Shown: positions 1-64,000 of the stretch, piece by piece | How positions within the stretch are numbered: position 1 is the stretch's first letter | How the letters are laid out: every line of letters starts with the position of its first letter | IMG/VR virus record: IMGVR_UViG_3300020473_000017 | Length of the DNA: 64,000 nucleotides | Reading direction: 5' to 3' (one strand) | Source of the DNA: a virus | The notes under the pieces: model-generated | Databases searched by the model: none | What the model saw: only the letters and a program-made list of their open reading frames with translations | Told to the model about the DNA's origin: nothing | Made by a program: the position numbers and the translations under genes

Positions 1-2907
1 AGGATCTACAACACCAGTAGGACCAGCATAGTTTCCACCACCAGCCTGTATACTGACATTGTTTACAATACCTGCTTGACCTAATGTAGTTGATGCAGCA
101 CCACCACCAGTACCACCACCAGTAAGTGTAACATCAGGAGGGGCAGTATAATTACTTCCTCTAGCTGTTAGGGTAAAACTTTTTAATGCACCATCTGTTT
201 CAAGAACACATGTAGCAGTTGCTAATTGGAATGGATTAGTTGTAACTTCAATGGGTTGAAGACCACCAACATATCCTGTTCCTGCATTGGTAAGGTTAAC
301 GGTACCAAGACCGTTCTTCATTACAACAAAAGATCTTGTAGAGAAACAAGAAGCTTCAGATGAACCAAATAATGTACTGTCATTAAATCCAGTAATATTC
401 AGAGCACCTTGAGTTACGCTACCAAAAGCAACAGATTTGTTTACATCAAAGTAAACTGCCTCTTTAACGATTGTTTCAGCGTTAACAACAAAGTCTTCGT
501 TACCAGCAGGGTCAACAATTACCTGACCTGTTGTAGAAGTAAGACTGTTACCTGCAAGACGTAAATTCCCTGTCTCAATATAAGCAGGGTAAATGTTTGT
601 AGTACCAGTTCCATCACTTAATGTGATGTTTGCAGCAGACTGTGCTTGAGATGTTGCTTGGAATGATACGTTTCCAGTTGCTTGATCAACTGAAAAAGCT
701 TCACCAACACGGAAGTCACCGTCTTGGTCAGTTGATGAATAGAGTACCTTACCACCATTTAATTCTTCAACTTCATTTGCTTGAACTGCAAGTGAAGGGT
801 CATTGGTATAGTCTGCTTGAGCACCAACATATCCAAAGTTATGTGCGGTAAGAATTATCTTACAACCAGAACCATTAGCTTGAGCACCTTTAAGTCCATA
901 TACATTGGCAGAAGCAACTGAACGTAACTCACAACCAAATTGTGAATAGTCAGCAGTGATCACAGAAGTAGCAGAATCTCCTCCACTAGATCGCACATCA
1001 CTTATACCACCAGAGGTGTCTGTGAAGGTCGTAGTAGCGTCGTCACCGTTCGCATGAAGCAATAGTACCGTATTAAGATCAGAGCTATATTCACCTGTTG
1101 TAGGAGTGAATGCACCTGTGAACCTAGCAGCACCTTTACTAACTCTTACTTCATCAATATGTCCATCAAATTCTTCAACAGGAGTAGCGGCATAGTTTGC
1201 ACCAATCCTTATCGGTTTAGTAGATCCATAATCATTAGTATCTGCACCAGTACCTAATTCTACTCCATCTAAGAATAATTTTGTAGTTCCACCATTTCTT
1301 GCAACTGCAACATGATACCAAGTACCTGTAGAAAGAGTACCACCACTACGTACTGATGAGTTACCAACACCAAAGTGAAGTGTAGTGCCATCTAAGTATA
1401 ATTTAGGAGCAGTATCTGTAGCATTAGTATCTCTTAAGTCAAATATATGCTGTGTACCTGTTACACTGTTGGGTCTAATAAATGCTTCAAGACACCAGTT
1501 AGAAGTACCAAATCCAAAGTCTTCAGTTGTAGGTACATTTAGAGCATCCTCAGTACCATCAAATAAGATTGATGCACTACCAAATTTCTTTTGATTAGTA
1601 TCAATCTGTGTGTCACCAAACCTACTAGTAGTCTTTACTGGTTTGGTTGTAGTTACGAATGCACCTGTTCCCTTACCATCAATATAAACATAAGTACCAT
1701 CATTGCTGTCAAGAACACCACGAGCTACTGCTTTCTTATATGTTACGTTACCAGAAGCAATTGTTCCAGATGATGAATCTGTATAAGTGAATGTATTAGC
1801 ATCTACTACAGTTACCTGATAATAATTATCTGTGGCACCACCACTAATATGATCTGCATATATGTAATCATTAGTTGTTAAACCATGACCAGTTCTGGTC
1901 AAAGTAACTACAGCAGCAGCACGAGCATATGTTCCAGATTGGAAACTATCCTCTAACTGATATGCTACTTCAGTGGCAGAGAATGTTCCACTAACACCAC
2001 CAAGTTTTAAACGAGTTTTACCAGTACCAAACTTACCTGTTGCTCCCTGAAGACCTTGTATACCAACAGAAGCAAAATAACAGAAAGAATTTAACCACTC
2101 AACACGAATACCATTAGTACAAAGTACACCAACTTGATTTGGTGTGATGAATGTACACTCATTAAAGAGTACTGCTGCATGTTGTGATGCAGCTGCAATT
2201 TTAGAACCATCTAATTTAGCACCACGTCCAGCGTCTCCTTGTGAATATCCATAAGGATCAGAACCAGAAGTTACACTACCTTTAGTACTTACAGTAACTC
2301 TTTCTATGTAAGGACTCTTATTAGAACTAGTAGAAGCTGATAATTCAAATCCATATCCATCATCATTTCCAGAATCATATAAAAAATCTTTAATAGTTAA
2401 ATCTGATACATGTGTATCACCTTCAAGTATAAACGCAGTGTTAGACACTGTAGGTCCAGTTGGTTTAACTTGAGTAGAACGTAAATTAGTACCACGAAGA
2501 GTTATTCCATCAGGAACAGTCATTGGAAAGACTTCCTGATACTCACCTGGTGCAACTATAATTGTATCTCCCGAAGTTGCAGTTGTGAGTGCTTTTGTTA
2601 TTGTTAAGAATGGGGTGTCTGGATGCTTTCCTGCAGCACCACCATTAGCAAGAGTTGTTGTATCTGAACCTACTGTAGCGACATACCAAGTTTGCCCCTG
2701 ACCATTTGTAATGTCAGTGGATAACATCGTAGTGACAACCTCACCCGTATTGGGTTTTTGGTTAGCAACCTCTATTACATTTCCACCATTTCTGGCGTAT
2801 AATTTTCGATCTGCTATATTAAGAGCGACCTCACCGTCTTCTAAATTAGAAGTCGTCGGGACGGTCGCTGCTACTGTCGATCTCTTTAGCTTGATTCTCG
2901 TTGACAT
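1..2907 (-). CDS. Large tail fibre/virion structural protein (partial, runs off window start): N-terminal fibre motif, pectin-lyase-like beta-helix start, LamG-like domain
   Basis: Hand translation from ATG 2907: MSTRIKLKRSTVAATVPTTSNLEDGEVALNIADRKLY...; PFLTITKAL..GDTIIVAPGEY; WYHVAVARNGGTTKLFLDG...FDGHIDEVRVSKG (LamG). Absent from the ORF track because its stop lies outside the window. Confidence 0.85.
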   Translation of the reverse strand, partial: MSTRIKLKRSTVAATVPTTSNLEDGEVALNIADRKLYARNGGNVIEVANQKPNTGEVVTTMLSTDITNGQGQTWYVATVGSDTTTLANGGAAGKHPDTPFLTITKALTTATSGDTIIVAPGEYQEVFPMTVPDGITLRGTNLRSTQVKPTGPTVSNTAFILEGDTHVSDLTIKDFLYDSGNDDGYGFELSASTSSNKSPYIERVTVSTKGSVTSGSDPYGYSQGDAGRGAKLDGSKIAAASQHAAVLFNECTFITPNQVGVLCTNGIRVEWLNSFCYFASVGIQGLQGATGKFGTGKTRLKLGGVSGTFSATEVAYQLEDSFQSGTYARAAAVVTLTRTGHGLTTNDYIYADHISGGATDNYYQVTVVDANTFTYTDSSSGTIASGNVTYKKAVARGVLDSNDGTYVYIDGKGTGAFVTTTKPVKTTSRFGDTQIDTNQKKFGSASILFDGTEDALNVPTTEDFGFGTSNWCLEAFIRPNSVTGTQHIFDLRDTNATDTAPKLYLDGTTLHFGVGNSSVRSGGTLSTGTWYHVAVARNGGTTKLFLDGVELGTGADTNDYGSTKPIRIGANYAATPVEEFDGHIDEVRVSKGAARFTGAFTPTTGEYSSDLNTVLLLHANGDDATTTFTDTSGGISDVRSSGGDSATSVITADYSQFGCELRSVASANVYGLKGAQANGSGCKIILTAHNFGYVGAQADYTNDPSLAVQANEVEELNGGKVLYSSTDQDGDFRVGEAFSVDQATGNVSFQATSQAQSAANITLSDGTGTTNIYPAYIETGNLRLAGNSLTSTTGQVIVDPAGNEDFVVNAETIVKEAVYFDVNKSVAFGSVTQGALNITGFNDSTLFGSSEASCFSTRSFVVMKNGLGTVNLTNAGTGYVGGLQPIEVTTNPFQLATATCVLETDGALKSFTLTARGSNYTAPPDVTLTGGGTGGGAASTTLGQAGIVNNVSIQAGGGNYAGPTGVVDP

Positions 2908-3052
2908 CTAGAGCATTCTCAGATTGTTGGTCTTGATTTATACTATTTAACTGACTTTGCAGATCTTGTATCTGCGCTTCCAGCATCACGTTAATAAGGG
3001 TCAATTCAGAAACTTTCTTTTGTAATGTACCAATAACAATTTGTGCGTTCAT
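2846..3052 (-). CDS. Small coiled-coil hypothetical protein
   Basis: 68-aa ORF with heptad pattern between two fibre genes; overlaps the next start. Confidence 0.6.
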   Translation of the reverse strand: MNAQIVIGTLQKKVSELTLINVMLEAQIQDLQSQLNSINQDQQSENALDVNENQAKEIDSSSDRPDDF

Positions 3053-3070
3053 AATTCATAAAGATAGATT

Positions 3071-4756
3071 TTAAAATGTTCCACCATCTATGGTGTTTGT
3101 CCATACAGGTACACCACCACTAGTGACTGTTAGTACTTGATAAGATGTTGTTGCATCATTACCAGTACCAGGAGATGCCATATTAGCAGCTGCAGTTACT
3201 TGTAATGGGTTTCCAGCATCACCATAAGGTATACCATATTGTGTAAAGGTTGAAACACCAGTACCACCATATTGTACCTCAAGGTCAGTATCTAGTTCAA
3301 GATCACCAATAACAACAGTACCACGGTTACCAGTTATACCAAATACAGTACCTGTGTCAGTTGCTTCCTCAATGAAAGTCCAAGCACCAGCACCATCGCC
3401 ACCACCTGTACGGTCATAACCGAAGAAACCAAACTTATTAGTTCCTGAATTGTTGTAGTGTACTTTAACACCACGATCCATTGCATCATCAGCACCTCTA
3501 ACAGTAACTAATGTAGCACCAACAACTTGGTCAGCAGTAATTGCCGCACTTAATGTAAGTGTTTTTGTACCAACGTTGATAGAAGCAATAGTTGTGCTGT
3601 TAGGAATACCAGTACCAGTGATTGAATCACCAGCTTGTAACTGTTCTACAGCATCAACCTGAACATCAACTGTTGCGTTACCTGCAAAGGTAGCAAGAGT
3701 TTTAACTGTAACAGGTGTAGTAGGATCACCCAATTCAATGGTAGGATCGTTAACACTCATTGAAGCAGAGTTAACAGTCGTTGTAGTACCATCAATTTGA
3801 AGGTCACCTTTAATTATGACCAAACCATCAGCGTCTCCACCTGCAGGATATGGGTCAATAATCAATTCTTGTATACTATTAATAGTGGAAAGTACATTTC
3901 CATCTAATTTCAGATTGTCAATTTCAATTTGACCAGTCTGAGATGTATTACCAGTAATGTTTGTTAGACCATTAAAGGTAACTTGGTTTTGGAAGGTTGT
4001 AGTTGCATTAACTTCCAATGTATCTGTGTTTGCAGTACCAAGAACTGTGTTGTCATCAACCTTAAGGTCTTTAACCCATGCAGTTGCAGCAACACCGATA
4101 CCACCAGCAAATGTTGTACTTGCGGTTGATACGTTTGAAGCATCAGTTGTATCAGCAACGTTTAGAACAACACCTGTGGCAAAGTTCCAATCTGCACCTT
4201 CTATCTGTATTTTATCGGAGGTTGTTTCATCGTAGTAGATAGAAGCATCCTTTGTATTACCGAAGTGAAGCTTCATATCATCGGCGATACGCAAGTCGGG
4301 GGTACCTGCTACACGCTTGATGTCTACAACAGCATCAGAATCATTGAATACAAACTCTACATCTCCTGTAGTACCAAATTCTAGTTCTTGTCCATCTTCG
4401 ATGACAAGTTTACCTGTGCCATTTGCTCTGAATATAAGATCAGTATCAGTAGTGGCTGTTGTAATGACGTTAGCATCTAAGTTAATGTCATCAACATTCC
4501 AAGTATCTACCTTTGAGTTACTGTCTACAATAACAGCAGAAGCAGCAGTAAGAGTTCCATGAACATGATCCAACATGTCTGTGAAATATCTACCACCAAC
4601 TACCTGAGCAGCACCGTTGTTATCTCCAGCAAACAGTCTATCTCCAGCATTTGCTTGAGTTCCATTTGCACCTATAGTAAGTGCTATTTCACCATATGTA
4701 ATGGTGCCTGGTGCGACTGATCCAGTACTCCTTTTAATGAGTATATTTGATGCCAT
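3071..4756 (-). CDS. Tail fibre-like structural protein
   Basis: N-terminus MASNILIKRSTGSVAPGTITYGEIAL resembles that of the neighbouring fibre; G/T-rich; ends IDGGTF. Confidence 0.8.
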   Translation of the reverse strand: MASNILIKRSTGSVAPGTITYGEIALTIGANGTQANAGDRLFAGDNNGAAQVVGGRYFTDMLDHVHGTLTAASAVIVDSNSKVDTWNVDDINLDANVITTATTDTDLIFRANGTGKLVIEDGQELEFGTTGDVEFVFNDSDAVVDIKRVAGTPDLRIADDMKLHFGNTKDASIYYDETTSDKIQIEGADWNFATGVVLNVADTTDASNVSTASTTFAGGIGVAATAWVKDLKVDDNTVLGTANTDTLEVNATTTFQNQVTFNGLTNITGNTSQTGQIEIDNLKLDGNVLSTINSIQELIIDPYPAGGDADGLVIIKGDLQIDGTTTTVNSASMSVNDPTIELGDPTTPVTVKTLATFAGNATVDVQVDAVEQLQAGDSITGTGIPNSTTIASINVGTKTLTLSAAITADQVVGATLVTVRGADDAMDRGVKVHYNNSGTNKFGFFGYDRTGGGDGAGAWTFIEEATDTGTVFGITGNRGTVVIGDLELDTDLEVQYGGTGVSTFTQYGIPYGDAGNPLQVTAAANMASPGTGNDATTSYQVLTVTSGGVPVWTNTIDGGTF

Positions 4757-4977
4757 TAGAAGCTACCCCCGTTGATAGTTACGTCGTTCAAAACATTTGT
4801 AGGTACAAATTTTGTGTCAGCTGCAGAATAAACTAGCACTGCACCATTTGCTAGTCCTCCTTGAGATACGTCTGTCAGATCTACATCAGACATACCACCA
4901 ATAGTACCACCGCCACCTCCTGTGGCGACCCTGGTTACTCTTGGAACTGATTGATCTCCAAATCTGAGTCTAGCCAT
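4756..4977 (-). CDS. Small virion/fibre-associated protein
   Basis: 73 aa, SDVD...NGAVLVY motif and INGGSF end like the adjacent fibre; stop/start overlaps on both sides. Confidence 0.7.
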   Translation of the reverse strand: MARLRFGDQSVPRVTRVATGGGGGTIGGMSDVDLTDVSQGGLANGAVLVYSAADTKFVPTNVLNDVTINGGSF

Positions 4978-5315
4978 TAGACAGTTACCCCCTCAAGTAC
5001 GCTTACTGAACCTTCCAGAACTCTGGACTTAGTGCCAGAAGTTGCTGTAATAACGACATCATATACGTAACGACCTGACTTCATTGCGGCCGTTTGACCA
5101 TTTGTTAGAGATAGTTGAATTTGTCCAGCAGTAGCAGGAGACAAAATTGCTGCTGTTACTGTTGTAGAAGTACTACTTGTATAATGCTTCTTAATTTTAC
5201 ATGCTACTGTATACCCTACAAGGCTAAAAGGAGTTCCGTTATCATTCTCAACAGTAAAGTCGATAATGAAATCAGAACCTTGATATATTAGCAGGTTGGA
5301 TACAGCAGAAGCCAT
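4977..5315 (-). CDS. Virion structural protein, BppU N-terminal-like Ig fold
   Basis: YQGSDF...GQIQLSLTNGQTAAMKSGRYVYDV..RVLEG pattern. Confidence 0.7.
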   Translation of the reverse strand: MASAVSNLLIYQGSDFIIDFTVENDNGTPFSLVGYTVACKIKKHYTSSTSTTVTAAILSPATAGQIQLSLTNGQTAAMKSGRYVYDVVITATSGTKSRVLEGSVSVLEGVTV

Positions 5316-5337
5316 TCTCTAAAATAATCCTAATTAT

Positions 5338-5344
5338 TATTTAG
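5338..5344 (-). promoter_or_regulatory. T4-type late promoter variant (CTAAATA)
   Basis: tatttag on the plus strand, 23 nt upstream of the 5315 start. Confidence 0.55.
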
Positions 5345-5351
5345 CTTAAAT

Positions 5352-5570
5352 CTATTTATCTGCTTTCTGTACCAAGTTATGTACAAGATCCTTTAATTCA
5401 TCTACTTCCTTTCTTAAGTCTTTAATATCTCTATCCTTTCTTCTAGCTTCATCTCTAGCTTGTTTATATGCCAAATATCCACTATCGTCAGTATTTAATA
5501 TCGCATTAGACTGCGAATCCCTGCCGAGGTTTGTGTGACCTTCAACAGGGATTAGTTCAAGTTCATCCAT
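5352..5570 (-). CDS. Hypothetical coiled-coil protein
   Basis: 72-aa ORF directly after the VrlC-like gene. Confidence 0.7.
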   Translation of the reverse strand: MDELELIPVEGHTNLGRDSQSNAILNTDDSGYLAYKQARDEARRKDRDIKDLRKEVDELKDLVHNLVQKADK

Positions 5571-5573
5571 TAT

Positions 5574-8500
5574 TTACGCAAGAGCAATTGCTCTGAAATC
5601 TTTAACTCTAGGTATGTATGGTTGCTCGTAAGCAAGAAGACTGATCTTCACTTGGAAACCATCAAACTCAGGTGCATCATCCACAGTATACTCATAATCA
5701 GTAAACGTTGTCAAGTCGTTCTGTGGAACTAATTGACCGTTATCTGGTACACCTGTACTATTGAAGAATTGGAAGTCAAGATCATCAACATTACCTGAAT
5801 ATCCAACAGGTATCAATTTATACATCAATACAATCTTAGATTGTGTCCAAGTATTAGCAGCAAGCATAACCTTAAGTCCACTGGCACTCTTATCCATTCT
5901 TGCTGCCTTAGTAATATAGTTAGCAGCACATTCTCCACCAATACCTGACGTAGGTTCGATGTTATTAATAATCTGCGCCGATGTTAAAGTAGCGATAGCA
6001 GTTATATCGACTACTGGAGATAGATGTGTTACCTCTGTCTCAAGATCTAATTCCATAGTAAAGGACTTAACATTGCTCATCCTATTAACTTCATTAAGTT
6101 GATTAGCAATAACCTTAGTCTTAGGGAAATAGTTTTCTTCATTAATTGTTACATCCGACCATGCAATATCTTTAATGAATGAAGTCTCTAATCCAGCATT
6201 TGATCCAGCAGAATCAGGACCACATGAGGTTGCTTGAGTACCTTTAACTCTACTAATAATACTACATTGTGGTTGTGTTTGATTATTAACCAATGGAGTA
6301 ACAACATCCCATGCAACGTTTTGAGAAGCAGTCATTGATGTACCACCACCAGCCATAGTTGTTAGAGCTTTCTTACCACTAACCTGTATCTTATAACTAT
6401 GTGGACTGTTAAGTGTCAAAATAGATGTATGAGTCTTGTTAATATCCGTTAATGGAATACCATTAATATTATAACACTGTACAATTGCACCAGTAGAATG
6501 TTCTTTACCATTTGTAGATCCACTAGTACCATTATGATTTCTAGGTTGAGAAGAAATAAAGTTTATTGTGTTTCCAGAAATTCCTTTATATGCAATAATT
6601 TCATCACCACTACCATCTGCAGCTGTACCTAAGATTTTAATAAATCCAGGAACTGAATCACTTACTGCGTTACCACTTGGATTTCCAGAAGTTCCATACA
6701 TTGTAGTATGGAATAATGATGCATCATCTACTGTACAACTAGTTCCTGTCAAGGTAACTCCAGATGAAAGAGTTGTATCTGGTACTTCAGAAGCTACTCC
6801 AGTCAATTCCAAGTAATTAAGAGTTGATTGCATACCATGATTACCATGGAATACTCTAATAGTATCATCCTCTGCAGTGAATTGTAGTGCATTAGGTAAA
6901 AGACCTAAGTAACCACCATTAGATTCACCAAGTTGTGCATTCTCTAGTACAAGTTTACTATTAGCTGCTGTGGTTGGTTTTGTAAATTCTGCTCTGAAAA
7001 TCTTGAACATTAAATCTTCATATTGAGAAGGTGTCCAAGTAGATGCGTTCTGTGACTTGAATAGTACACCGATATATGGCTGTTCAGATATCTTCTCACC
7101 AGCATGGGCAGCATCAATAGCATCCTTACCTAGGATAGAGATGAATACCTTATATTGGTTAGAATCTGAAGTCAATACAATAGCATGTTCCTGTCTGAAT
7201 GGAATGTATACTGGAGATGGGAATGTAAACGTAGTAGGTTTAGATGCATCTACAGATGTAAATACGTCTACAGGTTTCTTAACTACCTTAGAGAAAGGTA
7301 CAATCTTTTGAGTTGGATTACCATTAACGACAGTTCTAACATCAAGAGATACTGGAATTTCTTCATCCTTAGTATTGAAGAATATATCAATCTTAGTTAA
7401 GAATACACCACCCTCAAGAGCAGCATCTTCAATCAAGAATGTTTGTGCTAATGGGTCACAGTGTCTAGTCTCTGTAGCACTTGTACTACTGCTACTGGTT
7501 AATGTTCTAGAATCACTCATCTCTTCTGTAGTGACCTTAGCATTTCTTACAGAAATAATATCTTCTTGAGTAGTTTGATGAATACCAGATGATGAAAATT
7601 CTGCTTCAGCATTAGAATCTGAGAACCCTATTACCTTACTATCAGTTTCATCATCAGTAATTCTGAATAGTTTAGTACCAGTCTTAAATGTAAGATTACC
7701 TGCTTTATTAGGAGTATCAATAAAGAATGAAGCACTGAAACTACCTGACTTATCACTAATTAAATCTTTATTTGATACTTTAGCAATAGCACCTGAAGTT
7801 TCTCCAATAAGATAATCATTAATCTTAGGAGATCCATAGTAACTACCCTTCGCTTGATCTGCAAGAGCATGAGTATCAATATTGATGAATCCTAAGTTAG
7901 AAGTATAATCACTAGTTCCACTAATATCTGTACCGTCTAGTGGGTTAATAGAATACTGTTCATTTGGTGCAGAAACTCTAGCTTTAAATCTAAATGCATT
8001 CTGTCCCTTCTGAGTACTTACATTCCCCTTCTTAACATAAACAGTTTCACCAATCTGGAAAGGAATACTATTTGTTTTAGCATCAGTAGTAGGATCCTTC
8101 ACAAGTCCCATTATCTTAGGTGTGATTAACTTCTTAGGTAGTGCAATACCATCAAAGAATGCATAGAACTTGGTTCTTGGTTTTAATTTTTGACAAGCAA
8201 ACTCAATGTTCCTAGAACGCATAAACTGAATATGATCAACAGATACAACCTTATCTCCAAGAGATGTACTTTCTATTACTGGAGTTATCTTATATCTAAT
8301 ACCACTTCTAGTTTGTTTAGTAGTCTTAGTAGTTGTAGTAGTAATAGTTCTTGACTGTTTCTTCTTAGCACTATGCCTCCAAGCACCAACTTTCTTACTA
8401 ATACTTGTACCAGTCCAAGTAGTCTTCCATGAGTTCCACTGAATAGGAGTAAATCCATTCTGGTCAGCATTATATTCTCTGATAGTTGTTAAGAAGTTAC

Positions 8501-11500
8501 CTTCAACAATTGTTTCTTTAACCTTACCTAATTTTGTAGTATCTACCCAATTATCCTGTTCTGGATATAGGTTAATATCACCAACATATGTGAATACGTT
8601 AAATGGGTTTACATTCTCAACACCAGATGCAAATGGTTGATCAAGTAAAACTGTATCATTATAAGGAAGTGTTACTAGGTCACCAGTTGTTCGTACATTA
8701 GTAGATGATGTTGAATAAACAAGAGGTATAGTAGTTGTAAAGTGAGAAGGTCTTAACTGTCCTTCTTCAAAGTCAAGAGATACCCTATAATCTAAATGTA
8801 AGGTATCACTGGTTGCAAAACTAGAGAAATTATCTACAACAAATCCATTCTTGAATCTGCTAAGACCACTGGTATCTCTAATCTCCATAGCAGCAGTCTC
8901 ACTTTCAAGTAATGAAAGTTGAGTATAATATTCTAAAGTCTTGATTCTATCTTCAAGGAACTGAATATCTTTAAATGTATATCGCTTATAATTTGTTTCT
9001 TTAATATCAATATCTTTCTCAACATCAAAAACATATGGTCTATATGTTAATGTTGCCAATAACATTGCATCTTCAACATTCTCTGGTTCAACTGGATTTG
9101 ATCCTGGAGCACCCTTTGCAATCTGAACAACATTATCTTTGTTCATAAAGACTTTATCAATCCTTGGAAGATAATATTGTAAACTTAAAATAGTAGTATC
9201 ACCTATTCCAGGAACTCCAATCACATTACCAGTAAAGGATCTTGATGAATAATCAAAAAATTCTGTTCCATTTAATGTCCATGGAGAAGCAACAGATCCA
9301 GAACCAGAAAGCTTCTCAACTACCTGTGGTCTAAAATCTATAGCATCCCTTAATGGTTGCTCATCGTAAGTTGGGATTATCTTATAATCAACTTCAGCAT
9401 ATGAATCTACTGTATAAGGATTGATACCAGCAGTAGTAAGGAAACGGTCAAAGATTACTAAAACTTGATGTGTAGGTGCTGCATAGTTAGGTTTTCTAAC
9501 AAGACTTGAGTAATCATAGAACTGATCTCTCATTCCATTATCTAAATCATAACTATCAGTTATATCCTTTGCACCAGTAACTATTTGCCCTGTGACAATT
9601 TTAAAAGTGGCAGAAGGGGATGTAATAGTCTCAGCATCTGTAAATTTATCGTCATCTACTGGAATAAAGTATACTTTATTGTTTGTACTGTCATATGAAA
9701 CAACTCTTGCTCTAGAACCAGAATCATCACCTGTAAGAACATCATCTACAGATATAGTACCAACTAAATTGGTAAACTGTAGGTTGGGTACCATCTCATT
9801 GAGAGTAGCAGATGAATTGTTAGATTCATATATTGCTTTAATCTTGAATACATCACTACAACCTAAAGATATCCTAGCATCATCTACTCTGTATCCATAT
9901 CCATCATTCTCAGCATTCTCTTGAGTTAATCCATTAACACCTGCAACTACACTCTTATTGAGTTTGAGGATCTTCATCCTTTCAGTAGTTTTTGCTTTTG
10001 CAGATCTATTAGATGCATAGACTGTAGCAATTACATCAATAGTTTGTCCATTAGTAAGACCAGTTACTGTGACAGTCTGTACGTTAGCTGACGAACCACT
10101 AAATCCAGGTGCTTGGAATATATCACCTTCATTAGTACCACCAGTAACAGACATAATGAAGTCATCATTATCTGCAGCATTCTTGAATACAAGTCCAGCA
10201 CCAGCATCAAATGAATGGGTTGTTCCTGATACTGAACCACTAATAGTTTTTCTAAAGTATCCAGCTGGATTAACGGTATTATCCTTATTAGTATTCTTTA
10301 CTGCATCAAACCCAAGCGGAGTAATAAGCTTATTCTTTTGTGCTTCCTTAATCTCAGCACGAGATCTAATTATAGAACTAGTAATAGATCCTGTAGCCAT
10401 TGCAGCTGCACCAGAACCACCAGCCTTAATAACATCCATTACATAGGCATCAGTAATACCAGTAACTTTAACCTTCTGTGCAACACTGTTGTTGGAGAAT
10501 TCAATGATGTCTCCTACTTTTAGTTGACTTTGGAAATTAGAAAGCTGTGCTGTAATTGTAGCAGTCTGTGTAGCACCACTACTTCCAAGGTTTGAAATAA
10601 TAGCAGCAGATCCAGGAAGTGCAACTCTTACATCTAATCGTGCATCAGCACAACCATTAGTACCATACTTATAAGATTTTACATCACGAAAATCGTAAAC
10701 TGTAGCAGCAGAAGCACTATTAGCTAATTGTCCTAGTTGAGTTCCACTATTTGCTTTGTTTAGGTCTAAATACTCATTCTGAGTAAAAGTACCTGTTACA
10801 TCAATAAGATTTCCAAAATTAGATGCAGAACCGCCATTAGCATCAACTGCTACGTATCCAGTAGCACCTGAAGTTCTACCTACAACAAAATCACCTATAT
10901 GCCAGTTTGCATTAGATTGAGTTTCTAATTTAGTATAGAATTTTGTATCTAATATATTAACTCTATAAACTGTAGTAGCAGTATTAACAGTACCTGATTC
11001 ATAAGCAGAATTAAGTACTCTAGTTCTACCAATAGGATTACCAGCAGGAGAACCTGGCGTAGTTATTATTTCATCTCTAAGTTCAATATCTTCATATATT
11101 GTAGGTAATTCAGAAGTATTAGTGAAGAAAACATAGTTACCAACATCAGTTGTAATAGACTGATTATCAGAACCTGTAAAAGTTCTTGGCTTATCAACAT
11201 CCTTATATGTTGTAGATAATCTTTCTGTTCTATATCCAGAGACATATGCAGAACCTGAAGATAATTGAACAGCAATATTAGCTTCATCTGCTGTATTGCC
11301 ATCTGCAGTAGTTACACCTGCTGCATATACACCATTATTAAAACCATCATCAAGATTCTCTCTTGCATCTATAGTAAATTTCTTAACATAATAGTCACCA
11401 GATTCTTCTTTAGTTCTAGTTGCAAGAACCTCATTAATGAATCCAAGGTCACTTCTTTCTACTTTCTTTTGAATCTTACCAGTATTAGTTCTTAAAAGTT

Positions 11501-12317
11501 CAATAAAGTCAGCAGAGTTAGGATCTGTAGTTGCTTTTTTAACTAATGTAAGATTAATTTTAAATCTATCTGCACCTGGAGCAGAGAAGTTTGTACTACC
11601 AATTGCATTATCATATAGAGATGCATCTTCATCAGCAGTTATGATCTTCTCTTCTACTTTTAAACCAACTTTATATGATGGATTAGTACCATATTGGTCT
11701 AAAATTAGAGTCTGTTCATTTACAGGAACAAAATATCCTCTAACGTAATAAACACCAGCACCAACATTAGCAGTAGAACCCTTAGAGTTAGAATTAGAAT
11801 TTAAAAGCTGTGCAAGAGGAGTTCCAGCAGCAATAGTTGTAGAAAGATATGTTATATCTGTCTCACAAGTAAGTGTTTCACCGTCGGTGAAGGTTGTTGT
11901 AATATTATCGTTTGCTTTTTGTAGATAATTTATATAAAATGTTATCTGATTCTTGGTTGATGTAGAGGAACTAATAGAAAATAGGACACGACCACGAACA
12001 CCAGAGGTAGATCCTTTAATTACTAATCCATCAAGAGCAGTTCTGTATAATTCTACATCTAAATTCAAATAAGAATTATTGATTATAACACATGCAACAT
12101 CATTGTTCAGAGTAATACCACCAGGAATTACTTGAGCACCTTCTTTATATACACCCTGACCGAAAGTATCGATCTGGTTTTGCATTAAACTCTGGAGAGT
12201 TGTTAGCTCCCTTGCCTGTACAGGATATCCAGGTTTAAATAGGACTTTTAAAAAGCCCTTACTCGAATCAAAGTCGTCGTAGTAAGGAGCAATATTCAGG
12301 TTCGTGTTCTGTGCCAT
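5574..12317 (-). CDS. vrlC: VrlC-like (DUF4815) large virion structural protein
   Basis: N-terminus TNLNIAPYYDDFD..K.FLKVLFKPGYPVQARELTTLQS; LEYYTQLSLLE, RFKNGFVVDNF, DPLAQTF motifs; position after gp8. Confidence 0.85.
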   Translation of the reverse strand: MAQNTNLNIAPYYDDFDSSKGFLKVLFKPGYPVQARELTTLQSLMQNQIDTFGQGVYKEGAQVIPGGITLNNDVACVIINNSYLNLDVELYRTALDGLVIKGSTSGVRGRVLFSISSSTSTKNQITFYINYLQKANDNITTTFTDGETLTCETDITYLSTTIAAGTPLAQLLNSNSNSKGSTANVGAGVYYVRGYFVPVNEQTLILDQYGTNPSYKVGLKVEEKIITADEDASLYDNAIGSTNFSAPGADRFKINLTLVKKATTDPNSADFIELLRTNTGKIQKKVERSDLGFINEVLATRTKEESGDYYVKKFTIDARENLDDGFNNGVYAAGVTTADGNTADEANIAVQLSSGSAYVSGYRTERLSTTYKDVDKPRTFTGSDNQSITTDVGNYVFFTNTSELPTIYEDIELRDEIITTPGSPAGNPIGRTRVLNSAYESGTVNTATTVYRVNILDTKFYTKLETQSNANWHIGDFVVGRTSGATGYVAVDANGGSASNFGNLIDVTGTFTQNEYLDLNKANSGTQLGQLANSASAATVYDFRDVKSYKYGTNGCADARLDVRVALPGSAAIISNLGSSGATQTATITAQLSNFQSQLKVGDIIEFSNNSVAQKVKVTGITDAYVMDVIKAGGSGAAAMATGSITSSIIRSRAEIKEAQKNKLITPLGFDAVKNTNKDNTVNPAGYFRKTISGSVSGTTHSFDAGAGLVFKNAADNDDFIMSVTGGTNEGDIFQAPGFSGSSANVQTVTVTGLTNGQTIDVIATVYASNRSAKAKTTERMKILKLNKSVVAGVNGLTQENAENDGYGYRVDDARISLGCSDVFKIKAIYESNNSSATLNEMVPNLQFTNLVGTISVDDVLTGDDSGSRARVVSYDSTNNKVYFIPVDDDKFTDAETITSPSATFKIVTGQIVTGAKDITDSYDLDNGMRDQFYDYSSLVRKPNYAAPTHQVLVIFDRFLTTAGINPYTVDSYAEVDYKIIPTYDEQPLRDAIDFRPQVVEKLSGSGSVASPWTLNGTEFFDYSSRSFTGNVIGVPGIGDTTILSLQYYLPRIDKVFMNKDNVVQIAKGAPGSNPVEPENVEDAMLLATLTYRPYVFDVEKDIDIKETNYKRYTFKDIQFLEDRIKTLEYYTQLSLLESETAAMEIRDTSGLSRFKNGFVVDNFSSFATSDTLHLDYRVSLDFEEGQLRPSHFTTTIPLVYSTSSTNVRTTGDLVTLPYNDTVLLDQPFASGVENVNPFNVFTYVGDINLYPEQDNWVDTTKLGKVKETIVEGNFLTTIREYNADQNGFTPIQWNSWKTTWTGTSISKKVGAWRHSAKKKQSRTITTTTTKTTKQTRSGIRYKITPVIESTSLGDKVVSVDHIQFMRSRNIEFACQKLKPRTKFYAFFDGIALPKKLITPKIMGLVKDPTTDAKTNSIPFQIGETVYVKKGNVSTQKGQNAFRFKARVSAPNEQYSINPLDGTDISGTSDYTSNLGFINIDTHALADQAKGSYYGSPKINDYLIGETSGAIAKVSNKDLISDKSGSFSASFFIDTPNKAGNLTFKTGTKLFRITDDETDSKVIGFSDSNAEAEFSSSGIHQTTQEDIISVRNAKVTTEEMSDSRTLTSSSSTSATETRHCDPLAQTFLIEDAALEGGVFLTKIDIFFNTKDEEIPVSLDVRTVVNGNPTQKIVPFSKVVKKPVDVFTSVDASKPTTFTFPSPVYIPFRQEHAIVLTSDSNQYKVFISILGKDAIDAAHAGEKISEQPYIGVLFKSQNASTWTPSQYEDLMFKIFRAEFTKPTTAANSKLVLENAQLGESNGGYLGLLPNALQFTAEDDTIRVFHGNHGMQSTLNYLELTGVASEVPDTTLSSGVTLTGTSCTVDDASLFHTTMYGTSGNPSGNAVSDSVPGFIKILGTAADGSGDEIIAYKGISGNTINFISSQPRNHNGTSGSTNGKEHSTGAIVQCYNINGIPLTDINKTHTSILTLNSPHSYKIQVSGKKALTTMAGGGTSMTASQNVAWDVVTPLVNNQTQPQCSIISRVKGTQATSCGPDSAGSNAGLETSFIKDIAWSDVTINEENYFPKTKVIANQLNEVNRMSNVKSFTMELDLETEVTHLSPVVDITAIATLTSAQIINNIEPTSGIGGECAANYITKAARMDKSASGLKVMLAANTWTQSKIVLMYKLIPVGYSGNVDDLDFQFFNSTGVPDNGQLVPQNDLTTFTDYEYTVDDAPEFDGFQVKISLLAYEQPYIPRVKDFRAIALA

Positions 12318-13832
12318 TTAGAATTCTATGACTACTTTGATTTCTTCATTTTGATCAGCCGATCTAGTGATCGGATTTCTATTGTCTATGTAGAGCATTT
12401 CTCCAGATCCAAGTTCAATTTCTTGGTTGGCATAACCAGTTACAAATGATAATCCCAACTCATATACAGATACACCAATAGTAATCTGAGTAACAGGAAC
12501 AGAAGATGTTCCTATAGTTGCGTCAGGAGTTGCTGTATAAGCATTTTGCGAAGATGTAATCTGATTTGCGCCAGAGAATGCAATAACGTTTCCATTGACA
12601 GTACCATCAACTGAGTTTTGATAATACTTCAATACTTTAGTTGTAGAATCATATGAAACTACAAATCCTTTAGCATTCGTAGATGCTTGTGTAATACTCT
12701 CGCCAGGAGCAAAGTTTCCACTAGGAGTACCTGTACCAGCCTGAGGGAAGATCATTGCTTTAACAGCAGATCTTGTATTCTGACTACAAATTGTTGAAGT
12801 ATTGTAATCATATGGATTTAAAACAAGTCCAACTCGTCTATAAGTCAAATCATTAGGAAAATCAACAAATGCGCTACTAGTTTCTAATTTACTAGTAAAC
12901 ATAAGGCGATATGCACCTAATTCCCTAACAACATTATTTCCATGTCCACCAGAAGGAGGAATAACAACATCAAGAGATGCTCCAGTACCACTTCCAACAT
13001 TAGGAATTAAAGCAACATCAATTGTTCCAAAAGTATATCCAGAACCAGCAGTAGTGATAGTAACAGATTCAACTGAACCAGAAGTTATCTTCACAGTACA
13101 TTTTGCTTCATTTCCACCATTAATAGACCAATCACCACGAATAGGAACATCGGTATATTCTTTATTGTTATAACCAGTTCCAGCATTCTCAACAACTACA
13201 CTATCAATAGCACCTGCACCAGCAGCGGATTGTACTAATGTATTTGTTAATACTGGAATAAATTCAGAAGTAACAAACTTCAGAATATTATCAGCGTCAA
13301 TGGTGTACATATACTTCCAACGATAGGAGTATACACCAGGGCTATCACCAGTTTCTATGATAGTAGTTGATGTACCAGTTGGTTCTACCAATGAGGGTCT
13401 TCCTCTAGGGTAAACTGGATCCTGACCATTATACAAACACTTGTACACATTAAAGTCAGAGTTCATTACATAAAAATTACTGTCATAGAGCCTAGTAGCT
13501 CCATTGGCAGTAGTCTTAGTTGGTGCGTAGTCAGGCTTATACATTGAGTATGTACGTCCTACTCCACCTGTTGTCTGAGTTGGATCAACCCAATCTACTC
13601 TTGGTACTACTAAAGCAGTATCCGAGATATCTACACGCTTAAAGGCAACAGAATCAGCATATGATTCTGTTTGGTACTCAAAACTGTCGATAGGTTCACC
13701 TGCAGGTGGTACATCTGTACTACCCCAAGTCTTCGCCCTACCGACGAACATAAACACCTTATTCTGGGTTAACAAAGTATCCCTGAAGCTTTCTGCGGCG
13801 TAAATTCTAAATTTGTCAGTAACTAATGCCAT
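12318..13832 (-). CDS. gp8: Baseplate wedge subunit gp8
   Basis: FYVMNSDFNVYKCLYN, YRWKYMYTI, GEMLYIDNRNPITRSADQNEEIKVVIEF; synteny gp6-gp7-gp8. Confidence 0.92.
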   Translation of the reverse strand: MALVTDKFRIYAAESFRDTLLTQNKVFMFVGRAKTWGSTDVPPAGEPIDSFEYQTESYADSVAFKRVDISDTALVVPRVDWVDPTQTTGGVGRTYSMYKPDYAPTKTTANGATRLYDSNFYVMNSDFNVYKCLYNGQDPVYPRGRPSLVEPTGTSTTIIETGDSPGVYSYRWKYMYTIDADNILKFVTSEFIPVLTNTLVQSAAGAGAIDSVVVENAGTGYNNKEYTDVPIRGDWSINGGNEAKCTVKITSGSVESVTITTAGSGYTFGTIDVALIPNVGSGTGASLDVVIPPSGGHGNNVVRELGAYRLMFTSKLETSSAFVDFPNDLTYRRVGLVLNPYDYNTSTICSQNTRSAVKAMIFPQAGTGTPSGNFAPGESITQASTNAKGFVVSYDSTTKVLKYYQNSVDGTVNGNVIAFSGANQITSSQNAYTATPDATIGTSSVPVTQITIGVSVYELGLSFVTGYANQEIELGSGEMLYIDNRNPITRSADQNEEIKVVIEF

Positions 13833-13852
13833 GCCTTATAAGCTTTTGTTGT

Positions 13853-13860
13853 TATTTATA
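13853..13860 (-). promoter_or_regulatory. T4 late promoter TATAAATA
   Basis: Exact consensus 21 nt upstream of gp8. Confidence 0.8.
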
Positions 13861-16800
13861 ATGATCTCAGACGAACTTCTGGAAGAAGTGAGACGTTTCC
13901 GCTTGTGGTGCGCGAGAATGGATATTCAACTGTAAATGTATCTACAGCTGTGACAGTAACTTTATATGCTCCGTCAAATCCATCGCCTGAAGTATGATCT
14001 AGATATATGCTCATACCTGTTGTCAGGTTATGAGCTGCAGAAGTAGTAATTGTAGATACAGTTCCTGAAGAACTATATGTTCCTGTCTGAATGGATATTG
14101 CGAAAGCTGTAGTTCCACCGTATCCTCTACCACCTGTTGCAACTGTAAGAGTGTTAGCAGACGTGTTCTTAGAACCATATAGAATCCTTTCACATGTCCA
14201 TCCTATTACATTACCAGAACTATCTGTTGCAGGATTATAATAAGGAATTAGGACTTCTCCCTCATCAGGGAAACCTATATTCTGACTAACATCAAAGTAT
14301 ATATTCTTACAAGTTAAAGTTGTATCTACAGCAGAAATACTAGAAGCCAAATATGTATTTGCTAATGCAAGAGTATTAGAGATAATTCTATCTCTTGACT
14401 TCCTCTCTATATGTACAGGATGTACAGCAAATACAGTTGGTGGTGTTAAGTATCCAGCACCACCATTTAGATTAACAATAGAGGTTACCGTACCACTTCC
14501 AGATTGAACAACTGTCTCTGCAGAAGCACCTGTTCCACTACCACCTTGGAAATAAAGAATTGGTGGAACTTCATAATTACTACCTCCATCTAATATACTA
14601 ACTGTATCAACCTTTCCATTATTAATTGTACATTCAAAATTAGCAACGGTTGGTCGTAATCCAGTATATTCATAAGTGTCTACAGAAGTTGCACTTGATA
14701 CTGTTGCTAATAGACGATCTTCACCTTCACTCTTAACCATGACTCTATCGTTAGGATCAAGAGAATTGAAAGTATTAGAAATGAATATATCTTCTGCAGA
14801 TCCAACATAAATGTAAAGACTACATGTAGATCCTGCTCTTGGAGCTTCAAAGAATTCAATAATTGATCCGTTTAATTGATATGCAACTCCAGGTTCCTGG
14901 AATACACCATTAAGGAAGATCATTACGTTATTAGCTGGTTCAACAGAACTGTTATCACTCTGTAAGGAGAATGGTTCACTATTCAACGTCATAACAAAAG
15001 TCTTTCTAGCATTATCAAAGAAAGGAGCTATGGTATCAAGTAATTGTAATTTACCAAAGTAGAATCCATAGAAGTCCATACCACTGGTAGGTGCTTCAGT
15101 AAAGGATATTGTACTTCCTGTATATGTGTATGCTTCTGTGCTACCTTTAATCTGAAGAATACTATTCAAGAATATTAAGAAGTTATCAGATGCAGGTAAT
15201 GCATAATTACTACCAGCAACTTTAGCACTGAATATCTTATCAGTTCCATCAAATGCCACAGTACCAACTTCAACTTGGAATTCTGGGTTTGATGAAGATG
15301 TTCTGGTGATTCCAGTTAGATTACCTGCTCCACCAGAAGTGGTTCCAACTGCTTGAGTAACAATTGCAGTTAAAGTAGTAATTGCAGATGCAACATCAGT
15401 ACAATCATTAGTATCATAAGTTGCATTACCACTATCATTAGTAATAGTTAAATCTTTATACTGTGCTCCTTCTGTGTAATGGTTTGTTGTAACTGAGATG
15501 TTACGCATTACCTCGCGAGCAATATCTCTAGCATGATTGAATACTAATACAGTCTGATCTTCTTCACCTTGTAAGTGAACTGTACCAACATAGTATTTCG
15601 CTGCATCGTAAGTAGCATCATTACCACCAAACTCAATATTATTAGCAACAGCCTCAGTAATTAACTTAGTATCACGAATACACTTAACAAAACTAGGAAC
15701 AACGAATGTGCTATTAGTAGCCATCATTCTTCCATAAGCAGTTGTTGCAATAAAGTCTAAGTTTTCACGTATCAATCTACCAGCATCAGCAAGTTTGTCA
15801 TATTCATATCCACCAGATTGTACAAGAGACCTTGTGACACTATTTGCACTGGCACTTACGAACTGATGTGCAAAACCAGTCTTAACAGACCCAGGTGTTG
15901 CATTAACAAACGTATGTGTATGATCACCACCAGACTTAATAGCATTAGTAGTTGCTTGAATGAAGGTATGAGTATAATTACCTCCTGCTATGACGGCTGT
16001 AGCACCTGCTGATACAAAACTATGAGCATACTGATGAGTAATAGCAGAATCTCTATTGTTAGTATTAATCGTGATAACGCCAGTTTGCTTCTTGACGGTA
16101 GCGCGAGTAATAGAGTTACTAACTGCGGAGATAAACGTATGAGCTGTCGTATTAGTTGACGGTACACTGTTTAGAACCTGTATATCGAAAGTGTTGGTTG
16201 TGACATTGTATATCTTAACCCATTGACCGCTAATTGGATCTGTAGAACGAGGATAGTTATGGAATGAAGTATGGAAGTCCTCATTACATGTAAATCTAAA
16301 GGTATCATCATCAATCTTAATTTCATCACCAGCAATGAATCCATGATTATTAATAGTTATAGTGAATACACCTGTAAGAGGATCATAAGCAGCAACAGTA
16401 GGTGTTAACTTACCTTCGGGTACAAATGTATGAGCGTGCTGTCCATTAGGTCCAGCAACACCAACATTGATATCAAACGTATCAGTTGTAACATTTGATA
16501 CAAGCATCCATTCATCATAATTAGGATCTTCTAAAGTTGGATAACTCTTAACTGTTGCATTACTATCCTTATTACATGTGAACTTCAATGCACCTTGATT
16601 GACCTTAATATAATCACCATTAGAGAAACCATGTCCAGCAACTGTTGATGTTAGTACACCTGTACTAGGTACATATACTGCAGCAGTTACAGCATGAGAT
16701 GTATATCCAACACTCTTAATAGGAATTGGTCTATCATATGCCCAATCCTTTTTCTTCTTCAATCCATTACTAACAGCACTATCAAAGGTATGTACTGTTA

Positions 16801-19800
16801 CGTTAGTAGAAGGAATAGAATCTAATACCTGAACCTTAAAGGTTGTATCATCAGCATCCCAAATAGTTAACCATCTACCACTAGCAGGATCAGTTGCTCT
16901 AGGATAAGCATGTGTGCCTCCACCTTGCGTACAAGTGAATACAATAGCACTATCATCAAATTTAACTTGATCACCGTTCACAAAGGCAGCTGCACCCCCT
17001 CCATGAGTAACAGTCATAATACCTGTAGCAGGATCATAATCTGCATCTGTTGGGGTATATGAAATAGTATCAGTTCTAGGATAAGACTGGTTGCTAACAC
17101 CACCATTATCACAACTCATTACAATACCACCATCTGCTAATTTGATGGTATCTCCTTTTCTTTGAACACAATTATCTGAAGCAGAAACAAATGTGTGTGC
17201 TTGACCTGTTGCTCCAGTTGCAACATAGAAATTCAATTGTATTGTATCATTTGTTACAGCAAGTACTTGTAACCATGATCTATAGGCAGGATCCGTTACT
17301 CTTGGATAACTATGATTTCCAGCACCAGCAGTACATGTGAATGTTAATGATTCTTTAGCGATTTGAACATAATCACCTTTATTGATAGTATGACCTTTAA
17401 TTGTTAATGTTGCTACACCTGTAGCAGGATCATAAGCAATATCAGTAGGAGTGAATGTATCATATCCACGGAACTTATGCCCACCAACAGTTAGATCAAG
17501 ATCTCCATTAGCAAGGTTAAGAGCAGCACCTGTTGGTTGATAATTTACAATAGGTGATGTTCCAACATTAACTGTGATTGTTGTTCCAGTTGTAGCAGTG
17601 ATATATTGATTAGTCTTAGCAGCTGGATCTGTTACTCTTGGATAGTTGTGTAAAGTAGCACCCAAACTAGTTAGATTTCCACTAGCAAGAGTACCATCAT
17701 TCTCCATATCACATCTAAACATCAATGAGTTAACATCAATGTTAATGCTATTTCCAACCTCAAGACTATGAGATCCAATAGTTAATTGAAGATCTCCAGT
17801 TGTTGCAGTATAGGTAGCTGCCGTTGGAGTAAATGCAACTTCAGGTGATGCACCAACATCAACGGTAAATGTGTCTGAAGTAACAGACTCGACTCCAATT
17901 ACTGCCTTGGAAGATCTATCACCTGCAGCTGGATATGAATGTCTGGAGAAGTCATCATCCATTGAGCATGTGAATGTCAATGCGTCATCATCAATACTAA
18001 CAAAGCTAGTTGCATAAAGAATGCCATCTGCCAATCCAGAAACGAATGTATGAGTAGTGGTATTAGTACAAGGAGTATCATCCAAACATTGAATATCAAA
18101 TGTATCTGGATTTACTGCTCTGATTGTAATCCACTTACCGCTAATTGGATCTGTTGAACGTGGATAAGCAGTCTGTCCACCACTACCATGAGTACAACTA
18201 AAGGTTATAGCACCATCCTTAAGTTTTACTTTATCTCCTGCTTTAAATCCATGATTATTTACTTCTATTGTAACAATACCAGTGGTTGTATTGAATGATG
18301 CACCAGTTGCAGTATGAGATGTAGCAGCAGTCAATCCATGGTTCTCAACACTCATTGACAAAGCACCTGTAGATGCATTGAATGTAGCTGAGGTCGGTGT
18401 CATTGCCTTCTCTACTGCCTGTCCAATATTAACTTTGAAATTATTTGTAGATACTTCAAATACATTGAGCCAGTTACCTGCAGCAGGATCAGTAGATCTT
18501 GGATATGTGTGATTTGTAGCATATCCATCACGAGAGCACTTAAAGGTTAAACCATCAGCAGCAAACTGAACAAAATCACCATTAGAAAGACCATGAGCAG
18601 TAGCCCAGACTTCCATTATACCAGTAGTAGCATCATAATCACAGTATGATGGTTGATACTGATAAGTTGCTAGTGAATCAAATGTATGTGTAGTAGTATT
18701 TGTAGCAGCAGTACCATTTAATGCATTAACAGTAAACGTAGTAGAAGATATAGCATCAACTGGGACATTCTTACCAGAAATAGGATCTGAAGAACGAGGA
18801 TATGAATGAACACCGCCACCCTGCGTACAAGTGAAGTTCAATGAGTTATTTGAGAACTTAACTGTAGATGTGGCAATGCTTAAACCAGAAGCAACAGCAG
18901 ATACGAATGAATGAGCATCAGTGTTTGTAGAAGGAATTGTATCCAGTACAGTTACATCAAATGTGTTAGTTGTTATGTTTGATACTTCTAACCATCTATC
19001 ACTAGCATAGTCAGTATTACGTGGATAATCCTTTTGTGCAGCAGTACCAGAAGCACCACCAAACGCACAACTTAATTTAAGTGAACCATCAGCAAATTTA
19101 ACCTGATCACCTGCCTTCAATCCATGTGCCACTACAGTAACTGTCATAATACCTGTAGTTGGATTATAATCAGCATCAGTTACAGTTGTAGTTGTAGGAG
19201 CAGTTAAAGTATGCTCTCCAACAGTTAATTCTAGTACACCTGTACTAGGAGTGTATGATGCGGTACTAGGTACATATGAATTAGTTAATGGTTTTCCAAT
19301 TGGACTGATTCCTAAGATATCGTTGTCTGTATATCCGTTACCTGGGTTGTTTAATACTACATTCTTAACACCACCATCAACAACAACTATATCACCAGTA
19401 GCACCAACACCTGTTCCAATCTTATTGAATAATGGAATATTTGCATATGTTCCATCTGCATATCCTGTACCAGCAGTTAACCCATCAGAAGTGTCTCTAA
19501 CAGGACTTAAATTAGTATTAACCTGTACAGTAATGGTAGTAGCAGTTTCTGCTGTAATTGCCAAGGTAGCACCAAATGCTTCATCAGATGGTCTTGGATA
19601 AGCATGTGTACTAGCGTGATTATCAGCAGCACAAGTAAACTTAAGAGAACTATCAGCAATCTGAATAGTATCACTAGTCGTATAACTATGAGATCCAATA
19701 GTTAATTCTAAGAGACCTGTAGCAGGAGTGTATGTAGCATTTGTTACATTCTTCTGTGTGTTACTATCACTTACCACAGTTACAGCATTGGTTGCTGTAC

Positions 19801-22800
19801 CACCAACATAGGTATGAGCAGCACTACCAGACATACCAGTATCTAAAGTCTTAAGTTCATCACCAATCTGATCTAATTGGAAGCTAGAAGTATATGATGC
19901 ACGATCATAGTACATTACCAAAGCACTAGAACCTACTTTAGGTGCAGTAGAGAATGTTATAACATCACTAGCAAAGGTATAGTTATTTGGATTCTGAACA
20001 ATACCATCAATTATAACTAAGAACTGTGATTTAACTGAGGTCTTAGAAATCTTAGTAGTAATTAATGTATTATCAACTCTTGTTGTGAACTGAGTATTAA
20101 CCCCATCAATACCTACTGTAAATTTATTAATAGCAGCAGTAGATCCAACATTAACAGTAAATGTATCATTAGTAGTTGCTGTAATATCTAATATCTTTCC
20201 ACCATGTCCTATTGGATCTGTTGATCTTGGATATGTGTGGTTAGTTGCATTGTTATCCATTAGACAAGTTAATGTCAATGCATCATCAGCAATAGAGATC
20301 TTATTATTAGTATTCAACCCATGTCCAGCACTATGAATCACTAAATTACCATCTGCAGGAGTATATACAACATTTGTTGGGTTAAAGAAACTTCCGTTAT
20401 TTGCTACAATACCATCTGTATTACAAGAAACAAATGTATGTGTACCTACGCTAAGTGAGGATAGTACAACTGTACTACCTCCAAGAGAAGATTTCAAAGA
20501 TATTGTATTAGCATCAATAACATCAACGTAATATACGGTTCCTGTTGTTAATCCACCAATATCACCTCTAAAGGTAACAGTTTGATTCTCAACCAATCCA
20601 TGATTAGTTAATGTAATTCTATTATTACTTAAGTCAACTACACTAGAAGATGCTCCATCAAAGCTAATATCTCTAGATGTAATATCATCAACCTTATATG
20701 AGACACAAGTTAAGATTTTCTGAATATCTAACAACTGTCTACCGAATATTTGAACCTCTGTGGGAACAGCTGCTGTATAATCTGGTTTACCTAGAGCAAA
20801 GTTATTAATGGTTGCCAACTTACCAGTATTCTTAGCAGATGGTTTTGGTGTTACATATGTAAGACCATTAAAGGTTGCACTAATACTATTACTACCAGGA
20901 ACCCACCAATCTGTTGAACTAGTGGTAAGTAAATCAAGAGTAGGTTTACCTCTATAAGATTTCTTAGATGCTTGTGATAATATTTGTGTACCAACAACTT
21001 TAAATCCTGCAGGGTGAGCAGCAAATTTAAGTGGATTCTTCCAATCTCTAATATTAATAGGTGAAGATATCTCATATGAGAATTCTTGGAACCTATTACT
21101 ATCATATAATCTCTGTTCGTTAATATCTAAGAAACCAGTAGTACGTTCCCATTGAGAAGAAGATATACTAATTGGAGAAACTTCAAATACAGCATCTGCT
21201 CTATCAAATGCATGAATCGAACCAAATGATGAAGATTCTTCACCAAATATAGGTTCACCAACTTTAAACTCACCTTCACTAATTTCTACACTAACAACAC
21301 GTCCTGCTGGATCCCAATTCTTAACATATCCAAATGCAGTATATGATGCTGTAGATGCACCCTGATAAACTCTTTCTCCAACTAAGAAAGTTGCAGGTCT
21401 CATATATGCAGTAATAACATCACCAAGATCAGTAGTATCTAATGTGAAGGTTGTTAATCCATTAGCATCTCCAACTGGAGCAGAAGTAAATGTAATTGTT
21501 GTTGGAGTATTAGCAATTGCATTTGCCTCAGATGTTGCTAATTTAACTTGATTATTTGCCAATCCATTTGAACCATTAGCAGCAACAACATAATATGTTG
21601 TATTAATTGCCAATGGAGCTGGGAAAGTACCAACTACCTCATTTAAGGTTACTGCAGTACCTGTTGGCATCTTTGTATTATATGGGAAGTTTAAAGTACT
21701 ATTAGACATTAATGCAACCCAATTATGAGTTACTCTTGCATTTACGACTGGAGCAGATAAGAATCCTCTACCTCCATTCCTAACCTCTACCGATTGTATA
21801 ACTTCATTCTCAACAATCGCTTCTAATTGATAAAGTGACCCACTTCCACCAGTAAGAACAATTGTTGGTTGTGATACAAAATTCTGACCGCCATTAGTAA
21901 CATCAAGGTAATCAATAACTTGAGTTCTTGTTAATTGAAGATTATAGGTTGTATTTAACTCTGGTTTTAGAGTTCTATCATGACTATAGTTAAATGTAAT
22001 ATTATCTCCACCAATCTTTAATATCTTACCTAAATCAGAAGATTTAAGTAATAAAGAAGCACCTTTTCCTGTTTTCTGTGTAATATTAACTACAGGAGCA
22101 TTCTGATATAATGTTCCTCCATCTTCAATATTAATAGAAGAAACACCTTCATTTACAATACTTGAATTAAACTTAGCGTTGATTCCACTACCACCACTAA
22201 CATCTACATTAGGTGCTGATAGATAACCAGATCCAGTGTTAGTTACTGTAATAGCATCAATAGATGCATTTAACACACAATTGGTAATTGCTGGATCAAG
22301 ATGTGTCAGTTTATCAACTGTCACAGTAGCATCATGAGTAACATCAGTACCACCCATTGATGCACCAGAAATTGTAATAACATCACCTAGTGCATATGTA
22401 CTACCACCATCAGTAACAGTAATACTTTCAATAGTTCCTGCACCATTAACAATTACTGTAAACTCAACATTAGTTCCTCCAGTAGGAGCAACACTCTTTT
22501 GAGCAACACCAGTATATGTTCCAGTTGTATAATTGGTACTAGACTGTGTAGTAATTGATACAGTGTTTACTAGTCCATATGTGGGATCATCAAGATCAAT
22601 AGTAGGAGCAGCTCTGTAATTAGATCCTGCTGCAATAATACTAACAGATTCTAATTTACCAACATTTGGACCTGAGCTGGGAATAACGGCCTGGACGTTA
22701 GCATGTATTCCACCTACAGTTGTAACCTTAGCTTCAGCATCAGAACTATAAACCTTACCTCTAGCATTGTTAGATGCCCATGGAGTATACATGATCCACC

Positions 22801-25800
22801 CTCTAGTTGCTGCACTAAAGTTACCAGCTCCATCTTTTAGGTTATTTCGCAGAGGTTGAATTCTCAATATGGAAGTTGTTGGATCCCAATTAATAACTTT
22901 ACCTCTAGCAGTTTGAGCACCTAGAACTGGTTCTGATATAACAATTTCATCTTTAGCAAACGAACCACTACCTAATACTTCAGTTAGAGTTAAATCTACA
23001 AAATCTGGTAAAGTTACATATGCTACTGGAGCACCTGCAGGATTATAACCAGATCCCATGTTAGCAATAGTAACACCAGATACTGAACCAGAAATAGTAG
23101 CAACTGCGGTTGCACCAGATCCAGATCTAGTGGATCCAGTCAATTTTGGAAGAGATGAGTAGTTCCTTCCTGAATCACCAATAGAAATTTTTCCAATACC
23201 GCCTGTTGGGTATATTGAAGTTGTAACATAATTAATGCCACTTGTATACCCACTTTCGGGTTCTTTTCCAACAATATAGGTAAAATTAAGATCAGTTACA
23301 TCTTTTACAATATTTGTGCCAGATAAAGGCTCATTCATTACTGTAAGGTAACTTCCAGCAATAGTTCCTTGAATATCGAAATAATAGAAGATTCCAGGAA
23401 GATCTGTCATCAATATAGTGATAGAAGTCTGTTGACCCGTTTGTGCATTGCTTGTTTCTGCAGATATGTTCTTATAAGTGAAAATATCGGTATTTGCGGG
23501 ATCTAACGTAAATGCAAGTGTTTTTCCAACATTACTTGCATCAGAAGTGTCAAATGTGTAAGAATGCCCGTCAATCAACTCTAACTTAGGTTCTTGGACA
23601 TAAACATCAGCAGAAGTGACTGTAGCGGCAGCTGTAGACCCATGATTGCGTTTTACAGTGAATCTACGAAGAGTTTCCGTTCTAATTACTTCATAATCAG
23701 TTTTATCGTATGTAGATGGAGAAACTCCTGAAATATTAACAGTATCGCCTATTGCAACTTGATGAGCAAGACTTGTATGACATACTGCCTCTCTTAAAGT
23801 CTCAGTTAATGTAATACTAAAACTAGACCCTCCACCGTTACCTAAGTTCTGATCACTAGCAGAAATAGTATCTCCAACATTATATGCAGTACCAAACTCT
23901 GTAATTGTAACTGTAGTAATTGCACCACCAGAAATGACTATAGTTGCCTTTGCATTCCTACCACTATTATTAGTAGTCAATGGAACGTCAGTATAAGTTC
24001 CATTTTCATATCCAGAACCACCAGTGATAGATGACCATCCACCTTGGACTAAATTACCGTCTGTACGAGTTCTTACGTAAGTCCAAGACAATGTACCATC
24101 AGATGCTGTTCCTGATAAGTGAGTAGGAGCATTTCCTGCACCAGAATCAGATGTACCAGCTGCAGCAGCCTTATAAACTCTATTTGCAACATAAACAAGA
24201 TCATTTTTAGCATATGCAGTACTATTAGTCCAAGGACCAATTAACTTCATACTTACTAGGTCAAAATACTCAAAATGGTACTTATTATTGATAATTTTAG
24301 TATTAAGAGATCTTGTAGATGAATTATCAGCAATAGTGATAGTAAGTTGATCATCACCAACCAAATAATGTTTATCTGAAGTTGTTAAGGTTGCAGTAAC
24401 AACATCATCGTCATCTACAGCATAATTGAGAGAAGAAACCGTTGTACCAGTAACTGCAGAGATTGCTGCACTAACACCTTCTCCTCCAGAAGTACTATTA
24501 TCGAATAATAGTCGATCATTGACCTTATAACCAGTACCACCACCTTCTACTAGATATTGATCGATATTAGCAGAAGAATATTGGTTAGTAGAACTAACTG
24601 TTAACGATTCTGCAATTCCACCACGGATTACTGGATAATAACTAAAATATCCAATACCATCTTCAACATATTGAAGAATCTCTCCAGTTTCAAGTGTAAT
24701 GAGAGTTGTAGTGTCTTCTAGTGCCAAAACAAAGTCAACTTTGTTATCAAGTTGCTTTCTCTTAGTGGTTATGTTATCAGTTCCGATATATGGTGCTTTA
24801 TACCTAATTGAGTCTTCTGTAAAGTTTTTCTGAAGACCATTTCCGTCCCAGTTGACTTCATCCGCTTCTGAGTAGAAATTTGGTCCTACAAAATACGGAA
24901 ATTTCGGATTTCCGCTGATTCCATCAATTGTACAGAAATATGCATAAACTCCATCTGGAAATTCTGGAGTTACGCAGAATCTACCGTTATATTGGTCTAA
25001 ACCACCTAATCCCTCTACATATTCATAATCTTCAATAAAGGTGCCCATAGGGTCAGCAAGACCACTTAGAAGAGCATCCCTACTTGTCTTCAATCGGTAG
25101 CTTGTACCAGGTTGACTATATGCATTGTATGGATTCTGGTTTTCGGGATCCTCATACCCATAAGGTCCATATATGGGGTGTCCATCATAAGCCCATCCAA
25201 TAATAGGTGAGTGTTTAGTTGGATTTAACTCTTTCCATGGTGGATTATTAGGATCTGTGTCAGGTTCAATATTATCAGCTAAGTAATATCTAAGATTCTT
25301 AGGATTGTACAAATATCCATACTCTCCACCATATATTCCACTATTCTCACCTTCCATTACTGCACCACTAGATTGGTCAGTCACTTTCCTTGCATTGAAG
25401 GATACTTGACCAACTTCTGTTGCAGTTGCTGATTCGTTAAAGGTTAATTCTGTTAATTTGGTTGTAAATGACGCACCAGTTCCTGGATATACAATACTGA
25501 TGTTTGTATTACCTACAGTATATCCAATTCCTTTGTTAGTTACTACAATACCAGTAACAATGTTCTGTGATAGGTCTACTTGAGCAAATGCAGTAGCACC
25601 AACTCCATCTCCAGTAATAACAACGTCTGGAGCACCAAAATACCCACTACCACCAAAAGTTACGATAGCACTTTCTATCTTTCCATTCAAAATTGATGGA
25701 TAGGCAACAGCACCACTACCAGAGATTAATTTGATGACTGGTTCGTAAGTATACTGTGATCCAGCAGCAGTAATAGTAATATCCTTAAGAGGTCCACGTA

Positions 25801-28264
25801 CAACAGCAGTTGCAGTTGCTCCTGCACCATTACCACCAGTAATTATAATTGTTGGTAATCCAGCAGCCTGTGTATATCCACTTCCAGAGTTGGTGACTGT
25901 GATTCCAGTAACCTTACCCTCAGTTATCTGTGCAACAGCAGTTGCCTGTGTACTACTGGATGCACCACCTCCACTAATAGAGACACTTGGTTCACTTGTG
26001 TACCCGCCACCCCCATTTGTAACGTTAATAGAAATAACTCTACCGTCTACCTCTGCAGTTGCAGATGCAGCAAGACCTAAGTAAGTCCATTCAATAGTTC
26101 CTAGAGTTACATTACCAGATGTATGTGTTGGATACAATGTATTGCTACTTTGCCCTACATTCTTAGATTGATATCTCTTTCCACCCCATTTAACAACTAT
26201 TCCACTAGCATAGTTGGTTGCAAGCTTATAATCTGGTTCAAATTCAACTGTAGGTGGGTTTTGAATATCATATCCATCTCCACCTGAATTTTTAGTGATT
26301 GATTTTAATCCACCATACTTTCTAGTAGTACTTCCCTTATATGAGAATAAAGGAACGCCATTAGCACCAATTCCAACTTGACCTATAGGAGTTGGAGTCT
26401 TTGTACTCTTAGTAGATGTCTGTAATGGTATTCTCTTAAGATATCTCTGGTTTCCTGGATCTATATCAGCTGCTGCGAAAGGTCCAATCTTATGTGATGG
26501 TATACCTGTACTAGCTACAATACAATCTGTTGATGACTTGTAGGTATTACTGGTATCTGCAATAAACTTGGAAACTATAGCATTATAGGAATAGTCAGAT
26601 GATCCATATGCAAATTCTCTAGCAATAAAGAATTCCTTACCTGCTAATATCGGAGCAGCAGGAGTTGACGAGAGAACAAATTCAAAAATGTAATTATCAA
26701 CAATACCAATCACATCATGTTGGTTGTTGTAGATATCTTCCTCAGCATTAAGGATTCTAACCTTATCATCTCTTCTTAATTGATGCTTTTCCTTTGTTGT
26801 AACAGTTACCCTAACAGCACCATTAGGATCGGGTGTTCCTAGGGTTGCTGTAACCCCTCTAAGTGCTCTTCTGACGTTATATACAAAAGAACTCCATATT
26901 GGGTCAAGACTATCGAAACCAGGTGCTAGAGGGGTCGTAACCTTACTTTGTGGAAGGTAATACTTACCACCTTTTGATATATTAACACCTCTGGTTCCAC
27001 CATAGACCTTTAATTGGATTTCAGACCCATCTACGTTGCTTTTACCGTAAATCTTGTATGCAGCAAAAACTTCTTGCCCTGCATCATGTGCTACATTGAG
27101 TGTACTCTCTCTAGCACGATTACAACCTAAAAATTGGTTAACCGTTTTGTCAGTATAGCTAATAATTTCATCTTCAATTCTAAATCGACCATTTTTCTCT
27201 GGCCAACCTAATGTAGAATCAACAGTAATGATATCATCACTTAAACTACCAGTTAAATCCGCAGCAAGAATTGATTTGTAAGGAGTTACAAAAGTTCCAA
27301 GTGCATTATTGGTATCTACGTCAACTTCAAAGATTGAACCAGTCTGAGTGAATACTTCAACAACACCTTTAACGTATATACGTGCTGCATTGATACTTGG
27401 ATCATTTGCATCAGCTTCTTGGTATAAAACTTCCCCAACAAGTTCAGTTGGATCTCCTGTTATAGCAACACAGCGAATTACTTCCCTAGAAGTGTAATAT
27501 GCGTCCGATGGTTTGAAAATTCGGTCTCTTGGATAAGAAATTTCTGATTCTACGCCAAAAATCGTTCTCAAAACAAATTGGAACGATCTTGTAGACCCTT
27601 TAGAAGCATAAAAGTCCTTAATTCGCTTAATTACGGTACTTTCAGTAAGTCCAGAGTAAAAATTCTTCGGATAAGTGGATAAAAGCAGTTCTTTGAACTG
27701 TCCCAACATGAAAAGTGGGAACAGGTTGTTCAAATTAACAACTTTTGACCCAAGAACGTGTTCTGTGGGAGTTGTTGATGAGAAAATGAAGTCTCCTGCC
27801 TCTCCAATTGCTTTTACAGCATCAAAACCCCTTGAACAGGTATTAAAAAGGGTTGCACCCTTACTTTGGTAGTAAATTATCTCATCATCTATTAAAATTA
27901 GTCCCTCACTGGGAAAATCACGAGTTGAAGTAACGTCAACAGTAGTAGAAGAGGTAGTTACCGTCGAAATTGTTGTTGTTTCAGTAACTAGGTTACCATA
28001 ATTGTCAAGATTATAATAATCAGCCCAATTATTGATTATATCTAAGCAATATCCCTTTAATTCTTGTGATTGATAGTATGCTTTAACGAACTCTATGAAT
28101 GTAGGAAAGCTATCCTGTATAAAACTGGCAAATTGGCCAGTAATACTATCAGATATCTGCGATCTAGATTCAGGACTTACTTCCGATGGAACTGGTGTTG
28201 TCGTGACCGTCGTAGTCGGAGTAGTCCACGACCCTACTTTCCAGGATGAATTCGATTGAGCCAT
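13856..28264 (-). CDS. gp7: Baseplate wedge initiator gp7-like, 4802 aa, with many inserted domains (YHYH-like segment, GxGY repeats, nested Cys/His repeats)
   Basis: N-terminal FIEFVKAYY..QE, IKRIKDFYASKG; HPAGFKVVG motif; HSPIIGWAYDGHPIYGPYG, LDQYNGRFCVTPEFP; between gp6 and gp8. Confidence 0.88.
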   Translation of the reverse strand: MAQSNSSWKVGSWTTPTTTVTTTPVPSEVSPESRSQISDSITGQFASFIQDSFPTFIEFVKAYYQSQELKGYCLDIINNWADYYNLDNYGNLVTETTTISTVTTSSTTVDVTSTRDFPSEGLILIDDEIIYYQSKGATLFNTCSRGFDAVKAIGEAGDFIFSSTTPTEHVLGSKVVNLNNLFPLFMLGQFKELLLSTYPKNFYSGLTESTVIKRIKDFYASKGSTRSFQFVLRTIFGVESEISYPRDRIFKPSDAYYTSREVIRCVAITGDPTELVGEVLYQEADANDPSINAARIYVKGVVEVFTQTGSIFEVDVDTNNALGTFVTPYKSILAADLTGSLSDDIITVDSTLGWPEKNGRFRIEDEIISYTDKTVNQFLGCNRARESTLNVAHDAGQEVFAAYKIYGKSNVDGSEIQLKVYGGTRGVNISKGGKYYLPQSKVTTPLAPGFDSLDPIWSSFVYNVRRALRGVTATLGTPDPNGAVRVTVTTKEKHQLRRDDKVRILNAEEDIYNNQHDVIGIVDNYIFEFVLSSTPAAPILAGKEFFIAREFAYGSSDYSYNAIVSKFIADTSNTYKSSTDCIVASTGIPSHKIGPFAAADIDPGNQRYLKRIPLQTSTKSTKTPTPIGQVGIGANGVPLFSYKGSTTRKYGGLKSITKNSGGDGYDIQNPPTVEFEPDYKLATNYASGIVVKWGGKRYQSKNVGQSSNTLYPTHTSGNVTLGTIEWTYLGLAASATAEVDGRVISINVTNGGGGYTSEPSVSISGGGASSSTQATAVAQITEGKVTGITVTNSGSGYTQAAGLPTIIITGGNGAGATATAVVRGPLKDITITAAGSQYTYEPVIKLISGSGAVAYPSILNGKIESAIVTFGGSGYFGAPDVVITGDGVGATAFAQVDLSQNIVTGIVVTNKGIGYTVGNTNISIVYPGTGASFTTKLTELTFNESATATEVGQVSFNARKVTDQSSGAVMEGENSGIYGGEYGYLYNPKNLRYYLADNIEPDTDPNNPPWKELNPTKHSPIIGWAYDGHPIYGPYGYEDPENQNPYNAYSQPGTSYRLKTSRDALLSGLADPMGTFIEDYEYVEGLGGLDQYNGRFCVTPEFPDGVYAYFCTIDGISGNPKFPYFVGPNFYSEADEVNWDGNGLQKNFTEDSIRYKAPYIGTDNITTKRKQLDNKVDFVLALEDTTTLITLETGEILQYVEDGIGYFSYYPVIRGGIAESLTVSSTNQYSSANIDQYLVEGGGTGYKVNDRLLFDNSTSGGEGVSAAISAVTGTTVSSLNYAVDDDDVVTATLTTSDKHYLVGDDQLTITIADNSSTRSLNTKIINNKYHFEYFDLVSMKLIGPWTNSTAYAKNDLVYVANRVYKAAAAGTSDSGAGNAPTHLSGTASDGTLSWTYVRTRTDGNLVQGGWSSITGGSGYENGTYTDVPLTTNNSGRNAKATIVISGGAITTVTITEFGTAYNVGDTISASDQNLGNGGGSSFSITLTETLREAVCHTSLAHQVAIGDTVNISGVSPSTYDKTDYEVIRTETLRRFTVKRNHGSTAAATVTSADVYVQEPKLELIDGHSYTFDTSDASNVGKTLAFTLDPANTDIFTYKNISAETSNAQTGQQTSITILMTDLPGIFYYFDIQGTIAGSYLTVMNEPLSGTNIVKDVTDLNFTYIVGKEPESGYTSGINYVTTSIYPTGGIGKISIGDSGRNYSSLPKLTGSTRSGSGATAVATISGSVSGVTIANMGSGYNPAGAPVAYVTLPDFVDLTLTEVLGSGSFAKDEIVISEPVLGAQTARGKVINWDPTTSILRIQPLRNNLKDGAGNFSAATRGWIMYTPWASNNARGKVYSSDAEAKVTTVGGIHANVQAVIPSSGPNVGKLESVSIIAAGSNYRAAPTIDLDDPTYGLVNTVSITTQSSTNYTTGTYTGVAQKSVAPTGGTNVEFTVIVNGAGTIESITVTDGGSTYALGDVITISGASMGGTDVTHDATVTVDKLTHLDPAITNCVLNASIDAITVTNTGSGYLSAPNVDVSGGSGINAKFNSSIVNEGVSSINIEDGGTLYQNAPVVNITQKTGKGASLLLKSSDLGKILKIGGDNITFNYSHDRTLKPELNTTYNLQLTRTQVIDYLDVTNGGQNFVSQPTIVLTGGSGSLYQLEAIVENEVIQSVEVRNGGRGFLSAPVVNARVTHNWVALMSNSTLNFPYNTKMPTGTAVTLNEVVGTFPAPLAINTTYYVVAANGSNGLANNQVKLATSEANAIANTPTTITFTSAPVGDANGLTTFTLDTTDLGDVITAYMRPATFLVGERVYQGASTASYTAFGYVKNWDPAGRVVSVEISEGEFKVGEPIFGEESSSFGSIHAFDRADAVFEVSPISISSSQWERTTGFLDINEQRLYDSNRFQEFSYEISSPINIRDWKNPLKFAAHPAGFKVVGTQILSQASKKSYRGKPTLDLLTTSSTDWWVPGSNSISATFNGLTYVTPKPSAKNTGKLATINNFALGKPDYTAAVPTEVQIFGRQLLDIQKILTCVSYKVDDITSRDISFDGASSSVVDLSNNRITLTNHGLVENQTVTFRGDIGGLTTGTVYYVDVIDANTISLKSSLGGSTVVLSSLSVGTHTFVSCNTDGIVANNGSFFNPTNVVYTPADGNLVIHSAGHGLNTNNKISIADDALTLTCLMDNNATNHTYPRSTDPIGHGGKILDITATTNDTFTVNVGSTAAINKFTVGIDGVNTQFTTRVDNTLITTKISKTSVKSQFLVIIDGIVQNPNNYTFASDVITFSTAPKVGSSALVMYYDRASYTSSFQLDQIGDELKTLDTGMSGSAAHTYVGGTATNAVTVVSDSNTQKNVTNATYTPATGLLELTIGSHSYTTSDTIQIADSSLKFTCAADNHASTHAYPRPSDEAFGATLAITAETATTITVQVNTNLSPVRDTSDGLTAGTGYADGTYANIPLFNKIGTGVGATGDIVVVDGGVKNVVLNNPGNGYTDNDILGISPIGKPLTNSYVPSTASYTPSTGVLELTVGEHTLTAPTTTTVTDADYNPTTGIMTVTVVAHGLKAGDQVKFADGSLKLSCAFGGASGTAAQKDYPRNTDYASDRWLEVSNITTNTFDVTVLDTIPSTNTDAHSFVSAVASGLSIATSTVKFSNNSLNFTCTQGGGVHSYPRSSDPISGKNVPVDAISSTTFTVNALNGTAATNTTTHTFDSLATYQYQPSYCDYDATTGIMEVWATAHGLSNGDFVQFAADGLTFKCSRDGYATNHTYPRSTDPAAGNWLNVFEVSTNNFKVNIGQAVEKAMTPTSATFNASTGALSMSVENHGLTAATSHTATGASFNTTTGIVTIEVNNHGFKAGDKVKLKDGAITFSCTHGSGGQTAYPRSTDPISGKWITIRAVNPDTFDIQCLDDTPCTNTTTHTFVSGLADGILYATSFVSIDDDALTFTCSMDDDFSRHSYPAAGDRSSKAVIGVESVTSDTFTVDVGASPEVAFTPTAATYTATTGDLQLTIGSHSLEVGNSINIDVNSLMFRCDMENDGTLASGNLTSLGATLHNYPRVTDPAAKTNQYITATTGTTITVNVGTSPIVNYQPTGAALNLANGDLDLTVGGHKFRGYDTFTPTDIAYDPATGVATLTIKGHTINKGDYVQIAKESLTFTCTAGAGNHSYPRVTDPAYRSWLQVLAVTNDTIQLNFYVATGATGQAHTFVSASDNCVQRKGDTIKLADGGIVMSCDNGGVSNQSYPRTDTISYTPTDADYDPATGIMTVTHGGGAAAFVNGDQVKFDDSAIVFTCTQGGGTHAYPRATDPASGRWLTIWDADDTTFKVQVLDSIPSTNVTVHTFDSAVSNGLKKKKDWAYDRPIPIKSVGYTSHAVTAAVYVPSTGVLTSTVAGHGFSNGDYIKVNQGALKFTCNKDSNATVKSYPTLEDPNYDEWMLVSNVTTDTFDINVGVAGPNGQHAHTFVPEGKLTPTVAAYDPLTGVFTITINNHGFIAGDEIKIDDDTFRFTCNEDFHTSFHNYPRSTDPISGQWVKIYNVTTNTFDIQVLNSVPSTNTTAHTFISAVSNSITRATVKKQTGVITINTNNRDSAITHQYAHSFVSAGATAVIAGGNYTHTFIQATTNAIKSGGDHTHTFVNATPGSVKTGFAHQFVSASANSVTRSLVQSGGYEYDKLADAGRLIRENLDFIATTAYGRMMATNSTFVVPSFVKCIRDTKLITEAVANNIEFGGNDATYDAAKYYVGTVHLQGEEDQTVLVFNHARDIAREVMRNISVTTNHYTEGAQYKDLTITNDSGNATYDTNDCTDVASAITTLTAIVTQAVGTTSGGAGNLTGITRTSSSNPEFQVEVGTVAFDGTDKIFSAKVAGSNYALPASDNFLIFLNSILQIKGSTEAYTYTGSTISFTEAPTSGMDFYGFYFGKLQLLDTIAPFFDNARKTFVMTLNSEPFSLQSDNSSVEPANNVMIFLNGVFQEPGVAYQLNGSIIEFFEAPRAGSTCSLYIYVGSAEDIFISNTFNSLDPNDRVMVKSEGEDRLLATVSSATSVDTYEYTGLRPTVANFECTINNGKVDTVSILDGGSNYEVPPILYFQGGSGTGASAETVVQSGSGTVTSIVNLNGGAGYLTPPTVFAVHPVHIERKSRDRIISNTLALANTYLASSISAVDTTLTCKNIYFDVSQNIGFPDEGEVLIPYYNPATDSSGNVIGWTCERILYGSKNTSANTLTVATGGRGYGGTTAFAISIQTGTYSSSGTVSTITTSAAHNLTTGMSIYLDHTSGDGFDGAYKVTVTAVDTFTVEYPFSRTTSGNVSLLPEVRLRSL
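15810..20440 (-). repeat. 13 copies of a ~100-aa repeat (YxPxTG..HG/GD..L.F.C..HxYPRxTDP..TF.V/HTFVS) inside gp7, 11 of them nested
   Basis: Counted 13 YP[R/A/T]xxD motifs, each preceded by a conserved Cys, in the translation. Confidence 0.85.
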
Positions 28265-28272
28265 GCGTTTTA

Positions 28273-30156
28273 TTAATTATAGCTGGACTCTGGTACAACT
28301 CCCGTACCAGATAGGTTTGAACCGCTACTGATGGTGTCTTCCACAACACTTACAGTCGTATTATCTATACCTAATGTCAAATAGGTTTCACGCAAAGAAA
28401 CAAGATCATTGGATTCTGGAACTGCTGAAAGTTGAAGAATGTTACCTGATGTTATTGTGGTTGAAATTATTATGTCATTAATGACAATTTCACCCATATC
28501 ATAGTCAACAGTACCTACGTCAGCAGTACTGTATTCAAATGCACCAGTGTCTTTAATATAATAAAGTCTCAATTTACCTAAACCATCATCATTGATGAAG
28601 TAAGTATTGATTGTATCACCAGCAATTTTAAATCCTGAAGAAGAAACCGTAGGTTCTGTCGAGGTTCCTTGGTTAATTCTGTTACCATAACAGATTTTAT
28701 AGTTCACACGAGCGTTTAAATCAACTGTTACGTTCTTTCTCATCTTGAGACGAGTGATATTCGATGTAATTGATCCATCTGCACCATCAATTATACTCTG
28801 AAGTTTAGAGTATTTGAACTTTCCACCGAATTTATTGAATTCAGATCCTGTATTAAGCGCAGTTAGTGTTGCAATAACTGCATTTTGCACTTCATCTCTC
28901 AATTTACGTGTAATATTTGGATTATAGTACACAAAACTGTTCATATCGATGTATAAAATCGATGGATCAATGATTGAAGGTTGAATTGCTGCTACAGAAT
29001 ACTCTCTAAGCTTCTTCAAAATAACATTTTTCTCGGAAAGAGATAATTTATCCGCATTTTTTGGTTTGATTGCCAAAAATACCTTTCCATATTCAGGTGG
29101 AGACGCTTCTTCACCACCATAACACGCAATTGAAGCAACGTTAGGATAAATTTGAGGAACAATTGCCTCATAATCCTGCGTTGAAACTGCTCTACCGAAT
29201 GCAGAGTAGAATTTAGGCGCAGAAAACTTAATTCCTTCCTTAGATTCTGCTGGAGCACCGCCTTCTGGACGTTTATCCAGTGTAATAGTGATTCCAGAGG
29301 TCAAAGAATTCGCTTCATCATCTAAAAATGTACCAATATTAGTGAAAGTAAGCAATCCATTAGCTCCCATTCCACTAGAAGTGGTATAAGTGACGCTAAT
29401 TACATCACCATTGAGCAAATCTTTACCAATTGTACCGTCTCCGAACATAATTTCGGGTCTTTGATACTCAGATTCCTCTAAAAAGAAGACTTTTGATGTA
29501 GAATCTATCTTAGTAATGTCTGTTGCTTGTAAATAACGCTCTGTAATAGTACCAGAACTGACCTGAACCTTCATTGAGGAAGTATCTGCGTTCTGATTCG
29601 TTAGAATAAAACGTTGTCTTTCATTAACATTGCGTACAAATGTGTCTGTTAGGTAAACACCTTCATAAACTATAAGATTTGAGAAGGTTGCAATACCTGT
29701 TGTACTATCCACAGACACGATAACATCAGATGGAACAGAGAAGACGAAGTTATTATTGTCTAAACCTGTGAAATTTAATACTAATCCTTGTGAAAGTGTA
29801 ACCGTTTTTGGATATCCTTTTGTAATTACACCCTGTGCATTGGTTGTAACATTGGTTTGAACCTGAATTGTAACCGTTGCTTGTGAAGAACGAGCTGATT
29901 TTGGTGTATAACCAATCATCCTTGCCAATTTTACGACATTTTCACGTAAAACTGCGGTCTCTAGGAACCCTTCATTAACTGCAAGGTTGGCATTTACACT
30001 TGTATAGTAAGTATTATATGCTAAAGTATCAATTAAGACAGTCAATGATGACCCTTCAAAGTCATAATCACTAAACTCTGACTGTGCCTTTAGATAATCT
30101 TTAATTTGTGCCTTGATTTCGTTGAACTCAAGAGCATTGACTTGTTTAAATGCCAT
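28273..30156 (-). CDS. gp6: Baseplate wedge subunit gp6
   Basis: LEFNEIKAQIKDYL..QSEFSDYDFEGS.L..LIDTLAYNT; RAVSTQDYE; PPEYGKVF. Confidence 0.95.
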   Translation of the reverse strand: MAFKQVNALEFNEIKAQIKDYLKAQSEFSDYDFEGSSLTVLIDTLAYNTYYTSVNANLAVNEGFLETAVLRENVVKLARMIGYTPKSARSSQATVTIQVQTNVTTNAQGVITKGYPKTVTLSQGLVLNFTGLDNNNFVFSVPSDVIVSVDSTTGIATFSNLIVYEGVYLTDTFVRNVNERQRFILTNQNADTSSMKVQVSSGTITERYLQATDITKIDSTSKVFFLEESEYQRPEIMFGDGTIGKDLLNGDVISVTYTTSSGMGANGLLTFTNIGTFLDDEANSLTSGITITLDKRPEGGAPAESKEGIKFSAPKFYSAFGRAVSTQDYEAIVPQIYPNVASIACYGGEEASPPEYGKVFLAIKPKNADKLSLSEKNVILKKLREYSVAAIQPSIIDPSILYIDMNSFVYYNPNITRKLRDEVQNAVIATLTALNTGSEFNKFGGKFKYSKLQSIIDGADGSITSNITRLKMRKNVTVDLNARVNYKICYGNRINQGTSTEPTVSSSGFKIAGDTINTYFINDDGLGKLRLYYIKDTGAFEYSTADVGTVDYDMGEIVINDIIISTTITSGNILQLSAVPESNDLVSLRETYLTLGIDNTTVSVVEDTISSGSNLSGTGVVPESSYN

Positions 30157-30545
30157 TATGGTTTCAATGCTATATCGACTGAATCTTGTAAAGGTGGAAT
30201 TCCCAATATCACATAATTAATAGACACATCCAATTGGTTACGATTCTCTTCCCATTGGGTATCAATATCTATAACTGCAACCCTTGGCTCATGTAAGTTG
30301 ATAATTTCTTCAAGATTATCAGTTATTTCATTCTCAAGATCAGGACTAGCATTTTCAAATAACAGTCCTATAATGTTACCACCAAAGAAAGGATCAAATG
30401 GTTTCTCATAAAAGTTATATAATACTATATTTCTCACACTAGCCTTAATAGCTGATTCATTAGTCAGTGCCAAAACATCGTTTGTCACTGCGTTCTTTTC
30501 AAAAGTCAAGCTGAAGTCGCGGAAGGACTTCGATATAATAGCCAT
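30156..30545 (-). CDS. gp25: Baseplate wedge subunit gp25
   Basis: AIKASVRNIV...EKPFDPFFG..LLFE...EPRV; adjacent to gp6. Confidence 0.92.
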   Translation of the reverse strand: MAIISKSFRDFSLTFEKNAVTNDVLALTNESAIKASVRNIVLYNFYEKPFDPFFGGNIIGLLFENASPDLENEITDNLEEIINLHEPRVAVIDIDTQWEENRNQLDVSINYVILGIPPLQDSVDIALKP

Positions 30546-30569
30546 CCTTTACGGAATTAACCTTCTTTA

Positions 30570-30577
30570 TATTTATA
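30570..30577 (-). promoter_or_regulatory. T4 late promoter TATAAATA
   Basis: Exact consensus 25 nt upstream of gp25. Confidence 0.8.
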
Positions 30578-30585
30578 CCCGTTAT

Positions 30586-30879
30586 TCAGACTTGATAGAA
30601 AGTATACTTTAAGAAGAGCTCCTGACCCTTTTTAATTGGTTTAATAGTCGTCATATGATATATCTTACCCCATCCCTGATCTTCATACCCTTTAACGCAG
30701 TTAGGGTCATCATTATGATTCACAAAACCTCCTAAAGGGGTTCTCATAATTTGTTCATCTACCACAACATGTGATATACCAAGATAGATGTTATCTGGTA
30801 TATCCTCTTTAGCAAAGATGCCTTGTCCTGCGACAGGGCTATCTTTGATGTGTAGGCACTTAGGCAATGCTTGATACAT
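30586..30879 (-). CDS. Minimal SET-domain protein (lysine methyltransferase)
   Basis: S..AGQGIFAKEDI, GFVNHNDDPNC, IKKGQELFLKY match SET motifs; start reassigned to ATG 30879, which overlaps the upstream stop (TAATG). Confidence 0.85.
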   Translation of the reverse strand: MYQALPKCLHIKDSPVAGQGIFAKEDIPDNIYLGISHVVVDEQIMRTPLGGFVNHNDDPNCVKGYEDQGWGKIYHMTTIKPIKKGQELFLKYTFYQV

Positions 30880-31457
30880 TATAATGAAAATCCTGCTTCT
30901 ATGTCTAACCATCCAGTAATGATGGTCTTTTCTAATTTCTCGTCAATAACTCCTCTATGAGTATGTGTCCATTCGGCTGGCCATATCACAGTAGCACCCT
31001 TCTTGGCAGGGATATACTTATCCTGATACTTCCATTCAGTTCCACCGTCAGGATTATCAGAAAGGTACGTCATCCATACTAGAAATCGTTCTCTATTTAT
31101 TCTCTGCATACCTCTTTCATAATGCCATGTTCTATAACCCTGATTGGGTTTATATCTCTGTATGTTAAACATTGGAGATACATGACAATCAAGTTCACCT
31201 GCTTGTGGATATGTACGATAATAATCTTTTAGACAATCCATCAAACTCAGCATATACGTGTCAAGAACTTTTTCATTCTTAGCAAGCATGGTATGACAGT
31301 GCATATCTGTAGATGTTTTACCTGTTGCCTGAAGGTGTCTCTGAGAATATAATCCGTTATATTCTATTTTTGGTAAGTAGGTACATGTTTCATAGAACTC
31401 TACTATTTTATCACATATACCTACATCTATCTCACCTTCCCAGATGAAATTATGCAT
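30879..31457 (-). CDS. 2OG-Fe(II) oxygenase
   Basis: NIQRYKP..GY..WHYE, LVWMTYL.D..GGTE, WPAEWTHTHRG, KTIITGW. Confidence 0.88.
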   Translation of the reverse strand: MHNFIWEGEIDVGICDKIVEFYETCTYLPKIEYNGLYSQRHLQATGKTSTDMHCHTMLAKNEKVLDTYMLSLMDCLKDYYRTYPQAGELDCHVSPMFNIQRYKPNQGYRTWHYERGMQRINRERFLVWMTYLSDNPDGGTEWKYQDKYIPAKKGATVIWPAEWTHTHRGVIDEKLEKTIITGWLDIEAGFSL

Positions 31458-31606
31458 TATCTGCCCTGTCCTCTATATCTCTTCTTTGCACCATTACGAC
31501 TGGTAGCAGAGAACTTACTATGTTGACCTCTACCTTGTCTTGTCTTCTTGGGAATTGCTTCCGATTTAACAGTAGTACCGAAACCACCTGCTTTTGTTTT
31601 TGCCAT
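31457..31606 (-). CDS. 49-aa Lys/Arg/Gly-rich peptide
   Basis: Hand translation MAKTKAGGFGTTVKSEAIPKKTRQGRGQHSKFSATSRNGAKKRYRGQGR; fills the gap after PAAR, TAATG overlap with next gene. Confidence 0.75.
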   Translation of the reverse strand: MAKTKAGGFGTTVKSEAIPKKTRQGRGQHSKFSATSRNGAKKRYRGQGR

Positions 31607-31608
31607 AA

Positions 31609-31893
31609 TTAACCACCTGCGAATACGTTGGGTGAACCTTCAGCAACACTAGTACATGTTGCATCCCCTATTCTACCACATCCTTTGCCATTTACAAATA
31701 CGGTTGTACTTCCTGTTGTAATTGCTACTGCATGGGAAGGACATATAGGTGCTGGTAATAAGTGTGATGTATTAACGTCTCCTTGACGAGAGATAGGTAT
31801 GTTATTGCAGAAGACATCAGGAGATCCCTCTGCTCTGGTCATTCCAGAACAATGTGAAACGTCTGCATCGCCTATTCTAGTTACTGCTGGCAT
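31609..31893 (-). CDS. PAAR spike-tip protein (gp5.4-like)
   Basis: MPAVTRIGD, GSPDVF.N, GSTTVFVNG..GRIGD, GSPNVFAG with His/Cys ligands. Confidence 0.92.
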   Translation of the reverse strand: MPAVTRIGDADVSHCSGMTRAEGSPDVFCNNIPISRQGDVNTSHLLPAPICPSHAVAITTGSTTVFVNGKGCGRIGDATCTSVAEGSPNVFAGG

Positions 31894-32216
31894 TGTTCAC
31901 TACCTCCTTGAAAATCGTGAATACTTTCTGATCCACCTATTGCAAATGGATTGTACTTAGCAGTAGCGATCCTATACATCTTCTCATGCATAGTAACTAC
32001 TTCTGCTGCTCCCTTTTCAAATTCAGGAGTTGATTCATGACGAGAAGCATAGTTCTTTTCATGTTCTATATGGTCACTTTCATCAAACCAATCAGCAATC
32101 TCTTCTTCTGGTCTGGGGTTCTCTTCTAATTCTATCATCTTTTCAGGAGGTGCATATTTGTTATCACCATTCGCTACTGGCATACTATCATGTGGGTGTG
32201 GCTTAGAGTTTTTCAT
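31881..32216 (-). CDS. Hypothetical acidic protein
   Basis: 111-aa ORF overlapping both neighbours. Confidence 0.65.
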   Translation of the reverse strand: MKNSKPHPHDSMPVANGDNKYAPPEKMIELEENPRPEEEIADWFDESDHIEHEKNYASRHESTPEFEKGAAEVVTMHEKMYRIATAKYNPFAIGGSESIHDFQGGSEQCQQ

Positions 32217-32419
32217 TTAGTTTCTCTAGTCATCAATTCCATTAGGTAGTCCGTATACTTGGACATCTCTGAATGTTGCTCTTCCGTATGTGGGGGTTCT
32301 GGAGCAACAGGGGCAAACTTAATAAGATGATCAAACGAGGCAGGTAGGTCTCCTGCTCTGTTATGCCTTATCAGTTCTCCGTTAACCTTAACAATGAATT
32401 CCCCTTCCAAATCTTCCAT
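32213..32419 (-). CDS. Hypothetical protein (FDHLIKF.P..PEPPHT.EQH motif)
   Basis: 68-aa ORF; late-promoter variant CTAAATA at 32442-32448 just upstream. Confidence 0.7.
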   Translation of the reverse strand: MEDLEGEFIVKVNGELIRHNRAGDLPASFDHLIKFAPVAPEPPHTEEQHSEMSKYTDYLMELMTRETK

Positions 32420-32475
32420 AGATCTTCTTTCCGTTGAATCCTATTTAGAGACCACGGCGCGATTTTCGCGGATTT

Positions 32476-32589
32476 TTAACGCGATTTTTTAATCTCTAAG
32501 GATTTCTCCCACTCACTAATGAGTAGTACAAGCTCAGAGATTCTCGCCTGTGCATTCTTTATCTTTTCCTCTAAGTGATTAGTACTCAT
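32476..32589 (-). CDS. 37-aa hypothetical peptide
   Basis: MSTNHLEEKIKNAQARISELVLLISEWEKSLEIKKSR, ATGA overlap with the upstream ORF. Confidence 0.5.
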   Translation of the reverse strand: MSTNHLEEKIKNAQARISELVLLISEWEKSLEIKKSR

Positions 32590-32861
32590 GTCGGAATAGG
32601 CTTACCACCTTCATTCAAAGGTAGGCAAGGTGCAGGTGCAGGTTCTTCATTATGGGCACCAGATTGTGTCCATGCCTCTGAGACTGGTCCTTGCTCAATC
32701 TCTTGATTGATGTTTCTAATTTGTTTCTCATGATCACACACAACATCGACGAGTTTCTCATACTCAGATGTTTCTGTCCTCCGCATCATTAGAAGACTGT
32801 TCGAGACCTTATGTTCGAGTGCTGTGATTCTTTCGAGAAGTTCTTCGTTTGATAAACTCAT
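32586..32861 (-). CDS. Hypothetical coiled-coil protein
   Basis: 91-aa ORF. Confidence 0.65.
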   Translation of the reverse strand: MSLSNEELLERITALEHKVSNSLLMMRRTETSEYEKLVDVVCDHEKQIRNINQEIEQGPVSEAWTQSGAHNEEPAPAPCLPLNEGGKPIPT

Positions 32862-32899
32862 AATTTTTGATTAACCTGTGTTATGGGTGTCAATGGTAT

Positions 32900-33100
32900 T
32901 TACCCAAGTTTCTCCTTTGCGAGGAACCTTTCTTGCAAGTCATAGTTTAATCTCCAATTCTCTGTATTAACCCAATAACCAATGATTCCTTGACCATCAC
33001 AGTTATATCCGTAACCTGTCACACGTTCTCTACATCCGTCAAGGTCGAAAGTCTTACCGCTGGTAAGATAGTCGTGGTACTTAGCGTCTAGTGTGATCAT
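32900..33100 (-). CDS. Hypothetical protein
   Basis: 66-aa ORF downstream of a consensus sigma70 promoter. Confidence 0.7.
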   Translation of the reverse strand: MITLDAKYHDYLTSGKTFDLDGCRERVTGYGYNCDGQGIIGYWVNTENWRLNYDLQERFLAKEKLG

Positions 33101-33137
33101 TGGCTCAGAGAAGGGAGGGTGTCATTTATATATGTAC

Positions 33138-33166
33138 ATTATACCGAAACCCTCACATAAAGTCAA
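33138..33166 (-). promoter_or_regulatory. Sigma70-type early promoter TTGACT-N17-TATAAT
   Basis: Near-perfect consensus, 17-bp spacer. Confidence 0.8.
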
Positions 33167-33322
33167 GGGGCACTTCACAGTTTTTACAAATTCTTAAGGG
33201 TACCTTTATATTTGAAAGGGTCTGGGGGATTTTTTGGGAAAATTTTTTATTTTGTTTCACGCTCGCTCATGCAAGACTTTATAGCTTGGATTGCGTATGG
33301 ATGTTAAGCTATGGGGGGCATG

Positions 33323-33344
33323 AAAAAACCCCCACTAGGGGGGT
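33323..33344 (-). terminator. Intrinsic terminator
   Basis: C/G stem followed by U6 on the minus strand, just after ORF 33353-33511. Confidence 0.7.
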
Positions 33345-33352
33345 AGTGCCAT

Positions 33353-33511
33353 TTAGCGGATGTGCGGCGGTGCAATTTCGGCACGCCATCCTAGATTCAT
33401 GAAATCCTCGACTGTTTGGATCGCTTGCTCATAGGTTGAGACTGAGATAAGTCTTGCCCGTTGTGGTTCACGATTTGTCCAGTAGCGGATGCAGTTGCTT
33501 GAGGATCGCAT
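33353..33511 (-). CDS. 52-aa hypothetical early protein
   Basis: MRSSSNCIRYWTNREPQRARLISQSTYEQAIQTVEDFMNLGWRAEIAPPHIR (hand translation). Confidence 0.6.
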   Translation of the reverse strand: MRSSSNCIRYWTNREPQRARLISVSTYEQAIQTVEDFMNLGWRAEIAPPHIR

Positions 33512-33566
33512 AGGAAATAGTAACGAATGAAGGGGTCAGAAGTGAGAAGGTCGTAGGTTGATGAAT

Positions 33567-33719
33567 TCATCGAGTGTAAACTGTGGTTACTGAAACAATG
33601 GGATGACCTGAGTAGTTCGGTCTAAAGATGATGGGGTCGAATGCCCTAGCAATGCGATCAAAGAAGAGATAGGATTTGTCCTCCCATTTCTTGTAAGCAT
33701 TCCATTTCTTGTTAGGCAT
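33567..33719 (-). CDS. 50-aa hypothetical early protein
   Basis: Likely start MPNKKWNAY; the upstream extension in the track is an intergenic repeat. Confidence 0.5.
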   Translation of the reverse strand: MPNKKWNAYKKWEDKSYLFFDRIARAFDPIIFRPNYSGHPIVSVTTVYTR

Positions 33720-33808
33720 GAAGTGCGGGGAGTTGATGCGATTGGTTGGTGGATTCAATTTCCCAAGATCAGAAGGGGTCGAAGTGAAGGTCAGTTTCCA
33801 AGATGAAT

Positions 33809-33994
33809 TCATGCGTTGACTTCCATCCATTTGAACTCAGCATCCGTGCCACATCTCCATATTGTCATTGCCTCCATTTGGTCAGTTGCCCAAGAGAGTG
33901 CAATGTCTTGGATGCGGTCGAAGTCAGAACCGAACTCTGCATTTGCTTTGAGTTCGTTACCCCATGATGAGGGTTGGACTGCCCATGATGTCAT
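33809..33994 (-). CDS. Hypothetical early protein
   Basis: 61-aa ORF, Trp-rich and acidic. Confidence 0.65.
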   Translation of the reverse strand: MTSWAVQPSSWGNELKANAEFGSDFDRIQDIALSWATDQMEAMTIWRCGTDAEFKWMEVNA

Positions 33995-34037
33995 AATAGA
34001 AAAACCTGTTGTGAAAATTGGATTAGGGAAAAGCGAT

Positions 34038-34220
34038 CTAGTGACGATCGCTTATATTCCATGTGCCTGTAGGATGTGATCTGAAAGTGAAATCATCCTC
34101 GGCGAGTTTGGTCAACGCTGCCATGACCGCTTTGTCTTTGATTGCGTTCTCGTTCATAAGAACAGCACCGCCGAACATAGGGCGAAGGTCAGAGTTGAAC
34201 ATTGGTTGTTTGTTTGACAT
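34038..34220 (-). CDS. Hypothetical early protein
   Basis: 60-aa ORF; extended -10 TGCTATAAT ends 6 nt before the ATG (likely leaderless mRNA). Confidence 0.65.
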   Translation of the reverse strand: MSNKQPMFNSDLRPMFGGAVLMNENAIKDKAVMAALTKLAEDDFTFRSHPTGTWNISDRH

Positions 34221-34351
34221 GTCCTAATTATAGCAGATGAGAATGAGAGGGAAACGGTCGGCGGCGAAGTCTTAACAATCTGTTGTAAAAAATCCAGCCG
34301 CCCGACTAGTACACCTATACTATTTCCTCAAGAGCACAAATAAGGAAAACT

Positions 34352-34383
34352 AAAACACCCTGAGCGATTTTGCCTAGGGTGTT
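34352..34383 (-). terminator. Probable intrinsic terminator
   Basis: AACACCCT...AGGGTGTT stem followed by a short U-run. Confidence 0.5.
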
Positions 34384-34415
34384 CTTGGACTTCTTGGGGA
34401 CGGATTTGGAAGGGG

Positions 34416-34730
34416 TCACGTAAATACAAGATCAGAGAGCGACGTGGTAGAATAGAGAATGCAGTCTTGGCGAAACTGAATTTTGTAACGTTGCCCGACC
34501 TCCTGAAGATTCTTAATCAGTTGGTCGGACCCCGCTGCCCGTTCATCCACAGTAATTGAAATTGTCATGCATTCCTCCAAGGTGCCTTTGTAAATTCCTA
34601 CCCCTTCCGTGATCGTTGCGAAATCCAAAAGAGAGCAAACCTCATCTTTTAAAAACTGATTCCACATTTGGCGAGTCACGGTGCCTGAGTTTGGAATGTT
34701 GCGACCTAGGGTGATGCTGTGGGTTTGCAT
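34416..34730 (-). CDS. DUF3574-like protein (P-II-like fold)
   Basis: LGRNIP..G.V....W..FL..EV......TI.EG.G.YKG..E...YK.QFRQD. Confidence 0.65.
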   Translation of the reverse strand: MQTHSITLGRNIPNSGTVTRQMWNQFLKDEVCSLLDFATITEGVGIYKGTLEECMTISITVDERAAGSDQLIKNLQEVGQRYKIQFRQDCILYSTTSLSDLVFT

Positions 34731-34792
34731 AAAGCAGAAATCCTCTTGACTGCTTTAATTGTACACCCTGCGCCGACGATATCCATACAGAC

Positions 34793-34816
34793 TGTGCCAC
34801 TAATCCAACTGGTCAG
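34793..34816 (-). promoter_or_regulatory. Palindromic two-box early-promoter operator
   Basis: TGTGCCACTA-ATCC-AACTGGTCAG, 29 bp from TACAAT (34758-34763). Confidence 0.7.
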
Positions 34817-34918
34817 GGCAGCCGTTTTTTTGTTTCATTATGTTACGTGTTTGGGGATAGGGGCAAACTGTCAAGCGATCGCATGTATAATATGGGAGTA
34901 CCAAACGCCAGCATCCAA

Positions 34919-35266
34919 ATGCCAGCATCCGCTAAGTCTGCAACCGTCTCAACTGCTAAAGCAAAACCAGCACGCAAGACCAGAGCACGCAAAGCAAACA
35001 GTCCCGTCAAACCCGTTGCTCCACGCACACGCAAAGCGGCGACCCCTCAACCAGAAATGATCGAGGTCAAACTTCCAGAGGCAAACAAAACCCCTTTGAA
35101 AAAAAGACCTATGAGAGTTGAAACGGTTGAGTTGAAATCCATCCTTAAGGATTACCCCCGTGATGGATTTGCCCTCGCTCTGCTTCCCGTTCTACTCTTG
35201 GAAGCGTTAGCGAAAGAAATTCTCCCAGTCCTCGGACAAATCAAAGTTCCCGTGAGATTTGGATAA
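34919..35266 (+). CDS. Protein with H1-like K/R/A/P-rich N-terminus and hydrophobic C-terminal helix
   Basis: MPASAKSATVSTAKAKPARKTRARKA...GFALALLPVLLLEAL; TGTATAAT at 34884-34891 upstream; terminator downstream. Confidence 0.7.
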   Translation: MPASAKSATVSTAKAKPARKTRARKANSPVKPVAPRTRKAATPQPEMIEVKLPEANKTPLKKRPMRVETVELKSILKDYPRDGFALALLPVLLLEALAKEILPVLGQIKVPVRFG

Positions 35267-35273
35267 ACGACCC

Positions 35274-35297
35274 GACCCCGAAAGGGGTCTTTTTTTT
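35274..35297 (+). terminator. Intrinsic terminator
   Basis: GACCCC-GAAA-GGGGTC-T8. Confidence 0.9.
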
Positions 35298-35308
35298 GGG
35301 CGGCCGGA

Positions 35309-35367
35309 AAATCCAGTTGAGAAACTGTCACACGCTCTCCCCCATAGGGTCGGATTTGCTCTATACT
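35309..35367 (+). promoter_or_regulatory. Two-box operator plus -10 (TATACT)
   Basis: AAATCCAGTT-GAGA-AACTGTCACA, 29 bp, TATACT. Confidence 0.7.
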
Positions 35368-35396
35368 TAGAAAGTCAACAAAGCGATTTCATTTTA

Positions 35397-35654
35397 ATGA
35401 TCCTCAGACAACTCGGTTCAAATCAGACCGAACTTTCTTTGAATAACGGAACCTCGTTATTTTTCTCTTACGAGACTCCCGTTGCTGGATTTTCTCCTGA
35501 CTTGGGTTGGTTCAAAACTTCAACCTATTATTCACGGACGACCTCCAAGCACATCAACCAATATTTCAAGCACGCTGACAAAGACAAAATCCGAATTGTT
35601 TCAGATGATGTCATTTCAGAAATGTGCCATCCAGACGATCGCATAAAGGTGTAG
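35397..35654 (+). CDS. Phage early protein (FSY.TPVA...YS.TT.KH.N motif)
   Basis: MILRQLGSNQTELSLNNGTSLFFSYETPVAG...YSRTTSKHINQY; start placed downstream of the promoter. Confidence 0.8.
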   Translation: MILRQLGSNQTELSLNNGTSLFFSYETPVAGFSPDLGWFKTSTYYSRTTSKHINQYFKHADKDKIRIVSDDVISEMCHPDDRIKV

Positions 35655-35663
35655 AATACGGAC

Positions 35664-35819
35664 ATGCGAAACATCCAGATCACCGAAGCAGAAGAAACCG
35701 TCCTCGTTCAGATGGCGTGTTTCTTCTCTGACCTCGGATCCCCTGACGAATTCGATCAGGACGCTTTCAATTCTCTCTTTGAGAAAATCACCGAACCTTC
35801 ACCTTTTGATTATGTCTGA
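35664..35819 (+). CDS. 51-aa acidic hypothetical protein
   Basis: MRNIQITEAEETVLVQMACFFSDLGSPDEFDQDAFNSLFEKITEPSPFDYV. Confidence 0.65.
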   Translation: MRNIQITEAEETVLVQMACFFSDLGSPDEFDQDAFNSLFEKITEPSPFDYV

Positions 35820-35952
35820 TTCAGTCTACCTCGAAGATCTAGCAGAAGCAATCTTCGACCAAATCGTCACCGAGAATTTCAAAGACCTCACCTCAGCAGA
35901 AGAGGCACTCGTCTACGAAATTGCTTGCGATCGAGCATATCAGGGAGTCTAG
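35812..35952 (+). CDS. 46-aa acidic hypothetical protein
   Basis: MSDSVYLEDLAEAIFDQIVTENFKDLTSAEEALVYEIACDRAYQGV. Confidence 0.6.
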   Translation: MSDSVYLEDLAEAIFDQIVTENFKDLTSAEEALVYEIACDRAYQGV

Positions 35953-35965
35953 CACTCCCTTTTTT
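35942..35965 (+). terminator. Intrinsic terminator
   Basis: AGGGAGT-CTAGC-ACTCCCT followed by a T-run. Confidence 0.7.
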
Positions 35966-35969
35966 CCTG

Positions 35970-36031
35970 AGAGGTCATCTAGTCAAACCTGACATTCTTT
36001 TTAGATCTCGTCAAACCTGACATTGACCTCT
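35970..36031 (+). repeat. Twin-hairpin element: two 20-nt direct repeats inside an 8-bp closing stem
   Basis: ATCT[A/C]GTCAAACCTGACATT at 35977 and 36005; AGAGGTCA...TGACCTCT. Confidence 0.75.
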
Positions 36032-36063
36032 ATTCTTTTTACTCCTTTACTTCAACGAACATC

Positions 36064-36561
36064 ATGCCAAATTGGTGCAACAACAGACTAACCGTTTCAG
36101 GTGACGACACCGAACAGGTCGCAAAGGTCAAATCCTTTTTTGAAAATGGCGAACCGTTCAACCAAATTTTCCCATCCCCTAAGTGGCAAGAAATTCCACT
36201 CGCTGAAAACGATCTTGAATATCTTGGTCGCAAGCGTGGCGAGGTTGGAGAGTTGCCAGTCTTTAAAGAGTACAAGAACCCAGACGGTCGGGTCGTGCAC
36301 TCTGGATATGAATTTCCTTCGACTGGGGTGCAAGACGATCGCTGGTATAATTGGCAAGTTGCCAACTGGGACACTAAATGGGACATTGGCAAGGATCATG
36401 TAGAGTGGGGTGATGAGGATGACAATTTCTTCATTTGCCATTTTGACACGGCATGGTCGCCACCCGAAGGGGTCATTCACAAACTCCGAGAGGATTTCCC
36501 AGACCTTTGCATCACATTATTTTATGATGAACCAGGAATGGAAATTGCGGGGTACGTTTAA
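36064..36561 (+). CDS. DUF1281/YubB (Api92-like) ferredoxin-like domain protein
   Basis: MPNWCNNRLTVSG, WYNWQVANWDTKWD, FDTAWSPP, YDEPGM..AG. Confidence 0.85.
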   Translation: MPNWCNNRLTVSGDDTEQVAKVKSFFENGEPFNQIFPSPKWQEIPLAENDLEYLGRKRGEVGELPVFKEYKNPDGRVVHSGYEFPSTGVQDDRWYNWQVANWDTKWDIGKDHVEWGDEDDNFFICHFDTAWSPPEGVIHKLREDFPDLCITLFYDEPGMEIAGYV

Positions 36562-36567
36562 TTAAAT

Positions 36568-36685
36568 TGGGGCATCACCTGCAGTAACTGATTGCCGATC
36601 CCTGAGACTGTAAACCGCCCGAAGCGTATGCTGTTGCGTTGGTCAGACATCTCGGAATCATCTGCAGTAATTGAGTAAGTCCCCA
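36568..36685 (+). ncRNA. Candidate structured ncRNA with duplicated ATCAYCTGCAGTAAYTGA motif
   Basis: TGGGG/CCCCA closing stem; repeats at 36574 and 36657; inner GATTGCCGA/TCGGAATC helix; intergenic. Confidence 0.55.
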
Positions 36686-36703
36686 TACAAAAAAAGGCGG
36701 CCG

Positions 36704-36762
36704 GAATCCAATCTACAAACTGTCACAAAGAATGTGGAATGCGTCCCAAAATCGTGTATTAT
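36704..36762 (+). promoter_or_regulatory. Two-box operator plus -10 (TATTAT)
   Basis: GAATCCAATC-TACA-AACTGTCACA, 29 bp, TATTAT, ATG 6 nt later. Confidence 0.7.
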
Positions 36763-36768
36763 ACGTAT

Positions 36769-36951
36769 ATGGAAATCAACGACCAATTTCAGATCTCTCT
36801 CACCTCAGCACAATACGGTTTGCTGACTGACATTTTCAGTTCACTCGCTGATCTGGATTTGCCACCCGCTGAGGATCCTGAATTCGACCAACTCTGGGAT
36901 CAGGTCATAAACGCCGATCACCAAATTCACTTCAACGAGGACAAATCATGA
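36769..36951 (+). CDS. 60-aa acidic hypothetical protein
   Basis: MEINDQFQISLTSAQYGLLTDIFSSLADLDLPPAEDPEFDQLWDQV... Confidence 0.65.
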   Translation: MEINDQFQISLTSAQYGLLTDIFSSLADLDLPPAEDPEFDQLWDQVINADHQIHFNEDKS

Positions 36952-37115
36952 GCACGATCTCTGAATTCTACGGCGGTCTCTTGGATAAGGGTTACACTGA
37001 GCGAGAAATTCGCGAGAGTGCCCAGAAACATTCCCAACGGGTCGCGCCAGAATGGTTCAACGGGACGTACTCCGAATATCTAGATCACATGCACGATTTT
37101 CTAAATGGCATGTAA
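36948..37115 (+). CDS. 55-aa hypothetical protein
   Basis: MSTISEFYGGLLDKGYTEREIRESAQKH...; ATGA overlap. Confidence 0.6.
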   Translation: MSTISEFYGGLLDKGYTEREIRESAQKHSQRVAPEWFNGTYSEYLDHMHDFLNGM

Positions 37116-37260
37116 TCAATTTTCGGATCTGCAAGAATATCAATTTTTGCACGACACCCTAGGCAAGATTTTAGTCAAGGAAGACAACTTGCCCGATGCC
37201 ATAAAAAAAGTGCCGCGATCTGCAATCCTAATTGCAGTCAACGGCGACCCCCGCTTCTAG
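37105..37260 (+). CDS. 51-aa hypothetical protein
   Basis: MACNQFSDLQEYQFLHDTLGKILVKED...; ends inside the terminator. Confidence 0.45.
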   Translation: MACNQFSDLQEYQFLHDTLGKILVKEDNLPDAIKKVPRSAILIAVNGDPRF

Positions 37261-37272
37261 GGGGTCTTTTTT
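37246..37272 (+). terminator. Intrinsic terminator ending the plus-strand block
   Basis: GACCCCC...GGGGGTC-T6. Confidence 0.8.
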
Positions 37273-37316
37273 ATGATCATGGGCGGCCGACAAAAATCCA
37301 GCTGCCCGTGGACAAT

Positions 37317-37508
37317 TTACAAACTGTCACAGGGTACGTAATAACATAATCCTTCTGTGAGATAATATTTACATATCTGCTCAAACTCTGGGTACCTCAG
37401 ATGCTGATCTGTGTCCAGCAATCCCTGAACTAAATCTATGCTCTCCTTCCAATCTAGACCCGATTCTTTATACTTAGTGATTAATCTCTCTATACTATTC
37501 ATAATCAT
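37317..37508 (-). CDS. Hypothetical protein
   Basis: 63-aa ORF. Confidence 0.6.
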   Translation of the reverse strand: MIMNSIERLITKYKESGLDWKESIDLVQGLLDTDQHLRYPEFEQICKYYLTEGLCYYVPCDSL

Positions 37509-37665
37509 CCTCCAGGTACTGTGAGTCTAATCTTATCCTCTTATTATTACTTATCATGTCTAAGTAGCCACTATTGGCTAAATCTTCAAATTCTTCTAAT
37601 TCCTTCTTTTTTTGGCTAAATGATCCTTTTTTGCGGGTATTGCGATAATCCCATGACTTTGCCAT
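37495..37665 (-). CDS. 56-aa charged hypothetical protein
   Basis: MAKSWDYRNTRKKGSFSQKKKELEEFEDLANSGYL... (hand translation). Confidence 0.55.
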   Translation of the reverse strand: MAKSWDYRNTRKKGSFSQKKKELEEFEDLANSGYLDMISNNKRIRLDSQYLEDDYE

Positions 37666-37690
37666 TTTTCGTTCCTTTTGTAGAGTTTTA

Positions 37691-37945
37691 CTAAACTTGG
37701 GGCTTTTGAACTAAATCGCCACTTTTCAAAGAATCATTGTAAAACCTTCCAAGTGACAAGGAAGTAGGATCTTCAACAAAACCTTCGAGCTTGGCTAAAA
37801 GAGTTTTGTTTGCGGGTTTCCACTCATACTCATAGGTTTTCTCATTCCCTGAGAAGTTGATGAATACCTTGGAACTCTGCACGACTATCTTGTCGATTGC
37901 AGAACTCAACTCGGCGATCTCAAATGTGTGCTTTTTGGCTGCCAC
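37691..37945 (-). CDS. KTSC-like domain protein
   Basis: SSAIDKIVV....FINF....TYEY.....SLGRFYNDSLK resembles the KTSC pattern; GTG start. Confidence 0.55.
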   Translation of the reverse strand: MAAKKHTFEIAELSSAIDKIVVQSSKVFINFSGNEKTYEYEWKPANKTLLAKLEGFVEDPTSLSLGRFYNDSLKSGDLVQKPQV

Positions 37946-37971
37946 GTTCTTTTTGGTTATCTACATTAGTA

Positions 37972-38000
37972 ATTATAATCGATCTCGCCTCTACTGTCAA
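37972..38000 (-). promoter_or_regulatory. Perfect sigma70 promoter TTGACA-N17-TATAAT
   Basis: Exact consensus; operator copy at 38009-38032 upstream. Confidence 0.9.
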
Positions 38001-38008
38001 CCAACCTC

Positions 38009-38090
38009 TGAGCCACTTCGAGAACTGTCACAAAACCGCTTGACAAACTGGCACACTGCGGGCTTAGACCACAAAACACTCTGATAGAAT
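38009..38090. promoter_or_regulatory. Tandem operators serving divergent promoters; plus-strand -10 TAGAAT has no ORF downstream
   Basis: TGAGCCACTT-CGAG-AACTGTCACA (38009), AAAACCGCTT-GACA-AACTGGCACA (38032), 29 bp, TAGAAT (38085). Confidence 0.6.
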
Positions 38091-38160
38091 AACAAAGTAA
38101 ACCGCCCAACCACGTTTTTATTAACATTTCTTAAAAGGGTAGTATCCTTGAGTATCCAAC

Positions 38161-38757
38161 TCACAAAATACCTGGTCCTTCGCGGAATACGTCAAATATG
38201 AGGGAGATTCTATCAAATCTACCCATATTTTCTACCTTATGCATCGCGGAAGACTGGAAAATCAACAGTTTACCCTCCGCCTGGGGTCTAGACTCATTCT
38301 TTACAGATAGCGTACAGATCTCAGCAGTAAATGGCAACTGACACCTCAGTCTCTGAGTATGACTATTAGGATCAGGGTCATAATGCCATCCTAGAGATGC
38401 ATCAGGTGCTAGTTTAACCATACCTACGTACATAGTTTCACCTAACCATGTCATTGTCTTTGCTAGTTTAGGTAATACTTCTACGTTCCTAGGGTATGGT
38501 GTACGATTAAAGAATAATGGTGCTATACTCCACTTACTATCTTCTGTTGCTAGTGGTGCAGTGAAGTATTCATCATATTGTATTTCATGTCCTTGATTAC
38601 TTTCTTCTATGGTCTTCTTCTGGTATGATGTAAAGTCTCTCCACTCCAGTCCATAATGATTGCTATCCCACTCCTTCTTTAGAGTAGGATAGACTGTATG
38701 TAATCCTTTAAGTCGTCCATTGACTTCTTCAGGATCATAAAAGTAATCACCTTTCAT
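38161..38757 (-). CDS. Aspartyl/asparaginyl beta-hydroxylase-like 2OG-Fe(II) oxygenase
   Basis: KLAPDASLGWHYD, RLRCQLP, EGKLLIF.SS.MHKVEN...DRISLIFD. Confidence 0.8.
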   Translation of the reverse strand: MKGDYFYDPEEVNGRLKGLHTVYPTLKKEWDSNHYGLEWRDFTSYQKKTIEESNQGHEIQYDEYFTAPLATEDSKWSIAPLFFNRTPYPRNVEVLPKLAKTMTWLGETMYVGMVKLAPDASLGWHYDPDPNSHTQRLRCQLPFTAEICTLSVKNESRPQAEGKLLIFQSSAMHKVENMGRFDRISLIFDVFREGPGIL

Positions 38758-38908
38758 CTGCTAGTTGTGATGGTGTCTTACCCTTTGGATTAAGTGCCCA
38801 TGCTGTACATATGTTATAGATCTCGTTCCCTAGTCCATTATGGGACAGTTCGATATAACATTGACGGCGACGTTCTAGTTCATCGTCTGTGGGGTGCTCT
38901 ATACTCAT
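38747..38908 (-). CDS. 53-aa hypothetical protein
   Basis: MSIEHPTDDELERRRQCYIELSHNG... fills the gap, ATGA overlap. Confidence 0.5.
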   Translation of the reverse strand: MSIEHPTDDELERRRQCYIELSHNGLGNEIYNICTAWALNPKGKTPSQLADER

Positions 38909-39111
38909 TTCTTTAAGAGTTGCTTACTAGTTGTACCATACTGTGAATAGAGTTTGGCATCATTGATTGCATGATCCTCGCTCCTAAACGGTCCATATGA
39001 TTGTGGTACATCATTGAATGACCAGTAAACACCTTTACGCTTTGGTCGTAATTCAACCAGTATGTCCTGATTCAGCACTGTGAATTGGACTTTCTTGAGA
39101 GACTTTGCCAT
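38905..39111 (-). CDS. Hypothetical protein (YGPF.SE..A..DA motif)
   Basis: 68-aa ORF. Confidence 0.65.
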   Translation of the reverse strand: MAKSLKKVQFTVLNQDILVELRPKRKGVYWSFNDVPQSYGPFRSEDHAINDAKLYSQYGTTSKQLLKK

Positions 39112-39313
39112 TGGGGATCCTTTGGGTGATTTGGTCGTAATAGTCAGGGTAGACTAAAACGTTGACTTGTTTAATGCCATGAAGTGTACCCTTATCAGGC
39201 CACTCATGTGTACAGACTACGATATAATCACTACAAACGAAATTGATGTAAGCAGTATTACTTCCATCATAGGAGACTGGATCTCCGATCTTGAACTGAT
39301 GTTTCTTAGGCAT
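39053..39313 (-). CDS. Hypothetical protein, SH3/KOW-like start (FKIGD.V)
   Basis: 86-aa ORF. Confidence 0.65.
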   Translation of the reverse strand: MPKKHQFKIGDPVSYDGSNTAYINFVCSDYIVVCTHEWPDKGTLHGIKQVNVLVYPDYYDQITQRIPNGKVSQESPIHSAESGHTG

Positions 39314-39522
39314 TAGTTACCAAAACCATTACCCTTATTTAACTCAGTTCTCTGTGCGTATAAATTACGCAACTCACGTTTCAATCTTGCCTCCTCTTCT
39401 CCCGTGTAGATATAGGATTGTTTTAAACACTCCTTTATCATATTAATTTGTTTGGAGAGAGTGCCGATAGATTGATACATCTGAGGTTCAGTAGGGTCTA
39501 ATGGTTCTGGTCTAAGCTTCAT
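39313..39522 (-). CDS. Hypothetical protein (C-terminal KGFG-type tail)
   Basis: 69-aa ORF. Confidence 0.65.
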   Translation of the reverse strand: MKLRPEPLDPTEPQMYQSIGTLSKQINMIKECLKQSYIYTGEEEARLKRELRNLYAQRTELNKGNGFGN

Positions 39523-39526
39523 GTCA

Positions 39527-39634
39527 TCATAAGGTGCTGGTTTCAGCGTTCTCTACGATGTCCTCCAATATTGCTAGGATATCTCTGCCATTGTTGGCTT
39601 GCTCTAGAAGGAAAACTGCGAAAGTTTCAGACAT
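39527..39634 (-). CDS. 35-aa hypothetical peptide
   Basis: MSETFAVFLLEQANNGRDILAILEDIVENAETSTL. Confidence 0.5.
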   Translation of the reverse strand: MSETFAVFLLEQANNGRDILAILEDIVENAETSTL

Positions 39635-39658
39635 GATAATTAAAAATGAAGTTTACAA

Positions 39659-39733
39659 TGGTGCCACAAGAGAGATTTGAACTCCCGACCTTGGCTTTAC
39701 AAAAGCCCTGCACTACCGCTGTGCTATTGTGGC
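39659..39733 (-). tRNA. trnT: tRNA-Thr (UGU)
   Basis: GCCACAA acceptor stem, D arm, anticodon loop TTTGTAA, GTTCAAAT T loop, encoded CCA. Confidence 0.95.
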
Positions 39734-39738
39734 ACGAA

Positions 39739-39964
39739 GTGGGGTTGTACATTACTCTAACGTCATGTCTCTGCTTCTATAGGGTCTTACATTCAATGCT
39801 ATCCCATCCCCATATGCAAGGATAAATCCTGCTTTTTCGGGTTTAAGTATGGACTTTCACCATACCCATTGAATGCCCTTGTCAGAGTAGTTAGAAACCA
39901 CTAGGTGAAACGAGTTTCCTATCGCCCCTAGCACTGAAACCCGCTATACTTCAAAGGGTGCTAG
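39739..39964 (-). ncRNA. Candidate multi-helix structured RNA between the manA-like RNA and tRNA-Thr
   Basis: Helices UACUCUGAC/GUUAGAGUA, CAUUCAAUG/CAUUGAAUG, GGGUAUGG/CCAUACUU, GCAGGA/UCCUUGC, CUAGCAC/GUGCUAG; G-U pairs favour the minus strand; no ORF. Confidence 0.6.
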
Positions 39965-39968
39965 AGCA

Positions 39969-40140
39969 GTTGAGGGAAAGGGGCATCGACATAGGTTTCA
40001 CCTATATGCCCAAATTTACCTACTGGGAATCGGTTACACCTGAACCCCTACTGACGACTTAAAGGACGTAATTTCCCTGCTGAACAGAGACAACCATAGA
40101 TCCTTGCGTTGTTCGGGCAGTAGAACCTTTATCCCTCAAC
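39969..40140 (-). ncRNA. Structured RNA, probably manA-like motif
   Basis: Terminal stem GUUGAGGGA/UCCCUCAAC and internal hairpins (GGGCAU-AUAGGUGAAACCUAU-..AUGCCC); 5' end 6 nt after TATAAT; tRNA-adjacent in a cyanophage as described for manA RNAs (family identity from memory, unverified). Confidence 0.65.
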
Positions 40141-40146
40141 ATATTA

Positions 40147-40205
40147 ATTATAACAGATCAAGGTTACCATGCAATACCCTGCGTGACACTTTCTGAACTG
40201 TCTCT
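40147..40205 (-). promoter_or_regulatory. Operator plus TTGCAT and extended -10 TGTTATAAT driving the ncRNA/tRNA unit
   Basis: CGTGACACTT-TCTG-AACTGTCTCT, 29 bp from TATAAT. Confidence 0.75.
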
Positions 40206-40777
40206 ACACCCAGTAATTCACGCCACAATGGTTTACACTGCTTAATGTATGCAAAGTACTCCTCGCATGTAAATGGTGCATCAACGACCTCTAGTATGTC
40301 CTTGACACCATAGACTGTAATACCCTTGTTCTTATACTTGTTGTATAGACTGTTAGGTATTACATCTAGCATAGGACAGAAGTATCCTGATACCTGAGCA
40401 TTGAGTGCAACCACTAATTCTTGGATGCCTAGATTTGCCGCCTTGGTCTTCTGACTATCAAATGCAAGATTGTTCTTACATTCAAGATACCATTTCTCCA
40501 CTTGATCTACTTGGAAGAAATGATCTATCTGACGTTCAGCACCATTGACAGTGCACATATTACTCTCTTCTATGAGGTTGTCAGCACGTTCAGAATCTGA
40601 TATGACCTTATTCCAGAATGCTTCAATTTCATTGCCATACTGGATCCATACAGATGGATGTGAGACTATATCAGCACAGTCATGTGCCAAACAGATAAAG
40701 CTTTCAGTAAGCTTTGCCTTAATGTTCGTATAGATTGGAAGGTAGTTTGCTTCCAAGTATTCAGTGGATAATGACAT
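40148..40777 (-). CDS. PD-(D/E)xK nuclease, type II restriction-endonuclease-like
   Basis: YGNEIE...RQIDHFF...YLECKNNLAFDSQK; near an N6-adenine MTase; start MSLSTEY. Confidence 0.6.
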   Translation of the reverse strand: MSLSTEYLEANYLPIYTNIKAKLTESFICLAHDCADIVSHPSVWIQYGNEIEAFWNKVISDSERADNLIEESNMCTVNGAERQIDHFFQVDQVEKWYLECKNNLAFDSQKTKAANLGIQELVVALNAQVSGYFCPMLDVIPNSLYNKYKNKGITVYGVKDILEVVDAPFTCEEYFAYIKQCKPLWRELLGVETVQKVSRRVLHGNLDLL

Positions 40778-40943
40778 TGGAAAAATTGTAAGTAGGAATA
40801 GAGCGTATTCGTATAACATTATAACCTCTTTCTCTCTTTATTTCAACTATACTGTAATCCTCGTCCTTGTCGTAGTCCACAACACAAATACTCTCTTCAG
40901 GTTCAAACTGTTCGAGATGGTGGATTAACTGTCGTACTAGCAT
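40761..40943 (-). CDS. Hypothetical protein
   Basis: 60 aa, M.V.QLI..L..F.PE pattern. Confidence 0.55.
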   Translation of the reverse strand: MLVRQLIHHLEQFEPEESICVVDYDKDEDYSIVEIKRERGYNVIRIRSIPTYNFSNVIIH

Positions 40944-41140
40944 CTTGTAGCAAGTTCAAGTACTAATTGACGATGGATGTAGAATAGTTTACCTAGGTCA
41001 ACATCCTCTAGTTCAGTCCACTCAGATACAAGATCACTTTGATCTAAATCAGGTGTACCATCAGTAAATGTAGGGCATGAGCAGAACTCATCCTCCTCAT
41101 CCAACCAGAAGTGACGACCGAAGTGCAATGAAGCAAGCAT
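40937..41140 (-). CDS. Acidic hypothetical protein
   Basis: MLASLHFGRHFWLDEEDEFCSCPTF.DGTPD; own promoter at 41162-41220. Confidence 0.7.
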   Translation of the reverse strand: MLASLHFGRHFWLDEEDEFCSCPTFTDGTPDLDQSDLVSEWTELEDVDLGKLFYIHRQLVLELATRC

Positions 41141-41161
41141 GTGAACTGTGTAACTATGAAT

Positions 41162-41220
41162 ATTATACTCTCTATGCAGCATTTTGCAGCATAGGCAGTG
41201 CCACTCTATGAAGTGTCATA
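41162..41220 (-). promoter_or_regulatory. Two-box operator plus TATAAT inside the MTase 3' end
   Basis: AGTGCCACTC-TATG-AAGTGTCATA, 29 bp, TATAAT. Confidence 0.7.
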
Positions 41221-42014
41221 TCATTCTCGTAATTGGTCACGTACATGTGCTTTACTGAAGCATTGGCATGGTTCTTACCCTTGCCCCACCGTTGAGCATA
41301 CTGATGAGGTTTAATCATTATATGATAGTCCTTAAGGGCATTCATATAATAATCATCCTCAGTATGAACAAACAACCATTTGGAATTAGTATCAATCATA
41401 CATTTAACTAAACGTTCATGTAAATCTTCACCACCATCACCAGTGGTATATCCTAAACGGTTGAGATAAGGTGGATCTATGAATATCCAGTCATTCTCAT
41501 TAGCAATGGCAAATATATCCTCAAAAGATCCATCATTTAAAATGCAGTGCCTAAGCATTTGCATGTGCTCCCAATTTAGATTACATGAAAATTTCTTGTA
41601 ATGACCAAATGGTACATTGAATTTACCATCTTTGTTGTATCTCTCCATACCAGAGAAACACAACTGCCTTACAGTAATGTAACTGACTGCCCATTTGTAT
41701 GGATCACGTTCATCACCATTAATGTAATCTCTTGATTCATAGTACTCTTTCTCTAATGCATCATGATCTAATGTTTTTAGATAGCATACGTGAGAGAATA
41801 CTTCTTGGAACATAATAGGATCTTTAACCTGCCTGTACATGTTCATCAAGGCAGCATTGATATCACTTAACACTGAAGGTTTATTCAATGCAAATGATAC
41901 AGCACCACCACCACAGAAGGGTTCTAAGACCCTATCAAATGTATCTGGTAGCATTTGTCTTATCAGTGGTAGTTCTTTAGTCTTACCACCTTGATATTTG
42001 ACAATTGGTTTCAT
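41172..42014 (-). CDS. DNA N6-adenine methyltransferase, D12/Dam family
   Basis: KY.GGK, LEPFCGGGAV, FNVPFG.YK, FIDPPY; start MKPIVKY. Confidence 0.93.
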   Translation of the reverse strand: MKPIVKYQGGKTKELPLIRQMLPDTFDRVLEPFCGGGAVSFALNKPSVLSDINAALMNMYRQVKDPIMFQEVFSHVCYLKTLDHDALEKEYYESRDYINGDERDPYKWAVSYITVRQLCFSGMERYNKDGKFNVPFGHYKKFSCNLNWEHMQMLRHCILNDGSFEDIFAIANENDWIFIDPPYLNRLGYTTGDGGEDLHERLVKCMIDTNSKWLFVHTEDDYYMNALKDYHIMIKPHQYAQRWGKGKNHANASVKHMYVTNYENDMTLHRVALPMLQNAA

Positions 42015-42190
42015 GTATTCAATACCCAGATCAATCTGATGACCATACCTGCGAACAACACATAGTATGTCCACATGATCCACATACCCACCTTATTGTG
42101 AAGTGAACCTCGTTTGTATGGATGTACTGCTAAATGTGGGGAACTGTCCCATCCATCTTGCATGTATTCTTTAGGATCTATTCTTGCCAC
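42011..42190 (-). CDS. Small membrane protein
   Basis: GTG start ..EYMQDGWDSSPH..HPYKRGSLHNKVGMWIMWTYYVLFAGMVIRLIWVLNT; ATGA overlap with the MTase. Confidence 0.55.
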   Translation of the reverse strand: MARIDPKEYMQDGWDSSPHLAVHPYKRGSLHNKVGMWIMWTYYVLFAGMVIRLIWVLNT

Positions 42191-42464
42191 GATGATTAGT
42201 AATGTAATTACGTGCAGACTGTTCGTTTCTACACTCCTTTATTATAGCACCATTATGGATTAAAGCCAACTTGGTCTTGCTACCCATTACAGGTACAGCA
42301 TAGTATCCATCGTTAGTGGCAAATCCTTCAGTACTATTTTTATAGAACCTAGCAATAGATTCTAATTCTTTCTGTTCAGGTGTTTTGGTCGATTTTCTTG
42401 TTGTGCTCATCCCAAGGGTGTACATAATCATGGTTTTCAATTGTGTGGATGGATAGATGAGCAT
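42171..42464 (-). CDS. Hypothetical protein (true start probably MSTTRK)
   Basis: EGFATNDGYYAVP....L..IHNG....CRNEQSARNYI..HR. Confidence 0.7.
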   Translation of the reverse strand: MLIYPSTQLKTMIMYTLGMSTTRKSTKTPEQKELESIARFYKNSTEGFATNDGYYAVPVMGSKTKLALIHNGAIIKECRNEQSARNYITNHRGKNRS

Positions 42465-42627
42465 CTTTGCCCCATCTATTCATTTGACGGATCCCACCGA
42501 ACCCTAGTTCTAAATCTTTATCAGTCCAACCCAGTTCCTTAACTAACTCTTCTCGTATGTAAATGTGTAGTTCACCTTCAACATACTTGTAGTCAAAGTA
42601 CTGGTCAATGTTTGGATCAATTGCCAT
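42376..42627 (-). CDS. Hypothetical protein, AbrB-like (ELVKELGW..D.L)
   Basis: 83-aa ORF behind a TATAAATA. Confidence 0.55.
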   Translation of the reverse strand: MAIDPNIDQYFDYKYVEGELHIYIREELVKELGWTDKDLELGFGGIRQMNRWGKDAHLSIHTIENHDYVHPWDEHNKKIDQNT

Positions 42628-42648
42628 AGTTATCTGTAAGCACCTCGA

Positions 42649-42656
42649 TATTTATA
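42649..42656 (-). promoter_or_regulatory. T4 late promoter TATAAATA (also 29 bp from a degenerate operator at 42686-42709)
   Basis: Exact consensus. Confidence 0.7.
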
Positions 42657-43167
42657 CCAATCCTTGTTGATAAAAATCCTCTTCTTGTGTTGATTCAGGA
42701 ACTGTCACAAGATTACCAGACACCACTATTCTATCATGCGAACATGTATGTGGGGTTACGTAATGTATGCGTTCTCCATCAAACACATGTAGATTACCAA
42801 CTTTAGGTTTAACAACTTCAGGTGGTAACCATGGATGTTTTATGTCAGGGAAGATAAGAGGAGAGCATTTACTACAGGCATCCAGATACCACACAAAAGA
42901 CCAAACAGAACCGTTATGGTTATGAGCCTCTGCGTAGTCGCCTTGTCTGTAGATGCTGATCCAAAGATCTTCGACTTCCAACGTTGGGTAGATGACATTT
43001 AATTGTCCTAAGAGTTCATCGAAAATATAACATTCAGACACGTCCCAGTCGGTCAAATATGCTTTGACTGGTGCGTCCTCCCTTCGATATAAAGAGAGTT
43101 CCTTAATAATCTCTTTATAATTTATAGGTGGACGTACGTAGAACTTGTCAATCGTTAAGTTTTGCAT
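42652..43167 (-). CDS. 2OG-Fe(II) oxygenase (HxH type)
   Basis: W...Y..GDYAEAHNH...WSFVWYL, PKVG.L.VF....HYV, RIVVSGN. Confidence 0.8.
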   Translation of the reverse strand: MQNLTIDKFYVRPPINYKEIIKELSLYRREDAPVKAYLTDWDVSECYIFDELLGQLNVIYPTLEVEDLWISIYRQGDYAEAHNHNGSVWSFVWYLDACSKCSPLIFPDIKHPWLPPEVVKPKVGNLHVFDGERIHYVTPHTCSHDRIVVSGNLVTVPESTQEEDFYQQGLV

Positions 43168-43603
43168 CCTGATACTCTTTGAAGAAGACTGATTCCATCT
43201 TATATGCATCAATCTCCCATGGTTCATCCATGTACTCTGTTTCAGGGGGTACTGGTACTCCCTTCCACTTATTTACTACCTTACTATGACGAGAAGAGAA
43301 CCGTTGTACGTGAGTACCACGTAGTCTCTGCTCTACATGACGTAGTTCATGGAATAATGTGGTTAGATACTGTTCTTTGTTATCTAACCTATTCTCTATT
43401 TCAATTTCAAAATAGCGTGGGCGTGATAGTTCATCAATTGATAAACAAGTACCATCGTTACCCTGATGCCACAACCTCTTGTCTATAATATGGACAAACG
43501 TGTTGAAGCGATTGAGTTTACGATGCTTGAAGAACCACTCGACTGCAGCGCGAGCGATCCGCTTGCGATTGCGATACCCACCAAACGTAACATAACAAGA
43601 CAT
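43148..43603 (-). CDS. HExxH zinc metallopeptidase-like protein
   Basis: TLFHELRHVEQ...Y.DEPWEIDAY. Confidence 0.8.
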   Translation of the reverse strand: MSCYVTFGGYRNRKRIARAAVEWFFKHRKLNRFNTFVHIIDKRLWHQGNDGTCLSIDELSRPRYFEIEIENRLDNKEQYLTTLFHELRHVEQRLRGTHVQRFSSRHSKVVNKWKGVPVPPETEYMDEPWEIDAYKMESVFFKEYQDAKLND

Positions 43604-43673
43604 GACCAATGAAGAAAGTAAATGAATGAGGAAATAAAGACTAATTTTTCAAGTCCAGACATATCTTTTGCGT

Positions 43674-43841
43674 TCATGTTATACACACCTCCCATTCTGA
43701 TTTGTTTACTGAGGCATCACAATGTATGCAGTTAAGTGCACTCCAACTAAAGTGGAATACCCTAGCGTGACTGTTACATTGTGGGCAGATAATCAACTTG
43801 CCGTTGTTACCTGCACGAGTGTATCTGTTAACCTTGGTCAT
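43674..43841 (-). CDS. Small zinc-ribbon protein
   Basis: MTKVNRYTRAGNNGKLIICPQCNSHARVFHFSWSALNCIHC... two CxxC pairs. Confidence 0.7.
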   Translation of the reverse strand: MTKVNRYTRAGNNGKLIICPQCNSHARVFHFSWSALNCIHCDASVNKSEWEVCIT

Positions 43842-44032
43842 TTGATTAACCTCCCTAACCTATCAAACTCTTTGTTAAGGACTGGCACATATAATATGCC
43901 ATCATCTTTTAACATAGAGAGTGTATCCATGAACCAATTGTTATTGGCAATGTGTTCATCTAATGTTAGATTAGTGAAGTAAGTCTGTGACCAATTGGAG
44001 AAGAATGGTGAATCAGCGTAAGTTAATTTCAT
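43838..44032 (-). CDS. Hypothetical protein
   Basis: 64 aa, MLKDDGILYVP.L.K.F. Confidence 0.65.
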   Translation of the reverse strand: MKLTYADSPFFSNWSQTYFTNLTLDEHIANNNWFMDTLSMLKDDGILYVPVLNKEFDRLGRLIK

Positions 44033-44289
44033 TCTTGTATCTCATCTAGGCGTAGACCACGATAACCTGATGCTGGTGCATCAAGTTCATCCAAAGCTCG
44101 ACCTAGTTCTTTGGTAAGGTGCTTTTCTAAATGTATATCATCAACATTATGCCTTGAGGCAATGCTACTTCCTAGGGTTGGATCTGTAGACCACATGAGA
44201 TCGATAAGATACTTGATCTGCTGTGTGTCCAGTTCAACCATCGTTACTACGCTGTCCATTTCTGGTTGCTCCGTGATGATTACTTCCAT
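44029..44289 (-). CDS. Acidic hypothetical protein
   Basis: Start at MEVIITEQ or a later Met; promoter immediately upstream. Confidence 0.6.
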   Translation of the reverse strand: MEVIITEQPEMDSVVTMVELDTQQIKYLIDLMWSTDPTLGSSIASRHNVDDIHLEKHLTKELGRALDELDAPASGYRGLRLDEIQE

Positions 44290-44347
44290 ATTATAATGGT
44301 AATTGTGCGGGAATGGTACTAATACGGTCAGTTTGCAAACTGGCATA
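44290..44347 (-). promoter_or_regulatory. Two-box operator plus TATAAT inside the MTase 3' end
   Basis: ACGGTCAGTT-TGCA-AACTGGCATA, 28 bp, TATAAT. Confidence 0.65.
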
Positions 44348-45241
44348 GTCCTCATGCAATTCGCAACCGATATATGATCTACTTAGTTTCTTAGCAACCA
44401 TAGCAGTGGTTCCTGATCCCATGAAGGGATCTAATATTATATCACTTGGTTTGCTCCCTGCCAAGATGCATGGTTCAATGAGTTCTGGGGGGAACACTGC
44501 AAAATGCGCTCCCTTGTACGGTTTAGGTGGAATTGACCATACGGAACGCTTATTCTTCTTTGGATAAGACTTGGTGAGACCACTATGTGGCTGTAACCCC
44601 GACCCTTGATTATGATACTTCCCTTTAGATCTATCTCTTGTGCCCCAGTCTTTCGCTGGTTCCTTGATTGCTTCATTGTCATAATAATATTTTCTATTCT
44701 TTGATAATAAGAACATGTATTCATGTGCCTTAGTACATCTATCACGAACACTCTCAGGCATGGGGTTGGGCTTGTGCCAGATTATATCCTGTCTCAAGTA
44801 CCATCCATCCGCACGTAGTGCAAATGCTAACATCCATGGTATACCAATTAGATCCTTTTCTTTCAATCCATCTAATTTGTTACCACGTCTAGCACATTTC
44901 TGTGGTAGATCCTGATCATTTGATGCGACAGTCTGCTTATTAAGAGCTTGTCCTTTACCTGGTCTGTAATTATAGTAACTATCTCCTATGTTTAACCACA
45001 ACGTACCATCATCAGTTAGTACATCACGTACCTTCCTGAATACTTTCACTAAGTTTTCAATATATTCTTCAGGTGTCTCCTCCTGACCAATTTGATTCTC
45101 CTCATCACCATAGTTCCTTAATCCGTAGTATGGTGGTGATGTTACGCACATCTGTGCATAATCCACAATACCAGTTGTAATCTGTGCACGTAGTGTACTC
45201 AGAGTATTTCTACAGTCACCAAATAATACTGTGTTTCTCAT
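44291..45241 (-). CDS. DNA methyltransferase, N4-cytosine/N6-adenine beta class
   Basis: VTSPPYY, IIWHKPNPMPESV.DR.T..HEY, HFAVFP, LDPFMGSGTT. Confidence 0.93.
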   Translation of the reverse strand: MRNTVLFGDCRNTLSTLRAQITTGIVDYAQMCVTSPPYYGLRNYGDEENQIGQEETPEEYIENLVKVFRKVRDVLTDDGTLWLNIGDSYYNYRPGKGQALNKQTVASNDQDLPQKCARRGNKLDGLKEKDLIGIPWMLAFALRADGWYLRQDIIWHKPNPMPESVRDRCTKAHEYMFLLSKNRKYYYDNEAIKEPAKDWGTRDRSKGKYHNQGSGLQPHSGLTKSYPKKNKRSVWSIPPKPYKGAHFAVFPPELIEPCILAGSKPSDIILDPFMGSGTTAMVAKKLSRSYIGCELHEDYASLQTDRISTIPAQLPL

Positions 45242-45403
45242 TTACCAATGCCGAATGACACCACTAACAATAAAGATATTAGTGATAAGGTAAGTAGCAA
45301 GTATGATGCTACGGACAATAATAATTGCATTGTCGTATCGTTTTGTGGTTTCGTCATTGAATGATCCTAATGAATACTTCCATACTCTAATCCATCTCCT
45401 CAC
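45242..45403 (-). CDS. Small membrane protein
   Basis: ..RVWKYSLGSFNDETTKRYDNAIIIVRSIILATYLITNIFIVSGVIRHW. Confidence 0.6.
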   Translation of the reverse strand: MRRWIRVWKYSLGSFNDETTKRYDNAIIIVRSIILATYLITNIFIVSGVIRHW

Positions 45404-45476
45404 TTCTTCTTAAATGCTCCTGCATATACTAGCAGTCCCATTGTAAGTGCTGTCCAGAAAATAATATACCACATGA

Positions 45477-46097
45477 TTAAGCAAAGTTTAGGGCAATTGT
45501 AATACGCTCCCCATCAAATGTTGAAGGTGGAACTGAGTGTTGCAAGTTAGATCTGAAGATAACAACAGCTTTCTCTTGCGGTGGTGCAATCAATACATCC
45601 TGATTTAATGGTGTTGGTTGCACTTTATTCTTAGGTGGTAGCATACTTCCCATATCAGGACGTTTAAAGTACGTACCAGCAGCACCTTTAGGTACTTTCA
45701 CATAATATATTGCGGAGAATATGTTATATGGGTGCATGTGAAACTCTTGATATTTCCCACTCTGATATACATTATACCATGATTCTGTGCATTCGTAAAC
45801 ATCATCCGAACCATAGTGTCTAGCGAAGTCATGTACACACTCAGTTACCTTACTAATGAGCGTAGTGAATTCCAAATACTCCGTAAGATCAACAACATGA
45901 AAGCAATTATCTGGTGATGACGCACCACTCAACCAACTCTCAGTGTTACCCTGCTTGAATATGCCATGCAATTCATGTATCTTCTTATCTATTGCCGCAT
46001 TCTCTTTATCAGTCAATAGGTTAGTAGCAGCATATAGTCCCACTGGGAACACATGCGTTACATTATTATTAACTTGATGCACATTTATATTATTCAT
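45477..46097 (-). CDS. 2OG-Fe(II) oxygenase (HxH type)
   Basis: SWYNVY..G.YQEFHMHP..IFSAIYY, VIFRSNLQHSV, RITIALN. Confidence 0.85.
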   Translation of the reverse strand: MNNINVHQVNNNVTHVFPVGLYAATNLLTDKENAAIDKKIHELHGIFKQGNTESWLSGASSPDNCFHVVDLTEYLEFTTLISKVTECVHDFARHYGSDDVYECTESWYNVYQSGKYQEFHMHPYNIFSAIYYVKVPKGAAGTYFKRPDMGSMLPPKNKVQPTPLNQDVLIAPPQEKAVVIFRSNLQHSVPPSTFDGERITIALNFA

Positions 46098-46353
46098 CTA
46101 AATCTTTCAAGTGTGGTTCTACCCAATGCTCCGTGTTATCAATACCAGCAGCGTTAACATACCGCATAATATGCTCATCAACCTGATGAAATATTGGATG
46201 AAGATCCAAGTCCATGTTAATATCATGTGCTATCTCTGCAACCTGAGCTTCAGTTAAGCAATGGTCTTTATGTAAGAGATCACATGTGGGTATTCTTTTC
46301 TCAATAAGCTCATTGAGATTAATTCTAATTTCGTAGTCTCTGTATACAGGCAT
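46090..46353 (-). CDS. Hypothetical protein
   Basis: 87-aa ORF. Confidence 0.65.
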   Translation of the reverse strand: MPVYRDYEIRINLNELIEKRIPTCDLLHKDHCLTEAQVAEIAHDINMDLDLHPIFHQVDEHIMRYVNAAGIDNTEHWVEPHLKDLDE

Positions 46354-46399
46354 AGTATTAAAGGGTTCTAAAAGGGGTCTAGGAGACCCCAGAAGGGGT

Positions 46400-46723
46400 C
46401 TATCTTAGATAAAGATATGATCCTGCCCAGTCTGCTCTAGTTAAGCATTGGGCATAAGATGCATCATCTAAAAGGTTGTAGCGCACATGCTTGGCGGGTT
46501 TCGCCCATGATGCTGGTTTGTACACATCACCAGTCTTTCTATCTATGAAAGCATGTACTGTTGACTGGTTATCGTCCGCAGTAATCTTGATGTACTTGCG
46601 TCCTTCTTTGATGTTGAACACGGTACCACAGGTAGGATACTTGCTGTTTACGTCCTCTTGAAGGATTTGACCAAGCTTATGCGCTCTTTCGTAAACTGTG
46701 TCAACAAATAGTGCTTTAGTCAT
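46400..46723 (-). CDS. Conserved phage early protein
   Basis: GRKYIKI...VHAFID.KTGDVYKPASW.KPAKHVRYNL. Confidence 0.8.
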   Translation of the reverse strand: MTKALFVDTVYERAHKLGQILQEDVNSKYPTCGTVFNIKEGRKYIKITADDNQSTVHAFIDRKTGDVYKPASWAKPAKHVRYNLLDDASYAQCLTRADWAGSYLYLR

Positions 46724-46746
46724 TGGGTTCCTTGATTGATATACTT

Positions 46747-46805
46747 AGTATAATACACCAATCTGAGTATGGGGGACAGAGTGTGCCACTTTATTCAGTG
46801 TCCTC
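46747..46805 (-). promoter_or_regulatory. Two-box operator plus TATACT
   Basis: TGTGCCACTT-TATT-CAGTGTCCTC, 29 bp, TATACT. Confidence 0.7.
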
Positions 46806-47138
46806 ATCATCCCAATCCTCATCCCAGTCTATACTATCATCAGCATCTTCCCAAAATGCCTCGTAACAATCCGCATCCTCCTCATCAAACATAGAGAGAT
46901 GGTGGTTTAATGTTATCTTACCTTCTAAGGATCCAACACTTATGGTACTATCTCCCTCATTGATACAGAACCCACGCATCAACCAACGTGTTAGTTCATG
47001 CTCTGGATATGCTTCCATCATAAGATCAACCAACTCTTCAAACTGTTCGCGTTGTAAATGCTTGTACTCAGTCCATGGGTGACCTACATTCTCCTTCCAA
47101 CACGGAATATAACCATCACGAAGCTCAAGCACGTTCAA
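46791..47138 (-). CDS. Hypothetical protein with acidic tail
   Basis: 115-aa ORF, last gene of the adhesin operon. Confidence 0.6.
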   Translation of the reverse strand: MNVLELRDGYIPCWKENVGHPWTEYKHLQREQFEELVDLMMEAYPEHELTRWLMRGFCINEGDSTISVGSLEGKITLNHHLSMFDEEDADCYEAFWEDADDSIDWDEDWDDEDTE

Positions 47139-47799
47139 ATACCTCTATTCTACCGCTTATCCATTGATGAGCATAGTTAATTAGTTCATCCTCTAGTACC
47201 ATAGGTTCATTAGTAAACTCAATCAGATATCCTGGTTTCTCAAATTGTAGCAAATCAAAATCATTTAGGACACGTCTTGGAGATCCCATAGGCAATTCAA
47301 CATTACCAAACGTAGCATCCTCCGTAGGAACCAATATAGAATCAGAAGACATGGGCATAAAATGCGTCTCTTTATCTATCTTGTGTACTTGTCTGCGTAG
47401 ATTTGGTATATGATCTGCATCTGGATCCCATCCAACACAAATGGCACCGCAATTATTTGTCAGTGCCGTAAACCTAGTGATACCAGACACTCTCATTGAT
47501 GTATGAGATCCTGGTCTATAACGTAGATACTGCGGATATGCAGCAGTTTCGCTCATCCATACACCATCAGTGAACAGTAAGCATCTACTATGTAAGTAAA
47601 AACGTGTAAGGAATTCCCATGGATACTCTACATGTTCCCTCTCAAACATTTGTTTGATCATGTCAACATGATGATCCTTAACATATACCTTGTGCTCTTC
47701 AGGGTCATCCCCAAAGAACTTAAAAGCTTGTTGGCATCCTTTATGATATAGTACGGTGAGGTTCTCGAAAGTATCCCTCACTGTGATCGCTGGCATCAT
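47125..47799 (-). CDS. Hypothetical protein, paralog of 47796-48515
   Basis: Shared F.P....SILVP..D, KP...IEFT.E, G.IE...R. Confidence 0.75.
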   Translation of the reverse strand: MMPAITVRDTFENLTVLYHKGCQQAFKFFGDDPEEHKVYVKDHHVDMIKQMFEREHVEYPWEFLTRFYLHSRCLLFTDGVWMSETAAYPQYLRYRPGSHTSMRVSGITRFTALTNNCGAICVGWDPDADHIPNLRRQVHKIDKETHFMPMSSDSILVPTEDATFGNVELPMGSPRRVLNDFDLLQFEKPGYLIEFTNEPMVLEDELINYAHQWISGRIEVFERA

Positions 47800-48515
47800 C
47801 TATCTACAATTTCAATAAGACCATCTTCGATTTGTTGTAACCATGTTCTACCAAACTCAGCAACGTCTGGTTCTTCTCTTGTAAACTCTATCACTATTGT
47901 GGGTTTGTCTACTGTGATTTGAACCATTGTTGAATCTGTTATAGAAAATGGAAAATGTTGTGCTAATTTCTGTTGATTGTACCAACAGTCATGCATAGGT
48001 ACCAGTATACTACCATTTCCTGTCGGTGTAAAGGCCCCACTTTTCTCATAGAAATATACTCTTCTGTTAGTAGCGTGTAAATCCTCAAAACCTTGACATG
48101 AGGCTACACCACCTTCCTCTTGAGATATTAATCTTGCAAGACCTGGAAATCTAAAGTGCGTGTATGCACCATTGTTATACACAAAAGATTTATGTGCGGG
48201 CCGCAAACTGTCACTCTTCCATGTACTTCCGAACATTACTGTTCTATGATGTACCTGTAATGTTTTACCGAATTCTCTTATTAACTCCTCATTCTTAGCA
48301 ACAATGCCTTTCTTATTCTTCTTAATATGATCTGCAAGAACATCACTCTGTGTGAATAGAGGTATCTCCTTAAAAGGATCTGGATCGTTACCAAATATCT
48401 TCTTACCTTTGCGTGCGTCTGTTGTACTAAAAACAGTTAAACCATGCGAAGTAATACTCCTACCAAAGGAGTATTGTGCTATCCTTGAGTCCTGAGTTTC
48501 TGCAAATTGATACAT
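47796..48515 (-). CDS. Hypothetical protein, paralog of 47125-47799
   Basis: Same shared motifs. Confidence 0.75.
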   Translation of the reverse strand: MYQFAETQDSRIAQYSFGRSITSHGLTVFSTTDARKGKKIFGNDPDPFKEIPLFTQSDVLADHIKKNKKGIVAKNEELIREFGKTLQVHHRTVMFGSTWKSDSLRPAHKSFVYNNGAYTHFRFPGLARLISQEEGGVASCQGFEDLHATNRRVYFYEKSGAFTPTGNGSILVPMHDCWYNQQKLAQHFPFSITDSTMVQITVDKPTIVIEFTREEPDVAEFGRTWLQQIEDGLIEIVDR

Positions 48516-48517
48516 GC

Positions 48518-49024
48518 TTACTCCTCAGTTGTGGCATCTTCTTCTGCTAGTGCTTGTGTAAGTGCTTCAAACTGAAGGTCGAAGTCATCTTCATTATAAA
48601 CATTAACAACTTGTGTTGTGTTTATTGCACCAACAACAGGATCAACATGAGTAGAATCTGCTCTTGCTACTGTTTCTCTATGACGCATCAAGTCTTCCAT
48701 TGGAACTACTTGCTCTGTGTCTAGTATATTATTGAGAGCAATAAGAGTACCAGACATATCAGCTTCTTCAAGTTGTCCATTTTTAACAGCCTGATATACT
48801 GCTTCAGCAATCTGAAATCTTAATGGTTCCTTATCTTCAGGCTCTAATGAATCTAGATCCATAGGAATAGGTCCATACCATTCATCATTCTTAAGCGTAC
48901 CATCATTAAAGTACACTTCAAATGTATTGTCTTCTGGATTAAAGTTAGTTGCTTTATAAGTTGGAGCTACGTCAGCGTCCAATCTAAATTGTACGTCGAT
49001 GTTCTCGACATTTGTTGTAGTCAT
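48518..49024 (-). CDS. Acidic hypothetical protein (possible fibre/adhesin chaperone)
   Basis: 168 aa, TAATG-coupled to the adhesin gene. Confidence 0.6.
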   Translation of the reverse strand: MTTTNVENIDVQFRLDADVAPTYKATNFNPEDNTFEVYFNDGTLKNDEWYGPIPMDLDSLEPEDKEPLRFQIAEAVYQAVKNGQLEEADMSGTLIALNNILDTEQVVPMEDLMRHRETVARADSTHVDPVVGAINTTQVVNVYNEDDFDLQFEALTQALAEEDATTEE

Positions 49025-50031
49025 TAGTTTACTTGTCCACCGTTGATTGTACCAGAGGTCAACTTAGTTATATAGGAGACTCCATCAATGGCATTTCCAC
49101 CAGAGCCAGGTGTTCCTCTTCCAGATCCACCTTGAGCAGTGGATCCCCATCCACCACCTCTACCTCCTGCTCTTGAACCACATCCTGAAGCTCCTCCACC
49201 ATTTCCTGGTGAATTTATTGAACCGTTCTGCCCATTGTTTCCTCCTGTTCCTCTCTGACCTCCTGGATAGCCAATACCACCACCTCCACCGCCTCCTTGT
49301 GACGTTGAGAAATTTTGATATGTTGCTTGACACTGACTTCCCTTCATACAACCATATTGTCCTGTGTTTTGGTAGGTACATTGACCACCACGGCCACCGC
49401 CGCCGCCTCCACCGCCTCCAGCGATTTGACCATTATTAATTAAAATAGATTCTTCTCTTACATATAATCCAGTTTGTCCGTTCTGTCCACCATTGGTATT
49501 AGATGTGTTTTGTCCAGCTGAACCATTACCACCTTTACCCACTACACGTTTACCACCGCCAACAACGATTAATACCTTAGACGCACCAGTTATATTGTTT
49601 ATAGTTACATTTCTCTGAAGTGAATTTATATTTACAACACCGTAAACATCAGCACCACCTTGAGTATTATATCCAGAATATGATAGAGCAGTATCTAATT
49701 CAAATGTATAACCATCAGCTGCTATTGTGGTATAAGATCCTGTTTGCAAAACATCTGTAGATCCTCCTGTACACTCCATCCATCTAGTATTAACTGTCTT
49801 ACCTGATGAACCATTGTTATTACTATTCAGATCAAATTGAAATCTATACACATTACCTTTATGTACTTCTCTCCAAGTTCCACCACTCTTAATATAATGT
49901 TGCTTGGCTCTTCTCCAAGTACCACCATCTTTTACGTGGATAGAATGAGTTGGTTCCCAAGTACCACTCCTTTTTATCCATGCATTACCACCAAGTAGCT
50001 CTGCATATTGATCAGAATAAGGTAATGCCAT
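49024..50031 (-). CDS. Glycine-rich tail-tip adhesin, gp38 (T2/T6/S16)-like
   Basis: N-terminal xK.GGTW repeats; INNGQIAGGGGGGGGG, GGRGGGWG, GGNAIDG...GTING end; coupled to the fibre gene. Confidence 0.7.
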   Translation of the reverse strand: MALPYSDQYAELLGGNAWIKRSGTWEPTHSIHVKDGGTWRRAKQHYIKSGGTWREVHKGNVYRFQFDLNSNNNGSSGKTVNTRWMECTGGSTDVLQTGSYTTIAADGYTFELDTALSYSGYNTQGGADVYGVVNINSLQRNVTINNITGASKVLIVVGGGKRVVGKGGNGSAGQNTSNTNGGQNGQTGLYVREESILINNGQIAGGGGGGGGGRGGQCTYQNTGQYGCMKGSQCQATYQNFSTSQGGGGGGGIGYPGGQRGTGGNNGQNGSINSPGNGGGASGCGSRAGGRGGGWGSTAQGGSGRGTPGSGGNAIDGVSYITKLTSGTINGGQVN

Positions 50032-53000
50032 TAGTATCTATACCAAACATCTCCATTTGAACCACCAGAAGGTGCATTTGTACTTATCCATCTTCTACCG
50101 TATGCATTTGATTCATCACCGATAGTAAATGTAACTCCACCTGTAGTTGAGTTAACAGATCCATCGTGGAAACCTGAAGGATTAGCAAATGATGTGACAC
50201 CACTGTTAGCAATGGTGATGGAGTTTGCACCATTACTAATACTAATACCAGAACCTTGAGTGATAGTTGATTTAGCAAATCCACTCGCAGAACCAATCAA
50301 TAATTGACCGTTTGATAGTGTTGATGTATTTATTCCAGTACCACCATACTGTCTACTGATCGTAGTTGCATTCCAAGTACCAGTTGTGACAGTACCAATA
50401 GTAGCAAGACTAGATGCAGATGTTAATGATCCGAGAGAATCTATTGCTGATTCTATAGTAGCTTCAGTAGTAGCATCAAGAGCATCAATACCCTTTAATG
50501 TACATGTACCAGAACTATCAGATATACAATTTGTACTACCAACTGTTAGATCTCCTCCTCCAATGGTGAAATCACCACTTATTTCAAGAGTATTTCTTAT
50601 AGTAGTTGTACCAGTTGTAGCACCAATTTGAACATCAGTAGCAGCACCACCAATATTCAATGTTGTTGCGGTAGTTTGAATTAAGTTAAAGGTTGTCTGG
50701 TTAGTAGTAATATCACCACCATTAACAGCTATGTCATTACTGAATGTAGCAACATCAGTAACACCTAGTGTGCCACCTAAAGTAGTGGCACCTGTTCCAA
50801 CTTGTAAGGTTCCTAAGTTGTTAATCTTAAGACCTAGGTTGTTACTCAATTCTAGATCACCAGTACTAGAACCAGTACCAGTACCACCAGTAATGGACAT
50901 GTTACCAGTATCACTTAATCCAAACTTAACCCAGTTACCACCTAGATATGCACTACCTAGATATCCTCCTCGTGCTGGATTCTCAAGTAATTTCCAGTCA
51001 CCTGTAGCACCTTGTGTGGTATTTGATGGGTCAGTACCTAAAACATCAATGTTCTTTTGTGATTCAGATGCAGTACCAATAGTAATATCGGCAACTGTCA
51101 TCTCAGAATTAAAGGTTGATAGTCCTTCTACCCTGAATTTACCTCTAATTTCAGTCTCAAGACTATTAGATTCAACAGTAATCTTATCCCTAACAATGAT
51201 CTCATCATAGGTAGGACGTAAGTTTGCAGTCTCACCAACAATGGATAGTGTAGGAGTATCAAGGTTTGCTTCTTCACCAGTAACAGAACTAACCTTAGTA
51301 TTACCAATGAATAGGTCACCATTACTGTTAAGTCCAGAGTAGAATGCAATACCTCCATTCTCTTTCTGTGACTGTGAAACAAGAACTTCAGGTTCAGTTA
51401 GAACTCTATTCTGTACTGAAGGTAGACCAGTTGAGTAGTTACCTGGACCATAACCAACATATTCAAATGTATGGTTACCAGATCTTAGAATACTTGGTCG
51501 TCTAAGTTCAGTATCAGTACCACCTGTTGCATTAACAGGTATCATTCTTACTGCTTGATCTAACTCAGTCGCATCACCATCTCTTGCTTCAAGAGTAATA
51601 AAGTTTGCTTGCTGAGGATCAGTTGTGTTTGCATTGGTATAATTATTCCTTGATTCCTCAATGAAATCACCAATTGATTCTTTAGTGGTTGATAAGGTCT
51701 TATCCTCAAGTCCTGTGGCCACATCAGTTGTTGTAACTAAACCAATAGTAGTATTACTTGCAGCAGATGTTGCTTCAGCTGGATCCTCTGTTGGATTATC
51801 CTTATCTAAAGTAGGATATAAGTCATTAATATTCTGAGAGAATGAAAATGCATTAACACTAGCATTGGTTGGTGATACACTACCTTTCAATACAGTACAG
51901 TAATAGATACCATTTTGTACTGACTTCTTAAGTTCCTTCGCTGTTTCAATATCATAGATGTAATAAACATCACCATATGACTGACCAGTAGGTACGTTTC
52001 GTGGTTGAATAATATATCCATTGATAGGATCTCTTTGTAGATCAACTGAACTATCTACAACATAACGTAATCTATATGTTCTATCCCTAGAAGTTCTGTT
52101 ATCAGGAACACGTCTCATGTATCCTGCACCAGTGAATAGTGAATTAGTATAGAAATTATCATCAGCAAGATGATAATGTATACCTTTATATCCAGTGGTT
52201 GCAGATGCATTCTGTGAACCAGATGTAGCTGCAGTAACTCTCAAATACCAGTTACCTAATGTTGCATCCCATTGTATTGGATGATTTGGATCTCCAGCAA
52301 CAAATGAATTTGCAGTAACATCAGTGAATACACTATCAGCTGGTGAAGCACTACCATCAGGTGTGATTAATGCAGCAAATATAGTTGGTACAGAGTTATT
52401 ACCAGAATCTATAAGAGATACTAATATTTTATCTTGTATTCTGGCACCAATATTGAAACCTTGTAGTTTATATGGTGGTTTGGTTGCTTGTGATGTATAT
52501 CCATAGAGATATAATCTTGTATCTACAGCACCAATATGAGCCCATGTAACATTACCAGTACCACTTTCAGTTTGGCTACCACTAGTATGAACTGGACCAC
52601 TTCCAGCACCAGCGGTTGTTCCACCAGCAATAGTGTAGTATGCCTGTCCAGAGTTTGTACATGTTGCTCCAGCAGCAATAGTCTGGTTAAATGCCCATGC
52701 TGTGTTGTTTCTAGCAGCATTCTGCTGTACCTTTTGTACGTCAAATGCTACATAACCAACAGGAATTTCATTAATAACACCTTTCCATACACTTACACCA
52801 GTAGCAGTTGATCCACGATAACCTCTATTTAAGGTTAATTGACCACTAGTTCCATTAACAGCAGTTACCTTATATGCTTCTTGAGCATCAGATTGTATGA
52901 ATTTAATATAATCATTAACTTCTATACCATGGTTATCATTGTTATTAACACAAGCAACAATCCAATTGTTTTCTGTAACATTGAAAGTGTATGCACCAAC

Positions 53001-54611
53001 AGCACCATAGGTTCTTGCTAACTTTTTAGGTGGAATAACATGAGTTATCTTACCAGCTTTATCCTGTGTAAATGGTGCTCCCTTAAATCCTTTTGCTCTT
53101 AATGCACAGGATCCAAAGTTACTGTTAGAGTTAGTAATTGACTGGTCACCACCACTTAGGGCTACGAAATGATCAGCAAATCCAACAGCGAACACTGATA
53201 CTGCCTGTATAACAGCATCATTTGAACATTTTACATGGAAGTTTCTATATGCAGCTTTAAATATACTATCTCCATCAGTGTGGCCACCTGCTTCGTATGC
53301 AGATCCATTCCACTTGATGAATGCGTTATCATCTTTCTGTAGTGATACACCAGTAAACTGAGCAACAACCATGGATTTGAATCCAGTTGCTTTGCTACCA
53401 TCAGCGTGCATACCACAGGTTCCCCAAGTAGATCTTAGAGAACAGTTGAATATGTATGGTGATGATGAGTCTACGTTATCAACTTCTACCTGAACTTGGC
53501 AACTATCTGTTGTTGGGTTACCAGATGGTGCACCTGATCCAGGATCTTTAATAATGTATCTAAATTTAGTTGGTGATACAACTTCACTAACAAAATATGA
53601 TCCATTAAATCTTGAAGCATCAGTTCCTGTGACACCACTAATAAGAATAGGAGTACCAACAGATAGATTATGATTAGCTGTTGTAGTTACCTGAGCAGTT
53701 GTTGTGAATACGTTCACATTAACATAGTCAGTTATAATACCACTAGATGCTGTATTAGCAATAGTTACAGGTCCAGCTAAGTTAGGACCAACAATTCTAT
53801 TTTCTTCTACTCTTGCTTGTAATTCATCAGCACTTTGTGTACCAGTAGCATCAGGAATATCAGCATATGCCTTAGCAATCTTCTGATAGTATAACTCTAG
53901 ATCATTCTCTGTTAATGCTTGACCATCAGTTCCAGTAACACCTGCCTGTATATTATTACCATCAGCATACTCAAAACAAGTTAGTTTATGGTGAGAGAAT
54001 GTTGGTGGTGATGATGCAGATGGCTGTGCAGGGTCTTTGTATACACCTGTAGAAGGTCCATCAAAGAAACTAAATTGCCAGAAATAGCAACCACCAGTTA
54101 CCCTGAAGATTGCAGATCTATCAATAGCACCAGCAGTAGGATCGGGAATATATAACGGTCTAATCTTAGTCTTTCTAAGATCCATACCAACAAGTGATGT
54201 ACCTCTAGGTACTATTACACCACCCTCAACTGAGTTAAATCGGTATAATACATTGTTTGGATTAGGATTACCACTAGCATCTGTTAAATCAAAGTTAGTG
54301 GATGAACTTAATTCTGTAATATCTGCAGGTAGATAAGCATTACCTGAAGTATTTGTGCCTGGTCTATTATCTATAAGATAATCACCAGGATATAATACGA
54401 TAGTAAATGATTCATAGGCATCATTAAATTGACCAGCCCTATAAGAAAATCTGGCAGATTCTATTAGTGCCCTTTGTATAGTTTTAAAAGGACGGTTAGG
54501 TGAGTTACCTCTATTGTCAAATGAGTCAGATGCATCAAAATCATCAGGGTTGACATATAGGCAACGGCCAGTTTTTGATGTAAAGACGTTCTTAAGTCTG
54601 GTTAGTGCCAT
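50031..54611 (-). CDS. Tail fibre / large virion structural protein
   Basis: LYVNP.D.DA.DS..N.GNS..RPFKTIQRAL.E.ARFSY; ends APSGGSNGDVWYRY. Confidence 0.85.
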   Translation of the reverse strand: MALTRLKNVFTSKTGRCLYVNPDDFDASDSFDNRGNSPNRPFKTIQRALIESARFSYRAGQFNDAYESFTIVLYPGDYLIDNRPGTNTSGNAYLPADITELSSSTNFDLTDASGNPNPNNVLYRFNSVEGGVIVPRGTSLVGMDLRKTKIRPLYIPDPTAGAIDRSAIFRVTGGCYFWQFSFFDGPSTGVYKDPAQPSASSPPTFSHHKLTCFEYADGNNIQAGVTGTDGQALTENDLELYYQKIAKAYADIPDATGTQSADELQARVEENRIVGPNLAGPVTIANTASSGIITDYVNVNVFTTTAQVTTTANHNLSVGTPILISGVTGTDASRFNGSYFVSEVVSPTKFRYIIKDPGSGAPSGNPTTDSCQVQVEVDNVDSSSPYIFNCSLRSTWGTCGMHADGSKATGFKSMVVAQFTGVSLQKDDNAFIKWNGSAYEAGGHTDGDSIFKAAYRNFHVKCSNDAVIQAVSVFAVGFADHFVALSGGDQSITNSNSNFGSCALRAKGFKGAPFTQDKAGKITHVIPPKKLARTYGAVGAYTFNVTENNWIVACVNNNDNHGIEVNDYIKFIQSDAQEAYKVTAVNGTSGQLTLNRGYRGSTATGVSVWKGVINEIPVGYVAFDVQKVQQNAARNNTAWAFNQTIAAGATCTNSGQAYYTIAGGTTAGAGSGPVHTSGSQTESGTGNVTWAHIGAVDTRLYLYGYTSQATKPPYKLQGFNIGARIQDKILVSLIDSGNNSVPTIFAALITPDGSASPADSVFTDVTANSFVAGDPNHPIQWDATLGNWYLRVTAATSGSQNASATTGYKGIHYHLADDNFYTNSLFTGAGYMRRVPDNRTSRDRTYRLRYVVDSSVDLQRDPINGYIIQPRNVPTGQSYGDVYYIYDIETAKELKKSVQNGIYYCTVLKGSVSPTNASVNAFSFSQNINDLYPTLDKDNPTEDPAEATSAASNTTIGLVTTTDVATGLEDKTLSTTKESIGDFIEESRNNYTNANTTDPQQANFITLEARDGDATELDQAVRMIPVNATGGTDTELRRPSILRSGNHTFEYVGYGPGNYSTGLPSVQNRVLTEPEVLVSQSQKENGGIAFYSGLNSNGDLFIGNTKVSSVTGEEANLDTPTLSIVGETANLRPTYDEIIVRDKITVESNSLETEIRGKFRVEGLSTFNSEMTVADITIGTASESQKNIDVLGTDPSNTTQGATGDWKLLENPARGGYLGSAYLGGNWVKFGLSDTGNMSITGGTGTGSSTGDLELSNNLGLKINNLGTLQVGTGATTLGGTLGVTDVATFSNDIAVNGGDITTNQTTFNLIQTTATTLNIGGAATDVQIGATTGTTTIRNTLEISGDFTIGGGDLTVGSTNCISDSSGTCTLKGIDALDATTEATIESAIDSLGSLTSASSLATIGTVTTGTWNATTISRQYGGTGINTSTLSNGQLLIGSASGFAKSTITQGSGISISNGANSITIANSGVTSFANPSGFHDGSVNSTTGGVTFTIGDESNAYGRRWISTNAPSGGSNGDVWYRY

Positions 54612-54628
54612 CTTTTACTATCTCTATG

Positions 54629-55621
54629 TTATGAAGGAATTTCAGCAGTATCTTCAAACCCTATTAGAGTTGCAGATACAGCAGCAGTTGATTTAACATA
54701 AAGTGATTGATAAGTACCAAGTACTAATCCTGTCAATTCAAAAGTTTTTTGGTCATCAATGGATACATTACGAGCAATATACTGTGATGTTTCAACATCA
54801 CGAACTGCAGAGATTAACAATTCAACGCCAGCAGCATCAATAAATTCTGTTGCAGGAGTTGTATTACCAGCAGCAGCATACCTAGTTTGTGTAGTAGCTA
54901 CTGGTGCATTATTAAATGCAGTAGACTTTGCAGCACTGTTGTTGTTCTCAGCAACAACCTCATTATTCATGTCATAGATGTTCTTATAGTCGATATTATT
55001 TTTATACTCATAGTTTTGGAAGTATACTACTCCAAGTTGTGAGTCATAATACCTAATTCTACCTGACCACCCATCAGTTGCACCAGTACCAGCATAAGAA
55101 GGACCAGCAGATATTGTTCCACCATTGGCTCCAGTTACAGTAGTATCACCTGGAAGATCAAGTCCCTTTGGATGGCTCATGTTTCTCAACCAAAGTTTAC
55201 TATTGGCAGCATCCCAGAGCTCAACAATGGCAGTCTGTGCAGTAGGAGTAAGTCCACTATTCGTCCAACTGACACTTTCACCAGGTGTAAATGATCCTGT
55301 AACACCACCACCCTCTATTACAACTGAAGTTGTGTATGAAAACTCAGGAAATGAAAATGCACTAAAGGTAGATGGTGCACCTGGTTGGTTACCTGGTGCA
55401 TCTAGTTGCAATGCTTGAGTTTGTTCAGTTACTGCAATATCTACAGTAGCTGCACTACCAGTATTATTAGCAATTATTAATTTACCACTCATCAGAGTAG
55501 CACCAGGACATGTATAGATGTTGAATCCCTGAGTTGCAGTTGCAGATGTAGTTCTTGAATTTGAGTACGGGGTAACGGATGGGGTGAAGTTTGCCAGTAC
55601 TCCTACTTGTTTGACGGCCAT
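54629..55621 (-). CDS. Virion structural protein
   Basis: 330 aa between fibre genes; YTCP...S.LIIAN and L.V.S..AVS..L.G.E termini. Confidence 0.7.
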   Translation of the reverse strand: MAVKQVGVLANFTPSVTPYSNSRTTSATATQGFNIYTCPGATLMSGKLIIANNTGSAATVDIAVTEQTQALQLDAPGNQPGAPSTFSAFSFPEFSYTTSVVIEGGGVTGSFTPGESVSWTNSGLTPTAQTAIVELWDAANSKLWLRNMSHPKGLDLPGDTTVTGANGGTISAGPSYAGTGATDGWSGRIRYYDSQLGVVYFQNYEYKNNIDYKNIYDMNNEVVAENNNSAAKSTAFNNAPVATTQTRYAAAGNTTPATEFIDAAGVELLISAVRDVETSQYIARNVSIDDQKTFELTGLVLGTYQSLYVKSTAAVSATLIGFEDTAEIPS

Positions 55622-55626
55622 GAGTT

Positions 55627-57195
55627 TTAATTAAATGAGTGGAAGTAGACTTTTGCCATTGATACACCGCTTCCAGTTCCAGAATTCAGCGTGGCAGTTG
55701 ATCCTGTCTGTGGATCTGTTAGAACAATTTCTCTGGCAGAGATTTTACCACCAGTTTTATTAACGGGATCAGTTGTATTAATAGTTATATCACCATCAAA
55801 CCAACCATCTCCAGATACATCTAACTTGTAACCTGGAGTTTTCCCAATACCAAATTGACCACTACCATCTAAGATAGCTTGGTCAGCACCAGTATCATCA
55901 GTAAAGTTTAAACTTGAACTTGCTACACGCTTCTGAATAACCGATTTCGATGTTCCAGCATCTCCAATTATAAGTGAAGAACCTGTAGCATATATAGATC
56001 CTTCAACTTCAAGATTGTATGTTGCAGCAGCTCTACCAATACCTAATTGACCATCTAATTGATGTGCAGTACCAGAACTTACAATATTACCAGTGGATGT
56101 GATATTAGTAACAGAATCTACAGCACCATTAATTGTTATACCTGTTGCTGTTGTATCAATACGTAAATCAGTAGCAAGTGTTGACTGACTTCCACTATGA
56201 TAGATTCTTGTTGATGTGTTGTCCGCTTGTAACCATACTCCTACACTAGACTCACTTCCTAATTGAATTGTACCAGAACTACCAATAGAAAATCTACTGG
56301 ACTGGTCAATAATATAAAAAGTGTCATTATAAATTCCACCAAGACCACTGATTGCTGTAAAACCAAATGATGTAAACCCAGTGTTACCATCGTCATTAGC
56401 ATGAGAGAATCTAAAATCAGATGTTTCTGGTAACCTAATGCTACCACTAGTTCCAAACTGCAAATCACCAGTTAAGGTTAATCCTTGGTTTTGAACTACT
56501 GTGTTGTTAAATGTTGCAGCAGCACTAAAGGAAGCTGAACCATTAACAGTTACAGTATCTACAGAAGTTGTTCCCAATACTCCACTACCTGTGGAAGTAA
56601 AATCAACAATACTAAAAGTGCCTGTAAAGGCAGCACTGTCAAGGGTTTTATTTGTGAGCGTTTGAGTGGCACCTAAAGTTACAAGTGTATCACTTGCAGC
56701 AGTTTGACCATTAGAAGGTAACACATATGTATGAGTTACACCTGCAGGTATTGATTCTGTACTAAACTTACCTACCTTACTATTATCAGATGAGTTTGGT
56801 ATTACAAACAAACTATCTGTAATTGCTAGAATAGAACCTAAACGAATAACACCAGTACCCTGTGCGGATATGGTGAAGTCTAAGTTAGTATCAGCAGCAT
56901 CTTGTGCAGCAATGTTGAGTGTATTACCTACCTTTTGCAAGTTCAGTCGTGCATCACCCATTGCTAGGCCGACTTGGCCTTGAGTTTCTGAGAATATACC
57001 AGTCGCGGTTTTTCCTTCAAAAGATAAACCTGGAGTAGTATATGTACCTGAAGGTACAGCTCGGAATATACTACCTACAGCCGATCTTTTATTTTGATCT
57101 GTTGGATCCGAATTATCTAGAAGTAAGAGAGTATCAGAGCTAGATACGCTTCCTGCTTCCAATAATGTTAGGTCAGATATCTTACGTGTTGCCAC
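55627..57195 (-). CDS. Tail fibre-like structural protein
   Basis: ATRKISDLT start, QTLTNKT, GIG..P.YKLDVSG; GTG start after a late promoter. Confidence 0.8.
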   Translation of the reverse strand: MATRKISDLTLLEAGSVSSSDTLLLLDNSDPTDQNKRSAVGSIFRAVPSGTYTTPGLSFEGKTATGIFSETQGQVGLAMGDARLNLQKVGNTLNIAAQDAADTNLDFTISAQGTGVIRLGSILAITDSLFVIPNSSDNSKVGKFSTESIPAGVTHTYVLPSNGQTAASDTLVTLGATQTLTNKTLDSAAFTGTFSIVDFTSTGSGVLGTTSVDTVTVNGSASFSAAATFNNTVVQNQGLTLTGDLQFGTSGSIRLPETSDFRFSHANDDGNTGFTSFGFTAISGLGGIYNDTFYIIDQSSRFSIGSSGTIQLGSESSVGVWLQADNTSTRIYHSGSQSTLATDLRIDTTATGITINGAVDSVTNITSTGNIVSSGTAHQLDGQLGIGRAAATYNLEVEGSIYATGSSLIIGDAGTSKSVIQKRVASSSLNFTDDTGADQAILDGSGQFGIGKTPGYKLDVSGDGWFDGDITINTTDPVNKTGGKISAREIVLTDPQTGSTATLNSGTGSGVSMAKVYFHSFN

Positions 57196-57223
57196 ACTAA
57201 GTCCACAATAAAACGTTCAAGTC

Positions 57224-57231
57224 TATTTATA
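57224..57231 (-). promoter_or_regulatory. T4 late promoter TATAAATA
   Basis: Exact consensus upstream of the fibre operon. Confidence 0.8.
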
Positions 57232-57667
57232 ACTTCTTCTTGAATGTAAAAAATCCCTCACTACCATGCCAGTACCCTTTGTCCCAACTATGGTACTCAG
57301 TAGCATATAATTTTGCTTGACTTTCCAACTTTTTACCTTTATATGTACAATCTGGCATAGATGCACCATAAAATGCCATATCATCAGGCACAAAAGAGAA
57401 TATCATATCACATGCTGGATTCTTTACTATTAATATACCCGTATTATCATTTAATATTAAAGGTGCGGTAACCTCCACTTCCATCTCTCTGTATGGTTTG
57501 TCAGTATAATTGTATCGAGATTTAGTAAGAAACTTATGTTCATCTACTTTCTCATGAGTTACTATTATATGTGCCCACTTTGTAGGGTTTGATGATGCTT
57601 GATGCCAATTATCAAAGGTTCCTTCAAACCATTGGCAAAATAAATCTAATTCCATTTGATTGGACAT
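57227..57667 (-). CDS. cpeT: CpeT/CpcT-type phycobilin lyase
   Basis: F.G.FDN..QA..NP..WAHI...H, PYR, CDM.F, Y.SWDKG..WHGSEG.F.F.K. Confidence 0.85.
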   Translation of the reverse strand: MSNQMELDLFCQWFEGTFDNWHQASSNPTKWAHIIVTHEKVDEHKFLTKSRYNYTDKPYREMEVEVTAPLILNDNTGILIVKNPACDMIFSFVPDDMAFYGASMPDCTYKGKKLESQAKLYATEYHSWDKGYWHGSEGFFTFKKKL

Positions 57668-58323
57668 TTTCCTTCATTGGTTACTCTTTTCATAATTATA
57701 TCCCATGCGTCAAACATAGTAAATGACCTGAACCTATTGTTCTGATTAAGTTCTTTAATCAAACGTTCAGGTGGATCCTTCTTATCTAATTTAAAATTAG
57801 AATCAGACTTCTTAGAATATAGTCTGAAATAATACAGTGGTGTTCCTTTTGGTAAGTATACATCTTTCTGTAATACTTTTACTCCAACTACAAGGGGTCT
57901 ATACCATACAGATATAGGAAAGGTAGCAGGTACCAAGTCCAACCCAAACCTAGAAAGCAAAGGATGAGGAATCTGTTCAATCCATACATCTTTATCATTT
58001 GTCCATATAGACATTGTATACTTCATTTGAAGTTCTGGCAAGTCCCCACTTAGCCAATTTTCACCTAAGTGAAAGTAATCATCATATGATTCTTGACTTA
58101 GACTGGTTTCTATGTTATTATCCTTGATCTTAAATCCAAGATCAAATGGTTGTGTAACTACCCATGTATTATCACCCCACTTCTTCCATGCAGGACATTT
58201 GGCATGATCATATTTCATATCATACCCAGTTCTATATTTCGTTGGTGGATCTACAAATTCAGGTGGAAATGGATCAGTTTCCTGTCCTTCTCCTATTCTA
58301 TAGGACCAATATACTTGCTTCAC
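57646..58323 (-). CDS. Hypothetical protein (CPA...N.WV...PFD; W.RP; KGTPL motifs, dUTPase-like fold suspected)
   Basis: 225-aa ORF in the ACP operon. Confidence 0.65.
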   Translation of the reverse strand: MKQVYWSYRIGEGQETDPFPPEFVDPPTKYRTGYDMKYDHAKCPAWKKWGDNTWVVTQPFDLGFKIKDNNIETSLSQESYDDYFHLGENWLSGDLPELQMKYTMSIWTNDKDVWIEQIPHPLLSRFGLDLVPATFPISVWYRPLVVGVKVLQKDVYLPKGTPLYYFRLYSKKSDSNFKLDKKDPPERLIKELNQNNRFRSFTMFDAWDIIMKRVTNEGKCPIKWN

Positions 58324-58799
58324 TTTTCAAAGTAACTGATATTTAATACCATCCTACGATCTACATCAGTAGCGGGAACACCTCTATGTTTCAAGTTAGT
58401 GTCAAATATAACTGCAGTGTTTGATTCACTATACACCTTCTCACCAGTTTCAAACTCAGTATATCCATTATTAGTATTCAAATAAAGAACACAAGTCTTG
58501 CTTGGTGTGGATATCTGCCAATCAGTATGCCATTCTTGCTCTGGTGCTTTAGATGGTGTAGCATTTAATTTTACTCTTAATATTGCAATCACCCCTAACT
58601 TATTAGTTGCTTCCATGAGACACCTATTAATGGTAGGATTCATTGCACTAGAAAATTGGTGATCAAAATACAGTAAATTTATATACTGCTCTGGTTCTCC
58701 TTGTGATTGTGTCCAAAACCATGGAAAGTTTGGACTATTAAACTGAGTGTATAACTCATTAAACGTGGCTTGATGGAGAAAGTGACTAATCACTTGCAT
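58320..58799 (-). CDS. 2OG-Fe(II) oxygenase
   Basis: [42 protein letters not shown]. Confidence 0.85.
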
Positions 58800-59304
58800 C
58801 TTCTTTCTCCTCTTCTTCAATCGCTTTATCCAATTCTTCAGCAGTTATTGTATTCGCAGAACCAATACCTTTACCTGGTGGGTTCTTCATAAAAGGACTA
58901 TCAGGATGAGGTACTTTAGTTGGTGCACTCGTAGTTTTGAGATACTTAGCCTTCAATGCCTTCTTACTTGGCTTCTTACCTTTATTTGCTTTCGCTTTCT
59001 TAATAACTTCTATGGCATCACCAACTGTGACGATCTCACCCGCCATCTCATCTGGTATCTCAACTCCAAAACATTCTTCTAAGAACATAACGAGTTCAAC
59101 CATATCCAATGAGTCTAGCATTAGGTCATCACCTAACTTAGAATCCCAAGTAACTTCTATCTCATTACCATCTTCATCTTTGGCTCTATCCATCAAGGTT
59201 TCCTTGATAGCCATCTTTGCTATCTTAAGCATAGTTTGCTTAGATATGCGTTTTGATGCTTTGAGCATCGCTCTGATTTCAGAGTATGTCTTGTTATAAG
59301 CCAT
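58786..59304 (-). CDS. acpP: Acyl carrier protein with basic N- and C-terminal extensions
   Basis: [37 protein letters not shown] (phosphopantetheine Ser retained). Confidence 0.88.
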
Positions 59305-59489
59305 TAAACGTAAACTACTTCATCATTTTGACACTGATCTCGAACGACATCGAGAATACGAATGAATTGGTCACCATCGTCACAATTTATGACTTTGGTA
59401 TTTCCTTCACTACTTAGTAGTGTAAACCTTTTAGATGGAATGTCAACCGTCACCTTATCAAGGTATTCATCTCCAAGATCTAGATACAT
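59304..59489 (-). CDS. Hypothetical protein
   Basis: Start [10 protein letters not shown], downstream of the early promoter. Confidence 0.7.
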
Positions 59490-59512
59490 AGGGCAAAAAG
59501 GCGATTGATATA

Positions 59513-59571
59513 ATTGTAGCAGATTAAGAGAGGTTTGTAAAGTAGGGTGTGTCACTTACACGACTGGCACG
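59513..59571 (-). promoter_or_regulatory. Two-box operator plus extended -10 (TGCTACAAT) heading the ACP-cpeT operon
   Basis: TGTGTCACTT-ACAC-GACTGGCACG, 29 bp, TACAAT. Confidence 0.7.
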
Positions 59572-59781
59572 TCTGTTCACTTCTTTTGCTTTATCTAAAA
59601 GGGCTAGACCTGCGTTTCTATTGTCCTGCATCGTTCTTACAATATTTTCTCTATTTGTTTCTTCTTTTACAATTTCTTCGACGTATTCGTCTAAATGTTT
59701 AGCAAGAATAGCTTTTAGGAACACAGCCTCTTGCTTGGTTACTGACATGTGAAAAGTTGTCATCTTGTGTGTTGTAAACAA
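59524..59781 (-). CDS. Hypothetical helical protein
   Basis: ORF of up to 85 aa; start uncertain. Confidence 0.6.
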   Translation of the reverse strand: MFTTHKMTTFHMSVTKQEAVFLKAILAKHLDEYVEEIVKEETNRENIVRTMQDNRNAGLALLDKAKEVNRRASRVSDTPYFTNLS

Positions 59782-59784
59782 TCA

Positions 59785-60654
59785 TCAATTCAAATATATC
59801 TCCTCACCAGCAACATTTACGTTGCCACCTGCAGAAATATTAAAATTGCCACTAGTACTCAGTGAGTTATTACCAGTGACGCTAACGTCATAACTACTGT
59901 TTGGAGGGGGTGTATCAACCATATCTACTGGTTGCCCTCCATCTATACAGTCATAGGAATTACCAACCACTTTTTCTGTGTGTTTTCCTTTCACTTCAGT
60001 GAATTTATTACCCACTGTTTTGTCATAACGACATCCGACTGCTTCTGATCTTATGTTGCCCTCGGCATATGTATCGATTGCACCAATAGGATCCAATTGG
60101 TTAATTGAGTGGAATTTTTGTACATATTCCTCACGAATTGTATGTCTTGATTCATACAACTTACTAATATTCTCATATTTAGCAGATTCGACCCTAAAAG
60201 TCTTGTCTGTTTTAAATGCTAGACTAGTTTTTGTATTAAGGCTATACACTCCACCCACTGTTAAATTGTAATCACCGTCACATGTCGTATTCAAATCACC
60301 TTCACATTCTATCTCAGTATTACCTTCAACAGTCATTCTAACATCACCTTTGATGTTAATTACTAACATATGTTTTGTTGGATCTTCACCCACATCCAAA
60401 GTCATGCTTTCTTTAGCAAGCATATGGATATCCTTATGAGCAAAGATGTCAGTACTACCCTTGACATCCATGTCAATATAGTTTTTAGTAGTACCATGAA
60501 TTAGACGAACCCTTTCACCTTTCGGTGTATTGTTCATCTCTATCATATGACCACATGATGTGCTTTGCACAAAATTCTTTGGCCATACAATAGGGTTATT
60601 TACTGAAGAACCACTCTCCTCTGTACCATCTTTAAATCCTGTTAGTTCTGTCAT
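59785..60654 (-). CDS. gp5 C-terminal-type beta-helix spike protein
   Basis: WP.N.VQSTSCGH.IE..NTP.GERVRLIH, 8-residue V.G repeats, ends IYLN; ATGA overlap with gp5. Confidence 0.8.
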   Translation of the reverse strand: MTELTGFKDGTEESGSSVNNPIVWPKNFVQSTSCGHMIEMNNTPKGERVRLIHGTTKNYIDMDVKGSTDIFAHKDIHMLAKESMTLDVGEDPTKHMLVINIKGDVRMTVEGNTEIECEGDLNTTCDGDYNLTVGGVYSLNTKTSLAFKTDKTFRVESAKYENISKLYESRHTIREEYVQKFHSINQLDPIGAIDTYAEGNIRSEAVGCRYDKTVGNKFTEVKGKHTEKVVGNSYDCIDGGQPVDMVDTPPPNSSYDVSVTGNNSLSTSGNFNISAGGNVNVAGEEIYLN

Positions 60655-63170
60655 ACCTGTTTCTCCAATGCTGGATGACCTACACAATCAATATATGATT
60701 CTAGTCCTAGGAGTTTTTCCCTAACCTTAATAGGTCCAGCATAACTATAACCCAGTATAACAGTACCACCTGCTCCTTGTCCACCCTCAGTGTCCTCAAC
60801 TTTTGCTGTAACAAAACCAATAACCTTTTCTGATAGAACAGGCTTGACTAATCTACCCTGTTCATCTATAGTCATTTCACCAATTTTCTTCTTATCAGGG
60901 CCAGTACCTATTGTTATAATAGGTTTCTTATAACCAGTACCCACATTAACAGGTTTAATCTCTTCAACTATAGGAATAAGATCACCACACTCAGCATATA
61001 CTGCCTTAGCATCATCTGGTACAACCAAATCAGCATACTTTTCAGTATAGTTAAGTGTGAAAGTATCCCCAGATACTGTCTGTAACACCATACCATTTTG
61101 AATATTAACATGATATGTTGGATCTAAAGTAGCAATAATCATGTTATCTTCTGAATAATCAACATCAACTACCTGCATTACATCTGGTTTACTGGGATTC
61201 TCTTGACCATCTGCAGACGATACTAAGAATAATGGTTGACCATTCTCAACTACTTGTGCTACATTACCTTTTGGTATTATATAATTATACTGTTCTTTAG
61301 GACAGTATGTTTCAGCAGGATCAAATCCATATCCAATACCAGGTTCTATAACATCAATAGATTCTATCTTACCATCTTTAATGTTAGGTTTAAAGACAGC
61401 ACCACCACCTTCAGGTTCATTACATGTGAACTGTGCACGAACTGTAGCTTCAAGACTTACATTTTTACCTTTCTTCCTTACCCATGAACCAACAATAGAT
61501 CCAATTCTATCAACAATAGGTAATGCTTTGATAGGGGCAGTGGATTGTAAATTATCCCATACCATTTCAGGGAAACATGGTTTCTTATTCTTATTACCAG
61601 AATTACAATTCAAAGATGCTGATGGGAAACCACCAAGAGGATTAAGTTTAAAGTTTTCAAACGCTTCAAGTGGACCTCCAATCTTGAAATCCATAGAAGC
61701 AATACCACTAAGTTTTCCAGCAGCCGACGCTAAAGGAACTAAAGCACCAGTCTTTACATTAAATACTGACTTCACTCCACCCATCATTCCAGCAGCAAAT
61801 GCTCCTTTCAGATTACCTGTTGTAGGAACAAAACCCATAGGTGGTTTAGTTGGCCAAGTATCCATCTTCTTAGCAGCTGCATCTTTACCTTTGGCTTTAG
61901 GTCCATGACATGTTTCATATGTACTAGCACCAACAGCACATGATAATGAACCTTCGCAGAAAAGATCCAAGATTGATAAAGCATCTTTAAGTAATGATTG
62001 AATCTTATCCATAGCACCCTTAATAGCTGACATCAAACCATCAATCATTCCTAATGCCTTGTCAATCAGATCCATTAACTTATTCATAATGGCATTAATA
62101 AAATCTTGTATCAAACAAAGGAACATATCAAGGACATTATTAAAGAGATCGGTGAGTAAGCCTTTAATAAAATCTTTGAGTTGATTCAATAAATCACCAA
62201 ACACACAATTAACTACCTTGGCAAGACCTTCAAGATTAGCTTTAATAGGGCCAGTTAACTTAGGATTTGGTGTAGGGATCTTCATCAGCTGATCATCAAT
62301 TATGTCACCGACTCTCGCTAGAGCAACACCTTTAATCTTACCTGTTATACCTCTAAGTTTAGTAGTAACACGACTAGTTATAGTGTTGATCTTACCTGTA
62401 ACATCCGCAACCCTACCTGTTGCCTTGTCAACAAATTCACCAATAGCGTTCTTTTCAACACCACGGGAAAACTTCATAAACTCAAGTAGTGGTCCTTCTA
62501 GTTTAGTTGCAACATCTGTACCACATTTACCATTACCCATTTGTACGGTATAACATTTAGATGATTCAGCATAATCTTGAAGTTTGCTTGTTATTTCACC
62601 TTCACCTCTTGGATTGATTGTTGAATCTTCACTTTCACCTTCAGTTGTTTGTGCTTCTTCTACAGGTACTTGATTGCCAGTCTTTGAATCTACAGTAACA
62701 TTAGATCCACTTCCAGGTACACCAGTACCTTGACCAGCGTGAACATTAGGAACATAATCAGCTGCTACTAACTTAGGAAATAACTCCTCCTCTCCTTCTT
62801 TTTCTGCAGTTTTATATGCACCTTTAGGATTCTCATCACCAACAGAACCCAACACTATTGGTACTTGTGCAGCAGCACCATCCATAAAGAAACCAACAAC
62901 CCAACCATTAATTTGAAGTTGATGTACTGTACCAATTCCAGATCTTTGTGGGAACATATTGGGCATCATTACCATAGACCATGGTAAATCTTTAGTAGGA
63001 AGTTCCTTTCTACTTGGATTATGATATCCTACAATTCTAACTTTTACTTTATTAGTTTCATCCTTATCATCTGGCTCATCTTTCGTACCTCCACCACTAT
63101 TCTCCACCTGGCCAACCCACCAGTTGAACCCATCCTTTCCAATAAAATTAGCAGTTGCTTCGTTCATCAC
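60651..63170 (-). CDS. gp5: Baseplate hub/spike gp5 (OB-fold N-terminus)
   Basis: FIGKDGFNWWVGQVE, KVRIVGYH..LP..DLPW, G.WVVGFFMDG..AQ.P.VLG. Confidence 0.9.
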   Translation of the reverse strand: MMNEATANFIGKDGFNWWVGQVENSGGGTKDEPDDKDETNKVKVRIVGYHNPSRKELPTKDLPWSMVMMPNMFPQRSGIGTVHQLQINGWVVGFFMDGAAAQVPIVLGSVGDENPKGAYKTAEKEGEEELFPKLVAADYVPNVHAGQGTGVPGSGSNVTVDSKTGNQVPVEEAQTTEGESEDSTINPRGEGEITSKLQDYAESSKCYTVQMGNGKCGTDVATKLEGPLLEFMKFSRGVEKNAIGEFVDKATGRVADVTGKINTITSRVTTKLRGITGKIKGVALARVGDIIDDQLMKIPTPNPKLTGPIKANLEGLAKVVNCVFGDLLNQLKDFIKGLLTDLFNNVLDMFLCLIQDFINAIMNKLMDLIDKALGMIDGLMSAIKGAMDKIQSLLKDALSILDLFCEGSLSCAVGASTYETCHGPKAKGKDAAAKKMDTWPTKPPMGFVPTTGNLKGAFAAGMMGGVKSVFNVKTGALVPLASAAGKLSGIASMDFKIGGPLEAFENFKLNPLGGFPSASLNCNSGNKNKKPCFPEMVWDNLQSTAPIKALPIVDRIGSIVGSWVRKKGKNVSLEATVRAQFTCNEPEGGGAVFKPNIKDGKIESIDVIEPGIGYGFDPAETYCPKEQYNYIIPKGNVAQVVENGQPLFLVSSADGQENPSKPDVMQVVDVDYSEDNMIIATLDPTYHVNIQNGMVLQTVSGDTFTLNYTEKYADLVVPDDAKAVYAECGDLIPIVEEIKPVNVGTGYKKPIITIGTGPDKKKIGEMTIDEQGRLVKPVLSEKVIGFVTAKVEDTEGGQGAGGTVILGYSYAGPIKVREKLLGLESYIDCVGHPALEKQV

Positions 63171-64000
63171 TTCAAAGTATCATCAGTTTTGGTTTGAGAA
63201 GTCTCTTTAATATTACCTGGACTATCAGTATATAATGTAGCCTTAGTAGTCATTTGATCATTACTAGAGATAAATTCTCTTTCTATTTGACCTACAACAT
63301 ATATTCCACTATTATCCCCATCCAATTCCTTATCTTTACCTTTATATGTTGTAAGTTCTACATTATCCCCAACATACAAATCTAAATCACCAACAAACTC
63401 TACTTCTACTTCTTTACTGTAGAATAGTTTTTCTCTCAATGCTGACTGTGCTACTTGTTTAGTACTATCTTGTGTCATAGTACCCTCAGTGAATAATGCA
63501 GTATCCATTATCTTAGACATGATTCTAGTAGGTGCTGTAGTTTTCTCAAATTTTTCAAAATATGTAGGTAGATCTACATCACCATTCATTTTGGGAACAT
63601 CCTTGTAATATTTAGATATGTTAAAGCTATGTTCTATGTAAGACATATCCTTCACATCGAATGTCATAAACTTACTGCTATATGATCCATAGTTCAATCC
63701 CCTTAGTACATCTCCAGCATGTTTCACTCTTAAAGACATAATAGGTATGATAGTTTTATCTGGTTCTCCCAACTCTGGTTCATCATAACCAACGATCATT
63801 TTCCTTCTATATGCCTTTTCTGCAAAAGAATCATACGATAAAAAATTATATCCTAGAGCATTCTCAAAGAAAGCATATCCAGCACTAGCATTTGAACCAC
63901 TACCACTAGAAGGTATTGCTTTAGTTGATAACCACTTAATTATTGTATAAGGTGACCAATAACATGCTACAAAAGAAAATTTATTCTTAGTTGGAGATAT
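63167..64000 (-). CDS. Baseplate hub protein, gp27/VgrG-like (partial, start outside window)
   Basis: Frame stays open to the window edge: ..AGYAFFENALGYNFLSYDS..; C-terminal GDLDLYVGD..SGIYVV; directly upstream of gp5. Confidence 0.75.
   Translation of the reverse strand: MSPTKNKFSFVACYWSPYTIIKWLSTKAIPSSGSGSNASAGYAFFENALGYNFLSYDSFAEKAYRRKMIVGYDEPELGEPDKTIIPIMSLRVKHAGDVLRGLNYGSYSSKFMTFDVKDMSYIEHSFNISKYYKDVPKMNGDVDLPTYFEKFEKTTAPTRIMSKIMDTALFTEGTMTQDSTKQVAQSALREKLFYSKEVEVEFVGDLDLYVGDNVELTTYKGKDKELDGDNSGIYVVGQIEREFISSNDQMTTKATLYTDSPGNIKETSQTKTDDTLK

What the first reader, a model, noticed from the sequence alone, without database searches (positions are those of the whole stretch)
15810..19280. 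Recursively nested ('matryoshka') repeat domains in gp7 with bracket-matched closing strands
Seen: the repeat has three parts, A (YxPxTG.L....H), B (GD....L.F.C..HxYPRxTDP..TF.V) and C (HTFVSA...). The 11 copies here are not tandem. The order parses as A1[A2B2C2]B1 C1'{A3B3{A4[A5B5C5]B4{A6B6{A7[A8B8C8]B7'[A9B9C9]B7''[A10B10C10'[A11B11C11]]B7 end, followed by four consecutive C strands (HSFVSA, HTFIQA, HTFVNA, HQFVSA at about 16024-15830). Exactly four units (3, 4, 6, 7) lack their own C strand, matching these four. Unit 7 is split even inside its YPR..D motif (QSYPR ... KDWAYD). Inference: domains were repeatedly inserted into loops of identical domains, giving a branched, tree-like appendage on the baseplate rather than a linear fibre.
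Basis: seen in the sequence. Interest (0 to 1): 0.8.

Follow-up and report, generated by a model that had tools for sequence, protein, structure and literature searches.

The report
Nested beta-barrel tree in cyanophage gp7
A giant baseplate protein of an uncultured marine cyanophage carries 11 copies of one small beta-barrel domain inserted inside each other up to five deep, with the chain finishing the open barrels in reverse order on its way back, a rare build known so far mainly from cyanobacterial RNA polymerase.

Summary
Residues 2996-4142 of the 4802-aa gp7 (window 13856-28264, minus strand) hold 11 copies of a ~95-aa beta-barrel. Six are contiguous. Five are split or lack their last strand. 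The split pieces cover complementary stretches of the domain profile, and joining them in silico restores single full-length matches.

Orthologues between the same conserved flanks carry 1040-1693 aa and differ by whole units. In some, unit 2 is absent and A1 joins B1 directly.

A complex model docks the three remote closing strands on units 3, 4 and 6. It scores 0.77 against 0.00 for the best control, and the last strand pairs with unit 3, the first opened. That is last-in-first-out.

- The first "orphan" strand follows unit 7's last B strand at normal spacing.
- Units 10 and 11 are tandem in one loop.
- Nesting depth is five.
- There are leaf-type and trunk-type subtypes, not identical domains.

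The fold is nearest the endosialidase and E1-FCCH inserted barrels (Z about 7). No Pfam family covers it. The closest known architecture is the six-level nested SI3 of cyanobacterial RNA polymerase.

The three-dimensional shape and the function, probably host-surface contact, remain inferred. This scan has already reported the same architecture on other cyanophage DNA.

The parts
13856..28264 (-). gp7 (baseplate wedge protein), 4802 aa
   Evidence: ORF. phrog_2885 baseplate wedge subunit. The N-terminal 700 aa are 72% identical to gp7 of Prochlorococcus phages P-HM2/P-HM1. Flanked by gp6-type (phrog_219) and gp8-type (phrog_438) genes, as in P-HM2.
15839..19279 (-). Nested block, residues 2996-4142: 11 barrel units
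19199..19279 (-). A1 (residues 2996-3022), opening hairpin of host unit 1
   Evidence: hmm 3-26.
18890..19189 (-). Unit 2, complete leaf barrel inserted in the A|B loop of unit 1
   Evidence: hmm 2-97, 119.7 bits. Absent as a whole in orthologues P0084, P0089 and P0107-P0118.
18665..18874 (-). B1+C1 (3131-3200), remainder of unit 1
   Evidence: hmm 28-95. Joined to A1 it scores 98.3 bits over hmm 2-95.
18413..18661 (-). Unit 3 A+B (3202-3284), open trunk barrel lacking its last strand
   Evidence: hmm 2-83. Its B1 strand 3239-3244 pairs with the last remote strand in the complex model.
18326..18403 (-). A4 (3288-3313)
   Evidence: hmm 1-26.
18029..18316 (-). Unit 5, complete leaf barrel in the A|B loop of unit 4
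   Evidence: hmm 1-97, 114.6 bits.
17843..18013 (-). B4 (3418-3474), open
   Evidence: hmm 28-81. A4+B4 scores 76.9 bits over hmm 1-81.
17552..17833 (-). Unit 6 A+B (3478-3571), open trunk barrel
   Evidence: hmm 1-81.
17465..17545 (-). A7 (3574-3600)
   Evidence: Weak hmm 2-26 match. PSSM A token of 17.4 bits.
17171..17455 (-). Unit 8, complete leaf barrel in the A|B loop of unit 7
   Evidence: hmm 1-98.
17069..17164 (-). Unit 7 piece 2 (3701-3732, GD..C..QSYPR)
   Evidence: hmm 26-56.
16766..17059 (-). Unit 9, complete leaf barrel inserted after YPR of unit 7
   Evidence: hmm 1-98.
16706..16753 (-). Unit 7 piece 3 (3838-3853, KDWAYDRPIPIKSVG)
   Evidence: Aligns to hmm ~55-70 when the pieces are joined.
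16115..16696 (-). Units 10 and 11, two complete leaf barrels in tandem in one loop of unit 7
   Evidence: hmm 1-94 and 2-98. Unit 11 folds with pLDDT 97.9.
15995..16093 (-). Unit 7 piece 4 plus its C strand (4058-4090, ..TGVITINT..AHSFVSA)
   Evidence: hmm 70-96. The four pieces plus C score 60.5 bits over hmm 2-96. Low pLDDT in the whole-block model.
15839..15985 (-). Three remote closing strands: HTFIQA (4099), HTFVNA (4117) and HQFVSA (4133), read as C6, C4 and C3
   Evidence: PSSM tokens. Strands with pLDDT 62-88. They dock on units 6, 4 and 3, with HQFVSA on unit 3.
19511..20446 (-). Two solitary, circularly permuted (C-A-B) copies upstream (2607-2710, 2815-2918), separated by an unrelated stretch
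   Evidence: Both are absent from the 74%-identical orthologues P0005 and P0006.

Best explanation
The region encodes an out-and-back, branched module of 11 small beta-barrels inside gp7, the giant baseplate wedge protein of an uncultured T4-like marine cyanophage. The nearest cultured relatives are Prochlorococcus phages P-HM1 and P-HM2.

Each barrel has three parts: an opening hairpin (A), a core with the F.C...YPR..D motif (B), and a closing H.F strand (C). In the barrel, C lies antiparallel to the F.C strand and next to the first A strand, so it closes the barrel.

The N and C ends of a barrel therefore meet. A whole barrel can be dropped into a loop of another. Four loop sites are used here: A|B, after YPR, before the last B strand, and before C.

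The resulting tree is 1[2], then 3{4[5]{6{7[8][9][10 11]}}}, which is five levels deep. The chain runs outward through unfinished trunk barrels 3, 4, 6 and 7. It decorates them with complete leaf barrels. It then returns, supplying the missing closing strands in reverse order: C7, C6, C4, C3. The chain re-enters the conserved gp7 body close to where it left.

Shown here: the fragment pattern, the whole-unit gain and loss among orthologues, and the barrel fold of a unit. Supported by models only: the docking of the remote strands in last-in-first-out order.

Inferred: the module projects from the baseplate periphery as a size-tunable appendage for contacting the host surface. The block also evolves faster and varies more in domain number than its flanks.
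For: **Fragment complementarity and virtual excision.**

**Token order.** Four C strands come after four open units.

**Same order in relatives.** Relatives at 74-92% identity from independent assemblies keep the order.

**Variation between conserved flanks.** Between the same two anchors, which are 54-63% and 67-81% identical to the query, orthologues carry 1040-1693 aa. They differ by whole units at nested positions, including exact loss of unit 2.

**Family-wide resumption test.** Observed 125/45/58 exact resumptions against 8/3/2 in shuffled order.

**A related protein family.** Its module AB AB Ab [ABC] b C C C has exactly three remote strands for three open units. There are 65 such modules in 13 proteins.

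**Covariation.** In 523 contiguous units (Neff 343), the B1 strand pairs antiparallel with the C strand: position pairs 43-88, 40-93 and 38-94.

**Complex model.**
- Units 3, 4[5] and 6 (residues 3200-3575) were modelled against the three remote strands (4090-4160).
- The model supports binding; it does not show it. The score was 0.77 and the best of 3 controls was 0.00.
- In the tool's calibration, that mark was reached by 58 of 80 solved complexes and 2 of 110 mismatched pairs. These counts hold only roughly, because my own alignment was used.
- The runs agree in at least 86% of contacts. The partner's pLDDT is at least 69.
- The lowest-error pairs are 3239-3244 (LTFKCS, unit 3) with 4131-4138 (FAHQFVSA, the last strand), in the register Cys3243-His4133.
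- The outbound linker 3284-3288 pairs with the return linker 4127-4128.
- The interface includes the first A strand and the B1 strand of each of units 3, 4 and 6. Leaf unit 5 contributes little.

**Structure predictions.**
- Whole-block AF2 model: mean pLDDT 74.5, with the remote strands as beta-strands at pLDDT 62-88.
- Single unit: pLDDT 97.9.

**Fold.** Phi92 endosialidase barrel Z 7.1 (rmsd 2.2 A over 75 residues); UBA1 FCCH Z 6.7.

**gp7 identity and synteny.**
Against: - Coordinates of the AF2 models could not be read. Strand pairing rests on one complex model of cut pieces of a single chain, which may pass partly from general knowledge of strand complementation.
- Only the pairing of the last strand with unit 3 is explicit among the listed low-error pairs. 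C4 and C6 are inferred from the interface lists and linker lengths.
- The start of A7 and the C7 region have pLDDT below 50, so closure of unit 7 is not supported by a model.
- pTM is 0.46, so the spatial shape is unknown.
- Threading the remote strands by residue couplings did not favour any order.
- Fold matches at Z about 7 are within the range the tool says is common for unmatched models.
- No evidence here bears directly on ligand binding or on the module's position in the virion.
Confidence: 0.82

Rival explanations
1. Beads on a string. The region is an ordinary, partly decayed repeat array. The short A-only and B-only pieces are remnants of degenerate copies. The HTF strands fold together as a separate small sheet.
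For: Many phage fibre proteins are tandem arrays with degenerate copies. The whole-block model has pTM 0.46, and coordinates were not inspected.
Against: - The fragments are exactly complementary in profile coordinates and rejoin into full-length matches. Scores collapse when the rejoin point is shifted.
- The invariant His22, Cys41 and His90 are kept in the pieces of the split units.
- An orthologue lacking unit 2 has A1 fused to B1.
- The remote strands dock on the open barrels with score 0.77 against 0.00 for controls.
Confidence: 0.04
2. The nested topology is real, but the closing strands are not strictly last-in-first-out within one chain. Because they are near-identical, they may complete neighbouring barrels in another order. 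They may also be swapped between gp7 subunits of adjacent wedges, cross-linking the baseplate periphery.
For: - The C strands differ little.
- Coupling-based threading gave a flat rank distribution over the six permutations in 62 modules.
- The A7 and C7 regions are poorly modelled.
- Domain swapping is common in phage tail proteins (my own knowledge).
Against: - The complex model puts the last strand on the first-opened unit with about 1 A expected error. It also pairs the 3-to-4 outbound linker with the C4-to-C3 return linker.
- Outbound and return linkers are both about 8-11 residues. That is too short to skip a barrel in an extended trunk (sequence).
- In the related (b(b(b(b)))) modules, the only closer that also carries a missing B strand always comes first, as last-in-first-out requires.
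Confidence: 0.1
3. The architecture is as described, but the module is a purely structural strut or spacer that sets baseplate geometry or stiffness. It has no ligand-binding role.
For: - The invariant residues (His22, Cys41, Tyr52-Pro53-Arg54, Asp57, His90, Phe92) look like a fold-stapling or metal site rather than a variable binding surface.
- No carbohydrate-binding family was detected by sequence.
Against: - Domain number between conserved flanks varies from about 9 to more than 15 among close orthologues. The block is less conserved than its flanks: 42-46% identity against 54-81%. That is typical of host-contact parts.
- The same barrel occurs in proteins annotated as tail fibres and tail proteins of cultured cyanophages.
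- The nearest solved fold is the endosialidase barrel.
Confidence: 0.3

Closest known systems
SI3 insertion of cyanobacterial RNA polymerase beta' (RpoC2), a set of recursively nested hybrid-motif (SBHM/HABAS) domains. A 2026 survey of 2.7 million domains reports it as a six-level, eight-domain nesting and its most complex case (PMC13114784).
   Same: One small beta domain type is inserted recursively into copies of itself. Hosts carry several inserts, so the tree branches. Domain definitions are discontinuous of the A1-B-A2 kind.
   Different: - The domain family and host protein differ: a virion baseplate protein, not a polymerase.
- At least four insertion sites per barrel are used here.
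- Circularly permuted copies occur.
- A trunk of barrels is left open only at the last strand and closed by a run of consecutive return strands.
- Domain number varies widely among close orthologues.
- Fold similarity to SBHM was not established here.
Beta-barrel domain of phage endosialidases (Pfam PF12195; PDB 4hiz, 1v0e)
   Same: The best structural match: Z 7.1, rmsd 2.2 A over 75 residues. There is also a weak sequence hint, E = 0.12. By my own recollection, not checked here, that barrel is itself an inserted domain in a phage host-recognition protein.
   Different: - Sequence identity is only 13-16%.
- The match is below Pfam's threshold.
- The His/Cys/His and YPR..D invariants are specific to the cyanophage family.
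- Endosialidases carry a single copy, not nested.
FCCH domain of ubiquitin-activating enzyme E1 (Pfam PF16190)
   Same: Structural match at Z 6.7. Precomputed PF16190 hits are recorded on some homologues (P0017, P0029) and on 28% of one Atlas cluster. By my own recollection, not checked here, FCCH is also an inserted barrel.
   Different: No PF16190 hit on this gp7. The context is unrelated and there is a single copy.
gp7 of T4-like cyanophages, such as P-HM2 gp7 (4454 aa)
   Same: It is the orthologue: 72% identity over the N-terminal 700 aa and the same gene order gp25-gp6-gp7-gp8. It contains the same barrel family, including one A[ABC]BC nest.
   Different: P-HM2 gp7 has only about 7 units and one two-level nest. 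The window's gp7 has 13 units, 11 of them in the five-level tree.

Membership tests
Recursively nested domain insertion (A1-B-A2 architecture applied to itself) | Host domain fragments on either side of an insert are complementary and together make one complete domain | tested here: met
   Profile coordinates are 3-26 + 28-95 for unit 1 and 1-26 + 28-81 for unit 4. Four pieces cover 2-76 for unit 7. Joined pieces give single matches of 98.3, 76.9 and 48.5 bits.
Recursively nested domain insertion (A1-B-A2 architecture applied to itself) | Inserted units are complete domains | tested here: met
   Units 2, 5, 8, 9, 10 and 11 match hmm 1/2 to 94-98 at 104-127 bits. Unit 11 folds at pLDDT 97.9.
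Recursively nested domain insertion (A1-B-A2 architecture applied to itself) | An inserted domain is itself a host (depth of at least 2) | tested here: met
   3{4[5]{6{7[8][9][10 11]}}} gives five levels.
Recursively nested domain insertion (A1-B-A2 architecture applied to itself) | Split fragments reunite in three dimensions | tested here: inconclusive
   The complex model supports docking of the remote strands on units 3, 4 and 6: 0.77 against 0.00 for the best control. Whole-block AF2 fragments are confident. But coordinates were not readable, unit 7 closure is poorly modelled, and there is no solved structure.
T4-type gp7 baseplate wedge protein | Sequence homology to annotated gp7 and a position between gp6 and gp8 | tested here: met
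   72% identity to P-HM2/P-HM1 gp7 over 700 aa. phrog_2885. The neighbours are phrog_219 (gp6-type) and phrog_438 (gp8-type). Same order in P-HM2.
T4-type gp7 baseplate wedge protein | Physical location in the baseplate wedge | not testable with these tools
   Needs virion proteomics or cryo-EM.
Pfam PF12195 End_beta_barrel / PF16190 E1_FCCH | Sequence match above the family's gathering score | tested here: not met
   There is no Pfam hit for the unit. PF12195 reaches only E = 0.12 and 12.8 bits against a cut-off of 35.
Pfam PF12195 End_beta_barrel / PF16190 E1_FCCH | Same fold | tested here: inconclusive
   Z is 7.1 and 6.7. Foldseek gives TM about 0.5 with E above 0.04. The tool notes that Z below 8 may reflect only a common arrangement.
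SBHM / HABAS hybrid motif (the SI3 domain) | Same fold or sequence family | tested here: inconclusive
   No SBHM entry stood out among the 50 listed structural matches. Absence from a list does not exclude the fold.

The most novel reading that the evidence does not exclude
Marine cyanomyoviruses may use this barrel as a general building grammar. Leaf-type and trunk-type barrels would be inserted, permuted and deleted as cassettes to grow branched host-contact appendages of tunable size on baseplates and fibres. An invariant His-Cys-His site, possibly binding a metal, would staple together the three sequence-distant parts of every barrel, so that discontinuous barrels still fold. Domain-tree variation would then be a major and so far unrecognised axis of cyanophage host-range evolution.
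Probability: 0.3. Interest if true: 0.85.

Novelty: new variant of a known kind. Interest (0 to 1): 0.68.

Why it matters
Deep self-nesting of one domain is very rare. A 2026 survey of 2.7 million domains names the six-level RNA-polymerase SI3 as its extreme case (PMC13114784).

Here the same principle appears in a different, uncurated domain family, in the virion of some of the ocean's most abundant phages. It has added features: an out-and-back trunk closed by consecutive return strands, several insertion sites per barrel, and circular permutation.

The family comprises 767 representative clusters, nearly all multi-copy giants. Cultured cyanophages carry the barrel in proteins annotated as baseplate, tail and fibre proteins.

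This gives three things:
- A natural test case for how discontinuous domains fold.
- A reason why these giant proteins resist ordinary domain annotation.
- A concrete hypothesis for how cyanophages vary their host-contact surfaces.

Tried and rejected
- **Megablast against phage records.** No match for the region.
- **Sequence and profile searches of the PDB with a unit.** Nothing significant. The best hit was iota-carbonic anhydrase at E = 0.0013 with no qualifying stretch, treated as chance.
- **Foldseek against the PDB.** No match at E <= 0.001.
- **Reading model coordinates in the script box.** The files are not provided, so no contact map of the 1176-residue model could be made.
- **Global stack parsers over 121 homologues**. 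They are clean for simple families: P0011 and P0047 parse as [[[o]]] repeats and P0084 balances. For complex proteins, one missed weak fragment derails the rest. In gp7 itself a false A token at 4054, or the missed A7, breaks the count. Totals differed only modestly from shuffles, so I replaced this with a local resumption test.
- **Threading remote C strands onto open units by residue couplings learned from contiguous units.** The rank of the last-in-first-out order was about uniform (14, 9, 8, 7, 13 and 11 of 62 modules), so this is uninformative.
- **Whole-genome search.** No genome is held for this window.
- **Recent in-situ duplication as the origin.** Rejected. DNA copies are only 60-88% alike over short motifs. 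Leaf and trunk subtypes are closer to their counterparts in distant proteins than to their neighbours.
- **Literature searches for a description of nested gp7 or cyanophage barrels.** None found.

Full report
**What is there.** The finding lies in one ORF on the minus strand, window 13856..28264, encoding 4802 aa. It is the gp7-type baseplate wedge protein of a T4-like marine cyanophage.
- It matches phrog_2885.
- Its first 700 residues are 72% identical to gp7 of Prochlorococcus phages P-HM2, P-HM1 and MED4-213.
- Its neighbours are gp6-type and gp8-type wedge proteins, in the order seen in P-HM2.
- There is no near-identical DNA among deposited phages. Metagenome assemblies hold proteins 100, 92, 88 and 74% identical with the same layout.

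**Checking the observation.** I built a profile from the six contiguous copies and searched gp7 with it. I then repeated the search with a profile from 523 contiguous copies taken from 121 homologues. The hits are fragments whose profile coordinates fit together.
- 2999-3022 (positions 3-26) and 3133-3198 (28-95) flank complete unit 3027-3125.
- 3288-3313 (1-26) and 3420-3473 (28-81) flank complete unit 3317-3412.
- 3204-3285 and 3478-3570 stop at positions 83 and 81, so they lack only the last strand.
- Unit 7 is in four pieces, separated by complete units 8, 9 and 10+11.

Weight-matrix scans at a 1e-4 false-positive threshold place four closing strands at 4079, 4097, 4115 and 4131.

Joining the pieces in silico restores single full-length matches: 98.3, 76.9 and 48.5 bits for units 1, 4 and 7. 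Moving the rejoin point by 10-40 residues collapses the score.

DNA copies are only 60-88% alike over short stretches and irregularly spaced. This is an old, diverged architecture, not an assembly artefact.

I make three corrections:
- The first 'orphan' strand follows unit 7's last B strand at the normal 11-residue spacing.
- Units 10 and 11 are tandem in one loop.
- gp7 has two further, circularly permuted C-A-B copies upstream.

The tree is 1[2], then 3{4[5]{6{7[8][9][10 11]}}}, five levels deep.

**Evidence from relatives.** Twenty orthologues share both conserved flanks. The flanks are 54-63% and 67-81% identical to the query, yet the orthologues carry 1040 to 1693 residues between them. 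In their alignment the differences are whole units at nested positions.
- P0084, P0089 and P0107-P0118 lack a 91-residue stretch equal to unit 2, so A1 runs directly into B1.
- Others have extra whole units, including permuted ones, inside the F.C...YPR loop.

Across 117 distinct architectures, a unit interrupted at A|B, after YPR, or before the last B strand resumes at exactly the next profile position after one or more complete inserts. This happens in 125, 45 and 58 cases, with 12, 12 and 14 mismatches. Shuffled fragment order gives 8, 3 and 2 exact cases and 95, 64 and 62 mismatches. Relatedness inflates the counts, but not the contrast.

A separate protein family (P0011, P0018, P0019, P0047 and others) repeats the module AB AB Ab [ABC] b C C C, which has three remote strands for three open units. 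I found 65 such modules in 13 proteins. The closer that also carries the missing B strand always comes first.

**Structure.** One unit, predicted with 150 diverse copies, gives pLDDT 97.9 and eight short strands.
- Its best solved matches are the inserted beta-barrel of phi92 endosialidase (Z 7.1, rmsd 2.2 A over 75 residues) and the FCCH barrel of E1 enzymes (Z 6.7). FNR-type barrels follow at Z about 5.
- Foldseek finds nothing at E <= 0.001 in the PDB.
- No Pfam family covers the unit.
- Near-identical predicted folds occur in proteins of cultured Synechococcus phages annotated as baseplate wedge initiator, tail protein and long tail fibre, and in viral Atlas clusters.

The whole block (1176 residues, 21 orthologues) gives mean pLDDT 74.5 and pTM 0.46. 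The three remote strands are beta-strands at pLDDT 62-88. The start of A7 and the C7 region are below 50. Coordinates could not be read.

**Do the remote strands complete the open barrels, and in which order?** Covariation in 523 contiguous units pairs the F.C strand antiparallel with the closing strand (position pairs 43-88, 40-93 and 38-94).

I then modelled units 3, 4[5] and 6 (3200-3575) against the three remote strands (4090-4160).
- The model supports binding; it does not show it. The score was 0.77 and the best of 3 controls was 0.00.
- In the tool's calibration, that mark was reached by 58 of 80 solved complexes and 2 of 110 mismatched pairs. These counts hold only roughly, because my own alignment was used.
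- The runs agree in at least 86% of contacts, and the partner's pLDDT is at least 69.
- The lowest-error pairs join 3239-3244 (LTFKCS of unit 3) to 4131-4138 (FAHQFVSA, the last strand). The register puts Cys3243 opposite His4133, which is the register predicted by the covariation.
- The outbound 3-to-4 linker (3284-3288) pairs with the return linker 4127-4128.
- The interface contains the first A strand and the B1 strand of each of units 3, 4 and 6. It contains little of leaf unit 5.

So the first-opened barrel is closed by the last strand. With return linkers of only 8-10 residues, equal to the outbound ones, the other two strands must close units 4 and 6.

This is model-based evidence on cut pieces of one chain. 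Such pieces may pass partly from general strand complementation. Closure of unit 7 is not supported by a confident model.

**How it most likely works.** A barrel whose first and last strands are neighbours can be inserted into a loop of another barrel, or circularly permuted, without breaking either fold.

gp7 must return to the baseplate core after any excursion. An appendage built by insertion does that automatically. The chain goes out through unfinished trunk barrels, hangs complete leaf barrels on them, and zips the trunk closed on the way back.

Leaf-type and trunk-type barrels are distinct subtypes, closer to their counterparts in distant proteins than to their neighbours. Cassettes therefore seem to be reused, rather than duplicated in place.

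Function is inferred. Four things favour a host-surface contact or reach module:
- Domain number varies between conserved flanks.
- Conservation is lower inside the block than in the flanks.
- The barrel occurs in proteins annotated as tail fibres in cultured cyanophages.

A purely structural strut is the main functional rival.

**Comparison with what is known.** The closest described architecture is the SI3 insertion of cyanobacterial RNA polymerase beta'. A 2026 survey reports it as a six-level recursive insertion and its most complex case (PMC13114784).

The present case shares the principle. It differs in domain family, host protein, number of insertion sites, circular permutation, and the run of return strands. 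I found no paper describing it.

Earlier notes of this scan report the same architecture, with deeper trees, in other cyanophage giants. These are not independent evidence, but they show this window is one member of a wider phenomenon.

The family has 767 representative clusters among 1.84 billion.

**Verdict.** The nested-insertion reading is supported. Last-in-first-out closure is supported by a model for the outermost pair and by linker geometry for the rest. The three-dimensional shape and the function remain open.

Noticed in passing
gp7 residues in every unit; e.g. window 16115-16405 (unit 11): Three residues, one from each sequence-distant part of the barrel, are almost invariant in 523 units: His22 (99%), Cys41 (100%) and His90 (100%). 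Also near-invariant are Tyr52-Pro53-Arg54 and Asp57. Position 50 is His in 61% and Lys in 33%. In the complex model, Cys41 of unit 3 lies directly opposite His90 of the remote strand. This may be a metal or stapling site that holds discontinuous barrels together.
   Followed up: partly
window 19511-20446 (gp7 2607-2710 and 2815-2918): There are two solitary copies in circularly permuted order (H.F strand first, then A, then B). Both are absent from the 74%-identical orthologues P0005 and P0006. Permuted units also occur as inserts inside the F.C...YPR loop of other orthologues.
   Followed up: partly
gp7 nested block compared with other proteins (P0011, P0019 etc.): The barrels fall into a leaf type (contiguous; Trp63; linker L.xxPSTNT) and a trunk type (ends T.T.NVG and hosts inserts). 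Unit 10 is 58% identical to the leaf barrel of a distant protein, but only 32-45% identical to the other units of this gp7.
   Followed up: partly
L001 20001-33365 (Prochlorococcus phage P-HM2 gp7): The cultured relative's gp7 (4454 aa) has only about 7 barrel units and a single two-level nest (3289-3313 / 3317-3417 / 3424-3493). The deep tree is therefore a feature of the uncultured lineage. P-HM2 could still serve for a structural test of the basic nest.
   Followed up: partly
window 24923-25330 (gp7 residues 979-1114): A YHYH domain (PF14240, E = 4e-25) sits in the N-terminal third of gp7. It is shared by most gp7 orthologues in the homologue list.
   Followed up: no
window 5574-12317 (-): A 2247-aa protein lies downstream of gp8 (phrog_358, function unknown). 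It is syntenic with the gene annotated 'VrlC protein' in P-HM2, and it carries none of the barrel units.
   Followed up: no
homologues P0009, P0017, P0023, P0050 and others: Several giant homologues carry precomputed hits to PF00502 (the phycobilisome protein family) and PF13385 (LamG-like). A phycobilisome-family hit in a virion protein is odd.
   Followed up: no
window 30879-31457 (-): A 192-aa 2OG-Fe(II) oxygenase (phrog_61) lies just upstream of the baseplate genes, as in P-HM2. Another first-stage note links it to a SET-domain gene.
   Followed up: no

Follow-up and report, generated by a model that had tools for sequence, protein, structure and literature searches.

A core basic protein, an oxygenase and a minimal SET-domain protein upstream of gp25 probably form a mosaic with two independent cassettes

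Introduction

Do three overlapping genes of a virus encode the parts of one protein-modification circuit, or do they only share a place in the genome? The question is raised by a stretch of viral DNA of 64,000 nucleotides (IMG/VR record IMGVR_UViG_3300020473_000017, here called the window), in which the genes for a small basic protein (PEP), a 2OG-Fe(II) dioxygenase (OXY) and a SET-domain protein (SET) are packed between those for a PAAR-repeat protein and the baseplate wedge subunit gp25. The original prediction took the trio for a substrate/eraser/writer module, with PEP as a histone-tail-like peptide, SET as the writer of lysine methylation and OXY as its possible eraser. The identity of the three proteins and the distribution of their genes among related viruses were analyzed.

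Results

Organization of the PAAR–gp25 Region

The ORFs of the window follow each other on the minus strand in the order PAAR, PEP, OXY, SET, gp25 and gp6. The features of the region are as follows:

31609-31893, minus strand: PAAR, 94 aa, PAAR-repeat spike-tip protein (gp5.4-like; PF05488, phrog_281)
31457-31606, minus strand: PEP, 49-aa basic protein, pI 12, core cyanomyovirus gene (phrog_516 / T4-GC394)
31455-31459, minus strand: PEP stop/OXY start, TAATG overlap, putative left seam of the OXY cassette
30879-31457, minus strand: OXY, 192-aa putative 2OG-Fe(II) dioxygenase of the prolyl/lysyl-hydroxylase type, mobile single-gene cassette
30877-30881, minus strand: OXY stop/SET start, TAATG overlap, putative right seam of the OXY cassette
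30586-30879, minus strand: SET, 97-aa SET-domain-only protein, predicted SAM-dependent protein lysine methyltransferase
30570-30577, minus strand: TATAAATA, T4-late-promoter-like motif in the 40-bp SET–gp25 spacer, approximately 24 nt 5' of the gp25 ATG
30156-30545, minus strand: gp25, baseplate wedge subunit, downstream anchor of a variable slot
28273-30156, minus strand: gp6, baseplate wedge subunit

The two TAATG overlaps by which the three ORFs between PAAR and gp25 had been said to be joined were both confirmed, and the identities first proposed for the parts (a minimal vSET-like SET protein, a 2OG oxygenase of the prolyl-hydroxylase type, a basic peptide, PAAR and gp25) agreed with the Pfam and fold comparisons. 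In Pfam, PAAR scored 34.3 bits against PF05488 (curated cut-off 27, E 2.9e-8), and gp25 scored 36.8 bits against PF04965 (GPW_gp25; curated cut-off 27.2). The closest cultured phages were the Prochlorococcus phages P-HM1, P-HM2, and MED4-213, with gp6 approximately 75% identical to that of the window; megablast of the region against cultured phages gave zero matches. A contig of 869 nt obtained in a separate study (run X13), approximately 4% divergent, spans the 5' end of SET, OXY, PEP, and the 3' end of PAAR. Since the PAAR-PEP-OXY-SET arrangement is thus bridged in a different study, it is not an assembly artefact. The metatranscriptome run X20 yielded one 151-nt contig inside OXY (30902-31049), which is no guide to transcription or operon structure.

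Two other observations were made upstream of this region. A 111-aa ORF (31881-32216, minus strand) overlaps the PAAR start by 13 nt; its PHROG matches are weak, and the P-HM2 gene at the same position has a different sequence and is annotated as 'toxin'. Upstream of the small-gene run leading into PAAR-PEP-OXY-SET, a GC-rich hairpin with a T-run (terminator-like; 33328-33344, minus strand) is followed by an 11/12 match to a sigma-70-like promoter (33138-33166, minus strand).

PEP Is a Core Gene of T4-Like Cyanomyoviruses

PEP is composed of 8 K, 6 R, 8 G, and 1 E among other residues, with a pI of 12.0. Its full-length match to phrog_516 (E 1.5e-19) and a dN/dS of approximately 0.12 in its core demonstrated that it is a real protein-coding gene. 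With the use of tblastn, PEP was found in 442 phage records, all of them cyanomyoviruses or marine viruses, and the family forms more than 290 clusters of 44–50 aa in the protein database, with no functional name among them. PEP followed by gp25-gp6 is a synteny kept in 118 loci, and the PAAR gene stands just upstream of PEP in the window, P-HM2, and Syn9. Kept at a fixed position upstream of gp25-gp6 and under purifying selection, PEP belongs to the core gene set of T4-like cyanomyoviruses, and its expression is presumably late.

Sullivan et al. (2010, PMC3037559) listed the gene, which they called hypothetical, as T4-GC394 in 8 of 16 genomes. It is present and unannotated in P-HM2 (L143 2321-2446) and P-RSM6 (L002 3394-3495), and no annotated feature lies beneath the PEP match in P-SSM2 (H14). 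Annotation and tryptic proteomics have often overlooked this universal basic cyanomyovirus protein of 45–50 aa beside the PAAR spike tip. The annotated gene PHM2_083 of P-HM2 overlaps the 3' part of PEP in another frame, and its start may have been miscalled. One candidate, a 48-aa ORF that precedes a halogenase/dioxygenase array in L138, proved not to be PEP. Searches with PEP itself returned nothing in Pfam at E ≤ 1, only its own family of hypothetical proteins in the ESM Atlas, and, for its profile against PDB sequences, solely a chance-level match to CidB (E 0.17).

Every invariant column of the family falls within residues 19-48. The core consensus (residues 19-49) reads PKKTRQGxGKHSKYSATSRNGAKKRYRGQGR, and the invariant residues include Pro19 and the lysines K20, K21, K31, K41, and K42. 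Residues 2-18, including 'AKTKAGG', form the least conserved stretch, so the likeness of the PEP N-terminus to histone H3 proposed earlier does not correspond to a conserved ARTK/ARKS-like motif. PEP was equally conserved in the approximately 84% of the sampled genomes without SET in the slot between PEP and gp25. No PEP residue covaried with the presence of SET, the invariant lysines being invariant in both the SET-positive and the SET-negative class.

SET Is a SET-Domain Protein Smaller Than vSET

In Pfam, SET scored 38.2 bits against PF00856 (cut-off 22.4, E 2.1e-9). Across 22 diverse homologs, the motifs G18-Q19-G20 and R46-T47-P48...G50-G51-F52-x-N54-H55...P59-N60-C61 and the C-terminal motif E87-L88...Y92-T93-F94-Y95-x-V97 are invariant, giving the family strings GQG, RTPLGGFxNH..PNC, and EELFLxYTFYxV. 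The AF2 model of the protein (pLDDT 91.8) matched 4rz0 with a TM of 0.75 and vSET (3kma) with a TM of 0.73, at a Foldseek probability of 1.00. On the basis of the profile, the GxG/NHxxPN/ELxxxY motifs, and the predicted beta-fold, SET is assigned to the SET-domain family (PF00856), and it looks catalytically intact. A longer SET ORF starting at 30912 was rejected; the conserved N-terminus of the family, MYQALP, starts at the Met of the TAATG overlap.

The similarity to chlorovirus vSET (PBCV-1 A612L, a minimal viral H3K27 methyltransferase) noted in the original prediction held, as vSET was the best match among PDB sequences (1n3j, E 1.5e-3) as well as close in fold, and its motifs aligned with SET blocks 11-27 (with GQG) and 45-92. 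Both proteins are virus-encoded and consist of the SET domain only, with the GxG, NHxxxPN, and ExxxxY motifs in common. The phage protein is smaller than vSET, 97 aa versus 119 aa, and ends five residues past the Tyr of the catalytic motif, without the C-terminal segment of vSET. Unlike vSET, it is a horizontally exchanged cassette, and its host is a bacterium without histones.

The family comprises at least 7977 clusters at 90% identity and is very abundant in marine metagenomes. Matches in cellular genomes amounted to three among 185,579 species, two of them mis-binned cyanomyovirus contigs; the family is essentially virus-only. Its members are the smallest SET domains seen so far (93–100 aa), with intact motifs, in ocean cyanophages and at least one pelagiphage. 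Among the cultured phages, only P-SSM7, P-RSM6, a marine SAG virus, and the pelagiphage Kolga carry it; the gene order in P-RSM6 is PEP-SET-gp25, and P-HM2 and Syn9 are SET-negative. In an earlier survey, the gene (T4-GC716) was found in P-SSM7 only, as hypothetical (Sullivan et al. 2010, PMC3037559), and nothing relevant on SET proteins of phages or cyanophages was found in the literature searched. A phage-borne SET family of sub-vSET size is new.

OXY Resembles Prolyl and Lysyl Hydroxylases

OXY scored 33 bits against PF13640 in Pfam (cut-off 27). All of the 28 sequences compared keep the residues H112, E114, H167, and K177, which correspond to an H-x-E...H triad with a distal Lys. The best fold matches of the structure model (pLDDT 90.2) were PBCV-1 vCPH (collagen prolyl hydroxylase), Pseudomonas P4H, PHD2, and lysyl hydroxylases; the top matches listed are all prolyl or lysyl hydroxylases except PolD at rank 14. 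Judged by profile, triad, basic residue, and modeled fold, OXY is a prolyl-4-hydroxylase-like 2OG-Fe(II) dioxygenase, and it looks catalytically intact. It shares the triad, the Lys, and the fold with the PF13640-type hydroxylases (PBCV-1 vCPH, Pseudomonas PPHD, PHD2, LH3, mimivirus lysyl hydroxylase), but the sequence identity to these prolyl/lysyl hydroxylases is only 14–18%. Pseudomonas PPHD, a P4H, acts on EF-Tu. Unlike these named enzymes, OXY is one of many paralogous cyanophage oxygenases spread over several loci.

The 2OG demethylases of the JmjC and AlkB types have the 2OG/Fe(II) double-stranded beta-helix chemistry in common with OXY. Unlike them, OXY matched no JmjC/AlkB profile in Pfam at E ≤ 1, and its gene has no conserved linkage to SET. 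JmjC or AlkB structures were also absent from the fold matches listed. As the fold is that of P4H, PHD, and lysyl hydroxylases, with no JmjC/AlkB among the listed matches, a role of OXY as 'eraser' is unlikely. The caution attached to the module from the beginning, that the oxygenase looked like the prolyl-hydroxylase type rather than JmjC, agrees with these fold matches.

OXY Is Gained and Lost as a Single Gene

The exact PEP-OXY-SET trio was found only in L004 (identical to the window), L005, L027, and L028. Relatives with gp6 77–95% identical to that of the window (L006-8, L026, L030, L033, L036) are without OXY, and PEP is joined directly to SET through the same ...GATAATGTA... TAATG overlap. 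Since the OXY-less relatives keep the same PEP–SET junction, OXY appears as a precise one-gene indel between the TAATG seams.

An OXY ortholog with 71% identity (P0244, 191 aa) follows PEP together with two further oxygenases, without SET, in L133-L137. The identical P0244 with the same two oxygenase neighbors stands directly after gp45/gp44 in L132 (3001-4759), and the presence of one block at both places indicates that the three oxygenase genes move as a unit. A homolog with 53% identity to OXY belongs to a Syn9-type halogenase/dioxygenase array. Tandem dioxygenase arrays have been described in Syn9-like phages (Iyer et al. 2010, PMC2938197), and arrays of this kind were seen among the surveyed loci too. 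In P-SSM7, a different oxygenase lies immediately upstream of PEP.

The Slot between PEP and gp25 Has Variable Content

The window proteins were mapped onto loci sampled from IMG/VR, 47 of them fetched via SET and 80 via PEP. PEP was always followed by gp25-gp6, but its distance to gp25 ranged from 69 to 4011 bp. The 75 loci anchored on PEP had been chosen without regard to SET; they are metagenomic fragments, so that 'negative' genomes may carry SET or an oxygenase outside the fragment. The content of their slots was as follows:

Empty (<140 bp): 26/75 loci
Other small genes: 16/75 loci
phrog_3704 protein: 13/75 loci
SET only: 11/75 loci
2OG oxygenase: 6/75 loci
2OG oxygenase and phrog_3704 protein: 2/75 loci
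SET and 2OG oxygenase: 1/75 loci

In the two-way table of SET and 2OG oxygenases, one locus had both, 11 had SET only, 8 had a 2OG oxygenase only, and 55 had neither (Fisher p = 1.0). A survey of gene neighborhoods in related genomes had been named beforehand as the analysis by which the module could fail, through SET and the oxygenase occurring independently of each other at this site; each of them occupies the slot independently (p = 1.0), and the conserved linkage was not found. The cargo includes several 2OG families. At least three oxygenase families have members next to PEP, among them the gene just upstream of it in P-SSM7, and this recurrence could exceed what is expected by chance at a hot spot. 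According to published data, 2OG-Fe(II) oxygenases are numerous in cyanomyoviruses, being present in 14 of 16 genomes (Sullivan et al. 2010, PMC3037559).

The commonest cargo other than SET was a protein of approximately 220 aa from phrog_3704 (16 ORFs in 15 loci, e.g., L053 1473-2129), labelled 'ferredoxin' in PHROGs; Pfam gave no match for it. Genes for a GIY-YIG endonuclease and for purM (AIR synthase) were also noticed in the slot in the wider set of loci (L048 1495-2535 and L044 2774-3772), which fits a recombination/insertion hot spot.

The Position of SET Is Nearly Fixed and Its Sequence Is Exchanged

SET sits in the PEP–gp25 slot in approximately 56 of approximately 62 loci, and it ends at most 80 nt from gp25 in 56 of 57. 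In several lineages it abuts PEP with a stop/start overlap. The identity of SET is incongruent with that of gp6: L009 and L010 have SET 91% but gp6 only approximately 40% identical to the window, whereas in L027 and L033-36 SET is 76–78% and gp6 88–89% identical. Such incongruence points to horizontal exchange of SET into the same slot.

Outside the slot, SET adjoins nrdB in P-SSM7, 113 kb from PEP, and it stands alone in the pelagiphage Kolga (L003), in which a PEP match is absent. In L045 and L046, the upstream neighbors of SET are acidic or near-neutral small proteins. In L046, SET is followed by an ORF of approximately 317 aa (5546-6499) in which an SPPYYGL motif, typical of DNA amino-methyltransferases, was read from the sequence.

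Putative Expression Signals

Of 122 loci, 35 had an exact copy of TATAAATA in the 120 nt ahead of gp25, in most cases at -33. In the window, the motif is not enriched relative to shuffled sequences (4 observed, 6.8 expected), and its position before gp25, alone, is suggestive. In P-HM2, the genes PHM2_081-083, spanning the PAAR and PEP locus, were assigned to the 'Late (D)' cluster, g6 to 'Late (E)' in both conditions, and g25 to E or D depending on the condition (PMC5082946 supplement). By synteny with P-HM2, late expression would be expected for the slot cargo, which would form the last part of a transcription unit immediately ahead of the gp25 promoter.

Discussion

The trio is probably a mosaic and not a module, i.e., the core gene PEP with two independent mobile enzyme cassettes stacked behind it in an accessory-gene slot. 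The slot would extend, downstream of PAAR-PEP, from the PEP stop to the gp25 promoter, and would have received two unrelated single-gene cassettes, OXY in the first place and SET in the second, nearly always the last one, 20–80 nt before gp25. The TAATG overlaps would represent the seams of cassette gain and loss, with the ordinary translational coupling of a tightly packed late operon. In the infected cell, SET would methylate lysine(s) of some protein with SAM as the donor, and OXY would act on a protein by hydroxylating the side chain of a Pro or Lys. The two presumably act independently, and OXY not as a methyl-lysine eraser. Slots of this kind belong to the known accessory-gene hot spots of cyanomyoviruses (Sullivan et al. 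2010, PMC3037559). Neither that study nor the one of Iyer et al. (2010, PMC2938197) described the PEP anchor or the SET gene, and the recognition of PEP as a fixed anchor of the slot is new.

The original prediction, in which PEP is a histone-tail-like DNA-condensing peptide of the virion, SET its writer, and OXY the eraser that demethylates or counter-modifies it, was drawn from the co-orientation of the three genes and their TAATG overlaps, from the basic, Lys-rich character of PEP, and from the resemblance of SET to vSET. The distribution of the genes largely refuted it. The exact trio is common to only four related contigs, SET and the 2OG oxygenases assort independently in the 75 loci, the H3-like N-terminus of PEP is not conserved, PEP is as conserved without SET as with it, and the fold of OXY is of the P4H/PHD/lysyl-hydroxylase type, with JmjC/AlkB absent among the top matches listed. 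Such a circuit is now highly improbable, and its interpretation as a 'phage epigenetic circuit' has been removed as unsupported. A smaller version, in which SET methylates one of the invariant lysines of PEP (K20, K21, K31, K41, or K42), with the oxygenase as an unrelated passenger, fares better and is still unlikely. Methylation would then optionally tune a peptide that is associated with PAAR or binds nucleic acids. The direct stop/start coupling in several lineages and the preference of SET for the slot speak for the pair, as does the complementarity of charge (median pI of 5.9 for the SET family versus 12 for PEP), and both genes would be late by synteny with P-HM2. However, 113 kb separate SET from PEP in P-SSM7, Kolga has SET without a PEP match, the upstream neighbors of SET outside the slot are acidic or near-neutral and not basic, no PEP residue covaries with the presence of SET, and homologous recombination between the conserved flanks would keep it in the slot anyway. 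Prediction of the SET + SAM + PEP complex, run without controls, gave a score of 0.01, which counts neither for nor against the pair.

A target in the host has a somewhat better, if still modest, chance. SET would then modify a conserved protein of cyanobacteria and SAR11 alike (e.g., a ribosomal or nucleoid protein or a translation factor) in takeover or anti-defence, and its place in the baseplate operon would be incidental. Phages of unrelated hosts carry members of the family, also in non-structural surroundings (Kolga, P-SSM7 beside nrdAB, L045, L046, and L145); its abundance in marine metagenomes and its near absence from cellular genomes point the same way. Against this, the SET of cyanomyoviruses sits in a late-expressed structural cluster, which is an unusual place for takeover genes. 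Of the proteins that can be named, PEP is the likeliest single substrate of SET, at a low probability; other phage or host proteins are collectively more likely, given the SET genes found at a distance from PEP and in a pelagiphage that has no PEP. In view of the fixed position of SET and its frequent abutment on PEP, gene-order statistics might miss a functional link between SET and either PEP or the baseplate genes. Less probable again, and rather speculative, is a PAAR-linked PEP that is carried in the virion or injected and for which the slot enzymes act as swappable modifiers, SET methylating Lys and the oxygenases hydroxylating Pro19 or Lys. If true, the locus would be one of a 'fixed substrate plus swappable modifier' type, diversifying a spike-associated peptide.

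Under the favored mosaic, the PEP–gp25 slot remains an address at which SET and OXY arrived separately. The target of SET, once found, would show a role of protein lysine methylation in a phage–bacterium system. Members of the SET family with 46–60% identity were also noticed in SAR11-associated DNA, namely, on a Pelagibacteraceae SAG contig (L145 4001-4279) and in Kolga (L003), in both cases with no PEP, gp25, or gp6 nearby.
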